Made by a program: the position numbers and the translations under genes. A DNA stretch of 64,000 bases from Gemmatimonadota bacterium (GTDB lineage Bacteria; Gemmatimonadota; Gemmatimonadetes; Palauibacterales; KS3-K002). The notes below the pieces were generated by a model. The model was not told the origin of the DNA and searched no databases. It saw only the letters and a program-made list of their open reading frames with translations. This document shows positions 1 through 64,000 of this stretch, piece after piece. The stretch is from NCBI GenBank assembly GCA_039586795.1, contig JBDHJS010000010.1:1-64000 (forward strand), read 5' to 3'. Each line of letters starts with the position of its first letter. Within the stretch, counting starts at the first letter, position 1.

Positions 1-11
1 ACAAGGCAACG

Positions 12-3000
12 ATGAGCGGCCGGACCGCGGGCGACGCTCGTGGTATCGTCGAGAGAGACGGACTGTGTGGTATCTGCCCGGCCGGCTGTTGGGTAACCGT
101 GTCGATGGAGGATGGCGCGATCAAAGGAGTACGGCCGCAGGATCATCCGCTGGGGATGATCTGCACAAACGGGGCTCACTCCGGGGAGATCGTGCACGAT
201 ACCGACCGCCTACAGTACCCGCTGCGTCGAACCGGCCCGAAGGGCAGCTACGAGTTCGAGCGGATCAGCTGGGACGACGCGTACGAGATCATCGTCGAGA
301 ACTTGCAGCGCTTGAAGGCCGACCACGGACCCGAATCGACGGCGATCTACACCGGGCGGGGCAGCTTCGAACTGGCGCTTTGCGATGTCTTCCAGCCGGA
401 CGGCGTGGCGATCTCATCGGCGTCCAGCGTTCTGTTCCCGTTCGGGTCGCCCAATACTCTTGGCGTCGGTGCGCTGTGTTACGTGTCGTTTGCGATGATC
501 GCGCCGCACGCGACGCTCGGCGAATACTACCACACGATGGATCACGACATAGAGAACGCGGAGTTGATCGTGATCTGGGGCGCCAACCCCGCCACTGACT
601 CGCCGCCGCTGGCCCACGAGCAGATCAAGCGGGCCGTACTACGCGGCGCCGAAGTCATCTGCATCGATCCACAACGTAATTACACCGCGCGGGAAGTCGC
701 TGCCGAGTGGATCCCGGTGCGGCCCGGTACCGATGGCGCGCTGGCATTGGGCATGATCAACGTGCTCATCGAGGAGGAATTGTTCGACGAAGCGTTCGTG
801 AAGGACTGGACGCTCGGCTTCGACGAGCTGGCGACCTACACGCAGCACTTTCGGCCCGAGGTTGTCGAGGACATCACGGGCGTGCCGGCGGAGACCGTGG
901 TGAGCCTGGCGCGGCGTATCGCCCGGGCACGTGGCGCCTGTCCCGTCATGTATACGGGACTCGAGTACTCGGACAGCGGCGTGCAGGCGATACGCGCCGT
1001 CTTCACGCTATGGGCGCTGGCGGGTCAACTGGATGTGCCGGGAGGCCTGAACATCCGGATGCGGGAGAACCAGTTCCCGATCAACCGCCGGGGGCTGGTG
1101 GCGAACCCCAACGTGAAGAAGGCCCTCGGTCGCGATCGCTTTCCCGTCTACAGCATGTACCGCGGCGAGTCGCACGCCATCGCGCTACCGGACTCGGTGT
1201 TGAAAGGCGAGCCATACAAGATCCGCGGGCTGATCGTTCTCGGCGGCTCGATCATCACGGCGTGGCCCAACCCAACTATCTGGCGCGAGACGTTGGGCGC
1301 CCTGGACTTCCTGGTGAGCGTCAACCGGCATCACACGGCGGACTCGGCGTACGCCGACATCGTGTTGCCGGCAACCACCGGGTACGAGATCACCTCCTAC
1401 ATGACCTACGGCCCGATCTTCAAGATTCGCGAGAAGGTGATCGAGCCGGTGGGCGAAGCGCGAAATGACTTCTTTATCCTAGCGGAGCTAGCGGACCGGC
1501 TGGGCTACGGCGAGCTGTATCCGCAGACGGAAGAGGAGTTGCTGCGCTACGTGCTGGATGGCTCCGGCTTCACGCTGGAGGATGTGCAAGCAGCGGGTGG
1601 CGAAGTGCGGATCGACACGGTGATGACGTCGTACAAGAAGTGGGAGAAGGGTGGTCTCCGGGAAGATGGCCAGCCGGGCTTTCGCACGCCGTCCGGAAAG
1701 TTCGAGATCGCTTCCAGCGTGCTGGAGGAGCACGGCTATGACGCGCTGCCGGTATACACCGAGCCGGGCGAAGGCCCGTTGGCCCAGCCGGCGTTGGCGC
1801 AGCAGTACCCGCTGGTGTTCAACTCCGGCGCCCGCATCTTCGCCGACTTCCGTTCCCAGCACCACGGCGTCGAGGGGCTGAGTCGCAAGGCGCCGGCCCC
1901 GCTGGTGACGCTGAACGCAAGCGACGCGGCGCAACGCGGCATTGCCGACGGCGATTGGGTATGGGTGACTACGCCCCGTGGCCGCGCAAAGTATCGGGCG
2001 CGCTTGACGGACGACATCGCGGCGGGCTCGATCGATGCGAATATGGGCGGCGGTGGTCCGCTGGGCCCGCAGGAATGGCAGGACTGCAACGTCAACGATC
2101 TGACCGACCTGAACCGCTACGACCCGATCTCTGGTTTCCCTGTCTACAAGGCGCTGCTCTGTGACGTCGTGAAGGCGAAAGGCGGCAACGGTGCCGGCCG
2201 ACGAGCGGAAGAGGAGAGCGAAGCGGTCATCCAGGCGAAAGACATCGAGCGGCCGCTGCGCTACGTGTACCTGGATCACAACGCGACGACGCCGGTCGAC
2301 CCCGAGGTGTTGGAGTCGATGACGCCGCATCTGCAGGACGCCTACGGCAACCCATCCAGTATTCACAGCCATGGTAACGAAGCGCGGGACGCGGTGGAGG
2401 CAGCGCGGCGCGTAGTGGCGCAGGCGCTCAACTGCACAGCGCGGCGCGTGATCTTCACCGGCGGTGGCTCCGAGTCTGACAACCTGGCGATCAAGGGTGC
2501 GGCGTTGGCGGCGCGTGATGCGGGCAACCACATCATCACGACGACGGTTGAACACCCGGCGGTGCTTCGGACCTGTGAAGCTCTGGCGGACTTCGGCTTC
2601 GAGGTGACGTATCTGGATGTAGATGCGACGGGTCGAGTCGATCCAGCGGCCTTCCGGGACGCGATCAAGCCGACAACGATCCTGGCCAGCGTGATGCTGG
2701 CGAACAGCGAAGTCGGAACGGTCAATCCGATCGCCGAGCTGGCGGCTATCGCCCGGGAGTGTGGCGTTCTGTTCCACACCGACGCCGTGCAGGGACTGGG
2801 CAAGCTTGCATTAGACGTTGAGGAGCTGGGCGTCGATCTGTTGTCGGTCTCCGGGCACAAGGTGTACGGACCGAAGGGCGTCGGCGCGTTGTACACGCGG
2901 AAGGATGTGGAGCTTCACCCGCTCATCCACGGCGGCGGCCAGGAGCGTAAGCTGCGAGCCGGCACCGAGAACGTCCCCGGCATCGTCGGATTCGGGAAAG

Positions 3001-3422
3001 CCTGCGAGCTGGCGGTGCGCCGACTAAACCACGGTCAGCTGGATCGTGTCCGCGAACTACGCGACAGCCTGGAGAGCGGTATCAAGGATATCGTTCCCGA
3101 GGCGCACCTCAACGGTCACCGTGACGAGCGGCTCCCCAACACTCTTAACCTGACGCTTCCCGGCATGCGTGGTGAATCGCTGGTCCTGTTCATGGATCGC
3201 CGCGGCGTCTACTTCTCGTCCGGTTCCGCCTGCAAATCGGGCAATCCGGACCCCTCCCACGTGCTCAAGGCGATGGGACTGAGCGACGAAGACGCCCATT
3301 GCGCGATTCGCTTGACGCTCGGCGTGGGTACGACGGATGAGGACGTTGCGTACGTGTTGGAGAGTCTGCGTGAGATCGTCGGTGATCAGGAGCGGAGTGT
3401 GCGGTTTGTGGCGTGCCGGTGA
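12..3422 (+). CDS. Molybdopterin (bis-MGD, DMSO reductase family) oxidoreductase fused to C-terminal IscS/NifS-type cysteine desulfurase
   Basis: N-terminal CGICPAGC...C [4Fe-4S] motif, RLQYPLRR, WGANP, TPSGKFE and C-terminal Mo-dinucleotide domain. From ~2262: YLDHNATTP, PLP lysine SGHKVYGPKG, RAGTEN, catalytic SSGSAC. One uninterrupted ORF. Confidence 0.9.
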   Translation: MSGRTAGDARGIVERDGLCGICPAGCWVTVSMEDGAIKGVRPQDHPLGMICTNGAHSGEIVHDTDRLQYPLRRTGPKGSYEFERISWDDAYEIIVENLQRLKADHGPESTAIYTGRGSFELALCDVFQPDGVAISSASSVLFPFGSPNTLGVGALCYVSFAMIAPHATLGEYYHTMDHDIENAELIVIWGANPATDSPPLAHEQIKRAVLRGAEVICIDPQRNYTAREVAAEWIPVRPGTDGALALGMINVLIEEELFDEAFVKDWTLGFDELATYTQHFRPEVVEDITGVPAETVVSLARRIARARGACPVMYTGLEYSDSGVQAIRAVFTLWALAGQLDVPGGLNIRMRENQFPINRRGLVANPNVKKALGRDRFPVYSMYRGESHAIALPDSVLKGEPYKIRGLIVLGGSIITAWPNPTIWRETLGALDFLVSVNRHHTADSAYADIVLPATTGYEITSYMTYGPIFKIREKVIEPVGEARNDFFILAELADRLGYGELYPQTEEELLRYVLDGSGFTLEDVQAAGGEVRIDTVMTSYKKWEKGGLREDGQPGFRTPSGKFEIASSVLEEHGYDALPVYTEPGEGPLAQPALAQQYPLVFNSGARIFADFRSQHHGVEGLSRKAPAPLVTLNASDAAQRGIADGDWVWVTTPRGRAKYRARLTDDIAAGSIDANMGGGGPLGPQEWQDCNVNDLTDLNRYDPISGFPVYKALLCDVVKAKGGNGAGRRAEEESEAVIQAKDIERPLRYVYLDHNATTPVDPEVLESMTPHLQDAYGNPSSIHSHGNEARDAVEAARRVVAQALNCTARRVIFTGGGSESDNLAIKGAALAARDAGNHIITTTVEHPAVLRTCEALADFGFEVTYLDVDATGRVDPAAFRDAIKPTTILASVMLANSEVGTVNPIAELAAIARECGVLFHTDAVQGLGKLALDVEELGVDLLSVSGHKVYGPKGVGALYTRKDVELHPLIHGGGQERKLRAGTENVPGIVGFGKACELAVRRLNHGQLDRVRELRDSLESGIKDIVPEAHLNGHRDERLPNTLNLTLPGMRGESLVLFMDRRGVYFSSGSACKSGNPDPSHVLKAMGLSDEDAHCAIRLTLGVGTTDEDVAYVLESLREIVGDQERSVRFVACR

Positions 3423-3516
3423 GGTGGTAGGTAGTCGGTGGTAGTGTACTGGGCAGCCGGCATTTGGCGTACGTGAAGACCACACCACCTACCATCTACC
3501 ACCGACCACCACCTAC
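3423..3516. repeat. Imperfect heptamer repeats (GGTGGTA/GGTAGTC) arranged as an inverted repeat between convergent genes; possible bidirectional terminator or REP-like element
   Basis: ggtggtaggtagtcggtggtag at 3423-3444; complementary ccacctaccatctaccaccgaccaccacc at ~3486-3513. Confidence 0.55.
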
Positions 3517-5381
3517 GGCTTCACACCAGCAGTCCATCCGCTAAGTGCCTCGAACACTTCAAGCGCAAAATCCACTTTCCCAAACGGCGCGCTCACCTGC
3601 ACGCCCTGCACGTGGGACTCCAGCCTCGCGACCATCTCCCGGGCGATCGCCAGGCCTTCTTGCATCCCTTCCTCTTTTCCCTTCTCGCTAGCGACTTGCA
3701 TGCGCTTCAGTACCTCGGCCGGCACTTCGACGCCGGGAACCTCGTTGTTGAGGAACTCGGCGTTGCGGAAGGAGACGAGTGGCCAGATAGCGGCGATCAC
3801 CGGGATGCGGACGTGGTCGATGCGCTCGAGGAAGGCGAGGAAACGGTCGACGTCGAATATCGGCTGGGTGATGGCGTACTGGGCGCCGGCGTCGACTTTC
3901 CACTCGAAGTGGTGGATCTCATAGTCCGGATCGATGGACGCGTGGTTCACGCCAACGCCCTGAAAGAAACTGGTCGGCTCGCCGATGGGGTTGTCGCCGG
4001 GGTCGAGTCCCTCGTTCAGCTTGCGAACCAGGTTCGTCAGACCGACGGAGTCGATGTCGAAGACGGCCGTCGCATCGGGATAGGGTCCCATGCGCGGCGG
4101 GTCGCCGGTGATGATGAGCAGGTTGCGGAGCCCCAGGGCGTGGGCGCCCAACAGATCGCTCATCATGCCCAGCAGATTGCGGTCGCGGCAGCAGTAGTGG
4201 GGGATGGTCTCGAGCCCGACTTCGCGCTCGATGATCGAGCAGCTGGCCAACACACCCATCCGCATCATCGCTCGCGGCCCGTCGGGGACGTTCACGGCAT
4301 CGACGCCGGCGGCCTTCAGCTTTCTCACTTTCTCCAGGACGTCATCCGGCTCGCCGCCCTTGGGCGGCAAGATCTCCACGCTAGTGACCATCTCACCGGC
4401 AACGACCTTGCTGGCGAGTCGCGACCGCTGCTCGGTGGGGACGGGCTCGACGCCCGGCGTTTTCTCGGCCTCGCGCACGGCGTCGGCGACGACCACTCTC
4501 TGCCGCGGCCGCAGGGCCCGCACCTGGCTGGCCATCGCCGCGATGTGGTCGGGCGTCGTTCCGCAGCAACCGCCGACGAAACGCACGCCGGCCTGAATAA
4601 AACGACGCGTGTACTTTGAGAAGTAGTCGGGGGAGGCCATGTACATTTTCCGGCCTTCCACCTCTCGAGGCAGTCCGGCGTTGGCCATCGCGGAAAGCGG
4701 TCGATTGGTCACCTCGGCCATCTTCTGGATCGCCTTGAGCAGCATAGCCGGACCGACGCTGCAGTTGAGGCCGACGACGTCAGCGCCCGCATTGTCGAGG
4801 TGCAGCGCGATGCGCGCCGGATCGACGCCGTAGATGGTCTCGCCGCCGACCTGCACGGTCATCTGCGCTATGATCGGCAAGTTCGCTGCATCCCTGCAGC
4901 CGAGGATCGCCTGCTCGACTTCCGACAGGTCGCTGAAGGTTTCTACGATGAAGACGTCGGCGCCGCCCTCGGCGAGGGCCTCGGCCTGTTCACGGAAGAT
5001 GGCTCTGGCCTCGTCCCGGGAGGTGGGGCCATACGGTTCGATCCGGATGCCCAAAGGACCGATGGATCCCGCGACGTACAGGTCGTCCCCGGCAACATCG
5101 CGAGCCAACTCTGCGGCCACCCGGTTGATCTCGTGGACCCGGTTGCCCAGGCCGTGCTGATCGAGGCGCATTCGATTGCCGCCGAAGCTGTTGGTCTCGA
5201 GGATCTCGGCACCTGCCTCACGGTAGGCGCGGTGGACATCGCGGACCAATTCCGGGCGCTTGAGATTCACCTCGTCGTAGCTGACGTTGATGAAGACCCC
5301 GCGGCGGTACAGCTCGGTACCCAGCGCACCATCGAACAGGTGGGCGCTGCCGTTCTCAATCAGTTTCCTAAAATCAGGCAT
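3513..5381 (-). CDS. yitJ: Bifunctional homocysteine S-methyltransferase / 5,10-methylenetetrahydrofolate reductase
   Basis: DGALGT, GLNCS and GGCCGTTP Zn motifs; C-terminal MTHFR domain (VPDGPRA, CRDRN, TGDPP, ITQP). Confidence 0.9.
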   Translation of the reverse strand: MPDFRKLIENGSAHLFDGALGTELYRRGVFINVSYDEVNLKRPELVRDVHRAYREAGAEILETNSFGGNRMRLDQHGLGNRVHEINRVAAELARDVAGDDLYVAGSIGPLGIRIEPYGPTSRDEARAIFREQAEALAEGGADVFIVETFSDLSEVEQAILGCRDAANLPIIAQMTVQVGGETIYGVDPARIALHLDNAGADVVGLNCSVGPAMLLKAIQKMAEVTNRPLSAMANAGLPREVEGRKMYMASPDYFSKYTRRFIQAGVRFVGGCCGTTPDHIAAMASQVRALRPRQRVVVADAVREAEKTPGVEPVPTEQRSRLASKVVAGEMVTSVEILPPKGGEPDDVLEKVRKLKAAGVDAVNVPDGPRAMMRMGVLASCSIIEREVGLETIPHYCCRDRNLLGMMSDLLGAHALGLRNLLIITGDPPRMGPYPDATAVFDIDSVGLTNLVRKLNEGLDPGDNPIGEPTSFFQGVGVNHASIDPDYEIHHFEWKVDAGAQYAITQPIFDVDRFLAFLERIDHVRIPVIAAIWPLVSFRNAEFLNNEVPGVEVPAEVLKRMQVASEKGKEEGMQEGLAIAREMVARLESHVQGVQVSAPFGKVDFALEVFEALSGWTAGVKP

Positions 5382-5399
5382 CGGCGCTAACTCTCACAC

Positions 5400-5439
5400 A
5401 AAAACAAAAACGACCCGGCTTAGTTTCGAGCTCGGGTCG
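5400..5439 (-). terminator. Intrinsic terminator of the riboswitch expression platform upstream of yitJ
   Basis: Minus strand CGACCCG-a-GCT...AGC-CGGGTCG followed by TTTTTGTTTTT, ending ~20 nt before the ATG at 5381. Confidence 0.75.
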
Positions 5440-5490
5440 GATCTCCTTCTGTTCGGAGTCGCCGCGGCTGTCTCGTTCCGTGGCGCCCGG

Positions 5491-5542
5491 CTCTTTAGCT
5501 TTTTTTAGGGTGGTTGCAAGCCGCCAGACAAATCAATCCACC
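5491..5542 (-). ncRNA. SAM-II riboswitch aptamer
   Basis: Minus strand GGTGG-ATTGATTT-GTCTGGCGGC-TTGCAA-CCACC-CTAAAAAAA-GCTAAA-GAG: P1 stem GGUGG/CCACC with the conserved GAUUU, UUGCA and GCUAAA elements; lies in the leader of a methionine biosynthesis gene. Confidence 0.85.
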
Positions 5543-5596
5543 TGGAAGGCTCCCAAGATCGCGCCGCTTTCCGTCCCCGTCAAGGTTTTCCCACAC

Positions 5597-5657
5597 CTCC
5601 TGCTCGTACTCGTGATCGTGATCTACGCAGGACGGCGATCAGGATCACGAGCAGGAG
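5597..5657. repeat. Hexamer-repeat hairpin (REP-like)
   Basis: ctcctgctcgtactcgtgatcgtgatc ... gatcaggatcacgagcaggag form an imperfect inverted repeat. Confidence 0.45.
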
Positions 5658-5822
5658 AGGGCGCAGGAACATGCCCCGTGCAGGGGGCGTTATCCTTTTC
5701 AGCCGCCCAAGAAGAGCCGATATTTCATGCCTCGAAGAAACGTTGCACTGGATCGACGCGGGGTTCCCGGACCGACGGGGACGGGTACGCCCGCCGCGAC
5801 ACCCCTCAGCGCAGGGTTGAGC

Positions 5823-7637
5823 ATGACCGACGAGGCGACGCTACGGGAACGAATCGAGGCCCTCCAGGCCGAGGTGCTGGCGCTCAAGCAGCAAGAGCGT
5901 CTCCTGGTTGAGCACGCCGCGGATGCCTTCTTCCTCATCGATCACAACGAGACGATCGTCGACGTCAACCAGAGCGCCTGCGACTCCCTCGGTCGGACCC
6001 GTGAAGAGCTGGTTGGGATGAAGGTCGGCGAGTTCGCCACGCCAGCCGATCCCGACGGTATTCGGGGGATCGTCGAAACGATGATCCCCGGCGTCGGCCA
6101 CACCCGGGAAGGCACGCACACGCGGAAAGACGGATCGAGCTTCCCGGTGGAAGTTCGGATCGGCGCCTTCGAGTACGGCGGCGCGAAGTATTTGGTCGCT
6201 CTGGCCCGCGACCTCAGCCAGCGGCTGGAAGCCGAGAGCGCGCTACGAGAAAGCGAGGAGCGACTCGCCGCGGTGCTGCGAAGCGCGATGGACGCGATCA
6301 TCATCATCGACTCCAAGTCCAAGATCACGCTGTTCAACGAGGCGGCCGAGAAGGTCTTCCGCTGCGACGCCGACCAGGCGATCGGCCAACCGTTCGAGCG
6401 CTTTCTGGGCACGGCGTTCAGGGCGCTGGTACCGGGCTGCCTGGAGCCGAACGGTGAGGACGACACCGGCCAGCGCTACCTGTGGGTCCCGGAAGGACTG
6501 ACGGCGCGACGGCTGGACGGCGAGGAGTTCCCGGTCGAGGCGACGATCTCGAGGGTGCAGGTCGGTGACCAGGAACTGCGCACGATCATCCTCCGAGATG
6601 TGAACGAGCGAAAGCGAATCGAGGACGAGCTGCGCCAGATCCAGCGCGAGAAGATCTACCTGCAGGAAGAGCTGAGCACGGTCCACAACTTCGAGTCGAT
6701 GGTCGGCTCCAGCCCGGAAATGAAGGCGGTTTTCGAGGAAATCGAGAAGGTCGCGGGGACCGACTCCACCGTTCTGATCACTGGCGAGACGGGGTCGGGC
6801 AAGGAGCTGATCGCTCGGGCAATCCACAACGCAAGTCGTCGGAAGAGCCGCGTATTGGTCAAGGTCAACTGTGCGGCGTTCCCTGCCGGACTGATCGAGA
6901 GCGAGTTGTTCGGGCACGAGAAGGGGGCGTTCACCGGCGCTCACGCCCGAAGAATCGGACGCTTCGAGCTGGCGAACGGCGGCACGATCTTCCTCGACGA
7001 AATCGGAGAGCTGCCGCCCGACCTGCAGATCAAACTCCTGCGCGTCCTCCAGGAAGGCGAGTTCGAGCGGCTGGGTAGCACGACGACGCAGCGGGTCGAT
7101 GTGCGGGTCATCGCCGCCACCAATCGCGACATCGCGGCGGCGGTCGAGCAGGATCGCTTCCGCTCCGACCTATTCTATCGGCTCAACGTCTTCCCGATCC
7201 GTGTGCCCTCCCTGCGAGAACGCAAGTCCGATATTCCGCTGCTCATTCAGCATTTTGCCGTGAAGTATGGCACCAAGCTAGGGAAGCAGATCGAATCGAT
7301 CCCCAGGAATGTCATGACCCAACTCCAGGCGTACGACTGGCCCGGCAACGTCAGAGAGCTGGAGAACGTGATCGAGCGCGCCGTCATACTCAGCTCCGGT
7401 TCCGAGCTGGAGCCCGGCCGCTTCATCGCCGAGGTCAGCGGGCCGGCCGGTCAGTCCCAGATCCCGACCCTGGAAGAGCTGGAGCGGGATCACATCGTCT
7501 CAGTCCTGGAGCTCACAGGCTGGCGTGTCCGGGGCGAGAACGGGTCCGCGGCGCTGCTGGGTCTCAAGCCCACAACTTTGGAGGCCAGAATGAAGAAGCT
7601 GGGGATCGAGCGGCAAAAAAACTCCAATATTTCGTAG
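5823..7637 (+). CDS. PAS-PAS sigma54-dependent (FhlA/NifA-like) transcriptional activator
   Basis: Two PAS domains (RKDGSSFPVEV, RLDGEEFPVE), Walker A GETGSGKE, intact GAFTGA, FLDEIG, WPGNVREL, C-terminal HTH. Start chosen at ATG 5823; ORF open from 5727. Confidence 0.9.
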   Translation: MTDEATLRERIEALQAEVLALKQQERLLVEHAADAFFLIDHNETIVDVNQSACDSLGRTREELVGMKVGEFATPADPDGIRGIVETMIPGVGHTREGTHTRKDGSSFPVEVRIGAFEYGGAKYLVALARDLSQRLEAESALRESEERLAAVLRSAMDAIIIIDSKSKITLFNEAAEKVFRCDADQAIGQPFERFLGTAFRALVPGCLEPNGEDDTGQRYLWVPEGLTARRLDGEEFPVEATISRVQVGDQELRTIILRDVNERKRIEDELRQIQREKIYLQEELSTVHNFESMVGSSPEMKAVFEEIEKVAGTDSTVLITGETGSGKELIARAIHNASRRKSRVLVKVNCAAFPAGLIESELFGHEKGAFTGAHARRIGRFELANGGTIFLDEIGELPPDLQIKLLRVLQEGEFERLGSTTTQRVDVRVIAATNRDIAAAVEQDRFRSDLFYRLNVFPIRVPSLRERKSDIPLLIQHFAVKYGTKLGKQIESIPRNVMTQLQAYDWPGNVRELENVIERAVILSSGSELEPGRFIAEVSGPAGQSQIPTLEELERDHIVSVLELTGWRVRGENGSAALLGLKPTTLEARMKKLGIERQKNSNIS

Positions 7638-7656
7638 GCGCCCCAAAATAATGGAG
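7622..7656. promoter_or_regulatory. Inverted repeat at the end of the activator gene; candidate enhancer site or terminator
   Basis: ctccaatattt ... aaataatggag (10/11 complementary) at the start of an AT-rich intergenic region. Confidence 0.3.
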
Positions 7657-7881
7657 AAACTCCCGCCTCTTTAGCCTGTCACGCAGCTATTACAGACTTC
7701 TAAGCCAAATAGCCACAATAAGATAGAGGCTAGTGCCTGGAGCATGGTCCGGTGGCGCGGTTCTTCCAACAATAATCGGGTACCTCAAGCGATTAGCCCC
7801 GCCGGGTAGGCAGTGGTATCCCGTCGATCATTCGACCCGGCGGCCGGCGGCTAGTTGCCCAGCCCTTGAAGGAGGGACCGC

Positions 7882-8475
7882 ATGATAGCCCCGGCAAATG
7901 TGTTGGCAGCCGAGGGGATGGTGGCGCTGGAGGCCGAGGATAAGCGCGAGGCCTTCGAGCGGGAAGCCGTTCCCCATCTGGATAGCGTTTACCGATTCGC
8001 ATTAGGACTTGCAGGCGACCCTGCGTACGCAGAGGATCTGACGCAGGAAGCGATGTTGCGGGCGTACCGTTCCTGGCACCGTTACCGTCCGGGAACCAAC
8101 GTGCGCGCCTGGCTGACGACGATCCTACGGAACGTGGCGATCAGCAATTACCGGCGCGCGCGACCCACCACCTACGACTGCGATTTCAGTGAGGTCGAGG
8201 AGTACGTACAGAGCCACAAGAGCTGGGACAGCGATCCCGAGGCCCGACTGCTCGATCGGCTCACGGCCCGTGAAGTGATCGCGGCGATTCACACGCTGGA
8301 ACCCGAGTTCCGGGAAACTGTTCTTCTAAGAGACGTGGAGGGCCTGAGCTACGAGGAAGTGGCGAAGCAGACGAACGTTCCGGTCGGCACGGTGAAGTCG
8401 AGGCTGTACCGAGGACGGCGGGCGCTGCACAGCAGGCTATCCGCCCACGCCGCAGACGCGGGGGTCTCAGGCTAG
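7882..8475 (+). CDS. ECF RNA polymerase sigma-70 factor
   Basis: AEDLTQE region 2, AWLTTI, LSYEEVA...VGTVKSRLYRGR region 4; RBS GGAGGG. Confidence 0.9.
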   Translation: MIAPANVLAAEGMVALEAEDKREAFEREAVPHLDSVYRFALGLAGDPAYAEDLTQEAMLRAYRSWHRYRPGTNVRAWLTTILRNVAISNYRRARPTTYDCDFSEVEEYVQSHKSWDSDPEARLLDRLTAREVIAAIHTLEPEFRETVLLRDVEGLSYEEVAKQTNVPVGTVKSRLYRGRRALHSRLSAHAADAGVSG

Positions 8476-8507
8476 AGGGGAAACTCCTTTCCAGGGAGGG
8501 ACTCGAG

Positions 8508-9605
8508 ATGAAGGCGGGACGTCACGCAGTCTCGGCTGCAGCTGTGCTCGTCTGTTCCCTAACGTTGGTGGCCCACCTGGAGGCCCAGCCACTGACGCGC
8601 CGCACACCGAACGTCTACGGCACCTGGGTCACGACGCCGTGGAATCTGTTCTTCGCGTTCAACCACCGGTTCCGGATATTGGGCGACGAAGACATCACCG
8701 GAATCTTCGACGAAGCGTTCCTCAAGAACTCGCCGACGTTCAACCTGGCGCTGGGTCTGTGGTCGCCGTTCATGGCGGGGGTCCTGTACTCCAGCGAGCC
8801 GGCGATCCGCAACGGCCGGAGAAACAACGAGTGGTTCCCGTATCTGAAGTGGGAGCCGCTGCGACAGGACCACTGGTCGGTCTCGCTGCTCGGCGGTTAC
8901 AACGGTCAAGCAGAGAGCGCGGATGGCGTGTTGGCCGGACAGGCGGACATCGCCGGCTTCGAGTTCCTGGGCGAGGTGCGCGCGTTTAGCGATGCGTTGC
9001 ACACGGGCGAGGCCGGGGTCGCCCTGGCCGGCGGATTGAGCTTCCGGATCACCGAGTACATCGCGGTGAGCGGAGACTTCGGCGGATTCGTCGCCGGCCC
9101 AGACACGGGCGCCGCGTGGAGCACCGGTATCGCCATCGGCATCCCGTTCACACCGCACACGTTTTCGCTACAGCTCAGCAACGCGCTGTCGACGATCCCG
9201 CAAGAGGCGTCGTTCAACAGCGCCGAAGCGAATGGCGGTGACCTGGTGTGGGGGTTCGAATTCACTGTGCCGTTCAGCGGGTTCGCGCGCTGGGGTCGGC
9301 TGTTCGATCCGCGTCAGGCCAACGCGGAGGGCGACGAAGCGCCCGCCCGGGTGGCGGAAGTCGACATCAAGCGGCATCGCTTCGAGTCGGAGACGGTGCT
9401 GGTTCCGTTCGAGGGTTTGGTCCGCTGGGTGAACCGAGACCCCGTGACGCACACGGTGGCCGCAGCAGACGGCGCTTGGCGGTCGCGCCCGATCGGGCCC
9501 GGCGAAACCTATACGACTCGGGTGCCAGGGCCGGGAAGATACGAGTACCGCTGCACCCTGCACGAACACGAATCGGGGACGGTGCTGGTCGAACCGGGCG
9601 GTTGA
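8508..9605 (+). CDS. Exported putative outer-membrane beta-barrel protein with C-terminal cupredoxin (amicyanin/plastocyanin-like) domain
   Basis: Signal peptide; amphipathic beta-strands; C-terminal WVNRD..HTV...YEYRCTLH..GTVLV. Confidence 0.65.
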   Translation: MKAGRHAVSAAAVLVCSLTLVAHLEAQPLTRRTPNVYGTWVTTPWNLFFAFNHRFRILGDEDITGIFDEAFLKNSPTFNLALGLWSPFMAGVLYSSEPAIRNGRRNNEWFPYLKWEPLRQDHWSVSLLGGYNGQAESADGVLAGQADIAGFEFLGEVRAFSDALHTGEAGVALAGGLSFRITEYIAVSGDFGGFVAGPDTGAAWSTGIAIGIPFTPHTFSLQLSNALSTIPQEASFNSAEANGGDLVWGFEFTVPFSGFARWGRLFDPRQANAEGDEAPARVAEVDIKRHRFESETVLVPFEGLVRWVNRDPVTHTVAAADGAWRSRPIGPGETYTTRVPGPGRYEYRCTLHEHESGTVLVEPGG

Positions 9606-9608
9606 CGA

Positions 9609-10778
9609 CTAGGGCTGGGAGGCCGCCTGGAAGCGCCCGAGCAACGCCGCGACCGCGTCGTCGGCGCCGGCAAAGGCCTCGTCGCCGGCGGCGTTGGTCG
9701 CCGAGAAGAGGCCGAGGCCAAGCTCCGGAGCCAGCCAGACCGATGCCCACCACATGGTGTTGCTCCCATGATGGCTGAGCACCCTGCCCCCGGCCCACTC
9801 TCGCGTCCCAATGCCCCAACCCATGGCGTAGTTCGATCCAGACGGCGGCGTGTGCAATTCTTGGAAGCTGGCGGAGCTGACGATGCCGTCCCCTCCGTTC
9901 GCACCAGCCAGATGCTCGACCATGTATCTGGCGTAGTCCTCGAGCGAGCAGTGTACCGTTCCCGCTGGCCCGAGGGCCGCCGGGTTGTCGGCGTATGGAC
10001 CAGGCGGCACAGCGTTCCATTTGCCCGGTCTTCCTCGGTGACCCCACGGCTGATCGCGCTCCGGACCGCCGGGCGCGCCAAAACTACATGAGCTCATACC
10101 CAACGGCACGAAGACCTCCCTCGATATGAGCTCCTCCCACGAGTCGCCCGTCACCCGCTCCATCATCACGCCCGCAACCACGTAGCCGGCGTTGCTGTAA
10201 GCGAACTCTCCCCGAGGGCCGCCTGGAGAAATCGCGAGCAGCTCAGTCGCGAATCGAATGCGTTGATCGATGATCGGCGATGTGTCTGCGAACAACGATC
10301 CCCATGACGGAGCGCGGGAAACGTCGACCGGGAGTCCGCCGGTGTGGTAGAGCAATTCTCTCAGGCGAACATCGACATACTGCTCGTGCATCGATCCGAC
10401 GAGGTCAGGGAGGATGGCGCCAACGGTGGTGTCCCAGGAAAGGATGCCGCGTTCGACGAGCGCGGCAGCGAGGGTTGCCGTGATCGACTTGGTCAAGGAG
10501 CCGAGATGCCACAAATCATCGGCCTTCGCTTCCTCGACGTGGCCAACGGCGCGGAGCCCGGTCGCCGCCCTCTCCACGACGACTCCATTGTAAACAGAGA
10601 TGGCGGCGAGGGCGGGAAGCTCGCGGGCGAGTCGAATCGTATCGAGGACGGCTTGCAGGCCACCGTCACCCGCGACTCCAACATCCTGCGGAAGCCCCTG
10701 CGTCGGCTCGGCGTTGTCGCACACCACGAGAACCGCGGCGAGCAAAAAAACGAGGGGAAGCTTAAATCGTGGTTTCAT
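9609..10778 (-). CDS. Serine hydrolase, beta-lactamase class C family
   Basis: SLTK (SxxK), YSN and HHGS motifs; signal peptide. Confidence 0.85.
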   Translation of the reverse strand: MKPRFKLPLVFLLAAVLVVCDNAEPTQGLPQDVGVAGDGGLQAVLDTIRLARELPALAAISVYNGVVVERAATGLRAVGHVEEAKADDLWHLGSLTKSITATLAAALVERGILSWDTTVGAILPDLVGSMHEQYVDVRLRELLYHTGGLPVDVSRAPSWGSLFADTSPIIDQRIRFATELLAISPGGPRGEFAYSNAGYVVAGVMMERVTGDSWEELISREVFVPLGMSSCSFGAPGGPERDQPWGHRGRPGKWNAVPPGPYADNPAALGPAGTVHCSLEDYARYMVEHLAGANGGDGIVSSASFQELHTPPSGSNYAMGWGIGTREWAGGRVLSHHGSNTMWWASVWLAPELGLGLFSATNAAGDEAFAGADDAVAALLGRFQAASQP

Positions 10779-10885
10779 CGTCAGTCCCAATTGTAGCATT
10801 GGCTCTGGTGGATTTGCGCCGTCGCCATAGTTTGTCGCCGTGCGTGCGAAGGTCAATGATAACACCAACAGACGGGAGTGCCCCA

Positions 10886-11419
10886 ATGAGATCGACAGTT
10901 ATCGCCCTGGCCCTGGCGATGAGCTTACCCACCCTCCTCTCGGCCCAGCAGCCCACGTCGCTAGCGGCCGACATGATGAAGGATCTGGCTGGCCTGGTCG
11001 GAGAGTGGGAAGGTGAGGGCTGGGTGCAGTACGAGGAAATGGAGCGCACCAGCTTCAATGCGCAAGAAGTCGTCGAGAGCCGGTTGGGTGGGTTGGTTCT
11101 GGTGCTCGAAGGCACGGCGACCGCTACTGATGAGAGCAAAGTGATCTTCCATCACGGCTTCTCGATCCTCACCTACGCGGCGCCCAGTTCCCGGTTCGTG
11201 ATGTTGACGATCCGACAAGACGGTTCCAACACGGTCGCCGAGGTATCACAGGACGCAGGATTCCTGGAGTGGAGTTTCGAGGACCCCGTGCTCGGCACGG
11301 TTAAGCACACACTGCGACTGACGCAGTCCGGGCATCTATTCGCCGTGGGCGACCACTCGAAGGACGGCGGCGCGACCTGGCGCCGACACTACGAGATGGA
11401 ATTGACCCGCAAGATGTAG
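10886..11419 (+). CDS. Exported hypothetical protein (beta-barrel/DUF1579-like)
   Basis: Signal peptide MRSTVIALALA...SAQQ; LVGEWEGEGW motif. Confidence 0.6.
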   Translation: MRSTVIALALAMSLPTLLSAQQPTSLAADMMKDLAGLVGEWEGEGWVQYEEMERTSFNAQEVVESRLGGLVLVLEGTATATDESKVIFHHGFSILTYAAPSSRFVMLTIRQDGSNTVAEVSQDAGFLEWSFEDPVLGTVKHTLRLTQSGHLFAVGDHSKDGGATWRRHYEMELTRKM

Positions 11420-11426
11420 CGACGGA

Positions 11427-12695
11427 CTACGACACGCCCTTGAGGACCAGGGTGGCGTTGATGCCACCAAAGCCGAACGAGTTCGAGATGGCGAACCCCA
11501 CGTTCGCCTCTCGTCCCCCGTTCGCCAGATAGTCCAGGTCGCAGTCAGGGTCGGGGTCGCTCAGGTTGAGGGTCGGCGGCATCCAGCCGCGAGAGATCGC
11601 CAGTGTGGTGATGGCGGCCTCGATGGCGCCGGACGCGCCCAACGGATGACCGTAGTAACCCTTCGTTCCGCTGACCGGAACGCGGTACGCATGCTCGCCC
11701 AGCACTGACTTGATCGCCTTCGTCTCGACCGGATCGTTGAGCCGTGTCGACGACGCGTGGGCGTTCACGTACTCCACCTCGTCGGGAACGCCCCCCGCAT
11801 CGGCCAGCGCGATCTCGATCGCCCGAGCGGATTGGACCCCATCTGGCCGCGGCGCCGTCATGTGATAGCCATCGTTTGTAGTGCCGAACCCGCACAGCTC
11901 CGCGTAGATGCGGGCATCGCGCTTCACGGCGTGCCCCCATTCCTCGAGCACCAGTACGGCGGCGCCCTCACCCATGACGAAACCGTCTCGCTCCCGATCG
12001 AAAGGCCGACTGGCCGTCGCCGGGTCGTCGTTGCGCTTTGACATGGCCCGAATCAAAGCGAAGGCGCCGTAGGAGAGCGGCGAAAGCGGGCACTCGACGC
12101 CGCCAGCCAGCGCCGCGTCGGCCGCGCCGTCGCGGATCAATTGGTACGCGTGACCGACACCGATGGCCCCGGAAGCGCAGCTCATGCCGTTCGTGGAGTT
12201 GGGTCCGGTGAAGCCAAACTCGATGGCGATGTTGCAGCTGGCGGCGCCGGTGAACACAGCGAGGGCGAGTTGCGGACTGACGGCGGAGGGGCCCTGCTCG
12301 ACGAAGACGTGATGCTGGCTCTCGGCGAAGGCGACGCCGCCCAACGCCGAGCCCATCTGCACCGCCACGCGATCCGACTCCAACGAACCCGCATCGAGCC
12401 CCGCATCGTCCAGCGCCATACGCGCCGTGGCCACGCTGAATTGACCGAAGCGGTCTAATCGCTTCGCCCGCTTTGCTTCCATATGATCGGCGGGATCGAA
12501 GCCGTCGACTTCAGCGCCCATCCGGCTACGGAACGCCGCGGGGTCGAAGCGGGTGATCTCGCGGACAGCCGAGACACCCCGCTCGAGACCTTGCCATAGA
12601 TGTTGAGCCCCGATACCGATGGGCGTGACGCAGCCGATGCCAGTGATGGCGACTCGGCGACGTCCGTTGCCGCCGTTCTCACTATTATGACTCAC
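11427..12695 (-). CDS. Beta-ketoacyl-ACP synthase II (FabF/KS-alpha family)
   Basis: RRVAITGIG, catalytic Cys in MSCASG, NAHASST, GHPLGASG, NSFGFGG. Confidence 0.9.
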   Translation of the reverse strand: MSHNSENGGNGRRRVAITGIGCVTPIGIGAQHLWQGLERGVSAVREITRFDPAAFRSRMGAEVDGFDPADHMEAKRAKRLDRFGQFSVATARMALDDAGLDAGSLESDRVAVQMGSALGGVAFAESQHHVFVEQGPSAVSPQLALAVFTGAASCNIAIEFGFTGPNSTNGMSCASGAIGVGHAYQLIRDGAADAALAGGVECPLSPLSYGAFALIRAMSKRNDDPATASRPFDRERDGFVMGEGAAVLVLEEWGHAVKRDARIYAELCGFGTTNDGYHMTAPRPDGVQSARAIEIALADAGGVPDEVEYVNAHASSTRLNDPVETKAIKSVLGEHAYRVPVSGTKGYYGHPLGASGAIEAAITTLAISRGWMPPTLNLSDPDPDCDLDYLANGGREANVGFAISNSFGFGGINATLVLKGVS

Positions 12696-13153
12696 CTAGC
12701 TTCTGCCTCTCGCTTTACGCCGGCCAAAGTCCTGCCGGCTACGTGGTGAATGAAGACGGGTCCGATCACAGCGTCGGCGGCGAGCCGCCCTATCAGTGGC
12801 CAGCTTGGCCCGCTCAGCCAATCGTGCACGATCTCGACTCGTGTCGCGCCGTTTTCCGAGAAGAACCGCCACTCCACGTCCATCCCCTTCGTGATTCCGT
12901 CCACGTGCTTGTACCTGACCACGGGCACGCTTTCGTCCGCCCACATCTCGCTAACCCACCAGACCGGGTAGCCGACGGGCCCAAACGTACGCCACGCCGC
13001 CATCTCAACGCGACCGCGACCGAAGCCGTCGCGCCGTTGAAACCGCACCCAGCGGTAGTGGGACAGGATGTCGGGCCAACGTTCCACGTCGGCCGCGACC
13101 TGGAAGCAACGGGCCGGGGGCGCCGCGATATTCAGTTCGTTGTGCGTGTTCAT
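12692..13153 (-). CDS. SRPBCC / polyketide cyclase-dehydrase (Coq10-like) protein
   Basis: DVERWPDILSHY, GMDVEWRF; typical size; overlaps the KS start. Confidence 0.75.
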   Translation of the reverse strand: MNTHNELNIAAPPARCFQVAADVERWPDILSHYRWVRFQRRDGFGRGRVEMAAWRTFGPVGYPVWWVSEMWADESVPVVRYKHVDGITKGMDVEWRFFSENGATRVEIVHDWLSGPSWPLIGRLAADAVIGPVFIHHVAGRTLAGVKREAEAR

Positions 13154-13156
13154 CTT

Positions 13157-14368
13157 CTATCCTCTAACCGCGGCAAGCGCGAAACGGATCCAGAGCGTCG
13201 GATCGAGGAGCGTCGCCGGGTGAGCGAGATCGCCGGTGGCTTGGATCAGGCGGCGGGCGGTCACTTCGCTCCTTGCCAGTCCACGAACAAACCGTGACAT
13301 GGCCCGGGGCCGGCTGATCGCCCCCTCGATAACACGTTGTAGTGCACGGGTAGGCTTCAGCTCGCTGCGGAGCCGCCGTGCGTATCGATTCAAGACGTGC
13401 CCTTCGGATCCTCGATCATTCAGCACCACATCTATTGCCGGCGCCGCCAATGAAGCGCTCCGCAAAGCTTGATAAATCCCCTGGCCGGTGAACGGATCGT
13501 AGTAGCCCGCGGCATCACCCACCAACGCGGCGCCTGGCATCCAGGGCCGGCTCACGGGGCGATCGAACGGGCCGGTCACCTGAACCGCGTCGTCCAGACC
13601 GGCGCTGGCCACGCGCTCCTTCACCGAAGGAAAGTCATCCAGAGCCTCCAGCAGAAAGGCGCGGGCATCGCCGGCGATGGCACTGGCTTCCGTCTCTGGA
13701 ACGACCAGCGTCACGTTGCCACCCGCCGCCAAGGGTGCGTACCCACATGTTCGCCCGCGCCGGACTCGCAACTCGCCGAAGGCACCGGAGCCGTCAGGCG
13801 ACGCCAAGTGGCCGACGACGGCGATCTTATTGAGCCGCGGGCCTCGAGCCGCCAGCCCCAGACGGCGTTGCACGACAGATCGCAGACCGTCAGCGCCCAC
13901 GACAAAGGTCGAGCGCAGCTCCTGCCTGCCCGATCCGTCTCGACCGATGACGCCCACCACTCGCCCGTCCTCGACGACCAAATCGGCGACCCGCAGACCG
14001 AAGCGGACCCGGGCACCCGCTCGACACGCCTCGTCCAGCAACGCCGCATCGAAGTCTCGACGCCGCACCGACCATCCTTCGCGACCGCCGCCGAACGTTG
14101 TATGGAAGAATGCGCCGTCCGGAGCCTCGATCCGCCAGCCCGCGAGGGCTTTGGGCTGCAGCTCCCGCCTCAGATCGGCGGCGACGCCCAGCCGCTCGAG
14201 CTCGTTCACTGCGCCCGGATTGACACAGTCGCCGCACGGCTTGTCCCGGGGGAAGCGGGCGCGCTCGAGAACCAGGACGTCGCGACCCCGACGGGACAGC
14301 TCCAGCGCGAGCGCCGCCCCAGCAGGCCCAGCGCCGACGATGATCACCTCGGCATCAGCTCGCTTCAT
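13157..14368 (-). CDS. FAD-dependent oxidoreductase (geranylgeranyl reductase/halogenase-like family)
   Basis: GAGPAG, FPRDKPCG, GADG, GDAAGYYDPFTGQGI. Confidence 0.85.
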   Translation of the reverse strand: MKRADAEVIIVGAGPAGAALALELSRRGRDVLVLERARFPRDKPCGDCVNPGAVNELERLGVAADLRRELQPKALAGWRIEAPDGAFFHTTFGGGREGWSVRRRDFDAALLDEACRAGARVRFGLRVADLVVEDGRVVGVIGRDGSGRQELRSTFVVGADGLRSVVQRRLGLAARGPRLNKIAVVGHLASPDGSGAFGELRVRRGRTCGYAPLAAGGNVTLVVPETEASAIAGDARAFLLEALDDFPSVKERVASAGLDDAVQVTGPFDRPVSRPWMPGAALVGDAAGYYDPFTGQGIYQALRSASLAAPAIDVVLNDRGSEGHVLNRYARRLRSELKPTRALQRVIEGAISRPRAMSRFVRGLARSEVTARRLIQATGDLAHPATLLDPTLWIRFALAAVRG

Positions 14369-15068
14369 GCTCTCGCTTCCAACGCATCGTCCAACGGAAC
14401 AACGGCTGCGGCTCGACCACTACTTCGAGTCCCGCCTCAACCGCCAGCTCACGCGCCTCCTGCAACGTGAAGGCGGCACGCATCGATACCGGCCCATCGT
14501 GCCGGGTGTACGGGTGACGCGCCCAAATCGTGTACGCCAGCCCCAACGAACCGAGATAGCCAAGGAATCCCCGCCGCAGATCGCTGACCACGAACCCCAC
14601 CTCGCTCACCCTGGCCATCTCTCGCAACGTCTGGATCGCCTGCTCGGGTTCCAGGTGGTGAAGAAACGTGCTGCTGATGGCGACGTCGAAGGCGCGGTCG
14701 GTGAAGGGCAACCGGAGGGCGTCGCCGCGAACGACCTCGATCCGCACCGAGCCATCTGGCTCCACGACTCGCCGCCGGGCGACCTGGGAGGCCTCCGTGC
14801 CTCGATCTACGGCGACGCCCCGGAAGTCGACGGACCGGCTCCGACACCAGAGGTCTACACCAACCAGGATGTCGCCGCCGCCCGCCGCCACGTCGAGGAC
14901 CCTCAGTCGGTCGACGGATTCGCCGACCAGGCGGCCCAGCTGGTGAGCCACAAACCCGGTCACGCCAAGACATCGGTTCATCCAGGCGAGGTCGGCCAAG
15001 CTCTGGGCCACGAGAGCCGGGTCGGGGCAGCGCCCATCGAGGCGCTCAGGGGTCAAGCGTCGTCGCAT
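14355..15068 (-). CDS. Class I SAM-dependent methyltransferase
   Basis: VLDVAAGGGD, GDALRLPF, FLHH, DGPVSMRAAFT. Confidence 0.85.
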   Translation of the reverse strand: MRRRLTPERLDGRCPDPALVAQSLADLAWMNRCLGVTGFVAHQLGRLVGESVDRLRVLDVAAGGGDILVGVDLWCRSRSVDFRGVAVDRGTEASQVARRRVVEPDGSVRIEVVRGDALRLPFTDRAFDVAISSTFLHHLEPEQAIQTLREMARVSEVGFVVSDLRRGFLGYLGSLGLAYTIWARHPYTRHDGPVSMRAAFTLQEARELAVEAGLEVVVEPQPLFRWTMRWKREHEAS

Positions 15069-15070
15069 GG

Positions 15071-15086
15071 TTGAGAATGATTCTCT
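15071..15086. promoter_or_regulatory. Fur-family 7-1-7 operator
   Basis: TGAGAAT-G-ATTCTCT versus consensus TGATAAT-N-ATTATCA, 3 nt upstream of the operon start in an AT-rich patch. Confidence 0.55.
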
Positions 15087-15244
15087 CTTGCATTCAATAA
15101 CGATTCCGGATAGCTTATAATTTAGCCTTAACTAAACCCGGCCGCGCGCCGGTTCCGAATACACGCGATTAGCCCCATTAGCCCCAAGCTTGGCGCCCCT
15201 GTCGCCGCGATGCCCCAACCCTGATCAGTAGTACCTGGCCGTGT

Positions 15245-15289
15245 GAAGGCCCGGAGGTCGATCCAGCTGGTGACGCCGACCGGGCCTTC
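15245..15289. terminator. Stem-loop downstream of the GAF gene
   Basis: gaaggcccgg ... ccgggccttc 10-bp inverted repeat; no clear U tract on the minus strand. Confidence 0.3.
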
Positions 15290-15314
15290 GGCTTTCCGCG
15301 CCGCCGACGCATGC

Positions 15315-15773
15315 CTACGGGAGGTGTTGCCCGAGGACGTTGCCCAGAGACTCGGCGATGGTCTGCAGTGCTAACTCGTCGTCCTCGTCGAACGCCGAAG
15401 GCGTCTGGCTGTCGATGTTGATGAGGCCAAGAACGCGTTCGCCGTCACGGATGAGAGTGACGATCTCGGAGCGGGCGTTAAAGCTGCAGGCCATGTAACC
15501 CTTGAACGCCTCGACATCGGGGACGTTGATGTCTCGGGCCTCAGCGACGGCGATGCCACAGACGCCCTCCCCCACCGGGATTCGGGTGCATTCGGTATGC
15601 TCGCCGATGTAGCTGTGGAGGATGAGCAGATCCTCGTTCAACAGATAGACGCCCACCCAATCGTAGGGCGGCCCCACTTCGTTGATTCGGAGGATGGCAC
15701 GGTGAAGCATGGCGTCGGGAGCCAGCTCGACCATCTCCCACAGCTCGTCCGCGATTCGGTTGCCGTCCAGCAT
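15315..15773 (-). CDS. GAF domain protein, free methionine-R-sulfoxide reductase-like
   Basis: WVGVY, CTRIPVGEGVCG, MACS...SEIV, DIDS. Confidence 0.75.
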   Translation of the reverse strand: MLDGNRIADELWEMVELAPDAMLHRAILRINEVGPPYDWVGVYLLNEDLLILHSYIGEHTECTRIPVGEGVCGIAVAEARDINVPDVEAFKGYMACSFNARSEIVTLIRDGERVLGLINIDSQTPSAFDEDDELALQTIAESLGNVLGQHLP

Positions 15774-15861
15774 GGCCCCAAGTTGCAGCGCGGCCATGAA
15801 AGGGGCAATCTGTGTCAGCCCCGCGAATGACCCCGAAGCGCACCCCGGTGAGAGGACGGGC

Positions 15862-16452
15862 ATGGTCAGGCGTAGAAGCCAGTACTTGATGACCGCCGCG
15901 CTGGCGGCGACGCTGGCGTCGGCGGCCGTGGCGCAGGAGGCGGAGAGCCCGGCGCCAGCGGGATTCGGGGTGGGCCTGGCGGCCGCCTACACGACGTTCA
16001 GCGAGGACTTTGAGGGATTGGACGGCGGCTTCGGGGGCGACGCGACGCTACGCTATACCTTCGACGACGGTCTTCAGCTTCTGGGCGGCGCTCACTACAG
16101 CGTGCACAGCATCGAACGGCTGCCGAGCCGGGTCGGGTACTGGGTATTCTACTTCGATCCGCGCTACGTCATCGAACTGTTCGAGTCTCAGCGGGTCGTT
16201 CTTTTGGTGGCCGGCCGGGTAGGCTACGTGTCGCTGTCGACGACTGACGAAAGCAACGTGAGCACGAGCGGCGTCACGGTGGGTGGCTCGGTGGGCGGCC
16301 TCTACGGACTGAGACGCACGCTGGCCGTGGAGGTTACGTTCTACTTCGGCGGCATATGGACCAATCGGCTGCAAGAACAGCCCGACGCGGAATCGGTAAC
16401 CGGGAGCTCCAGCGCGATCAACATCGGGATTGTCTGGTCGTTCCCGAACTAA
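15862..16452 (+). CDS. Outer-membrane beta-barrel protein (OmpA/OmpW-like)
   Basis: Signal peptide ending AVA-QE, alternating hydrophobic strands, C-terminal aromatic WSF. Confidence 0.65.
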   Translation: MVRRRSQYLMTAALAATLASAAVAQEAESPAPAGFGVGLAAAYTTFSEDFEGLDGGFGGDATLRYTFDDGLQLLGGAHYSVHSIERLPSRVGYWVFYFDPRYVIELFESQRVVLLVAGRVGYVSLSTTDESNVSTSGVTVGGSVGGLYGLRRTLAVEVTFYFGGIWTNRLQEQPDAESVTGSSSAINIGIVWSFPN

Positions 16453-16479
16453 CCTACGTCGGCTCGCTCTTCTCCTCGA

Positions 16480-17109
16480 CTAAATACCCAGCGTTCCCGG
16501 CGGCAGCAGTACGGCTCGCGCCGGCGCTGCCTCCGTGTCCATCAACCTGATCGGTAGCGCGACGAGATCGTAGTCACCGGGCTCGGCCAGAGACAGATCG
16601 AGGTTTTCGAGGATCGGGATCGCGGCGGCGCCGAGCGCGCGGTGGGCGGCCATGGCGGCGCTGTCCACCGGATCGACGGAAGGCGCGTCGGTCCCGAACA
16701 GCTGGAGACCCGCATTCGCCAACGCGGTTGCCGCCTCGGGTTCGAGGGGCGGGAAATCGCGGACGAACTCCTCGGGCCGGACCTCGTGAAGCGAACGGAC
16801 CAGAATGCGGGCGGCACCGACCGCTCCGGACTTCTGAAAGAGGTCCACAGTTAGTGAGTCGTGCCCCCGGGCATCGATCACCCGAGCCGGCCCGAGGAAA
16901 CGGTCCAGCTCGAACGCACCGGACATGGCGCCGTCCGCGTCATAGTGGGCCGGGGCGTCGGCGTGCGTGCCGGTGTGCGGGCTGAGCGTGATGCGGGTGA
17001 GAGAGACGTTGTCGCCGTCGGCCAGTCTAAGCGTCCAGTCGACGCCGAGGGGGGAGTCGCCGGGCCAGGCGGCGGTCGTGGCGCTGAGCGGCCGGGAGAT
17101 ATCGATCAT
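16480..17109 (-). CDS. kynB: Cyclase family protein / kynurenine formamidase
   Basis: WPGD, HTGTHADAPAH, GTDAPSVD, ILENL. Confidence 0.75.
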   Translation of the reverse strand: MIDISRPLSATTAAWPGDSPLGVDWTLRLADGDNVSLTRITLSPHTGTHADAPAHYDADGAMSGAFELDRFLGPARVIDARGHDSLTVDLFQKSGAVGAARILVRSLHEVRPEEFVRDFPPLEPEAATALANAGLQLFGTDAPSVDPVDSAAMAAHRALGAAAIPILENLDLSLAEPGDYDLVALPIRLMDTEAAPARAVLLPPGTLGI

Positions 17110-17669
17110 CCACCATCCTCCGCCTGCTTCTCAGCCTCATCAGTTTTTGGAGTCTCTTTCTCTTCAATTTCCTCCGGCTCGGTCTCTTCCTCCTGCTCTG
17201 CCTCCGGCGCCGCGACCTCGTTCGTTTCCTCGAGGTCTATGTGCCGCCGGGGCGGCGCGCCCCAACCGAGGATCTCGTAGTCGATAGAGAACCGGCCTCC
17301 ACCGGAGAAGACGAGAGCGACTGCGACCATCAGCAGCGTGAACTCGAACTCGAATCCGCCGATGAAGCCTTCCTGTAGCTTCACGTTGTAGATGGCGGCG
17401 GCCATAACGGAGGCGATCGCCGCGGCGGCGAAGCGGGTAAGCAGTCCGCAGATGACCAGCAGGCCGCCGAAGAACTCGACCGTAGCGACGGCCCAGGCCC
17501 ACATCTCGGGGCGCGGCCAACCCCAGTCGGCGATGTTGAACCCTTCGGGCGTGCCCAGTGGCCCGTGCAGCTTCACCCACCCGTGCGCCATGAAGACGGT
17601 GCCCAGGGCGAGCCTGAGAAAGAACGGGGCCCAGACTGGGAAGTACCGATTGTAGATCCAACGCCGCAT
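17106..17669 (-). CDS. DoxX family membrane protein with acidic C-terminal tail
   Basis: LRLALG..FMAHGW.K, EFFGG, GGGRFSID. Confidence 0.85.
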   Translation of the reverse strand: MRRWIYNRYFPVWAPFFLRLALGTVFMAHGWVKLHGPLGTPEGFNIADWGWPRPEMWAWAVATVEFFGGLLVICGLLTRFAAAAIASVMAAAIYNVKLQEGFIGGFEFEFTLLMVAVALVFSGGGRFSIDYEILGWGAPPRRHIDLEETNEVAAPEAEQEEETEPEEIEEKETPKTDEAEKQAEDGG

Positions 17670-17688
17670 GCAATGTCCGCGTTTAGGT

Positions 17689-18165
17689 TTAGCTGTCTTC
17701 CGGCCCGACTTCGCGACCCTTCGGCCGTTCGCTTCCGCTTCGCTCCGCTCCGGCCTCGGTTTTCCAGCCTTGAGGCATTTGCACGAACACCTGCCCCTGC
17801 TTGATCAGTCGTCCGCCGAACCGGTTCACCACCTTGTTCTGCAGCCAGCGTCGGGTCGGCTTGATGATGAGGCTGAAGCCGAGGACGTCGGTCAGCAACC
17901 CGGGCGTGAGTAGCAACGCGCCGCCGGAGAAGATGGACAGGCCATCGAGGATCGGTCGACCCGGGACCTTTCCTTGATAGATGTCCTCCTGTAAGGCGCG
18001 CCAGGCGCGCAGCCCCTCACGGCTGGCCAGCGCCGCCCCAAGGATGCCCGTGGCGGCGATAATCGCCAGCGTGGGCCAGAGGCCGATCCAGCGACCCAGC
18101 TGGATGAGCACCGCCAGCTCGATGATCGGCACGATGATGAAGAGGGGCAGCAGCCGCCGAAACAT
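17689..18165 (-). CDS. fxsA: FxsA family membrane protein
   Basis: VPIIEL, GLWPT, GALLLTPGLLTD. Confidence 0.9.
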   Translation of the reverse strand: MFRRLLPLFIIVPIIELAVLIQLGRWIGLWPTLAIIAATGILGAALASREGLRAWRALQEDIYQGKVPGRPILDGLSIFSGGALLLTPGLLTDVLGFSLIIKPTRRWLQNKVVNRFGGRLIKQGQVFVQMPQGWKTEAGAERSGSERPKGREVGPEDS

Positions 18166-18171
18166 TTCTCC

Positions 18172-18585
18172 TCACGAATCCTGATCGTTCTCTTCCGAGC
18201 CACAGGCGCCGCGCCGGCAGACCGGACTATCGCAGCCGAAGCGGTGACGTCGCCGCGCCACCCAGCGATAGACGAGTTCCGCAAAGTACATCGCGCCGGG
18301 CAGCGCAAACAGCCACGCCACCGGTCGCAGGCCGGGCAACAGCTTCAGCGTATCCCGTGCCGCCGTCGCGCCGCGGGACACGGCGCCCTCGGGCGACACC
18401 AGGTGCATTGCCTCTTCAGCCGCCCGGCGCTCGATTCCGTACGCCTCGAGCTCCACCTTCTGAAACGGGACGGCCTCGACGCGACGATAGCGATCCCGGC
18501 GTTCTACGAACCGCACCTGACGGCGACAGAACTGGCAGTCGCCGTCATATATAAGCGTCCAACTGGCCCGGGCGTCCCCTGTCAC
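18172..18585 (-). CDS. DCC family thiol-disulfide oxidoreductase (DUF393)
   Basis: YDGDCQFC motif, YRWVARRR. Confidence 0.85.
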   Translation of the reverse strand: MTGDARASWTLIYDGDCQFCRRQVRFVERRDRYRRVEAVPFQKVELEAYGIERRAAEEAMHLVSPEGAVSRGATAARDTLKLLPGLRPVAWLFALPGAMYFAELVYRWVARRRHRFGCDSPVCRRGACGSEENDQDS

Positions 18586-18589
18586 ACCC

Positions 18590-19030
18590 TCAAGCTCCGG
18601 CCGCCGGAGCTTCGTCCTCTTTATAGATCCAGGCGCCAGCGAGGGAGGCGACGCAGAGCTCGACCAGACCCCATGACGCTCCGGCGATCATCATTCCGGT
18701 AGGCATGATCCCCATCAGATTGTCGCCGAGGAGCGGCAGAAAGTAGGCGACCAGCCAGAAGAAGAGGGCGACCATGATCGCAGTCTTGGGGCCGGCACCG
18801 TATCGGGGGCGGACCGCCGCGTAGAGCCAGACCAGAGAGATCCCCATGACGAATCCGACGACGACAAAGATCCCGATCACCCACGGTGTCGGGGGCGCCA
18901 ATCCGAGATTGGCCATGACCTCTTCCGCCTGCGCCTGAAACAGAAACTGCCCCACGATCTCGCTGGCATCGATGACCACGGCGGCGACGACGCCGCCCAG
19001 GATGACTCGGCCCACGTTGATTCGTCCCAT
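18590..19030 (-). CDS. Hypothetical 4-TM membrane protein
   Basis: RBS GGAGGTG; INVGRVILGG, LYAAVRPRYGAGPKTA. Confidence 0.7.
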   Translation of the reverse strand: MGRINVGRVILGGVVAAVVIDASEIVGQFLFQAQAEEVMANLGLAPPTPWVIGIFVVVGFVMGISLVWLYAAVRPRYGAGPKTAIMVALFFWLVAYFLPLLGDNLMGIMPTGMMIAGASWGLVELCVASLAGAWIYKEDEAPAAGA

Positions 19031-19223
19031 GTTCACCTCCGGAGTGATGACGGGATCCGGGGCCTGAAGCCCCGCGTTCTTGTCACCGGTGCTGGGAGTT
19101 GGAAGGAGATAGAATGACTGTCCGGCGGGCCAAAGTCCAGCCCGGCCTTGAGATTCCCAAGCCGACATCCCAAGATCTTGCTTGGCCCATCACGACAGAT
19201 CCTGAAAAAAGGAAGCGAACGGC

Positions 19224-20291
19224 ATGAAGATCGCGATCAACACCGGTGGCGGAGACGCGCCGGGGCTTAATGCGGTGATCCGCTCCGCCACTCTAACGGC
19301 GCTAAATCTGGGGTGGGAGGTGCACGGGATCCGTCGCGCCTATCAGGGTCTCTTCGTAGAAGACGGCATCATGCCGTTGACCCGGGATGTGGTGCGTGGT
19401 GTAACGCACCAGGGCGGCACGATCCTGGGGACGACGAACCGGGGCAACCCGTTCTCCATGCCGGTGGAACAGCCCGACGGTTCGGTCGTCGCGGTAGACC
19501 GATCGGACGATGTCGTGTCGACGTTCAAGGCGCACCACTTCGATGCGCTGATTGCCATCGGCGGTGACGGCAGCCTGATCATCGCTCGGGACCTGGCGGC
19601 GAAGGGCTTGCCGGTTGTGGGCGTTCCAAAGACGATCGACAACGATATCGACGGCACGGCCCTGACGTTCGGCTTCCTTACCGCCGTCGACATCGCCACG
19701 GAGGCGATCGACCGACTGCATTCCACCGCCCAGGCTCACGAGCGGGTTATGGTGGTTGAGGTGATGGGCCGCCACGCCGGCTGGATCGCCACCTTCGCCG
19801 GCGTCGCCGGCACCGCCGACGCCATCCTGATCCCCGAGATCCCCTATGATATAGACAAGGTCTGCGAGAAGGTGATCGAGCGTGAACAGCACGGCCGAAG
19901 ATTCTCGATCATCGTCGTGGCGGAAGGCGCCTCTGCTGCCGACGGTTCCGTATCATTCGCCGATCCGGAGACGAAGCGGTTGGGCGGTATCTGCGAGGTG
20001 CTGGCGAAGCAGATCGAGGAGCGGACCGGCAAGGAGACTCGGGCGATCGCGCTTCGTCACCTACAGCGGGGCGGCAGTCCGAACCCGTACGACCGTCTCA
20101 TCGCTCTACGCTTCGGCGCCGCCGCCGTTCGCTGCATCCAAAACGGCGAGTTCGGTTGCATGGTGGCGCTCGACCCGCCACGGGTAGTTACGATCCCGCT
20201 GGCCGAAGCGGTGGCGCGCCGGAAGACCGTTCCAGTGGACGGCGACGTGATCACGACCGCACGGGACCTCGGCATCAGCTTCGGGGACTGA
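19224..20291 (+). CDS. pfkA: 6-phosphofructokinase (PfkA family; GGDG plus PKTIDND, probably ATP-type)
   Basis: TGGGDAPGLN, GGTILGT, GGDGS, PKTIDND, EVMGR, LQRGG. Confidence 0.92.
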   Translation: MKIAINTGGGDAPGLNAVIRSATLTALNLGWEVHGIRRAYQGLFVEDGIMPLTRDVVRGVTHQGGTILGTTNRGNPFSMPVEQPDGSVVAVDRSDDVVSTFKAHHFDALIAIGGDGSLIIARDLAAKGLPVVGVPKTIDNDIDGTALTFGFLTAVDIATEAIDRLHSTAQAHERVMVVEVMGRHAGWIATFAGVAGTADAILIPEIPYDIDKVCEKVIEREQHGRRFSIIVVAEGASAADGSVSFADPETKRLGGICEVLAKQIEERTGKETRAIALRHLQRGGSPNPYDRLIALRFGAAAVRCIQNGEFGCMVALDPPRVVTIPLAEAVARRKTVPVDGDVITTARDLGISFGD

Positions 20292-20349
20292 GTCGGGCCA
20301 ACGCGTCAATAACGAATGTTCAATACTTAAAGAGAGGGAATACGAACCG

Positions 20350-20658
20350 ATGCCCCAACCAGAAATCGTAATGCGTGTTCGATTCAAGTCAGATCTGACT
20401 TTTGACGAGGTCAACGAGATCGTAGAAGAGCGTGCCCCTGAATTCGAGGCCCTCGCCGGCCTGCAGCAGAAGTATTACCTACAGGACGTAGTCTCTGGAG
20501 AGTACGCAGGCCTCTATGTCTGGGAGTCTGCCGAAGCACTGGATGAGTTCCGCCAGTCCAAGCTCAGGGCGACTATTGCGAGGGCGTATCAAACGCAGGG
20601 AGAGCCCGATATCGAGGTATACAAGGTCTTCAAGGTGTTGCGGGACGATAACGCTTAG
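20350..20658 (+). CDS. YdhR-family putative monooxygenase (dimeric alpha-beta barrel)
   Basis: GLQQKYY, YAGLYVWES. Confidence 0.7.
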   Translation: MPQPEIVMRVRFKSDLTFDEVNEIVEERAPEFEALAGLQQKYYLQDVVSGEYAGLYVWESAEALDEFRQSKLRATIARAYQTQGEPDIEVYKVFKVLRDDNA

Positions 20659-20752
20659 CAAGCTTGTGGAGTCATCAGCTCGCCACGAGTTGCTCATCGC
20701 AGTCTGACAAGCGTTTGCAAAAGGAGCCAGGAAAGAATAGTCGAGTACTACC

Positions 20753-21382
20753 ATGAAGCTCGTTATCTTTGGATCAACGGGTGGGACGGGACGAGAACTG
20801 GTATCGCAGGCCCTCGATCAGGGTCACAACGTCGTGGCCTATGCCCGAAATCCTGCAAGGGTTGATGACATCAAGCATGCGGCCTTGCAGGTCGTCCGCG
20901 GAGATGTTCTGGATCCAGAGGCTGTCGAAAGCGCTATAGCAGGGCAAGAAGCTGTGCTATGCGCAATCGGAGCCGGCGCCGGGCGCACAACCCTGCGCGA
21001 GGACGGGACACGTAACATCGTTGAGGCGATGGAGAAGACAGGCGTGCGGCGTCTGATGTGCTTGTCCTCGCTTGGCGTGGGTGACAGCCGGTCCAATCTC
21101 GGCTTCTTCACCAAGTACATCGTGGTTTCCGTCTTTTTGAGGCACGCCTTCGCCGATCATGAACGGCAGGAGGCTGTCGTCAAACAAAGCTCGTTGGATT
21201 GGACTATCGTTCGCCCTCCACACCTGAAGGATGGCCCGCAAACCGGAGTCTATCGGCATGGCTTTCCCGCGACGGACAGGCAAATAACGGGCATGATCTC
21301 GCGAGCCGACGTTGCTGACTTCATGTTAAGACAATTGACCGACGATACGTATCTTCATCAGACAGCCGGCGTGTCGTACTAG
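20753..21382 (+). CDS. NAD(P)H-binding oxidoreductase (flavin/biliverdin reductase-like atypical SDR)
   Basis: GSTGGTG, LDWTIVRP, ISRADVA. Confidence 0.85.
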   Translation: MKLVIFGSTGGTGRELVSQALDQGHNVVAYARNPARVDDIKHAALQVVRGDVLDPEAVESAIAGQEAVLCAIGAGAGRTTLREDGTRNIVEAMEKTGVRRLMCLSSLGVGDSRSNLGFFTKYIVVSVFLRHAFADHERQEAVVKQSSLDWTIVRPPHLKDGPQTGVYRHGFPATDRQITGMISRADVADFMLRQLTDDTYLHQTAGVSY

Positions 21383-21452
21383 ATCGTCACACATGGCCTT
21401 AGGGCAACGGCCGTCGTGAGTGGAGTTATGGCGACTTACCGAACCACAATAG

Positions 21453-21596
21453 CCACCCTTCCTTTGGGAGGACGTCGGCAAGACAATCCCCGATTACACG
21501 TTCCATCTTTTCGAGGAAGCCGGCCATAATCCGATGCTCGAATTCCCGCGAGAGTTCGATCGTGTTGTGATCAACTGGATCGAAGGCAGGAATTGA
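21453..21596 (+). pseudogene. C-terminal fragment of an alpha/beta hydrolase
   Basis: Manual translation PPFLWEDVGKTIPDYTFHLFEEAGHNPMLEFPREFDRVVINWIEGRN* (catalytic-His GHxP motif), preceded by an in-frame TAG and no start. Confidence 0.65.
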
Positions 21597-21793
21597 CGTA
21601 GAAGAGAACCTGGTCTGCGATATTTCCCCTGACTTTTTCCCGGGCCCTTCGCGCGAAAGAAGGGCCCGAAGTTGTATCCCCGGCAGCGCGACCAAGGCGC
21701 AATACCCAACCAACCGAGGAACTTCGACCGTCTAATAGGCGTTATCCAATTCATCGTGAGTCAGCGAAATTGGCCAGCTGCGAGGAGTACGCC

Positions 21794-22075
21794 ATGAAAA
21801 AGTTCATGCTTCTGCATTTCGGCTTCGAAAGACCCACGCCTATGATCATGGATGCCTGGAACAAGTGGTTCGAGTCGATCGCCGAGCTGCAGGTCGACCA
21901 GGGCGGGTTCAGTGGTGGGCGCGAAATCTCAAAAGACGGAACCAAAGACCTGCCATGGAGCATGGACTCCATCACCGGCTACAACATCATCGAGGCCGAA
22001 GATCTCGACGCGGCAGAGAAGATCGCCCGAGATAACCCCTTCATCGCAAGCATCAGGGTCTACGAACTCCGGTGA
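21794..22075 (+). CDS. YciI family protein
   Basis: MKKFMLL, ITGYNIIEAEDLDAA..IA...P, IRVYE; RBS GAGGAG. Confidence 0.75.
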   Translation: MKKFMLLHFGFERPTPMIMDAWNKWFESIAELQVDQGGFSGGREISKDGTKDLPWSMDSITGYNIIEAEDLDAAEKIARDNPFIASIRVYELR

Positions 22076-22285
22076 AGATTCGGTCCCCCCTGTCAGGCTA
22101 GAATTACAGCAGAGATCCGCCAGATCGTCGGGCTGGGCTATTGCGCTGGGCACCTTCATTCCTATGGTGTTCTGACCCGGGTCTGCGCCTGGTCGAGTCC
22201 GCCGCGCTCCACTAGCGGAGGTCCAAGATCGCTACTCTACAGCAGCGAACAGCCAGCCTACTCACGTGCGTCGTTCTCACTGCGG

Positions 22286-22783
22286 CCGGCGCGCATCTAC
22301 GCGAACGGAATGTCAAACGGCGGAGGCATGGCGTTCGTACTGTCCTGCACCTTGTCGGATCGGATCGCCGCCGTCGGTCTGGTAGCGCCCGCCCAGTCGC
22401 TTCCGTCGGACTGGTGCCCAGGAGCGCGACCGGTACCGATGATCGCTTTTCATGGGGATGACGGCGGACCACTCGGCGATCCGGTCAATCCTGTGAAGCA
22501 GGTGTTTCCGGCCGCGCGGGACTTCGTGGCGGGCTGGGCAGAGAGGAACGGGTGCGCGGCCGAGACCGTCGAGTCAGCGGTCGCTCCAGATGTGATGCGC
22601 CTCGAGTACCCCGACTGCGCAGAAGGTGCCCCGGTGATACTCCACACTCTGCTTGGCGGAGGCCATTCCTGGCCCGGCGGCAAGCCGATGCCGGAGTGGC
22701 GAGTTGGAGCGACAATTACGAGCATCGACGCCACGGAAACGATGTGGGCCTTCTTCTTGGAGCATCCGCTCCAGCAGCGGTAG
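22286..22783 (+). pseudogene. N-terminally truncated PHB depolymerase/LpqC-type esterase
   Basis: PARIYANGMSNGG nucleophile elbow and GGGHSWPGG retained; N-terminal half absent; FHG..D segment looks internally deleted. Confidence 0.7.
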
Positions 22784-22844
22784 CGCGGCGATGGGTATTA
22801 TGCCTCGCAGCAGGTTTCCCGGCTGAGTGCTATTGTTGACCTTC

Positions 22845-23903
22845 ATGTCTCTCTTCACCTCCGACCGCGAGCGCCGCCTCTGGCTATGGACGCTGGCCGT
22901 CATGGTGGCGATCTACTCCACCCTGGGGCCGGCGCGGACGCTGGTCGACGCCCTGCGCGAACGCAATCTGCTGCGGCTCTCCTTCGCAGTTGTCGTAGCT
23001 GTGCTGGTCGTGGCTATCGCCTGGCGATGGGCGAAGCAGCGCCCTAGTTGGAGCGAGATCGGGGTAGGGCTTGGCGTGGCGTTCGCCTATCTGGTGATGT
23101 TCGTCAGGACGGGGAGCCCAGAGGAGCGGACCCACCTGATCGAGTACGGCATCGTGGCGGCGCTCATCCACCAGGCGCTGCAGGAGCGAGTGCGAAACGG
23201 CCGCCGGGTCCCGGCGCCTGCCGCCCTCACCGTGGCTCTGACCGCGCTGCTGGGTATCCTCGACGAATGCATCCAGGCGATGTTGCCGAATCGCGCCTTC
23301 GATTTCCGCGACATCTTCTTCAACGCTCTGGCCGGCTTCATGGTGGTCGTAGCCCGGTTGGCCCTGGCGCCACAGCGGCGGCCGGGCTGGCGCATATGGT
23401 TCTTCTGGCTGCTGGGCAGTGCCGTAGGCTGGGGCCTGGGCATGGAAGTGAGTTCGTTCTTTCTAGCGGGCGGGTTACGGAGCCTACGGTCGAGCCCCGA
23501 CATCATCCTCGCCGGTTACCTAGGCGTGGCCGTGGGCGGGATTTTGGCCGGCTCCATGCAAGCGCTGGTGCTGCGAGGACACCTCGCTCGGGCCGGCCGG
23601 TGGGTGCTGACCAGCCTTGGCGCGGCGGCCGTTGTCGGCCTGATCGTGTTCGGGGTCGGCGCGGTCAACGCCGACATCGGTTGGGTCGCCGGGGCGAGCC
23701 TATACGGGACGTCCGTCGGGGCCCTACAGTGGACACTGCTGCGTGGACAGGTCCCTCGGGCAGGCTGGTGGGTTGTAGCCTGTACCGTTGGCTGGATCGT
23801 TGGCATGCCCCTGGGTGGCATGTTCGGCTGGATGGCTCTCGGAGCCGCCTACGGAGCGATTACCGGGACCGCGCTGGTCTGGCTGCTCAACAAGAGAGGG
23901 TGA
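22845..23903 (+). CDS. VanZ-like membrane protein with extra C-terminal TM domain
   Basis: EERTHLIEYG, LDECIQ..LPNR.FD.RD..FN. Confidence 0.7.
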   Translation: MSLFTSDRERRLWLWTLAVMVAIYSTLGPARTLVDALRERNLLRLSFAVVVAVLVVAIAWRWAKQRPSWSEIGVGLGVAFAYLVMFVRTGSPEERTHLIEYGIVAALIHQALQERVRNGRRVPAPAALTVALTALLGILDECIQAMLPNRAFDFRDIFFNALAGFMVVVARLALAPQRRPGWRIWFFWLLGSAVGWGLGMEVSSFFLAGGLRSLRSSPDIILAGYLGVAVGGILAGSMQALVLRGHLARAGRWVLTSLGAAAVVGLIVFGVGAVNADIGWVAGASLYGTSVGALQWTLLRGQVPRAGWWVVACTVGWIVGMPLGGMFGWMALGAAYGAITGTALVWLLNKRG

Positions 23904-23907
23904 AACC

Positions 23908-24260
23908 GTGTCAACTCAGAACGAAGCTGAGTGCCTCGCCCGCACCTGGATCGATGGTTGGAACGGCGGGAAAGCCGGATGAGATCCCCCTAGCACGCGA
24001 CTTTCGTACACACGAGCCCGTTCGGCGTCATCAAGGGTCGGGACGAGTACCTGGCGAAGGTCAAGCCGATGGCGGCCAAGAACGTCACCGATCTCAGAAT
24101 ACTGAAGACGTTCGGCGGAGACCGTGAATCCGCGATTCGGTTCGAGATGATGACACCTAATGGCCCGGTGCAGGTTTGTGACTGGGTAGAAATCGAGAAC
24201 GGGGAGATCCTAGCCATCACCTCCTTCTACGATCCAACGAATCTGCCCTACCGCGAATGA
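23908..24260 (+). pseudogene. SnoaL/NTF2-like protein with two +1 frameshifts (pseudogene or sequencing error)
   Basis: Removing one base near 23971 (gggaaa) and one T near 24002 restores LARTWIDGWNGGKPDEIPLARDFVHTSPFGVIKGRDEYL...CDWVEIENGEILAITSFYD. Confidence 0.7.
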
Positions 24261-24369
24261 CGCTAGTACCCAGACGCTCCGTGAAACCAGCGTACCAGGG
24301 AGTGTCCACGTGAATGCCGCAACTAAGGAGGAATCCCGTGGCGCTGTTGTTCGCTAGGATTGCTGGCCG

Positions 24370-25041
24370 ATGCGATTGATCAGCTCTCCGACCGAGTTGA
24401 CGACCGCAGTCACGGACGCCGTCATTGCGCTCTTGTGCATTGGGGTGGTGGTGAACGTGTGGAGACTTCGCGATCACGACCGCTGGAAAGTGTCTGTGTG
24501 GTGCTGGGTGTTCGGACTGCTCGCGTTGGCATCCACGCTCGGAGCTGTGGCTCATGGGCTCGCACTGACGGACTCTGCACGATCGGCGCTGTGGCACCCG
24601 TTGTATCTCACGCTGGGTCTCACCGTGGCGCTGTTCTTCGTCGGCGCTGTATACGATATGCTCGGCAAGACCGTTTCCCGAAAGCTGATCCCGTGGTGCC
24701 TCGGAATCGGAGCTGGCGCTTACGCATTGACGCAGATACTGGGAGGTGCGTTCGGGATCTTCCTGGCGTACGAGGCCGTAGTGATGGTCTCGGTGCTCGT
24801 CATCTACGTGCTCATTGCCGTTTCCGGCCGGCTGCCAGGCGCCACGATCATGGCTGGCGCGATCGGACTCAACCTCCTGGCAGCTGCGGTACAGGCAAGC
24901 GATGTATCGATTCGGGTGATCGTGCCGTTCGACCACAATGGTGTGTTTCATCTCGTGCAAATCATTGCCATCGCGGTGCTGGCGTACGGCCTACGAATTG
25001 GCTTGACGAGAAAGATGCGGAACCGTCAGAGTTCAAGCTGA
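24370..25041 (+). CDS. Hypothetical multi-pass membrane protein (DUF6962-like)
   Basis: TTAVTD, GAVAHG, FDHNGVFH; about 7 TM segments. Confidence 0.65.
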   Translation: MRLISSPTELTTAVTDAVIALLCIGVVVNVWRLRDHDRWKVSVWCWVFGLLALASTLGAVAHGLALTDSARSALWHPLYLTLGLTVALFFVGAVYDMLGKTVSRKLIPWCLGIGAGAYALTQILGGAFGIFLAYEAVVMVSVLVIYVLIAVSGRLPGATIMAGAIGLNLLAAAVQASDVSIRVIVPFDHNGVFHLVQIIAIAVLAYGLRIGLTRKMRNRQSSS

Positions 25042-25098
25042 AACGGTGAGGCAGGGGGGGGCACAAGTGATATTGCCGGGTCAATAGCAGAGGTTTTT

Positions 25099-25764
25099 AT
25101 GAAAGTCGCTATCATCGGAGCTTCCGGTAAGAACGGGACCAGACTTGTCCGCGAGGCGCTCGAGCGTGGACACGAAGTCGTGGCAGTCTGCCGCGATTCA
25201 TCCGTCGAAAAGCTCGATGAGTTCTCCGGTAGTCCCGGCTTGACAGTGGTGAACGCCCCTGTGGTGTCCAACGAGACGATGCTGACCGAGGCGCTTGCCG
25301 GCTGCGATGCGGTGGTGGCGATACTGATCTCTGTGCGGCGCTTGAAAGCGACAGAGCTGGTCAAGTCCCTGGCCAACGCGACGGCCGCAAACGGGATCAC
25401 CCGGCTGGTGTTCACCGCCGGTGAGGTGAGCGCCGTGCGGGAGGAGGGCGAGACCTACACCCTCAGACAGCGGATCCTCCTCACCGTGTTTCCGCCAATC
25501 GCGTTCTTCACACCGTACTCGATGACGGACATGCTGAAGGCTTCGGTGCTGGTCAAACAACAATCCGATTGGGACTGGACGATCATACGCGCCCCAGTGT
25601 TGCGCGACACGCCGGCGGCAGGTTACAGGTTCTGTGAACTCAATGAGGTCACGGCGAAGCATGCCCTGTCCCGCGAGGACTATGCCGCCTGCCTTCTCGA
25701 TTCGCTGGGCATGCCAGAGCATCACCGGCGTATGCTGACGGTGGTGGCGGCCAACCCGACGTAG
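25099..25764 (+). CDS. NAD(P)H-binding oxidoreductase (atypical SDR)
   Basis: GASGKNG, DWTIIR, LSREDYA. Confidence 0.8.
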   Translation: MKVAIIGASGKNGTRLVREALERGHEVVAVCRDSSVEKLDEFSGSPGLTVVNAPVVSNETMLTEALAGCDAVVAILISVRRLKATELVKSLANATAANGITRLVFTAGEVSAVREEGETYTLRQRILLTVFPPIAFFTPYSMTDMLKASVLVKQQSDWDWTIIRAPVLRDTPAAGYRFCELNEVTAKHALSREDYAACLLDSLGMPEHHRRMLTVVAANPT

Positions 25765-25880
25765 AGTGAACGTCGTTTTCTGTCTTCGACCCTGTGCCGG
25801 AGGTACTCAGGACTTTTGCGCGGGCAATCGCATCGACAGTTGTCCTTCAGTAGTATCAGGAAGACCAAGCACACGCTCAC

Positions 25881-26258
25881 ATGTTAAGCGAAATCCTCTT
25901 GTACCTCGGTTCGGCTGCCATAGCGATTTGGGGCAGCATGCACATCGTCATGACACGGACTGTCGTCAAAGGCTTCGGACCACTTTCTCGTGACGATCAT
26001 CTGGTCATCACGATGGAGTGGATCCTGGAGGGAGTGACGCTCTGTTTCATCGCGGCACTTGTGACGGCCGTGACGTTGTCGGGAGGAGCGGATACCGAAG
26101 TGGCGAGACTCGTCTATCGAGCTTCAGCTCTGGTACTGCTCGTCATGGCCGGGGTGAGCCTTTTCACCGGGGCGCGGGCGGCCCCGCTCCCGTACAAGTT
26201 GTGTCCACCGATCTTCAGCAGTGTGGCGGCGCTTTACCTGGTCGCTAGCGTATTATGA
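25881..26258 (+). CDS. Hypothetical 4-TM membrane protein
   Basis: Four hydrophobic segments; ITMEWILEG. Confidence 0.6.
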   Translation: MLSEILLYLGSAAIAIWGSMHIVMTRTVVKGFGPLSRDDHLVITMEWILEGVTLCFIAALVTAVTLSGGADTEVARLVYRASALVLLVMAGVSLFTGARAAPLPYKLCPPIFSSVAALYLVASVL

Positions 26259-28159
26259 CCGTGGGCATGGCCGCTATGAGGACTAGAAGAATGGCAGCTC
26301 AAATACTGGCGATACTTCTGCTCGCGCTAAGTCTCGGCTGGGTGGAGGACCGCTCCCCAGCTCAATCGACTAGCGAGCTCACGCTGGCGGATCCCGTCGA
26401 GCATCTGGCCGGCGTCGCCGTTCGGGAGCCTATGGTAGTCGAGCACCCGGAAGGCACGCTGTTCGTCGCCGGCTTCACCCAGGCGATCGAAGAATCGGGA
26501 CGCTCGCCGAAGCTGTTCAGAAGCGCCAACGGCGGAGCAACCTGGGAGCGCGTTAACGTCGGGACGCCGGCCGAAGGCGCCGTGGGGAATTCGGACGTCG
26601 ACTTGGCCGTCACCCGTGACGGAACGCTCTACTTCCTGACCATGGGCTTCGACCGGACGACGTTCGAGGGCACACACGTCGCGGTCGGGGTGAGTCGCGA
26701 CGTCGGCGCCACCTGGAAATGGACCTACCTGTCGCAGGACCGGTTTGACGACCGGCCGTGGATCGTCGTGGCGCCGGACGGCACCGCGCACGTGATTTGG
26801 AACGACGGCCAGGGCGTCAACCATGCGGTGAGCACCGATGCCGGTGAGACGTGGACGGAGCAACCCCGGATCCATCCGCGAGGTGGGTCCAGTCATTTCG
26901 CCGTAGGCCCAGACGGTGAGCTTGCCGTGCGCATCACGCCGCGGTCGGCCTCCGGTAACCGCTACGACGATGGCGTCGACCTGATCGCCGTGAGCCGGGA
27001 CGGAGGCCAGAGCTGGGATAAGCGGCCGGCACCCGGCCGCCGCGACTGGAATCCCGATCCGGCGGCGCCCAACGTTCTGCCTCGCTGGGTGGAGCCCGTC
27101 GCGTGGGATGCGGCGGGCACACTGTATCACATGTGGAGCGAGGGCAGGTTTCTCTGGCTTGGCCGATCGGTCGATGACGGCGCGACATGGGTGGCCTCGC
27201 CGATCGCCAGCGGGGCGGCACCGCTGTACTACCCGTACCTGGCGGCGCGCGGACGCGGCGAGCTAGCGGCGACGTGGTTCTCCGGCTCCGGCTATGAGTT
27301 GCGGGCCAACGTCGCCTTGATCGATGCCAGCGGAGACGCCGTGCCCTCGGTGCGCCGCGCCGAGCCGTTTCAGATCGACAGCTGGCGATCCACCGAAGGG
27401 ACGTCGACGCGAGAACCGGGCGGGGAGTACCTACCGGTCCTCTTCCTCTCCGACGGGGAGCTGTGCGTGGTGGCGCCGATCCAGAACTACCCGGCGGACC
27501 GGCTCGGCTTCTCTTGGTACCGGACCCAACAAGCCGAGCGTGCGCACGTTCCGCTCGGCGGTGCCCCTGTCCTGGATGGCGTAATGTCGGAGGACGAGTG
27601 GTCGGATGCGGTGCGCTGGGAGTTCATCGGTGGAGAAGGTGTCTACGCAAAGCGTGATTCTGATTTCTTGTATCTCGGTCTGAGATCGCAAAGAGGTGGA
27701 TTCGCTTCGATTGCGGTTTCCAAAGACGACACCATTAGGATCTTGCACTCATCGACGGCGACAATCACCGCAGTGTACGAGCTCGGTGCCTCTGGAAGCT
27801 GGCATCTGACGCAGGCCTTCGAGTCGGTGAACGGAACTTGGGACCCCGGGAGCCGTCGACCGCGACAGGGTGCGGAGGCCGAGCGGCTGAAGCAAGAACA
27901 CCTGTCGACCTACTCCTGGCTTGCCAGCACCGTTTCGCTCGGGACCCCGAACGAGATGGAATACCAGATCTCTCTGGACCTTATCGAGCCCGGGGCATCG
28001 TTCATCTCCATCGTGCTCTACCAGCACGCTGGCGATGTCCGGTTCGCGCACTCGCCGTCGGGTCTTTCGGATGGCTCGCTGAATCGAGATTTGGTGCAGG
28101 GCGGGTCTCCGGAGACACTGGGCTTTAGTCCCGAGACCTGGATCTTGCTGGCCTGGTAA
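26255..28159 (+). CDS. Exported BNR/Asp-box (sialidase-like beta-propeller) protein with extra C-terminal domain
   Basis: Signal peptide; five SxDxGxTW-like Asp boxes; C-terminal PVLDG...EW domain. Confidence 0.7.
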   Translation: MTVGMAAMRTRRMAAQILAILLLALSLGWVEDRSPAQSTSELTLADPVEHLAGVAVREPMVVEHPEGTLFVAGFTQAIEESGRSPKLFRSANGGATWERVNVGTPAEGAVGNSDVDLAVTRDGTLYFLTMGFDRTTFEGTHVAVGVSRDVGATWKWTYLSQDRFDDRPWIVVAPDGTAHVIWNDGQGVNHAVSTDAGETWTEQPRIHPRGGSSHFAVGPDGELAVRITPRSASGNRYDDGVDLIAVSRDGGQSWDKRPAPGRRDWNPDPAAPNVLPRWVEPVAWDAAGTLYHMWSEGRFLWLGRSVDDGATWVASPIASGAAPLYYPYLAARGRGELAATWFSGSGYELRANVALIDASGDAVPSVRRAEPFQIDSWRSTEGTSTREPGGEYLPVLFLSDGELCVVAPIQNYPADRLGFSWYRTQQAERAHVPLGGAPVLDGVMSEDEWSDAVRWEFIGGEGVYAKRDSDFLYLGLRSQRGGFASIAVSKDDTIRILHSSTATITAVYELGASGSWHLTQAFESVNGTWDPGSRRPRQGAEAERLKQEHLSTYSWLASTVSLGTPNEMEYQISLDLIEPGASFISIVLYQHAGDVRFAHSPSGLSDGSLNRDLVQGGSPETLGFSPETWILLAW

Positions 28160-28165
28160 GGAACA

Positions 28166-29044
28166 ATGGACCTGTATCGCAAGACGACTCCCTGCCTTTT
28201 GGCGATCGCTGCCTGTAGCCCCTCGAGCCAAGGGGCGGTGCAATCGCCCGAAGTCGATCGCATCCTGAGCGACGCCAGGTACGAATGGGTCACCACCGAG
28301 ACGGCCGGAATGAGAATCCACTTCCCAACTGGCAGCTTTGCGGATGCGAACCGGGACAGCGTGACGCGCCGCGCCGAATCCTCAAGGAGCCACGTCCTTC
28401 GCCGTCTCGATGTCGCCGCTTACCCTAGCACACTCCAGCTGATCTACATTGACAGTCGCGATGACATGGAGCGGCTGATCGGGAGTCCCGTGACCGGGTT
28501 TGCCTACTACGGAGAAGACGCGGTGGTGCTGGTCTTCAACGCGGATTGGCGCGCCTTCGAACGTCACGAACTCACGCACGTTGTCACGCTCCGAACCTGG
28601 GGGCGTGCCGCCGGAGCCGCTTCCGTGGAAGGCCTGGCCACGTTTGTCGATGGGGAATGCGGTGGCTACGAGAACGGTAGGGTGGCGCGGACCATTTCTG
28701 ACGAAGGCTCGCTGATCGAGCTGCGGACTCTTGTACGCGAGTTCCGCACGCAGAACGATCTGATCGCGTACTTGCAGGCCGCGGCTCTCTTCGAGTTCAT
28801 GCACGACCACCTTGGCGCTGGCGCCCTACGATCTCTTTGGACAGAAGGCCTGGGCAGCGCGCCAAGCCTGCTACAAATCTCGCCGGAGGAGTTGGAGCAG
28901 CAGTTTCAGGAGTGGCTCTCGGCAAGCTATGACCCGCTTCCGGAATTCGCGTGGCAGAAGATCAGGTCAGACGGATGCGGCATCACTGCTCATTCCGAAG
29001 GGCGACGCGCCGACGACACTGGAGATGGAACTGGCCTGCAATAG
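28166..29044 (+). CDS. Lipoprotein, putative gluzincin metallopeptidase
   Basis: IAAC lipobox; HELTH (HExxH) followed by EGLA. Confidence 0.6.
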   Translation: MDLYRKTTPCLLAIAACSPSSQGAVQSPEVDRILSDARYEWVTTETAGMRIHFPTGSFADANRDSVTRRAESSRSHVLRRLDVAAYPSTLQLIYIDSRDDMERLIGSPVTGFAYYGEDAVVLVFNADWRAFERHELTHVVTLRTWGRAAGAASVEGLATFVDGECGGYENGRVARTISDEGSLIELRTLVREFRTQNDLIAYLQAAALFEFMHDHLGAGALRSLWTEGLGSAPSLLQISPEELEQQFQEWLSASYDPLPEFAWQKIRSDGCGITAHSEGRRADDTGDGTGLQ

Positions 29045-29064
29045 CTAACTGAGTGAGCTTTGAG

Positions 29065-29340
29065 ATGCGAGCAATGCTATGTCGGAACCGAGTAAAAGAC
29101 TACGCGAGATGGAGGAGTGTGTTCGATTCCCATGCCGCGGGGCAGCAGGACTCCGGACTCCGTCTTGTGAACCTCTGGCGCGACATCGAAGAACCCAACA
29201 ACGTCTTCTTCCTGTTCGAAGTCGATGATATGAACAAAGCACGCGCATTCATCAGCGCACCGGAGGCCGCCGAAGCGGGGAGAGCATCGGGCGTTATTGA
29301 TGGTGAGTGCCACTTTCTCGAAACTGCCTTGGTCTGCTGA
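29065..29340 (+). CDS. Small dimeric alpha-beta barrel (cyclase-like) protein
   Basis: VKDYARWRSVFD...PNNVF...ARAF pattern. Confidence 0.6.
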   Translation: MRAMLCRNRVKDYARWRSVFDSHAAGQQDSGLRLVNLWRDIEEPNNVFFLFEVDDMNKARAFISAPEAAEAGRASGVIDGECHFLETALVC

Positions 29341-29365
29341 CCCGGTACGACCCGACAGGTGACCG

Positions 29366-29704
29366 ATGATAGGACGTGTTTGGCACGGCTGGACGACGCA
29401 AGCGAACGCTGACGCCTACGAGCAACTACTTCGAGAAGAGATCTTCCCCGGCATCGCCGGGAAGGGCGTTGCCGGCTACCGCAGCATAGAGCTCTTTCGT
29501 CGCCCTCTCGAGTCCGGTGAGGTAGAGTTCATGACGATCATGTGGTTTGACTCGTGGGACGCCGTGCGAGAGTTCGCAGGAGAGGATTACGAGCACGCAT
29601 ACGTTCCGGCGAAGGCACGCGAAGTGTTGGCTCGGTTTGACGACCGCTCGCAACATTACGAGATCAGAGAGCAAGTCAACTACCAGGGTCCTGCTCATGG
29701 TTGA
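29366..29704 (+). CDS. Antibiotic biosynthesis monooxygenase-like protein
   Basis: MIGRVWHGWT...FAGEDY..AYVP..HYE. Confidence 0.75.
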   Translation: MIGRVWHGWTTQANADAYEQLLREEIFPGIAGKGVAGYRSIELFRRPLESGEVEFMTIMWFDSWDAVREFAGEDYEHAYVPAKAREVLARFDDRSQHYEIREQVNYQGPAHG

Positions 29705-29885
29705 AACACAGGACGACAAACGGCCGCAGAAGGAGCCGGGAAGTATGCTCGGCGTGGGCATCGCCATCGGCGTCGGAGCCGGTGTGGCCATTGGGGCGGC
29801 GCTGGAGAACATCGCCGTTGGCATTGCCATCGGCGCCGGCGTGGGCGTTGCGCTGGGAGTCGGGCTGAGCGCCAAAAGCCGCTAG
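29697..29885 (+). CDS. Small glycine-zipper membrane protein
   Basis: Duplicated GIAIGxGxGVA; overlaps the upstream stop. Confidence 0.55.
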   Translation: MVETQDDKRPQKEPGSMLGVGIAIGVGAGVAIGAALENIAVGIAIGAGVGVALGVGLSAKSR

Positions 29886-29923
29886 CCGGCCCGGCGAGTG
29901 AACCGAAGCGTGCCCGATCAGAG

Positions 29924-30916
29924 ATGACTACATCGTGCAGGCCCTGGTGGCGTAACTGCGCCCTTCAACCCGATGCCGAGATCCTGGAGATCGACGCGAT
30001 GGAGGACCGCATCGCTCCACTTGGGTCGGACATCACCGATGTCCGCGAGCTGATCTCGAGCCTTGAGCTGTGCCATCACAAAGCCAATCGATGGATCTAC
30101 AACATCTGCGTGGCGATTGGAGCGGGTGAGACACACAAAGGCCTGGGAACCCGTTCGCCGGGTCAGGATCACCCAATCGAACAGGATTGGCAAAACGATT
30201 GCGCCGCGCTGTCGGCCTGGTGCTCGGGACATCCAGCCGAAGAAGTTGATCTGTCGATCTTCAACGTGCCGGGGTCACGATTTTTTGCACTCCTAGGGGA
30301 ACGCTCGCCGCTGAAGGAGTGGCAGGTGCAACGTGTTATCGAGAAGATCCGCAGCGTCATACATTGGCCGCGGTCATTAGAAGACCCTGGGGCGCAGTAC
30401 AGATGGATTCTTCTGGGTGGAGGCGAGTACGAGACGTTCTATCGCGAGGACTGCCCCTCACACTACAAGGAGCACGAAGACTTCTGGCGAGCGACGGTGC
30501 AGACGCTGATCCACGACACGCTCGACGGGGAGGATGCAGAACTGTCATTGGGAGTTGCCATCGATATGCTGTGGCCCTGCCACTGGCGATTCGTGACGAA
30601 CCTGGAGATCGTTCTCGGAGCGATCGGCGGCGAGCTTCATCCGGCCGACCCGTTTGCAGCCTGCGGCCGGAACATCACTCTATTGCACAGCCGGGAGCGG
30701 ATGCACGCCCTCGCCAATGCGCTAGGCGCCTTCGCAGGTGGCCGAGACGACGAAGCGGATGCGGAAAGAGAGGTGCTGGCCTTACTTGGGGAGCCGACAG
30801 ACCCGAAGCGATGGCTCGCCGCGTCATTGAGCAAGACGATAAGTCTTCAGCTGCATCCACCGGCCGAGCTCCGGGCATTGTCCGCCCTGGAAGGGCCTGC
30901 CTGGATCAGGGAGTAG
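29924..30916 (+). CDS. Hypothetical protein (Cys/His/Trp-rich)
   Basis: 330-aa ORF with protein-like composition; no recognisable family. Confidence 0.55.
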   Translation: MTTSCRPWWRNCALQPDAEILEIDAMEDRIAPLGSDITDVRELISSLELCHHKANRWIYNICVAIGAGETHKGLGTRSPGQDHPIEQDWQNDCAALSAWCSGHPAEEVDLSIFNVPGSRFFALLGERSPLKEWQVQRVIEKIRSVIHWPRSLEDPGAQYRWILLGGGEYETFYREDCPSHYKEHEDFWRATVQTLIHDTLDGEDAELSLGVAIDMLWPCHWRFVTNLEIVLGAIGGELHPADPFAACGRNITLLHSRERMHALANALGAFAGGRDDEADAEREVLALLGEPTDPKRWLAASLSKTISLQLHPPAELRALSALEGPAWIRE

Positions 30917-30988
30917 ATGATATGATCACGGAATGGTGGCTGCTGGAGGTCAACCGCGGCAGAACCTTGTTCACTACAAACATGTGAG

Positions 30989-31798
30989 GTGCGATTGACC
31001 GGTCTACGTGTTTGCGTGGCAGGCGCAACCGGATGGGCGGGGGCGGCCCTGTCCCGAGGTATCCATGAAGCTTCCGACCTCGAGCTCGTAGCGGCCGTTT
31101 CCAGGACTCACGCCGGCCGTAACTTGGGAGAGGTCCTGGGACTCGACGGGCTCGCCGCGCCCGTCTTTGGAGCGGCGGTCGAGGCTCTTTCGAGTCTGCC
31201 GGACGTCTTCGTCGAGTATACAAAGCCGGATGCGGCGAAGGGACATATCATATCGGCCCTGAACTCCGGGGCGAATGTCGTAGTCGGAACTTCGGGACTG
31301 ACCGAGGCGGATTATGCGGAGATCGATGCGGTGGCGCGGGACGCTGAGCGCGGAGTGCTGGCCGCTGGCAACTTTGCCCTAACGGCCGTGCTCGCGCAGA
31401 GGTTCGCCGAGATTGCGGCGCGGTACACTCCGCATTGGGAGATCATCGACTACGCTGATTCCGGAAAAAGAGATGCGCCAAGCGGTACGACGCGCGAGCT
31501 GGCACATCGGCTGTCGAAGGTAGCGGAGTCGAAGTTGGACGTTCCTATCGAAGAAATCGACGGGCCACGAGAGAGCCGGGGCGCAAGACTGGAAGGCTCT
31601 CAGGTCCATTCCGTACGCCTGCCCAGTTACGTCCTCTCATTCGACGCCATCTTTGCGATGCCGGACCAGAAGCTCATACTTCGCCACGAGTCGGGTTCCA
31701 GCGCCGAGCCTTACGTCGATGGCTGCTTGTTGGCCATCCGGAAGGTCGGAGAGCTGGTCGGCGTTCACCGGGGTCTCGACTCCGTGATGGATTTCTGA
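30989..31798 (+). CDS. dapB: 4-hydroxy-tetrahydrodipicolinate reductase-like protein (variant active site)
   Basis: GATGWAG, VVGTSG, GNFA, KRDAPSGT, HSVRL; canonical ExHH replaced by DYAD. Confidence 0.7.
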   Translation: MRLTGLRVCVAGATGWAGAALSRGIHEASDLELVAAVSRTHAGRNLGEVLGLDGLAAPVFGAAVEALSSLPDVFVEYTKPDAAKGHIISALNSGANVVVGTSGLTEADYAEIDAVARDAERGVLAAGNFALTAVLAQRFAEIAARYTPHWEIIDYADSGKRDAPSGTTRELAHRLSKVAESKLDVPIEEIDGPRESRGARLEGSQVHSVRLPSYVLSFDAIFAMPDQKLILRHESGSSAEPYVDGCLLAIRKVGELVGVHRGLDSVMDF

Positions 31799-31814
31799 GC
31801 CAAGGGGACGGGCG

Positions 31815-32999
31815 ATGCAAAATAAGGAAGCAAAGGCGATGAGGCCCGGGACGGCATCGGTCTGGGCTGGCGAAGAGACTCACGGCGCCGGCGACTCTAC
31901 GGTTCTTCCCGTGCACCGGGGAGTGACCTTCGGCTACGAAGACCTCGAGACCTGGACCGGCGTGGCGCTCAAGCGACGAAAAGGTCACATCTATTCCCGC
32001 AATACCAATCCAACCGTCGCAGCGCTTGAAGAGAAGGTCCGGGTACTGGAAGGCGCGGCAGCGGCCACGAGCTTCGCCACGGGCATGGCGGCGATCAGCA
32101 ACACGCTGTTCGCGCTGCTCGAAAAGGGCGATCGCGTGGTCAGCATTCGCGATACGTACGGCGGGACAAACAAGATCTTCAACGATTGGCTCCCCCGTTT
32201 CGGGGTTGAAGCTGTGCTGTGCGATACGACGGATCACGACACCCTCGAGGTGGAGATCGCTACGGGCGCTCGCATGGTCTACTTGGAGAGCCCAACCAAC
32301 CCGACACTGAAGGTGCTCGACCTGAAGAGACTGGCCAAAGCCGGTCGCGCCGGCGGCGCTGTCGTAGTGGTGGACAACACGTTCGCGACGCCCATCAATC
32401 AGCGTCCGCTGGAGCTTGGGGCAGATCTCGTGCTGCATAGCGCGACCAAGTTTCTGGGCGGCCACTCCGACGCCCTTGGAGGCGTGGTATGTGGGTCGCC
32501 CGAGCTCATCCAACGGCTTTTCGAGTTCCGCGAGATCAATGGCGCCTCGCTTCACCCGGACGCCGCCTACCTCATCGCTCGCGGGATGAGGACTCTGGAG
32601 CTCCGCGTAGCACGCCACAACGCTAATGCGCAGGCGATTGCCGAGCACCTCGAACAGCACGACAAGGTCGAGTCGGTGTTCTATCCCGGCCTCCCCTCCG
32701 ACCCGGGTCACGAGATCGCGTGCTCGCAGATGACCGGTTTCGGTGGCGTCCTGGCCTTCGATCTGCGCGGCGGCCTGGATACAGTTCGCGGTTTTCTACC
32801 GCGGCTTCGCCTCGCGCATCGCGCGGCGAGTCTGGGCTCGGTGGGTACACTTGTCGGGCCGCCGTCGACGACGAGCCACGTTGAGCTGAGCATGGAAGAA
32901 CGGGCCGCCGCCGGGATCCCGGAAGGGCTGGTCCGCTATTCGGCGGGGATCGAGAACGTAGAGGATCTCATCGCCGATCTGGATTCCGCGCTGTCCTGA
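31815..32999 (+). CDS. PLP-dependent cystathionine gamma-synthase/lyase family protein
   Basis: YSRNTNPT, GMAAI, ESPTNP, VDNTFATP, SATKFLGGHSD, SLG. Confidence 0.9.
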   Translation: MQNKEAKAMRPGTASVWAGEETHGAGDSTVLPVHRGVTFGYEDLETWTGVALKRRKGHIYSRNTNPTVAALEEKVRVLEGAAAATSFATGMAAISNTLFALLEKGDRVVSIRDTYGGTNKIFNDWLPRFGVEAVLCDTTDHDTLEVEIATGARMVYLESPTNPTLKVLDLKRLAKAGRAGGAVVVVDNTFATPINQRPLELGADLVLHSATKFLGGHSDALGGVVCGSPELIQRLFEFREINGASLHPDAAYLIARGMRTLELRVARHNANAQAIAEHLEQHDKVESVFYPGLPSDPGHEIACSQMTGFGGVLAFDLRGGLDTVRGFLPRLRLAHRAASLGSVGTLVGPPSTTSHVELSMEERAAAGIPEGLVRYSAGIENVEDLIADLDSALS

Positions 33000-33031
33000 A
33001 CGCCCAAACTGAAGGACCGAGGAGGGACACA

Positions 33032-33418
33032 ATGCTAGACGCCGAAGACATGGCCGGCATCGACCGGGTTCGAGCGAACCTTCGCGACGCTATCCTGCGG
33101 GGTGATTCGGAGGCCTACGCCGAGTGCTTCACGCCGGATGCATTCGTCATGCATCAGGACGCGCCGTTCGTCCGCGGCATCCAGGCTATCCGGGAGCACA
33201 CGGAGCAGATCGTTCAGGCGGTAACGGTCAAGAAACTGGACCTGGAACCGGTGGTGGTGGCTGGTACCGATCGTCTGGCCTATGAAGTGGGCCTACAAGA
33301 GGTGGCTATCGAGCCAGCTATCGACGCCTTCAAGGCAAGGCGCAAGCACCTCCACGTTTACGAGCGTCAGGTTGATGGCACCTGGAAAATCGCGGCGGCG
33401 ATGTCGAGCAACGACTAG
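33032..33418 (+). CDS. SnoaL/DUF4440 (NTF2-like) protein
   Basis: FTPDA, VRG..AI, LAYEVG, RQVDGTWKI. Confidence 0.75.
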   Translation: MLDAEDMAGIDRVRANLRDAILRGDSEAYAECFTPDAFVMHQDAPFVRGIQAIREHTEQIVQAVTVKKLDLEPVVVAGTDRLAYEVGLQEVAIEPAIDAFKARRKHLHVYERQVDGTWKIAAAMSSND

Positions 33419-33427
33419 GTGAGAGAC

Positions 33428-33871
33428 ATGTTCAAGCTAGCTCTGTTCTTTCACATCCTCGGGGCCACGGTCTGGGCCGGCGGACATCTGGTTCTCTCTC
33501 TGACGGTGCTCCCGCGAGCGCTGCGCAAACGCGATCCGGAGATCATTAGAAGCTTCGAGGAAGGATACGAGCGGATCGGAATGCCGGCCCTGATCATCCA
33601 GATCATCACCGGTCTGTGGTTGACCTACCGCCTCCTACCCAGTCTGGGCGACTGGTTCTCCTTTGCGACACCTACGAGTACTCTTGTAGCGGTGAAACTC
33701 GCACTGCTGCTTCTCACCCTGATGCTCGCCGTGCACGCCCGGCTACGGCTCATCCCGAAGTTGACACCACAAACCCTTCCGTTGCTCGGCTGGCACGTAA
33801 TCGCCGTGACAGTCGTTGCGGTTCTGTTCGTCTTCGTGGGCGTTGGTTTTCGCACCGGCGGTCTGTTCTAG
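33428..33871 (+). CDS. CopD-like membrane protein
   Basis: HILGATVWAGG, ITGLWL, VKLALL. Confidence 0.7.
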   Translation: MFKLALFFHILGATVWAGGHLVLSLTVLPRALRKRDPEIIRSFEEGYERIGMPALIIQIITGLWLTYRLLPSLGDWFSFATPTSTLVAVKLALLLLTLMLAVHARLRLIPKLTPQTLPLLGWHVIAVTVVAVLFVFVGVGFRTGGLF

Positions 33872-33977
33872 GCAGCGCGGTGAATATTTTTAGCGTTGGG
33901 ACTGTATACAGAGTACAACGGTCAGCACAGAGAATGGGCAAGATACAAAAGAGAACCCGTTAGAGAGGTGAACTGAT

Positions 33978-34157
33978 ATGATCGAGATGCTGAGGCGAGA
34001 CGATGTCCGACCGCTGTGTCCACATTGCTCGACAGAGCTCCGCTCGGTTTGGTTTCAGCAGCTGTCGGGGTTTCTTGGAAGACGCTACATCTATTTCTGC
34101 GGGAGTTGCCGGAAAGTCCTTGGTGTATCACACCGCAAAGGGTTCTGGATGGGCTAA
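33978..34157 (+). CDS. 59-aa zinc-ribbon microprotein (absent from the ORF track)
   Basis: RBS GAGGTG; MIEMLRRDDVRPLCPHCSTELRSVWFQQLSGFLGRRYIYFCGSCRKVLGVSHRKGFWMG* with two CxxC. Confidence 0.7.
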   Translation: MIEMLRRDDVRPLCPHCSTELRSVWFQQLSGFLGRRYIYFCGSCRKVLGVSHRKGFWMG

Positions 34158-34180
34158 CAGTGCAGCGCCCGTAATCCATC

Positions 34181-34221
34181 GCGGCCTGCGGCTGACCTTT
34201 GTAGGATCGGCCGCAGGCCGC
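34181..34221. repeat. Strong GC-rich hairpin
   Basis: gcggcctgcggctga-cct-ttgt-agg-a-tcggccgcaggccgc; 15-bp arms with one G-U pair. Confidence 0.6.
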
Positions 34222-34321
34222 TGAGCTTCACCGCCGGCTGAAACCTAGACCGCCGTGCCGCGTTTAGGATAGACCAAATAACCGCGCCAACTGCCTGATC
34301 CACCAGGACACGAGAGGAATC

Positions 34322-34921
34322 ATGGTCAAGTTGCAGGAGCCCGCCATTCGCATCGCCGTGGTCTGCGGCAGCGTGCGCCCGAACAACAACACCGCGAAGG
34401 CCGTGGGAGTTCTGGTGGACGAGATGGGCCGCCGGCCCGGAGTCGAAGTCGACCTGATCGACCCGGCTAAGCTGGATCTCCAGTTCCCCGGACTCGGAAA
34501 CGGCGATGCGGACTCGGTGGCAAATCTCAGGAAGACGATCGAAGCGGCAGCGGGAGTCGTGTTGGCGACTCCGGAGTATCACGGCAGCTTCTCGAGCATC
34601 ATGAAGCTGGTGATCGAGAACCTGGGCTTCCCGTCGAAGCTCTCCGGGAAGCCGGTCTCATTGCTCGGCGTCGCCGCCGGATCGATCGGGGCGATCAAGT
34701 CGTTGGAGCAGCTGCGCTGCGTCTGTTCGCACGTTGGGGCGATCGTGCTGCCTGGGCCTGTATCGGTGGCGAACGTGCGGATGGCGTTCGACGCCGAGGG
34801 CAACTGCATGGATCCCGTGGTCGAGGAGCGAGTCCGCGGCCTGGCCGGCAGCCTGTTGGACTTCATACGGCGACACAGCTGTCCACGGATGGCGCTGGAA
34901 GCGATGGTGCGATCGGACTGA
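34322..34921 (+). CDS. NADPH-dependent FMN reductase
   Basis: GSVR, TPEYHGS, GKPV. Confidence 0.85.
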   Translation: MVKLQEPAIRIAVVCGSVRPNNNTAKAVGVLVDEMGRRPGVEVDLIDPAKLDLQFPGLGNGDADSVANLRKTIEAAAGVVLATPEYHGSFSSIMKLVIENLGFPSKLSGKPVSLLGVAAGSIGAIKSLEQLRCVCSHVGAIVLPGPVSVANVRMAFDAEGNCMDPVVEERVRGLAGSLLDFIRRHSCPRMALEAMVRSD

Positions 34922-34954
34922 GGACGGAATCTCGACCAGGAGTGCACGTGTGCG

Positions 34955-36007
34955 ATGTTATCGTCGTCTATGTCAACGAGACTGACCAACTTCACGCTTC
35001 TGCTGCTCTTCCCTGCGTTCGCCCACGGCTGCGGGCGGCCGCAGAGCGAGAGTGATACCCCGAAGAACTTCGTCTACTTCGGCCTTGACCGCGAGCGTAT
35101 TACCGAGGAGAGCTTCCTCGAATCTGAAGTGATCGTCGGCGCTCAGTTGAAGTACAGGTGGCCGGAGCTGGAGCCTCAACGCGACCACTACGATATAGAC
35201 CTTATCCTCGAAGACCTCGCCTTTCTCGAGCAACATGGCAAGCGCTTGTTCATTCAGCTGCAGGATGTGTCGTTCGACGAAGGGATCGTCAACGTGCCGC
35301 GTTATCTGCGCGAGGACCCGGCGTTCGGCGGGGGCATGGCACGCCAGTACGGGTTTGAGGGGGATGACGAATCGATGCCAATCGCCGAGGGCTGGGTGGC
35401 GCGACGCTGGGACCCCGGCGTCCGCGCCCGCTTCACCAGGCTGCTCGGCGCGCTCGGCAAAGAGCTAGACGGTCGCATCGAAGGCCTGAATTTGCCAGAG
35501 ACGGCCATCGAGTTCGGTGAGACCGGCGAGCTGCACCCTCCCGGCTTCAGCTACGAGAGCTACCTGGAAGGCGTAAAGGCGCTGATGTCCGCCGCCCGAC
35601 AGGCGTTCCCCAGCTCCCAGGTGATACAGTACGCGAACTTCATGCCGGGTGAGGCGCTACCGTGGGACGACCGTGGCTATCTGCGAAGCGTCTATCAGCA
35701 CGCGGACAGCATCGGTGTTGGAGTCGGCGGACCGGATCTGCTGCCGCATCGCGTAGGACAGCGCAGCCACAGCTACCCATTGATCGCGAACCGCGGCCCG
35801 AGCACAGCCGCCGGCCTGGCCGTGCAGTGGGGCAACCTGGACGACGTGAATCCGCACACCGGCGCCAGGGTGACCGTGGACGAGCTATACCTCTTCGCCA
35901 GAGACAGCCTTCGCCTGGACTACATCTTCTGGGGTACTCAGGAGCCGTACTACACGAGCGAGATCCTTCCCTACCTGCGCGAACTCTCCGCCGGCGCGAC
36001 TCGTTGA
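34955..36007 (+). CDS. Exported (lipo)protein, possibly glycoside-hydrolase-like TIM barrel
   Basis: Signal/lipobox AHGC; WPELEP, LPETA. Confidence 0.5.
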   Translation: MLSSSMSTRLTNFTLLLLFPAFAHGCGRPQSESDTPKNFVYFGLDRERITEESFLESEVIVGAQLKYRWPELEPQRDHYDIDLILEDLAFLEQHGKRLFIQLQDVSFDEGIVNVPRYLREDPAFGGGMARQYGFEGDDESMPIAEGWVARRWDPGVRARFTRLLGALGKELDGRIEGLNLPETAIEFGETGELHPPGFSYESYLEGVKALMSAARQAFPSSQVIQYANFMPGEALPWDDRGYLRSVYQHADSIGVGVGGPDLLPHRVGQRSHSYPLIANRGPSTAAGLAVQWGNLDDVNPHTGARVTVDELYLFARDSLRLDYIFWGTQEPYYTSEILPYLRELSAGATR

Positions 36008-36111
36008 CAGCGGGCGACCCGGAGCGCGCGGCCCGTGGACGCCGCTCGGCCCGGCGCCTATGATGTAGCGTTCGTCCGAACATCGCTGGCCAGTCCGCGC
36101 AGGAGGTCCTG

Positions 36112-36627
36112 GTGATTCCCGAGGCGCTTCATCAGCTATTCAGGCACATGGAATGGGCGGATGCGACCGTTTGGGAGTCGGTGCTCGCGAAGCCGGACGC
36201 GAAATCGGACGACCGACTGCGGGCCCTGCTCTACCACATCCATCTGGTGCAGTGGGCGTACCTGCAGATCTGGCGCGAAGAGCCCCTCGACCTTCCCGAG
36301 GAAGCCGGCTTCTCGGACCTGACCGCCATCCACGAGTGGTGTCGCAAATATCATCGGCAGGCACCACTGTATTTGGATGCAGTCGATGCCGATGACCTCC
36401 TACGACAAGTTGAATTCCCTTGGGCCGATCAGCTGGTGGAGCGCTGGGGCAAGGCTCAACCGGCGACGGTTTCCGAGACGATCCTCCAAATCACCTCACA
36501 CACCACATATCACCGCGGCCAGGTGAACACGCGATTGCGCGAGTTGGACGGTGAGCCGCCCCTGGTGGATTTCATCGCCTGGATCTGGATGGGCAAGCCC
36601 ACGGCCGAATGGAAACAAGAGACATAA
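36112..36627 (+). CDS. DinB family protein
   Basis: HMEWAD, HI, HTTYHRGQ. Confidence 0.85.
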   Translation: MIPEALHQLFRHMEWADATVWESVLAKPDAKSDDRLRALLYHIHLVQWAYLQIWREEPLDLPEEAGFSDLTAIHEWCRKYHRQAPLYLDAVDADDLLRQVEFPWADQLVERWGKAQPATVSETILQITSHTTYHRGQVNTRLRELDGEPPLVDFIAWIWMGKPTAEWKQET

Positions 36628-36631
36628 GACG

Positions 36632-37123
36632 ATGAGCAACGGTTCTCTGACTACGACTCTGGTGCTCGCCGCGTCCTTTCTGGCCATACCTTGCTGCACC
36701 ACGCAACAAGAGGAAGGTGTGCCACCGGAACTTAATGCCGCTATCGACGCCTTCTACGCAGCGGTAGAGGCTGGCGATGCCGAGGCGCACATTGCGATGT
36801 TCACCGACGATGCCATCATGATGCCCAACCACTGGACGATGGTGGAAGGGAAACCAGCGATCGCGGAGGTGATTCGGGAGGGGGCTGGTTGGGTATTCCG
36901 GCTTCGCGACCGCCAGATCGTCGACATCGACGTCAGTCGCGACCTGGCTTACGCAGTGAATTCATATTTCTACACGTACCACCCCGCGGAAGGTGAGCCG
37001 CAGTGGCACAAAACGAAGAACGTCCACATCTGGAAACGTGACGACGAAGGGCGTTGGAAACTGCACGTCGACATCTGGAACAGCGATGTGCCTATCGATG
37101 AGTTTGCAGACGAAAACGGATAG
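36632..37123 (+). CDS. DUF4440/SnoaL-like exported protein
   Basis: FTDDAIMMP, DLAY, IWKRDDEGRWK..VDIWNSD. Confidence 0.75.
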   Translation: MSNGSLTTTLVLAASFLAIPCCTTQQEEGVPPELNAAIDAFYAAVEAGDAEAHIAMFTDDAIMMPNHWTMVEGKPAIAEVIREGAGWVFRLRDRQIVDIDVSRDLAYAVNSYFYTYHPAEGEPQWHKTKNVHIWKRDDEGRWKLHVDIWNSDVPIDEFADENG

Positions 37124-37155
37124 CGCGTATTAAGACCCTGATCGTAGCCCTGCTC

Positions 37156-37605
37156 GTGTTGATGGCCTACCCCGAACTTGCGGCGGCGCAAGCGGCGTCG
37201 GCGGTCAACAGACTCGCCTGGCTGTCGGGCTGCTGGGAAGCCTCGTCCGCTTCGCAAGTGATCGAGGAGCACTGGACGGAGCCACGCGGCAACAGCATGC
37301 TCGGCATGAACCGGACAATTCGCGACGGCTCGCTGGCTAGCTACGAGCTGGTGATCATTAGAGAGGATGAAGACGGGCTGGTTTTTGAAGCGCACCCCTC
37401 CGGTCAGGCGATCGCCTATTTCCCGGCGCGCCTGGTCAGCGACACGCTGGCGGTGTTCGAGAATCCGGAGCACGACTTTCCGCAACGGATCAGCTACGCG
37501 CTGAACGGAGCGGACTCGCTGCTGGCCTGGATCGAGGGCGAGTCCGGCGGCGCGATGCGCCGGATCGATTTCGGCTACCGGCGCGTGCTTTGCCCGGGGC
37601 GCTAG
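37156..37605 (+). CDS. DUF6265-like exported protein (start uncertain)
   Basis: LAWLSGCW, EEHW, FENPEHDFPQRI.Y. Confidence 0.7.
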   Translation: MLMAYPELAAAQAASAVNRLAWLSGCWEASSASQVIEEHWTEPRGNSMLGMNRTIRDGSLASYELVIIREDEDGLVFEAHPSGQAIAYFPARLVSDTLAVFENPEHDFPQRISYALNGADSLLAWIEGESGGAMRRIDFGYRRVLCPGR

Positions 37606-37625
37606 TACACGAGGAGCGGCACGAC

Positions 37626-38129
37626 GTGAGATTCGCTTCGAAGCGCGAGTTATTGGAGAGCATCGAGAAGGAGCACCGCGAGTTCTTGGAACTGGCGGGT
37701 TCCGTGCCGAGATCGCGTTACCAGGAAGAGGGTGTATGGGGCGACGGCTGGACGGTCAAAGACCTGTTCGCCCACCTGACAGAATGGGAGCAGATGTTTT
37801 TGAGCTGGTACCGGGAGGGGCGCGATGGAGGCAACCCAGATCTTCCGGCGCCGGGCTACAAGTGGAACCAGACGCCGGAGCTCAACCTGGGGATCTGGAA
37901 GAAGCACAAACGCACTTCGGTAAGGAAGGTGCTCGAGGCATTTGACGCCTCCTATGATGAGATCCTATCAATCACCAAGGAACTCTCGTCAAAGGAGCTG
38001 TTGACGCCCGGACACTTCGCGTGGACGGGCAAGTATCCGCTAACGACGTACCTGGCGCCGAACACGTGCAGCCACTATCGAACGGCTTCAAAGATCCTGA
38101 AGCGCTGGTTGAAAGGGAACAGGCGGTAG
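37626..38129 (+). CDS. ClbS/DfsB (DUF1706) family four-helix bundle protein
   Basis: SKRELL, VKDLFAHL.EW, PAPGYKWN, SHY. Confidence 0.8.
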   Translation: MRFASKRELLESIEKEHREFLELAGSVPRSRYQEEGVWGDGWTVKDLFAHLTEWEQMFLSWYREGRDGGNPDLPAPGYKWNQTPELNLGIWKKHKRTSVRKVLEAFDASYDEILSITKELSSKELLTPGHFAWTGKYPLTTYLAPNTCSHYRTASKILKRWLKGNRR

Positions 38130-38133
38130 AGCA

Positions 38134-38787
38134 GTGACGGAAGCAACGAAGACACAGCGGCGCACGCTCTCTCCCGGAGAAGAGCTCGCGAACACCATCA
38201 GCCACGGCGCCGCGCTAGCGCTGGCGATCGCCGCACTTCCTATCCTTATTGTCTCCGCGGTGCGCGACGGCGGCGCCGGTAGGATCGTCGGGGCGACGAT
38301 CTTCGGCACCACGATGGTGCTGCTCTATCTGACATCGACGCTATACCACGCGCTGCCGCCCAGCCGGGCGAAGCGGGTGTTCCGGATGCTCGATCACGGA
38401 GCGATCTATCTGCTAATCGCCGGCACCTATACCCCGTTCACCCTGGGCGCGCTCAGCGGCGCATGGGGCTGGGTGCTGTTCGGGATCGTTTGGGGTCTGG
38501 CGCTTACCGGAATCGTAGCGAAGGCGATCGGCGGTCCACGCCACCTGACGCTATCAACCATCCTCTACATCGGCATGGGCTGGCTGGTGCTCATCGCTAT
38601 CCGCCCGCTACTGCTCAACGTGCCGACCTCGGGTGTGATCTGGTTGCTGGCAGGCGGTCTGGCCTACACAGCTGGCGTAGCGTTTTACAGGGCGCGGCAC
38701 ATGCGATACAGCCACTTCGTGTGGCACCTGTTCGTAATCGCAGGTACGGCGTGCCACTTCGCCGCGGTGCGGTGGTACTCCGCCTGA
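38134..38787 (+). CDS. trhA: Hemolysin III / PAQR family membrane protein
   Basis: EELANTISHG, STLYH, LDHGAIYLLIAGTYTP, HFVWHLFV. Confidence 0.88.
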   Translation: MTEATKTQRRTLSPGEELANTISHGAALALAIAALPILIVSAVRDGGAGRIVGATIFGTTMVLLYLTSTLYHALPPSRAKRVFRMLDHGAIYLLIAGTYTPFTLGALSGAWGWVLFGIVWGLALTGIVAKAIGGPRHLTLSTILYIGMGWLVLIAIRPLLLNVPTSGVIWLLAGGLAYTAGVAFYRARHMRYSHFVWHLFVIAGTACHFAAVRWYSA

Positions 38788-38809
38788 TAACTCTCCAGCT
38801 CTTCTAACG

Positions 38810-39421
38810 ATGGCGAAGAAAAAAGACCGAACCAAGACGAAGGGGATCCTGATACGCTGGGCGCGAACCTACGACGCGCTGAATCGACTTCATTTTCTCG
38901 GGAAAGAGAACGAGTTTCGAGAGTGGACGATCGAGCTTGCCGGGATCGCCGATGGTGACTCGGTGTTGGACGTCGGGTGTGGAACCGGCAACCTGACGCT
39001 GGTGGCGAAAGCGACGGCGGGGCCTGGGGGCGAGGTGGTCGGCATCGACGGAGCCGAGCAGATGATAAAGGAAGCGGAACGGAAGGCCACCGCTCGAAAA
39101 GCGGGTGCATACTTTCAGGTCGGCCTGATCGAAGACATCCCTTTCCCCGATCATCGATTCGACGTCGTGTTGAGCAGCCTCATGCTGCACCACTTGCCAA
39201 AGGACCTCAAGCGGCGCGGGATAGCAGAGATCGCTCGCGTCCTGAAGCCCGGCGGACGGTTTATTGCCGTCGACGTCGACCCTCCTTTGATGGGAAACAT
39301 ACGGACTGCGATCGATGCCATGGTGGCGAACGGTTTCACTACGATACGTCGTGGCAAAGCGGGGTTCCGCACGTTGTGGATCCCCATCCACTACCTGAGA
39401 GGGACAGCCGCGGAGGTGTGA
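38810..39421 (+). CDS. Class I SAM-dependent methyltransferase
   Basis: VLDVGCGTG, FDVVLSSLMLHH, RVLKPGG. Confidence 0.88.
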   Translation: MAKKKDRTKTKGILIRWARTYDALNRLHFLGKENEFREWTIELAGIADGDSVLDVGCGTGNLTLVAKATAGPGGEVVGIDGAEQMIKEAERKATARKAGAYFQVGLIEDIPFPDHRFDVVLSSLMLHHLPKDLKRRGIAEIARVLKPGGRFIAVDVDPPLMGNIRTAIDAMVANGFTTIRRGKAGFRTLWIPIHYLRGTAAEV

Positions 39422-39425
39422 CTAC

Positions 39426-39791
39426 ATGAGGCGAGTTCTGATGACCGCTGCGCTGACGGTTCTCGTAATTGGCTGCGCGACCGAACGGCCGGATGGAAAC
39501 GCTGACGAGGTAGGTGCCGAATCGACTTACGATCTTCAGACCGAGAGCGTACCGGCGAACCTGAGACACCTCATTGCGCTGGCTGAGAAGTGGGGGATCG
39601 GCGATGATGTGGAACGGGGAGAGTTCATCGAGAGCGCTACAGCGGAAGAACGGCAGGAGCTGATCGATGCGATAACTCCGTATCAAAGCGCTATCACCGC
39701 CTGGCTCGACACGTTCGGCACCAATCCTCTTAGCGATGAAGCGGCGGCGTTCCTCTACATGCAGCTAGCGGTAGAGGAGATGCCCAACTAG
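39426..39791 (+). CDS. Hypothetical lipoprotein
   Basis: LVIGC lipobox; WGIGDD motif. Confidence 0.6.
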   Translation: MRRVLMTAALTVLVIGCATERPDGNADEVGAESTYDLQTESVPANLRHLIALAEKWGIGDDVERGEFIESATAEERQELIDAITPYQSAITAWLDTFGTNPLSDEAAAFLYMQLAVEEMPN

Positions 39792-41335
39792 AGCAGCACC
39801 GGCATCCCCATCGCCGGCCAGATTAGCCACACAAAAAGCGCCAGCACGATGATCAGCAGCACGCTGGCGGGGATTCCGGCCTTGAAGAACTCCGCCGTCG
39901 TGAACTGATTGCTGGCGTAGGCGATGGCGTTGGGCGCGGCGCCGACGAGCAGTAGGAAGGGCATGCCCGCTGCAACCAACGACGCAAACAGAATGACCTC
40001 AGGAGCTACACCGACATAGGGAGCGATCACCAGCGCGACCGGCACCGTAATGGCGATCGCGGCGACGTTCATGATCAGGTTGGTCATCACGAGGACAAAC
40101 GTCGCGACGCCGAGCACGAAGAAGAGCCAGTGTGTGCCCTGCAACAGTCCCAGCCACTTGATTGCCATCCATTCCGCAGCTCCCGTCTGCCACAGGCAAA
40201 GGCCGATGCTCATCGCCCCTCCGAAAAGCAGGACGATATTCCACGAGGTGTTTTCGAGATCGTCCAGCGACACGATGCGGAAGACGAAGAACAGCACGGT
40301 GGCTACGAGGATTATCGCGCTCTTATCGAGCGGCTCCAGCGCCGGGATGAATGAGCGCAAACTCAGAAGAACGATCGTGCCCGCCACGATCGCCACCGAG
40401 AGTAGCTCGTTGCGGCTAATCGGACCAAGCCTGTCGTACAAGCGCTTCACGCGTTCCCGCAGGCCGGGAATCGTCTTCTCCTCGGGCGGATAGTAGATCA
40501 TGAAGTAGATCCATATCAGGACCGTCATCACGACTCCCACCGGCAGCATGTAGTAGCTCAGCTCGAAGAAGCTGACCGGTCGCCCCGTGATGTCACGAAA
40601 GAAACCGATCGCCACCGCGCCGCGGGCCGCCCCGAGCAACGTGATGATGCTGCCCGCGCCAGCAACGAAGGCCATCCCCATGAACAGGCCTTTGCCAAAT
40701 CGCGTCGGTTCGCTCTCGTCCGTATACAGAGCGTAGATAGCCAGGAACAGTGGAAATACGGTGGCGGCCACGGCGGTGTGCGCCATGACGAGCGTGAGCG
40801 ACGCCGTCATGATGTAGCACCCGAAATAGATCATTGCGGTTCGCTCTCCCACCAGAGAGAGCATCTTGTACGCCAGGCGGCGTGTCAGCCCCGTCTTTGT
40901 GAAGACCATCCCAAACGTCAGCGACCCGAAGATGAACCAGACCGACGGGTCCATGAAGTCGGTGAACGCATCGCGCGCCGGCCGGATCAGGAAGAGCGCT
41001 TGGACGACGCCGATGGCGATGGCGGTTACACCGATGGGTATGACCTCGGTGACCCACCAGGTCGCAGCGAGGAAGAAGAGGGCGAGCGCGGCCTTCCCTT
41101 CCCGTGTCAGGTGAAAGACCTCTCCCTGAGGGTCTACCGCGGGTCTTGGCGTGGGAGAGAAATAGACCAGGGCGAAGAGCGCAACACCGAGCAGGATGAA
41201 GGCGAGTCGCTTCCAGTCGACCTCTGTGTCTTCCTTGGTGCCCTTCGCGCGAGCAAATTCGACCGCTCCGGCTCCGGCCTTCGATCCGACGCCGGGCACG
41301 GTTGTCACTGCCTTAGACAACGCCTCATCGGCCAT
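39788..41335 (-). CDS. SLC13/DASS family anion (sulfate/dicarboxylate) transporter
   Basis: WWVTEVIP, GLTRRLA, WNIVLLFGGA, APNAIAY; multi-TM. Confidence 0.85.
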   Translation of the reverse strand: MADEALSKAVTTVPGVGSKAGAGAVEFARAKGTKEDTEVDWKRLAFILLGVALFALVYFSPTPRPAVDPQGEVFHLTREGKAALALFFLAATWWVTEVIPIGVTAIAIGVVQALFLIRPARDAFTDFMDPSVWFIFGSLTFGMVFTKTGLTRRLAYKMLSLVGERTAMIYFGCYIMTASLTLVMAHTAVAATVFPLFLAIYALYTDESEPTRFGKGLFMGMAFVAGAGSIITLLGAARGAVAIGFFRDITGRPVSFFELSYYMLPVGVVMTVLIWIYFMIYYPPEEKTIPGLRERVKRLYDRLGPISRNELLSVAIVAGTIVLLSLRSFIPALEPLDKSAIILVATVLFFVFRIVSLDDLENTSWNIVLLFGGAMSIGLCLWQTGAAEWMAIKWLGLLQGTHWLFFVLGVATFVLVMTNLIMNVAAIAITVPVALVIAPYVGVAPEVILFASLVAAGMPFLLLVGAAPNAIAYASNQFTTAEFFKAGIPASVLLIIVLALFVWLIWPAMGMPVLL

Positions 41336-41376
41336 GTGACTATGACCTCACAGCAACCTCCCGTAGAAGGCCGCGA

Positions 41377-41913
41377 TTATTTCAGCAGTTGGGCCAGATC
41401 GCGAAAGACATCGACCGACCTCACCACCCCAACGAGCTGACCGCCCTGGAGTACAGGGATCAAGTTCACATCGAGGGCGACCATCGCCTGGACGGCCTTC
41501 ATCACGTGGTCGTCGGCATCGAGTATCGCCTCGATCGGATTCATTACATCGCTTATCGGCCTATCTGCCTGCTCTCTAATGCCTCGCACGACACGATCGT
41601 AAGACAGCTCGGCGAGGTTTGGATCCACGTCTATGTCGAAGAGCTTCTTCTTGTATTCCAGCGGTTTGCTCAACAGGTACTTTGGCTCCAGGCCACGCAT
41701 GATGTCCCGGCGCCGAACGGTTCCGACCAGCACGTTGATCTGGTCAAACACAAGGAGTACTCGAGGCAAAGATTTGCGCGTTTCGACCTCCAGCTGCGCC
41801 TCCTCGATGACCTGGATCGCCTCTCGTAAGGTGGAGTTATCTTGCACCGAGGGGTACTGCTCGACTGGAATCATGACCTCTTTGACTCGCCTCATTACTT
41901 CCACGATAGTCAC
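41377..41913 (-). CDS. CBS domain protein
   Basis: VKEVMIP, LVG.V...DI, IPVL...LVGVVR..D. Confidence 0.85.
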   Translation of the reverse strand: MTIVEVMRRVKEVMIPVEQYPSVQDNSTLREAIQVIEEAQLEVETRKSLPRVLLVFDQINVLVGTVRRRDIMRGLEPKYLLSKPLEYKKKLFDIDVDPNLAELSYDRVVRGIREQADRPISDVMNPIEAILDADDHVMKAVQAMVALDVNLIPVLQGGQLVGVVRSVDVFRDLAQLLK

Positions 41914-42341
41914 CAGCCCTTCTTGCGCATGATCTCTGACATCTTGTCCTCGATTCGCTTCTCCGTGAGCGAGGATCTCTTCGTCGCGGCCTCCTCGATC
42001 TTCTCCACTAATGTCCCGATGTCCGCGGGCTTCTCAAGAAAGTCCAGCGCCCCAAGCTTCATCGCCTCGACGGCCTGACCTAACGTCGCACGACCCGTCA
42101 GCAGGATGACCTGAAGATCGGGGTTGATCTTCAGTAGCTGCTTCAGAGTCTCTATACCGTCCATCCCGGGCATTGCCATATCGAGCAGAATGGCATCGAA
42201 CGGCCTTTGAGCGGCCTTCTCCAACGCGACTTCACCGTTTTCAGCGGTTTCTACAGCAAGACCTCGCGCTTCTAGCCGTTCCGCAAGGACCTCGACGAAG
42301 TCCACCTCGTCATCGACGAGGAGAACGGTGCGTTCGCTCAT
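41910..42341 (-). CDS. Stand-alone response regulator receiver
   Basis: LLVDDE, LDMAMPGMDG, LTG, KP. Confidence 0.9.
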   Translation of the reverse strand: MSERTVLLVDDEVDFVEVLAERLEARGLAVETAENGEVALEKAAQRPFDAILLDMAMPGMDGIETLKQLLKINPDLQVILLTGRATLGQAVEAMKLGALDFLEKPADIGTLVEKIEEAATKRSSLTEKRIEDKMSEIMRKKGW

Positions 42342-42718
42342 CCTTCATCCTCCCCGCGAGATGCAGCGGCAAGCAGGGCCTTCACCAAGTCGTCGATCTG
42401 CACCGGCTTCATGAGATAATCGTACGCTCCCAGCTCTTTGCCTTTCTCCGCATCCTCCGCCGAGCTCCAACCGGTGAGCAGGATCACTTCTAGTTCCGGT
42501 CGTTGTTCCTTGATCCGCTTGGTCAACTCCAACCCACCCAGCCCCGGCATCTTGACGTCCAGCAGCACCACGTCGCACGGATTCTCCTCCAGGTAGGCAA
42601 GCGCGGCCGCGCCGGTGGTGACGCCCTCGGCCTGGAAACCCCGCAGGTTTAGACGCTGCTCCAAAGCACTAACGAGCTCGTCTTCGTCATCCACGATCAG
42701 AACACGCAAGGGTTCCAT
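42338..42718 (-). CDS. Stand-alone response regulator receiver
   Basis: LIVDDE, LDVKMPG, LTG, KP. Confidence 0.9.
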   Translation of the reverse strand: MEPLRVLIVDDEDELVSALEQRLNLRGFQAEGVTTGAAALAYLEENPCDVVLLDVKMPGLGGLELTKRIKEQRPELEVILLTGWSSAEDAEKGKELGAYDYLMKPVQIDDLVKALLAAASRGEDEG

Positions 42719-42727
42719 ATCCGGCTC

Positions 42728-44488
42728 CTAGGCGTGCGCCCGCCGCATCGGCAGCGTGACGGTGAAGCAAGTTCCCTGCCCTACCTTGCTCTTTACCGTG
42801 ATTTGCCCGCCCAGCTTCTGGACGATTCCGTAAGTAATGGAAAGACCGAGGCCTGTACCCGCGCCCTTTTTGGTGGTGAAGAACGGATCGAAGATATGTG
42901 CGATCTCATCCTCGGGGATGCCGACGCCATCATCGGTTATACTTACTGCTACCGAGTCTTCCTCTGTCTTTTCGATCTCTATGTCGATGCGTCCACCTTC
43001 GTCGACCGCGGCGAAGGCGTTGTTCACGATATTCAAGAATACCTGCTGCAGCTGCCCCCGATCGCTGACGACGGGAGGTGGCGGCTCCGAATGCATGAAG
43101 ACCACTCGAATCTCTCGGTAGGTGGCTTCCTTTTCCAGGAACTCCAGAACTTCTCTCAGAAGCTCATCGAGGTCGATGGTCGTCCACTGCACCTCCATAT
43201 GTTTGGCAAACCCCAGCAGCCTATGCGTAATGCTGCCGCAGCGCTCCGCCGACTTAAGCACGGAGTTCAGCAGTGGCATTAGCTTATCTTTCGCAGGCGT
43301 CTCCTCGGATAGCGTCAACAGATCCTTTAGTAGCCCGGCCTTCTGCGTGATGATCGACAGCGGGTTATTGATCTCATGTGCTACACCGGCACCAAGGCGT
43401 CCGATCGCCGCCATCTTGTTGGAGTATTCTATTTTGTGGTAGAGCGCCGCGCGTTTTGTATCCGCGTCGCGAACACGACTCACCGTGTAGATCGATCCCC
43501 AGATGACCACCGCCAGTATCAGCACCACACTCGCCGCGGGAAAAACCAGCAGGTCGCGACGCAAGGGCAGCCAGCCCGCGTGCAGCGCCACCCGCGGGCT
43601 CAAGACCACGAGCGTGAACGGCGAGTTCTCGATGTGGGCGTAGCTGACGATCAGCGGCTCTCCCTGCTCATCCTCCAGGTCGACAAGCTCCGCCTGCCTG
43701 CTATAGGGGAGCTGCGGCAACGGGGTGGGTTCGAGCACCTCACCGTAGAGCCTGGATGAGCTTTGCAGGATGCCTTCGGCATTGATGATGAATGCGTCAC
43801 TGAACGGCTGCACCCCCAACGAGTGGCACCGTCGACACACCGGATCCTGTTCCGGGCGTCGTGCCGATCGAGCTCTCACCAGCCAGTGGAATGCGTCCGT
43901 GTCGATTGTCACACGAAGCACGTATCGATGTCCCTCTGGGTCATCATGACGGATTGCGACAATGATGTGCGGGAGGTCTCTAAAGCCGCGGAAAACCTCG
44001 CTCACATAAGCTCCGCGGTCGCTGACTGCACGGAACCAGTCTTCGTTCGCGTAGTTCACCGCCGTCGGCTCACGCGGACCGGCGAAAGCCGTTTGCGTAC
44101 CTTCCTCGTTGATCAGTCCGATGTCGATCACTCCGCCAAACGTCTGGTTCAGATTAGCGAGCAGCGAGCTCAGCCTTTCGGCTTCGCCCAGCTCGTCGTA
44201 CGTCTCCTCCCGAGTGACCATCGCCAGGGCCGATTGGCGCTCGGAGAGATACGACTCGATCGACAGTTTTCCCGCAGCGGCGAATCGAAGCATCGGCCTG
44301 GTTAGCTCGGACCGGAACGCTTCCTGGTACTGGTTATAGGTTATCGTGGACATGATAAGGAACGGCACGATGGCTACAGAGCTGACCGAAAGCACTGCGA
44401 CGAGAACCATCTTTCGGTAGCGCCGCCGAGAGATCAGATGATCCAGATCTTCCTGGGTTCCTACTTGCTTCGCGTCGTCCAGTATCAC
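42728..44488 (-). CDS. Membrane sensor histidine kinase (NtrB-like) with Cache-like extracytoplasmic domain containing CxxCH
   Basis: Two TM segments, GVAHEINNPL H-box, N box, DDGVG, FDPFFTTK, GTGLGL; CRRCH at 43823-43837. Confidence 0.9.
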   Translation of the reverse strand: MILDDAKQVGTQEDLDHLISRRRYRKMVLVAVLSVSSVAIVPFLIMSTITYNQYQEAFRSELTRPMLRFAAAGKLSIESYLSERQSALAMVTREETYDELGEAERLSSLLANLNQTFGGVIDIGLINEEGTQTAFAGPREPTAVNYANEDWFRAVSDRGAYVSEVFRGFRDLPHIIVAIRHDDPEGHRYVLRVTIDTDAFHWLVRARSARRPEQDPVCRRCHSLGVQPFSDAFIINAEGILQSSSRLYGEVLEPTPLPQLPYSRQAELVDLEDEQGEPLIVSYAHIENSPFTLVVLSPRVALHAGWLPLRRDLLVFPAASVVLILAVVIWGSIYTVSRVRDADTKRAALYHKIEYSNKMAAIGRLGAGVAHEINNPLSIITQKAGLLKDLLTLSEETPAKDKLMPLLNSVLKSAERCGSITHRLLGFAKHMEVQWTTIDLDELLREVLEFLEKEATYREIRVVFMHSEPPPPVVSDRGQLQQVFLNIVNNAFAAVDEGGRIDIEIEKTEEDSVAVSITDDGVGIPEDEIAHIFDPFFTTKKGAGTGLGLSITYGIVQKLGGQITVKSKVGQGTCFTVTLPMRRAHA

Positions 44489-44498
44489 CGCAGCACCT

Positions 44499-45422
44499 CT
44501 AGTCCGACTTCTTGCCGGAATGACCGGCGCTCCTTACAACTTCCATTAGGTCATTAATGTCGACCGGCTTCCGAAGATAATCAAAGGCTCCCAAGCGTAG
44601 CGCTTCCTTTTCGTCCTGGTCGGAGCCGTGCCCAGTCATGATGATCACTTCCATCTGTGGATAGGTTCTCTTCACCCTGCGCAGCACTTCCATCCCGTCG
44701 ATGCCAGGCATGCGCAGATCGAGGACCATGACGTCGGGGACCTCTTCCTCTAGCATCAGCAGCGCCTGCTCCCCGTTCAGGGCAACTTCGCTGCCGACCT
44801 CGCGCATCTCCATCCGCTCCGCCATCGTATGAACGAAGTCTTCCTCATCATCGACAAACAGGACTTTGAGCGTATCGGCCGGCAACTCGCCGGCGCCGGT
44901 CGACGGTTCGGCCGCACCTCTATCTTTCTCTGCGGAGTCCTCTTCTAGCGCCTCCAACGCTGCATCCGGTACGCCCGCCTCCGCGAAGGCCGCCGCCGTC
45001 ATACTCTTGTCGAATTCTTCCTGCGAGTCTTTTAGGAACTCGACGGCCGCTTTCAGGCTCTTGGCCCAGGCGGAGCGGACGGTGTTCAGGAGTTGGCTGG
45101 TGTCGGCCGGCTTTTGCAGGTACTCGAACGCGCCGAGTCTACGCGCCTCCTCCTCTTCGAGATCCGACCCGTGGCCCGTTAAGATGATGACTTCAATCTG
45201 GGGATGCTTCTTCTTCACCTGTTCGAGCACCTCCATGCCATCGATGCCGGGCATCCGGAGGTCGAGGACCATCACGTCCGGTGGGTCGTCGTCCAGCATC
45301 TCCAGCGCCTCCTCGCCGCTCAGCGCCACGCGGCTGCCGACATCGCGCATCTCCATTCGCTCGGCCAGCGTCTTGACATAGGCTTCTTCGTCATCGACGA
45401 GCAGCAACTTGATCTTGCTCAT
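44499..45422 (-). CDS. Response regulator with two tandem receiver domains
   Basis: Duplicated VDDEE...PDVMVLDLRMPGIDGMEVL...TGHGS...KP. Confidence 0.9.
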   Translation of the reverse strand: MSKIKLLLVDDEEAYVKTLAERMEMRDVGSRVALSGEEALEMLDDDPPDVMVLDLRMPGIDGMEVLEQVKKKHPQIEVIILTGHGSDLEEEEARRLGAFEYLQKPADTSQLLNTVRSAWAKSLKAAVEFLKDSQEEFDKSMTAAAFAEAGVPDAALEALEEDSAEKDRGAAEPSTGAGELPADTLKVLFVDDEEDFVHTMAERMEMREVGSEVALNGEQALLMLEEEVPDVMVLDLRMPGIDGMEVLRRVKRTYPQMEVIIMTGHGSDQDEKEALRLGAFDYLRKPVDINDLMEVVRSAGHSGKKSD

Positions 45423-45452
45423 TACAATCCTCGTTACAGCCAGGGGTCATTC

Positions 45453-46097
45453 TTAAAGGACGACGCGGAAACCCTGCGTTGAAGCGACTGCCTCGACCGA
45501 TGCGCCCAGGCTTTCGAGAACTCGTGCCAGTCGCTCCCACGCCTTGGCTTGGGTCGGGGAGAGCTTGGTCGGCACGCCGCCCACCGCGCCGTTGAATTCG
45601 AGCGACGGTCGGTCCCCTTCTCGACCGGGATGAACGGTGACCGTGCCACCTTCCTCCAACTGCTCGAAACAGCAGTCAACCGCGGTGCACAGAGCCATCT
45701 GCAGTAATAGCGGATTGGTCACGATCGAGACGTCTTTGTCTCCAGGCTGTGCCTCTATCTCATGCCTCCCCTGTCTCGCCTTGCGCTGGCAGAGAAACGC
45801 GACTTGCTCGACCGCCTGATTGAGAGCGACTTCGTCCTCCACGTGATCCAGGCTATGTGCGAACCTGTTCAGGCAGGTGAGAAGATCCGATCCCCGCTTC
45901 ACCTGCGTTCGTATGCGGTCGACAGCCCGCATCAGCTTGTCGGGGTCCGGTGAGCCAGCTTTGGCTGTCGAGGTCACGATGTCCTCGATCAAACCCGCCG
46001 ATTCCTTGACGATCGCCAGTACATTGCGCAGCTCGTGCGTGGCGCTGGCGGTGATCTTGCCAATGAACGCCGCTTCGCGGTCTTCGGGCGTGCTCAT
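45453..46097 (-). CDS. Histidine kinase-like phosphotransfer protein (H-box, degenerate ATPase domain)
   Basis: SATHELRNVLAI H-box; no N/G1/F/G2 boxes. Confidence 0.65.
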   Translation of the reverse strand: MSTPEDREAAFIGKITASATHELRNVLAIVKESAGLIEDIVTSTAKAGSPDPDKLMRAVDRIRTQVKRGSDLLTCLNRFAHSLDHVEDEVALNQAVEQVAFLCQRKARQGRHEIEAQPGDKDVSIVTNPLLLQMALCTAVDCCFEQLEEGGTVTVHPGREGDRPSLEFNGAVGGVPTKLSPTQAKAWERLARVLESLGASVEAVASTQGFRVVL

Positions 46098-46212
46098 GAC
46101 TACTGTTCCGGTTGTGCGTTGTAGCGCTTATTCATTACGCGATGCGCCTTCGTGCGGGGCTCGCAGGAGGGAACAGACCACCCCAAGATACCATCATAAC
46201 AGACCATTCTTC

Positions 46213-46267
46213 AACCGTGACGAATATCACGGTTGCCGCTTGACAGCGCTCGTTGGAGAGCTAGACT
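46213..46267 (+). promoter_or_regulatory. Palindromic operator AACCGTGA-N6-TCACGGTT next to a sigma70-type promoter (TTGACA-16-TAGACT)
   Basis: Palindrome 46213-46234; -35 at 46240-46245; -10 at 46262-46267; divergent intergenic region. Confidence 0.6.
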
Positions 46268-46295
46268 GGCACTAGACGCCCTAAAGGAGTTAATC

Positions 46296-46943
46296 GTGGC
46301 GATAATCACGATTTCCCGTGGTACGCTGAGTGGCGGAAGGGCAACCGCCGAATGCCTTTCCGACCTGCTCGAGTACCCGTGCGTCGGTCGGGAGATTCTA
46401 CAGGCTGCGGCCAAGAAGTTGGGGGCCTCGGAAGAACTGCTGGCCAAGAAGATGGAAGACCCGCCTTCGCTCTGGGCTCGACTGACCAAGGAACGCAAGA
46501 ACTACCTACTCGCCGTTCAAACCACCTTAGCCGAATACTGTGAGACCGGGAGTCTGGTCTACCACGGGTTGGCCGGTCAATTCCTGCTGCGAGATCTCCC
46601 CGGTGTCTTGTCGGTCCGCCTCATCGCGCCGTTTGATACGCGCGTGCGATCGCTGATGGGCTCACACCACGGCATGACGCAGAAGGCCGCCGAGGAGTTC
46701 ATTCACAACGTGGATGAGGATAGGAAACGCTGGGTCCGATTGATGTACGGCGCCGACGTGGGAGATCTCACGCTGTACGATCTAACCGTTAATCTAGAGT
46801 CGATCTCGCAAGAGACGGCGTGCAAGATCATCGCCGAAGCGGCGGTGCAGCCGCAGTACGAGGTAACGGCCGAAGTGAAAGCGAAGCTCGAAGCGTTCGC
46901 CGCAGCTTGCCGTACGCAGCTTCGCAGTCTGGGGGACGACTAA
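46296..46943 (+). CDS. Cytidylate kinase-like family protein
   Basis: IITISRGTLSGG, VYHG.AG..LL, VRLIAP, YDL.VN; RBS AAGGAG. Confidence 0.8.
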   Translation: MAIITISRGTLSGGRATAECLSDLLEYPCVGREILQAAAKKLGASEELLAKKMEDPPSLWARLTKERKNYLLAVQTTLAEYCETGSLVYHGLAGQFLLRDLPGVLSVRLIAPFDTRVRSLMGSHHGMTQKAAEEFIHNVDEDRKRWVRLMYGADVGDLTLYDLTVNLESISQETACKIIAEAAVQPQYEVTAEVKAKLEAFAAACRTQLRSLGDD

Positions 46944-46946
46944 GCC

Positions 46947-47765
46947 GTGGCGATCATCAGCATTTGTCGGGGGACGAAGAGCGGCGGCCAGGCATTGGCA
47001 GAATGTCTGGCCGAGAAGCTGCAGTACCCCATTGTCGCCCGGGAAGTCGTCCAGGAGGCGTCCGCCGATATCGGTGTATCGGAGAAAGACTTGAGTCGCG
47101 GATTCGAGCGCAGACCGACGATGTGGAATCGGCACGCTTCTGACCGGCGACTTTACATCGCGGCCGTGCAGGCGGCGCTAGCCGAGCACGTCGTGGCGGG
47201 AGACCTGGTTTATCACGGGCGTGCGGGCCAGGTGCTTCTAAGGGGCTTGCCGGGTGTCCTCAAGGTTCGCCTGATCGCTCCGATGGGTGACCGCGTTCGC
47301 AAAGTGATGGAAAGCAGGGAGATGGATGCGGCTACCGCCGAACAGTACATACGGCATGTAGATGGAATCAGAGCGCGTTGGGTCAAGATGATGTACGGCC
47401 AGGACATCGAGGACCCGGTGCTTTACAATATGGTCATCAACCTGAAGACGATGACGGTGCCGTCGGCTTGCGCGGTAGTAAGGCGGGCAGCCGAGCAGCC
47501 GGATTTTGCGATAACGCCCGAGGTGAAGGCGAAATTGGTGGATTTCCGTCTGGCGTGTCGGGTCAAAGTCGCACTGGCAGCCGCACGCGATACGCGTTCC
47601 CTAGATCTTCAGGTTGAGGCAGACGGTGGAGTGATTGAGGTCTTCGGTAGCGTTCCCGCACTGACGTCCGGACAGATGGGCGAGCAAATCGTGGCCGCCG
47701 CACGGTCGGTGCCCGGCGTGGACGAAGTCCGCCTCAAGGTTGAGTGGTTCGACCCGTATCCCTGA
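46947..47765 (+). CDS. Cytidylate kinase-like family protein with C-terminal BON domain
   Basis: Paralog of the upstream gene; C-terminal V.ADGGVIEVFG...VPGVDEV. Confidence 0.8.
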   Translation: MAIISICRGTKSGGQALAECLAEKLQYPIVAREVVQEASADIGVSEKDLSRGFERRPTMWNRHASDRRLYIAAVQAALAEHVVAGDLVYHGRAGQVLLRGLPGVLKVRLIAPMGDRVRKVMESREMDAATAEQYIRHVDGIRARWVKMMYGQDIEDPVLYNMVINLKTMTVPSACAVVRRAAEQPDFAITPEVKAKLVDFRLACRVKVALAAARDTRSLDLQVEADGGVIEVFGSVPALTSGQMGEQIVAAARSVPGVDEVRLKVEWFDPYP

Positions 47766-47803
47766 GCGGTAGACACAGCAGGGAGCGGGTCGAGGAGGAA
47801 GAA

Positions 47804-48862
47804 GTGACTAAGTCAGGACAAGGATCGCCCGCAGTAGCTCTGCCGGGCGGATGCGTAGAATCAATACGCGGGAGACGGCGCTGGCCGAGCAGGTCACGCA
47901 TTCCCCCGCCCCACGCCGCCATCATCCCACTTCTTTGCCTCCTCCTGTTCCTCTACCCAACCATCTCTCAGGCGAGCGAAGTGACATCATCCATGGCGGC
48001 AAGCACGGGGCCCGCCTGGTGGGTCTGGCCGCTGGTGCTGTTCGTACTGACGTTCGTGATGGGGATACTGGCAGCGCTTGGCGGCGTTGGTGGAGGGGTA
48101 CTCTTCGTTCCTATAGTGAGCGGTTTCTTTCCATTCCACCTGGACTTCGTTCGCGGCTGCGGCTTGCTGGTCGCACTGGCCGGCGCGTTGGCCGCCGGAC
48201 CCGGCTTCCTCAAGATGAACCTCGCCAGTCTGCGGTTGGCGATGCCGGTGGCACTGATCGCTTCGACCTGCGCCATCGTCGGGGCGATGGTCGGACTGGC
48301 CCTCCCCACGGACATCGTTCAGACAGCGTTGGGGGCGACGATTCTGGGCATCGTGGTGCTGATGATCTTGGCGAAGAAGTCGGTTTTCCCGGAGGTCGAG
48401 CAAGCTGACAACCTGTCGACCAGTCTGAGGATCTGCGGGGTTTACTCCGAGGCCAGCATGGGCCAGACGATCAACTGGAAGGTCCACCGCACAGTGCCCG
48501 GACTGCTACTGTTCATCGTTATCGGCGTCATGGCTGGGATGTTCGGACTCGGCGCGGGCTGGGCCAACGTCCCGGTCCTCAATCTCGTGATGGGCGCGCC
48601 GCTGAAGGTCAGCGTGGCAACCAGCAAGTTCCTGCTTTCTATCACGGACACTTCTGCAGCGTGGATCTACGTCAACAAGGGCGCGGTCATCCCAATGATG
48701 GTGGTGCCATCGCTCGTCGGTATCATGCTGGGCTCGTTCATCGGCGTGCGAATCCTGCGCGTCGCGCGGCCGACATTTGTTCGGTGGATGGTAATTGGCT
48801 TGCTCTTGTTCGCCGGCGCGAAGGCGATCACCAAGGGGTTGGGGCTCCCATTCCTGTTCTAG
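47804..48862 (+). CDS. Sulfite exporter TauE/SafE family protein (start uncertain)
   Basis: GVGGGVLFVP, GMFGLGAGWANVP, ATS. Confidence 0.85.
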   Translation: MTKSGQGSPAVALPGGCVESIRGRRRWPSRSRIPPPHAAIIPLLCLLLFLYPTISQASEVTSSMAASTGPAWWVWPLVLFVLTFVMGILAALGGVGGGVLFVPIVSGFFPFHLDFVRGCGLLVALAGALAAGPGFLKMNLASLRLAMPVALIASTCAIVGAMVGLALPTDIVQTALGATILGIVVLMILAKKSVFPEVEQADNLSTSLRICGVYSEASMGQTINWKVHRTVPGLLLFIVIGVMAGMFGLGAGWANVPVLNLVMGAPLKVSVATSKFLLSITDTSAAWIYVNKGAVIPMMVVPSLVGIMLGSFIGVRILRVARPTFVRWMVIGLLLFAGAKAITKGLGLPFLF

Positions 48863-48880
48863 ACGACGGGCCAAAGAACC

Positions 48881-49333
48881 ATGGATACGAATAGCGAATT
48901 CGAGTGCCCGGGCGCTGACGAAGAACAGCTGCTCTACGCCAAGATCCTTCAGGCTGGCATGTACATCGGGCTGACTTTGCTCCTCGTGACTTTTGCCCTG
49001 TACAGTTCCGGCATCGTCGCTCCGGCCGTGCCGGTGGAACAGCTGCCCGAGTACTGGACGCTGAACGTCCATGACTACCTGGAAGCCACGAACCACGATC
49101 ATCTGCACAGGGAGCATGCCGTCTCGGGATGGGGCTGGCTCTCGGTTCTGGGCAAAGGCGACTATCTCAACTTTCTGGGGATCGCACTACTTTCAGGCGT
49201 GACTATCGTGTGCTACCTGGGGATCATCCCCACGCTAATCAGGAAGAAGGACAAGCCGTACATCATCATGGCTGTGCTGGAAGTCATCATTCTGACACTC
49301 GCGGCGAGTGGGATTCTCGCCGTCGGCCACTAA
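48881..49333 (+). CDS. DUF1634-like membrane protein (TauE partner)
   Basis: EEQLLYA, GWGW...GDYLNFLGIA. Confidence 0.7.
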   Translation: MDTNSEFECPGADEEQLLYAKILQAGMYIGLTLLLVTFALYSSGIVAPAVPVEQLPEYWTLNVHDYLEATNHDHLHREHAVSGWGWLSVLGKGDYLNFLGIALLSGVTIVCYLGIIPTLIRKKDKPYIIMAVLEVIILTLAASGILAVGH

Positions 49334-49339
49334 GCTGCG

Positions 49340-49837
49340 ATGGACACGCCCGCGGGCGCGCCACGTTTCTTCCCAGTTGGAATCGATCTGCGCGGCAAGC
49401 CATGCCTCATCGTTGGCGGAGGCAACGTGGGAACGCGCAAGGCGACCACTCTGGTGCACGCCGGGGCCGAAGTGACGGTAGTCGCACCTCAGGTCACGGA
49501 CGAGCTGGCGGGTTTGATCAGCGAGAACAGCCTGCGCTGGATTCAGGATGTCTTTCGTCAGGAGCACTTGCCGGGCGTCTTTCTCGCCGTAGCCGCGACC
49601 GACGACGACGACACCAACGCGGCTGTCATTCGAGCCGCACTCGAGAACCACGCGCTGGCGTGCGACGCGTCGTCAGCCGAACGCTCACAACTCATCTTCG
49701 GTGCGATGCTGGAACGTGACGACGTCACGATCGCCGTCTTCACGGACGGCCGCGATCCGGCAACGGCTCGGCGGACACGCGACCAGCTGGCCGACCTCAT
49801 CAGCCAGGACCACAAGTCGAAACCCCACGAGAGTTGA
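49340..49837 (+). CDS. sirC: Precorrin-2 dehydrogenase (SirC / CysG N-terminal domain)
   Basis: CLIVGGGNVG.RK, VAATDD..N, IAV.TDGRDP. Confidence 0.8.
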   Translation: MDTPAGAPRFFPVGIDLRGKPCLIVGGGNVGTRKATTLVHAGAEVTVVAPQVTDELAGLISENSLRWIQDVFRQEHLPGVFLAVAATDDDDTNAAVIRAALENHALACDASSAERSQLIFGAMLERDDVTIAVFTDGRDPATARRTRDQLADLISQDHKSKPHES

Positions 49838-49840
49838 GAC

Positions 49841-52042
49841 GTGGGGCAGCTAGCCGACTCCGTAGCAGCAGACAACCCCGTACCGGGTGACAGCGCAACG
49901 CATCCCTCGCCGCGTCGGGGTGTCGTACTCATCGGGCTGGGGACGCCCGCCGGACCCGACACGCCGTCGGTGCGCAAGCTTCTTGTTGAGAGCTTCACCG
50001 ACGAGTCTGTGGCCGCCTGGCCGGGTGGACTCCGATGGCTCCGAGGTGGAGTTGGCCGGTTTCATGCCAGACGACTGGCGCCGACCACCGCCGAACTGTA
50101 CCGCAAGATCTGGGATGTTCGCGGGGCTCCGCTGGCCGCCATCCTGTCAGACGTGGCGTCGTCCCTGGCCACGGCGCTACCCAAAGGCTGGACGGTCTAC
50201 GTGGCGATGCGCTACGGCCGCCCGCAGATCGCCGACGTCATCCGCCAGGTGGAGGCTGATGGTATAGACGACCTCGTCGTCGTACCCATGTACCCACAGT
50301 TCAATTCGTCCACCTCCGGCACAATCCTACGCGAACTGCATCGCGTTCTGCGGCAGACCGGGCAACACATCAGTGTCGCCCTACGTTCCACGTGGTACGA
50401 CGACGTGGGCTACGTGAAAGCGCAGGCCCGACTGCTGGCCGACTACGCGGCGTCCAGGGACCTGTGGCCGGACGACGCGCATCTGCTGTTCTGTGCCCAC
50501 GGGCAGCCCGCTTTTGGGGAAAGCTCGCTCTATACGCAACAGGTCCGAAAGACGGCCCGGCTAGTCGCCGATCAGCTCGGCTGGCCGATGGAGCGGGCAT
50601 CGCTCGCTTACCAGCCGCGGCGCATCCCGTTTCGCTCGCTTCGTCCGGAAGCCCGTGAGAGGCTGGCCGAGCTCACGGCGGAAGGGATGAAGCGGGTGCT
50701 GGTCTGCCCGATCACCTCCCCGGTTGATGGGATCACGACGCTGGGCGAGATCGGAGTGGAATGCCGGGAGTTCTTCGAGGCGAACGGCGGCAGCCTGAGC
50801 CTATGCCCGGCGCTGAACTCTGCCGAGCCTTTTGTGGCAGCTCTGAGAAACCTGGTGCTGCGCGGTCCCCGATCTCTGACACCCGATAGGGCCTCGGCCA
50901 TCCCGATGCTGAGGCCGAGAACGGGAACTACCACGTGCGACGGCGAGCCCGAATCGCTGCTCATGATCGGCGCCTCTTTCGAAGGTGGTGTGCGCTCGGG
51001 CCGCGGCCCGCACCTGAGGTATAGCGACCCTAGCGTGTTCGGACGGGTGAGGAAGACTCGCAAGGAAATCCGCGACTTTTTGGATTGGATTCACACGCAG
51101 CCTGACGTTGGCGAGGCATTCGTGTGGAATACCTGCCAGCGAATCGAGTTCTACGGTTGGCTGGCCGATCCAACGGACCGGCAAGCCCGAAGGAGTGCGG
51201 TTGAGCGGATACGCAGCCGACTGTACGAGGCCGAACCGGACGGGCTGGAGGTAAATACTCTGTTCGGGATCGAGGCCTGGCATCATCTGATGCGCACGGC
51301 AGCCGGCCTCAACAGCGCCTTGCCTGGCGACCTCGATGTGGTGGCCCAGTTGGAGACGGCCTGCCGGACCGCGGAGCGCGCCGGGACGGCGGGGCCACGA
51401 ACGGCCTGCGTGGTGGATAGCGCCGTCGCTGTCTCCCGCGATGTGCGCACCGCGACCACCTGGGGCCACGTTAGCCACGGGTTCTGTCTCGCAGCCCTAC
51501 TGCAGGTTCAGGAGGTTGACGGAGCGCACATGGACGAGTGTCGCCACGTCGTCATCGGGGGATCATCCACTTCGCGTTCCGTCCTCTCCGCGCTATCCGA
51601 CCAGTTCGATGTACCGAAGCAGCAGATGACGCTGATATACCGAACTCACCATGGTCAGCTGAAGCTGCTGCGCAGTGCCATCGGCCATGGCAAACGCCTT
51701 CGCGTGCAATCGTACTCCGAACAGGCCGTGCTCGCCGCCATCGCCGCCGCTGACTTCGTCTACTTCGGCGTCGACTACCAGGAACCCATCTTCGACGCAG
51801 GGACTCTCGGTCGCGTCCGGGACCTGAAGCAGCGCCCGCTGCGGGTGATCGACTTCAACTCGTTCGGATCGATCGCCAGCGCGAGTCCGCAGTCGGGTCT
51901 GAAGATCTGGACCGCCGAAGATCTTGACCAGGCGATCGTCGACTTCGTCGAGGGGATGCGAGCGCAACCGCGCTTCTCGCGTGCAGTCGAAGAGTCGGAG
52001 GAGTGGATCGAAAACCACCTGCGTTCGCAGGTCGGGGCGTAA
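49841..52042 (+). CDS. Fusion of ferrochelatase (HemH/CpfC-like) and glutamyl-tRNA reductase (HemA-like) domains
   Basis: N-terminal LGTP, Y.KIW, AMRYGRP, PMYPQF, AHG, CPALN; C-terminal NTCQRIEFY, HLMRTAAGLNS...GD..V..Q. Confidence 0.75.
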   Translation: MGQLADSVAADNPVPGDSATHPSPRRGVVLIGLGTPAGPDTPSVRKLLVESFTDESVAAWPGGLRWLRGGVGRFHARRLAPTTAELYRKIWDVRGAPLAAILSDVASSLATALPKGWTVYVAMRYGRPQIADVIRQVEADGIDDLVVVPMYPQFNSSTSGTILRELHRVLRQTGQHISVALRSTWYDDVGYVKAQARLLADYAASRDLWPDDAHLLFCAHGQPAFGESSLYTQQVRKTARLVADQLGWPMERASLAYQPRRIPFRSLRPEARERLAELTAEGMKRVLVCPITSPVDGITTLGEIGVECREFFEANGGSLSLCPALNSAEPFVAALRNLVLRGPRSLTPDRASAIPMLRPRTGTTTCDGEPESLLMIGASFEGGVRSGRGPHLRYSDPSVFGRVRKTRKEIRDFLDWIHTQPDVGEAFVWNTCQRIEFYGWLADPTDRQARRSAVERIRSRLYEAEPDGLEVNTLFGIEAWHHLMRTAAGLNSALPGDLDVVAQLETACRTAERAGTAGPRTACVVDSAVAVSRDVRTATTWGHVSHGFCLAALLQVQEVDGAHMDECRHVVIGGSSTSRSVLSALSDQFDVPKQQMTLIYRTHHGQLKLLRSAIGHGKRLRVQSYSEQAVLAAIAAADFVYFGVDYQEPIFDAGTLGRVRDLKQRPLRVIDFNSFGSIASASPQSGLKIWTAEDLDQAIVDFVEGMRAQPRFSRAVEESEEWIENHLRSQVGA

Positions 52043-52116
52043 CCAGAAGCGCCGCCTTCGCGACTAATCGACGCCACACTAGACGGCTCAAGAACCAGCC
52101 AGGGCGCGCCTTTCGC

Positions 52117-52137
52117 AATTGAGAAGCAGTATCAATT
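52117..52137. promoter_or_regulatory. Fur/PerR-like palindrome upstream of aprB
   Basis: AAT-TGAGAAG-C-AGTATCA-ATT. Confidence 0.35.
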
Positions 52138-52174
52138 ACTACCTCTTGCGCGGGCCGCCGAAGCTTGCCAGATT

Positions 52175-52290
52175 AATCGTGACAAAAATCTCGGATCCCA
52201 ACCGCAATCGTGACAAATATCGCGCTATCCGGCGCGACCACCGAATCAAGCCCTGGCACCGGCCCCGAAATCGTGAAAAAAACCGCACAA
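52175..52290. promoter_or_regulatory. Three AATCGTGAmAAA operator-like repeats (Rex/CRP-type GTGA-N6-TCAC) upstream of aprB
   Basis: Copies at 52175 (cgtga-caaaaa-tctcg), 52206 (cgtga-caaata-tcgcg) and 52269 (cgtga-aaaaaa-ccgca). Confidence 0.55.
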
Positions 52291-52406
52291 GCCATTGTGT
52301 CCGCATCTACGTGTCGCTCCCAGCCAGGGGGGAGCCGTCCGCGGATTTGCATCAATAGCTCTGGAGAGGTTGTTCGATTACGTACAAGTCCAACGGAGGA
52401 AGGGAA

Positions 52407-52874
52407 ATGCCGAGTTACGTGATTGGGGACAAGTGTGATGGGTGCAAGGCGCTCGATAAGACCGCCTGCCAGCACATTTGCCCGAACGATCTCATGGTCT
52501 TGAACAAGGAGACCATGAAGGCCTTCAACCAGGATCCCCACATGTGCTGGGAGTGCTACAGCTGCGTGAAGATCTGCCCGACGCAGGCGATCGAGGTGCG
52601 CGGTTACGCGGACTTCATCCCGCTGGGTGCCAGCGTGACGGCGATGCGCAGCAGCGAAGACATCATGTGGACGCTGCAGTTCCGCAGCAAAGAGATCAAG
52701 CCGAAGCGGTTCAAGTTCCCGATCCGCCGGGGAGTCGCGGAGGGCAAGGCGCAGCCGTTCGATCACTATCCTACGGGTGACGATGACCTGAAGAGCCCGA
52801 CGCTGATGTGCGAGCCGGAGGGCCTGAACACAGAGCGTGGACCGGTCAAGATGGACCAGGTCCCGACGCTTTAG
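52407..52874 (+). CDS. aprB: Adenylylsulfate reductase beta subunit
   Basis: CDGC...CQHICP, CWECYSCVKICP, VRGYADF, KRFKFPIR. Confidence 0.97.
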   Translation: MPSYVIGDKCDGCKALDKTACQHICPNDLMVLNKETMKAFNQDPHMCWECYSCVKICPTQAIEVRGYADFIPLGASVTAMRSSEDIMWTLQFRSKEIKPKRFKFPIRRGVAEGKAQPFDHYPTGDDDLKSPTLMCEPEGLNTERGPVKMDQVPTL

Positions 52875-52935
52875 TCGGCTCGGTTCGCAAGGCAGTCTGA
52901 TTTCTTCGGAATAAGAACTTAGGAGATATGTGAAA

Positions 52936-54828
52936 ATGGCGGATTTCGAAACCGTAACGGTTGAGACCGACCTGCTGATCTGCGGCGGCGGTATGGCCGC
53001 CTGCGGTGCAGCGGTGGAAGCGGCCTACTGGGCCAAGAAGCACGGATTGAAGGTCACGGTGGTCGACAAGGCGGCCATGGACCGCTCAGGCGCCGTGGCG
53101 ATGGGCCTTTCGGCCATTAACCAGTACGTGGATCTGAACAGCGGCAACAACACGCTGAAGGACTATCTGGACTACGTGCGCAACGATCTGATGGGCATCA
53201 CCCGCGAGGACCTCGTAGGGAGCATCGCGCGCCACGTGGACTCGACGGTTCACCTGTTCGAGAAATGGGGTCTCCCCATTTGGAAGGACAAAGAAGGCAA
53301 CTACGTCCATGAGGGACGTTGGCAGCTGATGATCAACGGCGAGTCCTACAAGGTCATCGTCGCAGAGGCCGCCAAGAACGCTCTGGCAGAGGCCGACGGT
53401 GAGTACTTCGAGCGCGTCTTCATCACGCACCCGCTGATCGACGGCGACAAGTGCGTGGGCGCGATTGGCTTCAGTGTCAGAGAGAACAAAGTCTACGTCT
53501 TCAAGGCAAAAGCCACGATGGTCGCCATGGGCGGCGCGGTACACGTGTTCAAGCCGCGCTCGACGGGTGAGGGCTTTGGCCGTTCCTGGTATCCACCCTT
53601 CAACTCCGGCGCCAGCGCTTTCTTCACGATCTATGGCGGCGCCGAGATGACCTGTCAGGAAGTGCGCTTCATCCCCGTCCGCTTCAAGGACGCGTACGGC
53701 CCGGTGGGCGCGTGGTTCCTGCTCTTCAAATCGATCGCAACCAACGCCGAGGGCGGCAACTACATGCAGGACAACGCTGCCGAGCTCGACAAATGGGAGC
53801 CTTACGGGAAGGTGAAGCCGCGTCCGGCCAACATTCGCAATTGGCTGATGATGCTGGACGTGATGGAAGGTAAGGCACCGATCTACATGCAGACCGCCGA
53901 CGCGATCAAGCGGATCGCCGACGAGGCGCCCGACGAGAAGGCGGCGAAGAAGAAGCTGAAGGAACTGGAGGCCGAGGCCTGGGAGGACTTCCTTGACATG
54001 ACGATCTCGCAGGCGATCCTCTGGGCCGCCACGAACGTCGAGCCGGAGAAGAAGCCGTCCGAGATCATGGCCTGTGATCCTTACTTCATCGGTTCGCACT
54101 CTGGCGCCTCCGGCGCCTGGGTCTCAGGGCCGGAAGATCTGCAGACCGACGAGACGAAGAACGAGTACTTCTGGGGTTACCCACACATGACGACCGTCAG
54201 CGGCATGTTTGCCGCGGGCGACGCCTCCGGGGCCTCCAGTCACAAGTTCTCGTCCGGCTCCCACGCCGAGGGACGTATCGCTGCCAAGGCCGCGATCTCC
54301 TACATCGTTGACAACAACATTTCGGCCAACGTCGACCAGGGTATGATCGACGAACTGACGGCCGAGATCCTCAAGCCGCTGGAGACGTTCGAGGCGCACA
54401 GCGGAGAGACCACGGACCCGGACATCAACCCGAACTACATCCGTCCGACGCAGTTTATGTATCGCCTGCAGAAGATCATGGACGAGTATGCGGGTGGTGT
54501 GTCCGCTCAGTTCAAGACCAGCGACAAGCTCCTCGAGAAGGGGATGGAGCTGCTGGCGTTCTTGAAGGAAGACGCCGACAAGCTGGCCGCGAAGAACCTG
54601 CACGAGTTGATGCGCTGCTGGGAGAACGTCCACCGCATGTACCAGGCGGACGCCCACGTGCGCTCGATCCACTTCCGTGAGGAGACGCGCTGGCCGGGTT
54701 ACTACTTCCGCTCAGACAAGCCGAGCATGGACAACAATAACTGGCTCGCGTTCTGCAACTGCAAGTACGACAAAGACACGGGCGATTGGGAAATGATGAA
54801 GAAGCCCGTCAAGTACATCTCGCAGTAA
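52936..54828 (+). CDS. aprA: Adenylylsulfate reductase alpha subunit
   Basis: RSGAVAMGLSAIN, WQLMINGESYK, RFKDAYGPVGAWF, HKFSSGS, REETRWPG. Confidence 0.97.
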   Translation: MADFETVTVETDLLICGGGMAACGAAVEAAYWAKKHGLKVTVVDKAAMDRSGAVAMGLSAINQYVDLNSGNNTLKDYLDYVRNDLMGITREDLVGSIARHVDSTVHLFEKWGLPIWKDKEGNYVHEGRWQLMINGESYKVIVAEAAKNALAEADGEYFERVFITHPLIDGDKCVGAIGFSVRENKVYVFKAKATMVAMGGAVHVFKPRSTGEGFGRSWYPPFNSGASAFFTIYGGAEMTCQEVRFIPVRFKDAYGPVGAWFLLFKSIATNAEGGNYMQDNAAELDKWEPYGKVKPRPANIRNWLMMLDVMEGKAPIYMQTADAIKRIADEAPDEKAAKKKLKELEAEAWEDFLDMTISQAILWAATNVEPEKKPSEIMACDPYFIGSHSGASGAWVSGPEDLQTDETKNEYFWGYPHMTTVSGMFAAGDASGASSHKFSSGSHAEGRIAAKAAISYIVDNNISANVDQGMIDELTAEILKPLETFEAHSGETTDPDINPNYIRPTQFMYRLQKIMDEYAGGVSAQFKTSDKLLEKGMELLAFLKEDADKLAAKNLHELMRCWENVHRMYQADAHVRSIHFREETRWPGYYFRSDKPSMDNNNWLAFCNCKYDKDTGDWEMMKKPVKYISQ

Positions 54829-54847
54829 CGACCCAGAGCAACGGGAT

Positions 54848-54876
54848 CTTCGAGCGTCGAGGTTCGACGCTCGAAG
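54848..54876 (+). terminator. Perfect 13-bp stem-loop after aprA (terminator or mRNA-stabilising hairpin)
   Basis: cttcgagcgtcga-ggt-tcgacgctcgaag; no U tract. Confidence 0.6.
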
Positions 54877-55002
54877 GTCCCGGCGCTCCAAATCTTATGG
54901 ACTTTAGCAATGAGCAGCACCACCACTTGCTTCCACCACACCGATAGGGTGATCGACGACTCTTCGATCGCTCTTGAATCCCGCGACCGATCGAGGAGCC
55001 CC

Positions 55003-55290
55003 ATGTCTAAAGCCTCCCGTACCTGTCCACACTGTGGTGACGGTCTCAAGAAGTGGCTCGTCCCTGACGGCGCTACGTGGACTGAAGAGTTCCTTTTCGT
55101 CTGCTTCAACGACGACTGCCCGTACTACCGGGAGGGGTGGAAGTGGATGGAAGAGCAATACAGCCAACACGCATCGTACCGGTATATGGTCTATCCCACC
55201 ACTGGCACCTCGTCGATGATTCCGGTCTGGTCGGATTCCGCGACGCGGGAGATGATCGTAGAGGATGATGAAGGAGACAACGATGAGTGA
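55003..55290 (+). CDS. Small Cys-rich (zinc-ribbon-like) protein
   Basis: RBS GAGGAG; CPHC...VCFNDDCPYY..GW. Confidence 0.75.
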   Translation: MSKASRTCPHCGDGLKKWLVPDGATWTEEFLFVCFNDDCPYYREGWKWMEEQYSQHASYRYMVYPTTGTSSMIPVWSDSATREMIVEDDEGDNDE

Positions 55291-56179
55291 CGAGAAGCGA
55301 TCACCCGTCGACGCGAAACCGCTGGACACACTACAAGAGAAGATACTCAAAGATCACCCGAGGCTAGGCCCGAACGACAAGTTCAAGTTCGGGTGCCACC
55401 CCGGTGTCTCCTGTTACAACAAGTGCTGCAGCGACGTCAACATCTTTTTGTCTCCTTATGACGTACTCCGCCTCAAGCAACGGCTGGGGATGACGTCGAG
55501 CGATTTCCTCGAGAAGCATGTGCTGCTTCCCGTCCAGAAGGACATGAAGACGCCTATCGTCCTGTTGCGCATGAACGACGACGAAGACAAGAGCTGTCCC
55601 TTCCTGACGGAAGGCGGCTGCGGCGTCTACTCGGATCGGCCCTGGCCCTGCCGCATGTACCCGTTGGGGCTGGCCGCATCGAAAGACACTCCCGACGGAT
55701 GGCGCGGCGACCGATTCTACTTCCTTCTACAAGAAGAGGGGTGCAAGGGATTCGACGAGTCAACCGAATGGACCGTCAATCAATGGCTCGACGATCAGGG
55801 AATCGATCAGTACGACGAGTGGGGCGAAGCGTACAAGGAGCTGACGCTCCATGAGTTCTTCGAGGACGGCGGAATCCTCTCGCCCAAGAAGATGGAGATG
55901 CTTTTCACTGCGGGCTACGACCTGGACAAGTTTCGGGAATTCGTTTTCGAGAGCACGCTGCTGCAACGGTTCGATGTAGACGAGGACTTCGTCGAAGAGA
56001 TGCGCTACGACGATGAGGCATTGCTTCGCTTCGCCTTCCTCTGGCTGCGGTTCAGCCTCTTCGGCGAGCCGACCGTTAAGGCGAGGCCCGAGGTCGTCGA
56101 GGCGTACAAGGGTAGCCTCGACAAAAAGGAGTTGTTCGACGACAAGGCGGCTGCAGCCCCTAACGAGGATACACGATGA
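55283..56179 (+). CDS. YkgJ family cysteine-cluster (CxxCxxCC) protein
   Basis: CHPGVSCYNKCC, CPFL...C.VY..RP..CR.YP. Confidence 0.85.
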   Translation: MSDEKRSPVDAKPLDTLQEKILKDHPRLGPNDKFKFGCHPGVSCYNKCCSDVNIFLSPYDVLRLKQRLGMTSSDFLEKHVLLPVQKDMKTPIVLLRMNDDEDKSCPFLTEGGCGVYSDRPWPCRMYPLGLAASKDTPDGWRGDRFYFLLQEEGCKGFDESTEWTVNQWLDDQGIDQYDEWGEAYKELTLHEFFEDGGILSPKKMEMLFTAGYDLDKFREFVFESTLLQRFDVDEDFVEEMRYDDEALLRFAFLWLRFSLFGEPTVKARPEVVEAYKGSLDKKELFDDKAAAAPNEDTR

Positions 56180-57438
56180 GCGGAAACGGGAAACGGGGAA
56201 GCGTCCTCGTGATTGGTGGCGGCATCAGCGGCATCACCGCTGCCATAGAAGCTTCCGAAGCAGGGTGCGAGGTAGTGCTGGTCGAGAAGAACACCTACCT
56301 CGGCGGTCGGGTGGCCCAGATGCACGAGTATTTCCCAAAGCTGTGCCCACCCACCTGCGGCCTGGAGATCCATTTTCGCCGTCTCAGGACGAGCCCGCGG
56401 GTTCGCATCCTGACGCTGTCGGAGGTGGAAATGATCACGGGCGGTCCCGGTAACTACAAAGCGACGATCGCGCGCAAGCCGCGTTTCGTGAACGCCAAGT
56501 GCACGGCGTGCGGCGAGTGCGTGGAGATCTGCCCCGAGCAGCGCGCTGACGAGTTCAACCTCGGCATGAGCGAGACGAAAGCGATTCACCTGCCGTTCGA
56601 GATGGCTCACCCGATGCGGTTCGCGATCGATAGCGACGCCTGCCCCGGTTCGTCATGCGGCAAATGCGTGCCGGCGTGCCCGTACGACGCCATCGACCTG
56701 GATATGCAACCCGAGACGATTGAGGTGGATGTCCAGGCGGTGATCTGGGCAACGGGATGGGATCCATACGACGCCGAGAAGATCGACAACCTGGGATTCG
56801 CTGAGCACCCGAACGTCATAACGAATCTGATGATGGAGCGCCTCGCCTCGGGCAACGGGCCCACGGGCGGCAAGATCCAGAGGCCTTCCGATGGGAAGGA
56901 AGTCGAGAGCGTCGCCTTCGTTCAGTGCGCCGGTTCCCGCGACGAGAACTACCTGGAGCACTGCTCCGGCGTTTGCTGCCTCGGATCTCTCAAGCAGGTA
57001 CGGTACGTCCGCGAGCAATACCCGGACGCCGACATCTACGTCTTCTACATCGATATCCGCGCGCCTGGACGCCTCGAAGACTTCTTTGCTGCGACCGAGA
57101 AGGACGAGAAGCTGACCCTGATCAAGGGCAAGGTGGCGAAGATCAGCGAAGACGCCGACGGATGCCTGGAGGTCGAGGCCGAGGACACGCTCACCACCGA
57201 GCGGGTGTCTCAGACGGTCGACCTCGTCGTGCTGGCGACCGGCCTGGTGCCCGTCGCCGCAGGCGATGCCCAGGTGGACGGCGAACTGCAGACGGACGAG
57301 TTCGGGTTCCTGACCACAGAGCAGGAACAGACGGGGATGCTGGCCGCGGGATGCGCTAAGCGCCCCGCCGACGTGGCCACATGCGTGCGCGACGCGACGA
57401 GCGTCGCGATGAAGGCTCTCACCAGCTGCGGGGAGTGA
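56176..57438 (+). CDS. qmoA: Quinone-interacting membrane oxidoreductase subunit A (HdrA-like)
   Basis: GGGISG, YFPKLCPPTCG, ferredoxin motifs, QCAGSRD...CSGVCC; between aprA and qmoB. Confidence 0.93.
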   Translation: MSGNGKRGSVLVIGGGISGITAAIEASEAGCEVVLVEKNTYLGGRVAQMHEYFPKLCPPTCGLEIHFRRLRTSPRVRILTLSEVEMITGGPGNYKATIARKPRFVNAKCTACGECVEICPEQRADEFNLGMSETKAIHLPFEMAHPMRFAIDSDACPGSSCGKCVPACPYDAIDLDMQPETIEVDVQAVIWATGWDPYDAEKIDNLGFAEHPNVITNLMMERLASGNGPTGGKIQRPSDGKEVESVAFVQCAGSRDENYLEHCSGVCCLGSLKQVRYVREQYPDADIYVFYIDIRAPGRLEDFFAATEKDEKLTLIKGKVAKISEDADGCLEVEAEDTLTTERVSQTVDLVVLATGLVPVAAGDAQVDGELQTDEFGFLTTEQEQTGMLAAGCAKRPADVATCVRDATSVAMKALTSCGE

Positions 57439-57441
57439 AGG

Positions 57442-59688
57442 GTGGATAAGAAAGTAGCTGTCTATATATGTCGGGGCTGCGAGATCGGAGGATCGCTGGA
57501 CATCGACGCGCTCAGCGAGGTCGTCACCGACGAGTGCGAGATTGAGCTCTGTCGCGACCATGAGTGCCTCTGCAACGACGCGGGTCTCGAGCTGATCAAG
57601 GGCGACATCCAGGAAGGCGCAAACGCTCTGGTCATCTCCGGATGCTCGCCGCGATTCAAGACCGACGATTTCAAGTTCGACGGGTGCACCACCGAACGGG
57701 TGAACCTCCGGGAACACGTGGTCTGGAGCCACGAGCCCAACGACGAGGATACCCAGATGCTCGCCGCGGATTACTTGCGCATGGGCATCGCCCGAGCCAA
57801 GCTCGCCGAGCTCCCCGACCCGTTCGACGAGGAGATCGACAAGACGATCCTCGTAGTCGGTGGCGGCGTCACTGGCATGACGGCGGCGCTGGATGCCGCA
57901 AACGCCGGCTACCACGTCGTCCTGGTCGAAAAGGAGGCGGAACTCGGCGGTTGGGCGGGGAAGTTCGCCTGGCGGTTTCCGCTCAGCCCACCCTACAAGG
58001 AACTCGAGCCCGTCGACTTGAGCGAACGCATCGCCGAAGTCCAGGGCAACGAGCGAATCACCGTTCACACTGGCACGACGATCGAGAAGATCGACGGCCA
58101 ACCCGGCCAGTTCGACGTCTTGGTGAAGGCGAACGGATCCGGCTCACAGTTCCGCGTCGGCGCCGTAGTCCAGGCAACGGGCTGGAAGCCATACGACGCG
58201 TCGCGGCTCGGCCACCTGGGGTACGGCGCGAGCCCGGACGTGATCAGCAACGTCGAGATGGAGGAGCTGATCAAGACGGGGTCGATCACGCGGCCCAGCA
58301 ACGGTAAACCGGCCCGCAGGATCGCTTTCATCCAGTGCGCCGGCTCCCGGGACGCCGACCACCTGCCCTACTGCTCCTCGGTCTGCTGCCGTGTGACGAT
58401 CAAGCAGGCCCTGGTGACCCGGAAGTTCGACTCCGAGGCCGAGGCCTACATCCTGTACAAGGACATCCGCACCCCCGGACAGTACGAGGATTTCTACCGC
58501 TCGGCGCAGGATGATCCGGGCATCTTCTTCACGAAAGCGGAGGTCACCGGCGTCGAAGTCGTCGGCGACAACCTTCAGGTCGTCGCCGAGAACACGCTGC
58601 TCGGCGATGAGATCCGCATCGAGGCGGACCTCGTGGTGCTGGCGACCGGTCTGGTTCCAACGTCGGCGGACGGCGAGGGCTTGAGAAAGCTGGCCGACGC
58701 GAAGGCAACGATAGCGAAGGGCGAAGAGGGCGCGGCGCTGGAAGCGGCCAAAGTGAGCTTCGAAGAGTTCAAGCACCTCGACGGCACCGAGATACTGAAC
58801 CTCGGCTATCGCCAGGGCCCGGACCTGCCGGTCTTGAGGCACGACTTCCCCGATTCGCACTTCATCTGCTTCCCGTACGAGACGCGGCGCACCGGCATCT
58901 ACGCCGCCGGCTGCGTGCGGGGTCCGAACGATTCGCTGGTCAGTATGGAAGACGGGTCCGGCGCCGCGTTGAAGGCGATTCAGAGCGTCGAGCTCGCCAG
59001 CATGGGATCGGCTGTGCATCCCCGCTGGGGCGACATGTCGTACCCCGACTTCTTCATGCAGCGCTGCACGCAATGCAAGCGCTGCACCGAGGAATGCCCG
59101 TTCGGGACCTTGAACGAGGACGAGAAAGGCACGCCGCTGGTGAACCTCACACGGTGCCGCCGTTGTGGCATCTGCATGGGTTGCTGCCCCGAGCGGATCA
59201 TCTCGTTCAAAGACTACTCAGTGGAAATCATCTCCTCGATGATCAAGGCGGTGGATATCCCCGACGAGTTCGAGGAGAAGCCGAGGCTGCTGGGACTGAT
59301 CTGCGAGAACGATTCCTACCCGGCCCTCGACCTCGCCGGGCTGAAGCGGATTCAACACAGCGCTTATATCCGCTTCGTTCCGGTCCGCTGCCTGGGATCG
59401 GTCAACACGGTTTGGGTGGCCGATGCTCTGGCTAGTGGATTCGATGGGATTCTGCTCGTCGGCTGCAGGTCGGGTGACGACTACCAGTGTCACTACATCC
59501 GCGGCAGCGAGTTGATGGAAACTCGGAGCGGAAACATCCAGGAGAAGCTCAAACAGCTGGCGCTAGAAGAGGAGCGCGTTCGACTGGAGCAACTTGCCAT
59601 ATCTGATTTCGACAAGCTGCCTCAGATCATCAACCAGTTCGCGGAGGAAATCGACGAGATCGGCTTGAATCCGTTCAAGGGATTCTAG
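57442..59688 (+). CDS. qmoB: Qmo subunit B (HdrA-like plus MvhD domain)
   Basis: GGGVTG, QCAGSRD, YRQGP, HFICFPYETRR, CTQCKRC, CENDSYPA, DYQCH. Confidence 0.95.
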   Translation: MDKKVAVYICRGCEIGGSLDIDALSEVVTDECEIELCRDHECLCNDAGLELIKGDIQEGANALVISGCSPRFKTDDFKFDGCTTERVNLREHVVWSHEPNDEDTQMLAADYLRMGIARAKLAELPDPFDEEIDKTILVVGGGVTGMTAALDAANAGYHVVLVEKEAELGGWAGKFAWRFPLSPPYKELEPVDLSERIAEVQGNERITVHTGTTIEKIDGQPGQFDVLVKANGSGSQFRVGAVVQATGWKPYDASRLGHLGYGASPDVISNVEMEELIKTGSITRPSNGKPARRIAFIQCAGSRDADHLPYCSSVCCRVTIKQALVTRKFDSEAEAYILYKDIRTPGQYEDFYRSAQDDPGIFFTKAEVTGVEVVGDNLQVVAENTLLGDEIRIEADLVVLATGLVPTSADGEGLRKLADAKATIAKGEEGAALEAAKVSFEEFKHLDGTEILNLGYRQGPDLPVLRHDFPDSHFICFPYETRRTGIYAAGCVRGPNDSLVSMEDGSGAALKAIQSVELASMGSAVHPRWGDMSYPDFFMQRCTQCKRCTEECPFGTLNEDEKGTPLVNLTRCRRCGICMGCCPERIISFKDYSVEIISSMIKAVDIPDEFEEKPRLLGLICENDSYPALDLAGLKRIQHSAYIRFVPVRCLGSVNTVWVADALASGFDGILLVGCRSGDDYQCHYIRGSELMETRSGNIQEKLKQLALEEERVRLEQLAISDFDKLPQIINQFAEEIDEIGLNPFKGF

Positions 59689-59702
59689 GGAGCGTGGTGA
59701 GG

Positions 59703-60887
59703 ATGTCCAACGCTGTTTTGCTCGTACCTGACAGAGAATTCGTAGAGGAACTCATTGCATCGGGCGGTGGTGAACTGAAAAAGTGCTACCAGTGCGCCAC
59801 CTGCTCCGTCGTCTGTGACCTGGCGGCAGAAAGTCGACCCTTCCCGCGGAAAGAGATGATCTGGGCCCAATGGGGTCTCAAGGACCGGCTGGTGGCGGAT
59901 CCAGAGGTCTGGCTCTGCCATCAGTGCAACGATTGCTCCGAGAGCTGCCCGCGAGGCGCACGCCCGGGTAACGTGCTGGCCGCCGTGCGGCAGCGCGCCG
60001 TGAAGCACTACTCGGTGCCAAGCTTCCTGGGCCGCTGGGTCAACAACGCGAAGCTGCAACCGATGCTGTTGGTAATCACGGCGGCGCTGCTGGCCCTCGC
60101 GCTCGCGGTGAAGGAGCCGGTGGAACAAGCCATGAGCTTCGGCGAGCCTCACGGGTTCTACGCGGAGTTCTTCCCACATTGGTTGCTGATTGCCTTCTTC
60201 GCCTTCTTCACAACGCTCGCGTTTGTGGCCGCCGTGCTGGGGATCGTGAGGTTCTGGCGCGCGATGAAAGATGCGGACGCGGGCCGTTCGCCGCCGACGG
60301 TCGGGCTGCTGACCGCCATCATACGCACCATCACGTCGGTCTTCGTTCACGACAAGTTCGGTAAGTGTACATCCAAGCCTTCACGCAAGACGGCACACCT
60401 CACGGCATTCTACGGTTTCATGGCGCTGTACGTGGTGACCATCTGGGCGGTGCTCGATCTCTACGTACTTCCCCGCTTTGGGGTCGTCGCCATGTACCCC
60501 TTTGACCTGATGCACCCGATGAAGATCCTCGCCAACGTGGGCGGCGTCTTGCTGGTCTTCGGATGCATCAAGGCGATCATCGATCGAGTTCAAAAGACAG
60601 ATTCTTCGCAGACGAGCACCGCGTTCGACTGGATGTTCGTCTGGCTGCTGCTGCTCGTCGGAGTCACCGGGTTCGTGATCGAGGCGCTTCGCTTCGCGAT
60701 CGACCCGGCGGCCGAATCGGCGATGGTAACGGTAGCCTACGCGATCTACTTCGTTCACCTGGTGCTGGTGTTCCAGCTTTTGGTGTATCTGCCTTACTCG
60801 AAATTCGCTCACCTGCTCTACCGGACCACGGCAATGGTATACGTGGAACGCACAGGGCGTAGCCGGCAGCTGGCGCTAGCCGCCTGA
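59703..60887 (+). CDS. qmoC: Qmo subunit C (2x[4Fe-4S] plus membrane cytochrome b)
   Basis: CYQCATCSVVC, FPRKEM.WAQWG, CHQCNDCS..CP, YLPYSKFAH. Confidence 0.95.
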   Translation: MSNAVLLVPDREFVEELIASGGGELKKCYQCATCSVVCDLAAESRPFPRKEMIWAQWGLKDRLVADPEVWLCHQCNDCSESCPRGARPGNVLAAVRQRAVKHYSVPSFLGRWVNNAKLQPMLLVITAALLALALAVKEPVEQAMSFGEPHGFYAEFFPHWLLIAFFAFFTTLAFVAAVLGIVRFWRAMKDADAGRSPPTVGLLTAIIRTITSVFVHDKFGKCTSKPSRKTAHLTAFYGFMALYVVTIWAVLDLYVLPRFGVVAMYPFDLMHPMKILANVGGVLLVFGCIKAIIDRVQKTDSSQTSTAFDWMFVWLLLLVGVTGFVIEALRFAIDPAAESAMVTVAYAIYFVHLVLVFQLLVYLPYSKFAHLLYRTTAMVYVERTGRSRQLALAA

Positions 60888-60987
60888 CGGCGCAAGGCAC
60901 GCAACCGCACACGGAGGACGTGAGAAGATCACTTGAGGGGATAGGGAGATTTCTCCAACCAACGTCGCATAGAGGAGAGGCACCATC

Positions 60988-62220
60988 ATGGACCAACTGG
61001 TCAGGCCGCATGGAAAAGACAAGGAACTCAAGCCACTGCTGCTGAGCGGGCCCGAACTGGCCGACGAGCAGAAGAGAGCGGAGTCCCTGAAGAAGATCAC
61101 CATTACATCACGGGAAACCGGCGATGCAATCATGATGGGGATCGGCGGGTTCACGCCGTTGGACGGCTTCATGGGAAGCGAGGACTGGAAGGGCGTCTGC
61201 ACCGATATGCAGATGACCGACGGCACGTTCTGGCCCATCCCGGTAACCGTATCCTCAACCAAGCAGGATGCCGACGGCATTAAGATCGGCGAGGACATCA
61301 CTCTGGTCGACGAAGACACTGGCACCAACATGGCCACCATGAAGGTGACCGATAAGTACACGATCGACAAAGATCTGGAGTGCAAGGAGGTCTTCAGGAC
61401 CAACGATGCGGAGCACCCCGGCGTCGCGATGGTGATGTCGCAGAAGGAGGTAAACCTGGGCGGCCCGATCAGGGTCCTCAGCGAGAGCTTCTTCCCCAAG
61501 GAATTCAAGGGCGTGTACATGCGGCCGGCGGAGTCGCGGCAGATGTTCGCGGAGAAGGGGTGGCGGACGGTGGCGGCGCTACAGCTGCGGAACCCGATGC
61601 ACCGCTCTCACGAGTACCTGGCCAAGATCGCGCTCGAGATCCTGGACGGGCTGTTCATCCACCAGCTGGTTGGCAAGCTCAAGGCAGGGGACATACCGGC
61701 CGACGTTCGCGTCAAATGCATCGACGCCCTGGTGGACAACTACTTCCTCAAAGACTCGGTCATTCAGGGCGGCTATCCGCTGGACATGCGCTACGCCGGA
61801 CCACGCGAGGCCCTGCTGCACGCCGTGTTCCGCCAGAACTACGGCTGCAGCCACCTGATCGTGGGACGCGATCACGCCGGCGTCGGCGATTACTACGGAC
61901 CGTTCGACGCTCAGGAGATCTTCTACGAGATCCCGGAGGGCGCGCTCGAGACGCAGCCGCTGAAGATCGATTGGACATTCTACTGCTTCAAGTGCCGGGG
62001 CATGGCCTCGATGAAGACCTGCCCGCATGGCAAGGACGATCGCCTGCTGCTGAGCGGTACGGTCTTGCGCAAGACGCTGTCCGAGGGCGGAGACCCGCCG
62101 GAAGACTTCAGTCGACCCGAGATCCTGGCGATCCTGAAGGACTACTACGGCAGCCTGGAAGACAAGGTCGAAGTCAAGCTTCACCAGGCGGCGACGGGCA
62201 ATGTAAAGAAGGGCAAGTAA
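60988..62220 (+). CDS. sat: Sulfate adenylyltransferase
   Basis: [32 protein letters not shown]. Confidence 0.96.
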
Positions 62221-62230
62221 GGAATTCGTA

Positions 62231-62623
62231 ATGGACCTGATCACCGTCACGAGGCAAGACAATCTCGAGTTCAACATCCACGTACGTGGACGTGACGTGG
62301 TCAGCGATATGTCGCAGGAAGACGGGGGCCGGGGTGAAGGCTTCACGCCTGCGGAATTGCTCGCCGGCTCCCTCGGGGCGTGCATCGCGATGATGGTGCA
62401 GGGTTACTGCGACCGGAACGGGTACACCGACGGCGACGTCGGGGTCAACCTCACGTTCGAACTTGCAGACAAACCGAAACGGGTGGGTGCGATAGTCATC
62501 GATGTCGAACTCCCGGATGGCTTCCCCGAAGACCGTCTGGGAGTGGTTAAGCGCCTGGCCGAGAAGTGCACGGTACACGAGACACTGACTCATCCACCGC
62601 GAGTGGATGTCGAATTCGAGTAG
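62231..62623 (+). CDS. OsmC family protein
   Basis: P.ELLAGSLGAC...AEKCTVHETL. Confidence 0.85.
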   Translation: MDLITVTRQDNLEFNIHVRGRDVVSDMSQEDGGRGEGFTPAELLAGSLGACIAMMVQGYCDRNGYTDGDVGVNLTFELADKPKRVGAIVIDVELPDGFPEDRLGVVKRLAEKCTVHETLTHPPRVDVEFE

Positions 62624-62657
62624 CATGTAGGGGCATGCTCACGAACGGAGGATTCAG

Positions 62658-62975
62658 ATGGAACAGCGTGAATTCGGTGGCAAGCTGATCGAGATCGATG
62701 AAGACGGATTCATCCAGGATCCGGAGGCGTGGGATCAGGGCGTTGCCGCAGACCTGGCGAAGACCGAAGGCGTTGAAGACATGACCGACGACCACTGGAA
62801 AGTCGTCAACTACCTGCGCGAGTACTACCTCGAGTACAACATGGCGCCGATGATCCGCAAGCTCTGTAAGACAACCGGTTTCAAGCTGAAGGAGATCTAC
62901 GATCTGTTCCCCAGCGGGCCGGCAAAGGGTGCTTGCAAGGTAGCCGGGCTGCCGAAGCCGACCGGCTGCGTCTGA
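62658..62975 (+). CDS. dsrC: Sulfur relay protein DsrC
   Basis: IDEDGF, LFPSGPAKGACKVAGLPKPTGCV with both conserved C-terminal Cys. Confidence 0.93.
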   Translation: MEQREFGGKLIEIDEDGFIQDPEAWDQGVAADLAKTEGVEDMTDDHWKVVNYLREYYLEYNMAPMIRKLCKTTGFKLKEIYDLFPSGPAKGACKVAGLPKPTGCV

Positions 62976-62982
62976 GGCGATC

Positions 62983-63525
62983 ATGGCGGTGCAGGAGCTG
63001 CTGATCGAGAAACGGGAGGCCATCGCCCAGAGCTGGCTCGAGGGCGCACTGGCCGCTTATCCCGGGGACTCCGCCGCACTGTTCGCGCGAGAGAGGGACC
63101 CGTTCGCGAATCCCATTGGTCACAGTCTGCGCCAGGGCATCGAGTGCATTCTCGATGCCCTAATCGCCACAAAGGATGTTGAAGAGATCCGCGACCTCCT
63201 GGTCGAGATGATGAAGATCAGGGCGGTGCAACAGTTTGCACCTTCCCAAGCCGTGGGATTCGTTTTCCGCTTGAAAGAGATCGTGCGAGCGGAACTGGGA
63301 AGGGCGGCGGCGGATCCAGAAATCACGAACGAGCTCGCGGAGTTCGACGCGCGGATCGACGAGATCGCCCTCGCGGCGTTCGATTGCTACGTCGCCTGTC
63401 GCGAGGAGGTATACGAACTCCGCGTCAACGAAGTAAAGCGACAGGTCTCCTGGATCGTCGGCAAAGTCAACCAGCAGGATAGCGATCCGGATCTAGTCCA
63501 GATCGGCCCCAAACCAGAGCGCTGA
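62983..63525 (+). CDS. dsrT: DsrT (RsbRD N-terminal-like domain)
   Basis: DPFANPIG, KIRAVQQF.PSQAVGF.F.LK, AFDCY..CRE..YELR; precedes dsrM. Confidence 0.88.
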   Translation: MAVQELLIEKREAIAQSWLEGALAAYPGDSAALFARERDPFANPIGHSLRQGIECILDALIATKDVEEIRDLLVEMMKIRAVQQFAPSQAVGFVFRLKEIVRAELGRAAADPEITNELAEFDARIDEIALAAFDCYVACREEVYELRVNEVKRQVSWIVGKVNQQDSDPDLVQIGPKPER

Positions 63526-63555
63526 AGGAGCTAACATGCGGCGAGAGGGTCACAG

Positions 63556-64000
63556 ATGAACGTGCTGATTGCCTCGGTGGCTGTGGTCGGCCTCTTTCTG
63601 CTGGGCCTTTTCGGAGGCACGCCGGGCGGGGGCTGGGTATTCGGTGTCGTACTTCCCTACGCCGCCCTGGCGCTGTTTGTCTTCGGGCTCTTCTATCGAG
63701 TCCTGGTTTGGACGAAGGCGCCAGTGCCCTTCCGCATCCCAACGACGAGCGGGCAGCAGAAGTCCCTAGATTGGGTTGAACAACAGAAGCTGGAGAACCC
63801 GAACAGCACGCTGACGACAATCGGGAGAATGGCCCTCGAGGTACTCTTCTTCCGCTCACTGCTCAAGAACACAAAGACGGAGTTGGTCGACGGACGCAGG
63901 TTGACTTATGCAACCGACCTGGGCTTGTGGATTGGCGGGATGGCGATGCACTGGGCGCTGCTCATCGTACTGATCCGGCACCTGCGGCTGTTCACCAATC
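63556..64000 (+). CDS. dsrM: DsrM membrane cytochrome b subunit (partial, runs off window)
   Basis: Manual translation MNVLIASVAVV...LPYAA...W.KAPVPFRIPTTSGQQKSL.W...RMALEVLFFRSL..NT...HWALLIVLIRHLRLF. Confidence 0.9.
   Translation, partial: MNVLIASVAVVGLFLLGLFGGTPGGGWVFGVVLPYAALALFVFGLFYRVLVWTKAPVPFRIPTTSGQQKSLDWVEQQKLENPNSTLTTIGRMALEVLFFRSLLKNTKTELVDGRRLTYATDLGLWIGGMAMHWALLIVLIRHLRLFTN

Follow-up and report, generated by a model that had tools for sequence, protein, structure and literature searches.

In the window (the whole 64,000-nucleotide stretch of Gemmatimonadota DNA that was analysed), a single gene between sirC and aprB-aprA encodes both a ferrochelatase-like and a glutamyl-tRNA reductase (GluTR, HemA)-like domain, which raises the question of what each half does in this setting. 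Our preferred answer, which we hold to be probable on sequence comparisons, is that the fusion is intact, that its C-terminal half (HemA*) likely acts as a short GluTR feeding sirohaem for the neighbouring sulfite reductase, and that the N-terminal half is likely a catalytically impaired passenger that still folds.

Layout and integrity of the fusion gene

The features are as follows:

47744..49333, + strand: tauE/SafE-family exporter and a 150-aa membrane protein, upstream of sirC and co-oriented
49340..49837, + strand: sirC, precorrin-2 dehydrogenase, 165 aa, CysG N-terminal domain (PF13241, E 7e-26; TIGR01470, 113.9 bits, cut-off 62.3)
49841..52042, + strand: HemH-HemA* fusion gene, 733 aa (ORF call, Pfam/TIGRFAM matches, homologues)
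49916..50860, + strand: ferrochelatase (HemH/PpfC-type) domain, aa 26-340 (Pfam, alignment, AF2-model fold match)
50498..50500, + strand: H220 codon, equivalent of human ferrochelatase catalytic H263 (alignment)
50735..50737, + strand: T299 codon (ACG) at the catalytic E343 position (alignment; identical letters in public contigs)
50861..50947, + strand: inter-domain linker, aa 341-369 (AF2 model; bridged by the X4 contig)
50948..51457, + strand: GluTR catalytic domain with T431, C432, R434, E436, H482, S492, D497 and Q503
51458..52039, + strand: NADPH-binding Rossmann domain (GGSSTS loop, R601, D671) and spinal helix
52407..54828, + strand: aprB-aprA

The reading frame opens with GTG 3 bp past the sirC stop (49837), has no internal stops and ends 364 bp before aprB, as the original prediction had placed it; the motifs named there, AHG (H220), DGITTLGE (296-303), TCQR (431-434) and IGGSSTS (572-578), all appear in the translation. 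The exporter and the 150-aa membrane protein likely share one transcription unit with sirC. A promoter and terminator scan was at chance level (2 versus 1.3 and 5 versus 4.3). The proposed HemH-like and HemA-like architecture with a short C-terminus was confirmed by Pfam (Ferrochelatase, aa 26-340, E 1e-61, PF00762 208.8 bits; GlutR_N, aa 400-539, E 3e-18, PF05201 66.3 bits versus a threshold of 27), by TIGRFAM, where the protein scored above the hemH cut-off (TIGR00109, 169.5 bits versus 124.6) and below that of the hemA equivalog (TIGR01035, 71.2 bits versus 209.55), and by the fold of an AF2 model. In this model (mean pLDDT 85.8; pTM 0.51, which reflects uncertain orientation of the two halves and nothing more), residues 22-342 matched ferrochelatases (Z 36.1) and residues 369-733 matched GluTR (Z 26.9 to 5yjl), with pLDDT <50 at linker positions 361-366. 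The C-terminal half corresponds to residues 1-321 of the 399-residue 1gpj chain; its Rossmann and spinal-helix part stops at the expected start of the dimerisation domain, and Pfam at E 0.01 gave no GlutR_dimer match (PF00745).

It is extremely unlikely that the gene is an assembly chimera or a decaying pseudogene. No single public-run contig compared spans the whole gene and some relatives do without it, but in these comparisons, whose best-matching run may be the sample from which the window itself was assembled, the X4 contig covers 50795-51229 with 0 differences, so that the domain junction is bridged and the letters near 50880-50960, for which a read check had been advised, agree. The T299 codon (50735) is covered by the X1 and X2 contigs with 0 differences and by X3, which has one unlisted difference somewhere among its 600 bases. 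There are at least 142 homologues, with organism names in Gemmatimonadota, Planctomycetota and Zixibacteria, and both Pfam domains occur in all 120 homologues among the matches listed. Within the clade of this fusion dN/dS was 0.15-0.31 across both halves (0.18-0.31 for the chelatase domain), which indicates purifying selection and not the values near 1 that the original prediction had associated with decay. The fusion gene is real and conserved.

Sulfate-reduction islands and haem operons

Downstream of aprB-aprA the window holds qmoABC, sat, dsrC and dsrT, and dsrMKJOP, dsrAB, dsrL, dsrN, cobA-hemD and cbiX lie on C73 and C35. Among 61 genomes, this one included, dsrB was found in all 8 fusion carriers and the fusion in 0/48 dsrB-negative genomes, so the suspected tie to dsr held up. 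Four dsr relatives with ordinary hemA lack the entire fusion gene between sirC and aprB. The Phycisphaerae setting is instead that of haem operons, with hemN, hemE, hemY, hemB and hemCL around the fusion; hemN adjoins it in 26/26 haem-type loci and in 0/27 island loci. For a 177-aa gene of the haem operons, Atlas gave no family.

Besides the fusion, which makes a second HemA, this genome carries hemA and hemH genes of the ordinary kind, the hemH within a hemE-hemH-hemY cluster, and a ChdC-family gene; a profile search gave no AhbD above cut-off in the genome, and hemN was not found in it. The premise of haem made by the Ahb route, as in classical sulfate reducers, does not fit this gene set. 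With an ordinary hemA present, the fusion may be dispensable for ALA in this organism.

The reductase half

HemA* resembles HemA/GtrR (M. kandleri 1gpj; Arabidopsis 5yjl, 4n7r) in the fold of its catalytic and NADPH domains (Z 20-27), in its nucleophilic Cys and in occupying the same genomic slot in haem operons. T431, C432, R434, E436, D/E497, Q503, G573, S575 and T577 are kept by all 26 haem-operon copies and all 28 island copies; apart from the nucleophile, aligned positions include GluTR H84, S94, E99 (as D) and Q105, which together with an Arg bind glutamate, and we take C48 and R50 of GluTR to have catalytic roles. The reading of TCQR at the nucleophile stood, although the third residue of TCxR is free to vary in the family. 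Unlike HemA/GtrR, the fusion has no three-helix dimerisation domain, a domain thought to cradle HemL, and has an insert of ~12 residues after the first strand, as well as the N-terminal ferrochelatase. Its NADPH loop is GGSSTS (GGSxTS in the family) against GAGxxG/A (GAGEMG), with Ser for the second glycine, and the DxAxPRD motif reads DFNSFGS; the fold is present, the Arg of N-R-T is kept, and Pfam found no PF01488 match in the protein. The position of M. kandleri Arg300, a proposed tRNA contact (PMC6399207), is Met. In a quick tree the branch from ordinary HemA to HemA* measured ~6.7 changes per column, and stand-alone relatives bridge HemA* to the ordinary motifs (ISTCNRFE, GSGxT).

The long branch, the altered loop and N-terminal motif, the missing dimerisation domain and Arg300, and retention in 7/8 clade genomes that also carry ordinary hemA could mean that this half is not a working GluTR and that its Cys acts on another acyl donor, or catalyses hydrolysis only. 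We regard this as improbable, given that the glutamate-pocket residues are invariant, that the stand-alone relatives link the family to ordinary motifs, and that in many genomes it is the sole HemA homologue alongside hemL, hemB, hemC and hemD. For Planctomycetota-type genomes the family supplied the only GlutR_N match in 4/5 and 20/24 (together 24/29), and it did so for 18 of 26 island genomes, all of these being MAGs of unreported completeness; no ALA synthase scored above cut-off in 5/5 genomes tested, and G011 has hemL and hemB with a fusion-family protein as its only HemA. A literature search on the published activity of truncated GluTR gave nothing relevant.

HemA* is apparently an undescribed GluTR subfamily without the dimerisation domain. 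Standard hemA models score it below cut-off, so that ALA synthesis would seem to be lacking from many MAGs of Phycisphaerae and of dsr-bearing Gemmatimonadota. As a short GluTR, C432 would attack Glu-tRNA and NADPH would reduce the thioester to glutamate-1-semialdehyde, which HemL, HemB, HemC and CobA-HemD could carry to precorrin-2; SirC would then oxidise precorrin-2, and CbiX would insert the iron. The sirohaem supply role first proposed for the fusion is supported; copies in dsr/sirohaem islands, this one included, keep the reductase residues.

The ferrochelatase half and its history

The N-terminal half shares the fold of human FECH (2hre/1hrk; Z 36, rmsd 2.1) and retains H220, R124, Y125, D296 and E303, but equivalents of human N75 (G32), S303 (P259), W310 (S266), F337 (S293) and E343 (T299) are lost. 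In haem-operon copies these five are retained in 23/24 to 26/26 (residue counts here and above omit L062-L064, which are ordinary HemA, and rows gapped at a given column). Glu occupies the E343 position in all 26 copies from haem operons and in 6/7 members of this fusion's clade. The altered DGITTLGE motif was read correctly; its E-to-T change is private to the species. Within the clade H220, D296, R124 and Y125 are retained 7/7 and the W310, F337, S303 and N75 equivalents are missing 7/7. The H/D/E/E set is complete in 25/26 haem-operon versus 5/25 island copies, and other island lineages lose even the catalytic His (present in 11/24) and the N-terminal lip. The HemH/HemA distance ratio was 0.64 in haem operons, 1.96 in Gemmatimonadota islands and 1.08 in this clade (omitting L016, L041, L021, L047, L060 and L030). 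A Cys-rich tail found in 18/26 haem-operon copies is missing here.

PMC9133952 describes the human E343K variant as inactive and F337 as an invariant residue. Lacking key active-site residues, the chelatase half of this copy is likely inactive. It does exceed the TIGR00109 cut-off and keep 75 of the 107 positions conserved among haem-operon copies, as a still active protoporphyrin or coproporphyrin ferrochelatase in a fully bifunctional protein would; however, with five active-site equivalents lost, no hemN found in the genome and a separate hemH within hemE-hemH-hemY, we judge that reading very unlikely. In Phycisphaerae, by contrast, where the fusion adjoins hemN and hemY and retains the whole active site, it likely performs both haem steps, given an intact chelatase site in 25/26 copies and a fusion family that is the only HemA found in 24/29 Planctomycetota-type genomes.

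The original prediction had also offered a repurposed sirohydrochlorin chelatase, which would be the ferrochelatase completing SirA-SirC. The class II chelatase fold and the neighbours sirC and cobA are shared with SirB/CbiX and CysG, sirC lies next to the fusion in 21/27 island loci, and the metal His is kept in the clade. Even so, this reading has very little probability, a shade less than an active ferrochelatase, because CbiX is encoded in this genome, with its His residues kept, and in 25/26 island genomes (inside the locus in 10/27), and the fusion gene is absent from four dsr relatives. The structural match is also much weaker (Z 18-20; SirB 19.8 versus 36 for HemH), Pfam at E 0.01 found no CbiX match (PF01903) in the protein, and a CfbA profile gave a sub-threshold 34-aa match (16.8 bits). 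Island copies show progressive loss with no common new active-site signature, and the half is cleanly absent from the sister copy L021.

Alternatively, and in line with the porphyrin sensor of the original prediction, the altered half could sense porphyrin or haem and turn the reductase, itself acting as proposed above, off as tetrapyrrole builds up. That both halves are under purifying selection and diverge at nearly the same rate in this clade is consistent with this, as is the pattern of a kept His and propionate-side residues beside four equivalents lost throughout the clade; human E343K, though inactive, co-purifies with protoporphyrin (PMC9133952), and there are precedents in ALAS-FECH pull-downs (PMC13564367) and plant FC2 in a GluTR-inactivation complex (bioRxiv 10.1101/2022.10.12.511875). 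Sensing nevertheless seems unlikely: the half is missing in L021 and replaced by SirC in P0143, P0153 and P0179 (SirC-HemA* fusions), neither the His nor the lip is spared in other island lineages, E-to-T is confined to one species, and keeping a fused domain folded would by itself give purifying selection. Two further candidates for natural HemA-only genes were rejected, L047 for an N-run just upstream and a ferrochelatase-like piece elsewhere in its assembly, and L060 for truncation by the contig start.

In quick/FastTree runs without bootstrap or clade test, which excluded HemA domains <300 aa and HemH domains <200 aa, a 23-row island clade (SH-aLRT 100) was nested among Phycisphaerae copies and a second island clade had 4 rows; the HemH-domain tree agreed with the island clades. 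The intact HemH and HemA of Phycisphaerae haem operons is apparently the ancestral form. Together with gene context, the trees suggest that the protein has two activities in those operons, that dsr islands may have recruited copies on two or more occasions, with one of these lineages arriving in Gemmatimonadota, and that the chelatase half would have relaxed after recruitment. The label of passenger may understate this half in the present clade, given purifying selection, a rate close to that of HemA (ratio 1.08) and four residues kept 7/7.

Literature searches, which largely covered papers open without subscription, found no description of a HemH-HemA fusion, in agreement with the first impression that the architecture was not a characterised one. 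The CpfC-ChdC fusion of C. acnes likewise joins a ferrochelatase to another pathway enzyme, though there two late steps, and the ALAS-FECH metabolon and the plant FC2-FLU-GluTR complex both tie ferrochelatase to the ALA-forming step, though non-covalently and in eukaryotes; here the first and last haem steps form one bacterial polypeptide. Direct end-product feedback on ALA synthesis can therefore be tested with a single purified protein. We consider it unlikely, if a little less so than sensing in this copy, that the whole family works as a feedback device within one chain. The Phycisphaerae polypeptide would then both open and close the haem pathway, its dimerisation-free GluTR being throttled directly by the product or substrate bound in its own ferrochelatase domain, and the chelatase of this sulfate-reducer clade would be a pure tetrapyrrole sensor. 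If true, bacteria would have a covalent equivalent of the ALAS-FECH metabolon, and the sensor of this clade would match ALA output to sirohaem demand. The family also forms a graded natural series, from an intact chelatase through an eroded one to its deletion or its exchange for SirC, and this series goes with recruitment into sulfate-reduction islands that move horizontally.

Architecture of the HemH-HemA* fusion gene

The fusion joins an N-terminal ferrochelatase (HemH) half to a C-terminal short divergent glutamyl-tRNA reductase (HemA*) half, starts 3 bp downstream of sirC and ends 364 bp before aprB begins.

Window 49340-49837, + strand: sirC
Window 49841-52042, + strand: HemH-HemA* fusion ORF, 733 aa, no stop inside

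The protein matched PF00762 (aa 26-340, E 1e-61) and PF05201 (aa 400-539, E 3e-18), passed the hemH equivalog cut-off and scored 71 bits for hemA (cut-off 209.55). In an alignment-based AF2 model (pLDDT 85.8, pTM 0.51), residues 22-342 superposed on ferrochelatases (Z 36.1) and on SirB (Z 19.8), and residues 369-733 on GluTR (Z 26.9; 1gpj matched over 1-321). Every motif named in the original prediction was present, and the shortened C-terminus was borne out, as the Pfam search gave no dimerisation-domain match and the protein ends at about 1gpj residue 321. Ordinary HemA is described in PMC6399207 as a three-domain dimer, whereas the fusion's reductase half is without the dimerisation domain.

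We found at least 142 homologues, and all 120 listed have both domains; they are labelled ‘ferrochelatase’ or, in a few JGI records, ‘protoheme ferro-lyase/glutamyl-tRNA reductase’. HemA* halves stood apart as a group of their own: 62 representatives matched at E up to 1e-30, and ordinary HemA came up only near 1e-15. Apparently stand-alone short HemA* relatives form a bridge to the ordinary HemA motifs through ISTCNRFE and GSGxT. A contig of public sequencing run X4 bridged the HemH/HemA* boundary with no differences and the T299 codon was the same in contigs of runs X1 and X2, no contig covering the entire gene; we give almost no credence to an assembly artefact or pseudogene. The literature search gave no paper on the HemH-HemA architecture, in keeping with the original remark that it was not recognised as characterised; genome-paper supplements could still list the gene. 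Section 10 of PMC13564367 lists a CpfC-ChdC fusion and an ALAS-FECH metabolon, the HemH-HemA fusion being absent from that section, and PMC7242693 covers SirC, SirB, CbiX and CysG.

Haem-operon and dsr-island contexts

A survey of gene context covered 57 loci of the family, taken from species genomes: 26 haem-operon loci, in which hemN adjoins the fusion, 27 island loci without hemN, hemE or hemY (L048 and L060 by island-type neighbours only) and 4 unassigned. Haem-operon loci carried hemE (24), hemY (23), hemB (16), hemC (10) and hemL (9) and, where named, were titled Phycisphaerae or Planctomycetota; island loci carried a dsr or apr gene (21), sirC (21), cbiX (10) and cobA (9). In a quick IQ-TREE phylogeny of the HemA half, rooted on a very long branch, 23 island copies grouped as a single clade (SH-aLRT 100) that lies within the haem-operon copies of Phycisphaerae, and a second clade comprised 4 island copies from Planctomycetota. 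A chelatase-half FastTree recovered the same two groups, which suggests that the fusion was recruited into dsr islands twice.

One Phycisphaerales genome holds two members 8 kb apart (L019:3-1976 and 9887-12262), one beside cobA-hemD, cbiX and rex and the other in a haem operon. A triple fusion, HemH-HemA*-radical SAM (HemN-like), occurs at L056:5729-9421 and in database protein P0186 (1231 and 1269 aa). A 177-aa hypothetical gene (e.g. L035:9283-9816), with no Pfam or NCBIfam family and unnamed Atlas clusters, is found ahead of the fusion in 13 or more of the 26 haem-operon loci and in each of the 4 unassigned ones, and is a candidate regulator.

The reductase half and a probable role in sirohaem supply

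T431, C432, R434, E436, D/E497, Q503, G573, S575 and T577 were kept in all 26 haem-operon and 28 island copies. The family provided the only GlutR_N match in 4 of 5 single-sequence Phycisphaerae assemblies, 20 of 24 further Planctomycetota-type genomes and 18 of 26 island genomes, and the only ferrochelatase in genomes G001, G003 and G004 (completeness unreported throughout); no ALA synthase exceeded the cut-off in 5 genomes tested. The half is unusual in its GGSxTS loop, in DFN replacing DxAxPRD and in not keeping Arg300, and that HemA* is not a reductase appears quite unlikely.

Among 61 genomes (the window's own and 60 relatives), the originally proposed check of co-occurrence with dsr supported a tie, the HemA* half being present in 8, all dsrB-positive. 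Five other dsrB-positive genomes (76-89% complete) were without it and had ordinary hemA; 4 of the 5 had the order tauE-duf-sirC-aprB-aprA with no fusion remnant and no N. CbiX was found in 25 of 26 island genomes and in 4 of these 5.

The window covers the opening 64 kb of a contig 84 kb long in a 97.8% complete genome; beyond it lie dsrMKJOP, dsrAB, dsrL and dsrN before the contig ends within cobA-hemD, and the start of cobA-hemD, with cbiX and rex, is found where contig C35 ends. The rest of the genome holds an ordinary hemA, which has the dimerisation domain and adjoins ccsA, as well as hemL, hemB, hemC, hemD, hemE-hemH-hemY and a ChdC-family gene, so both fusion halves are second copies there. 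hemN was not found in this genome, nor AhbD over the cut-off (best score 305.7 vs 500), and the haem gene set suggests synthesis through coproporphyrin as the likely route to haem. We consider it probable, judging from sequence, that HemA* would make glutamate-1-semialdehyde destined for sirohaem, that CobA-HemD, SirC and CbiX would complete the synthesis, and that the chelatase half would be a folded but impaired remnant.

Divergence of the chelatase half

The residue set H263/D340/E343/E347 (human numbering, mapped by alignment) was complete in 25 of the 26 haem-operon copies vs 5 of 25 island copies, the window's included. The median ratio of chelatase-half to reductase-half distances is 0.64 in haem operons, where the chelatase half is the slower to diverge, and 1.96 in Gemmatimonadota islands, where its divergence is twice as fast; this half is cleanly missing from a sister copy (L021), and SirC takes its place in three database proteins. 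Within the window's clade (n = 7), purifying selection acts on both the chelatase (NG86 dN/dS 0.18-0.31) and reductase (0.15-0.25) halves, which together with a rate ratio of 1.08 counts against simple decay of the chelatase half.

All 7 keep H220, D296, R124 and Y125 and have lost the equivalents of N75, S303, W310 and F337, while E343-to-T is found in the window's copy only. Human ferrochelatase E343K is reported as inactive, with protoporphyrin co-purifying, F337 as invariant and N75 as belonging to the active-site network (PMC9133952), so chelation has likely been lost; that the window's copy is still an active ferrochelatase, as the hemH cut-off might imply, is highly improbable. Ligand binding may persist, and plant FC2 is placed in a GluTR-inactivation complex (bioRxiv 10.1101/2022.10.12.511875); we regard a porphyrin sensor, one of two roles originally proposed, as unlikely beside an impaired remnant. 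The other, a sirohydrochlorin chelatase, would draw on the fold shared with SirB, a weaker match than ferrochelatase, and is less probable even than ferrochelatase activity, CbiX being nearly always present.

Haem-operon copies have a Cys-rich C-terminal tail (e.g. L028:9926-12241; often C-x10-C-x2-C-x7-C), with at least two Cys in 18 of 26 (triple fusion counted) vs 0 of 28 island copies, possibly an Fe-S or Zn site accompanying an intact chelatase. In the dsr genomes G011 and G026 the eroded fusion is the only ferrochelatase homologue, and neither a ChdC-family gene nor AhbD over the cut-off was found.

Upstream of aprB (window 52145-52290), the conserved element AATCGTGACAAAAATCTC reads the same in all 7 genomes aligned, and two further AATCGTGA repeats occur in the window. 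These resemble the Rex operator consensus, and the same island carries rex (L081:932-1714); aprB likely has its own promoter. Two tandem cytidylate-kinase-like (PF13189) genes (window 46233-47765), the second with a BON domain, accompany the island in 11 loci. A DASS anion transporter, CBS protein, response regulators and histidine kinases (window 39788-46097) recur beside many island fusions, possibly for sulfate uptake and its control. At window 12-3422, a 1136-aa ORF joins a molybdopterin oxidoreductase (aa ~17-680) to a NifS-type cysteine desulfurase (aa 752-1125).
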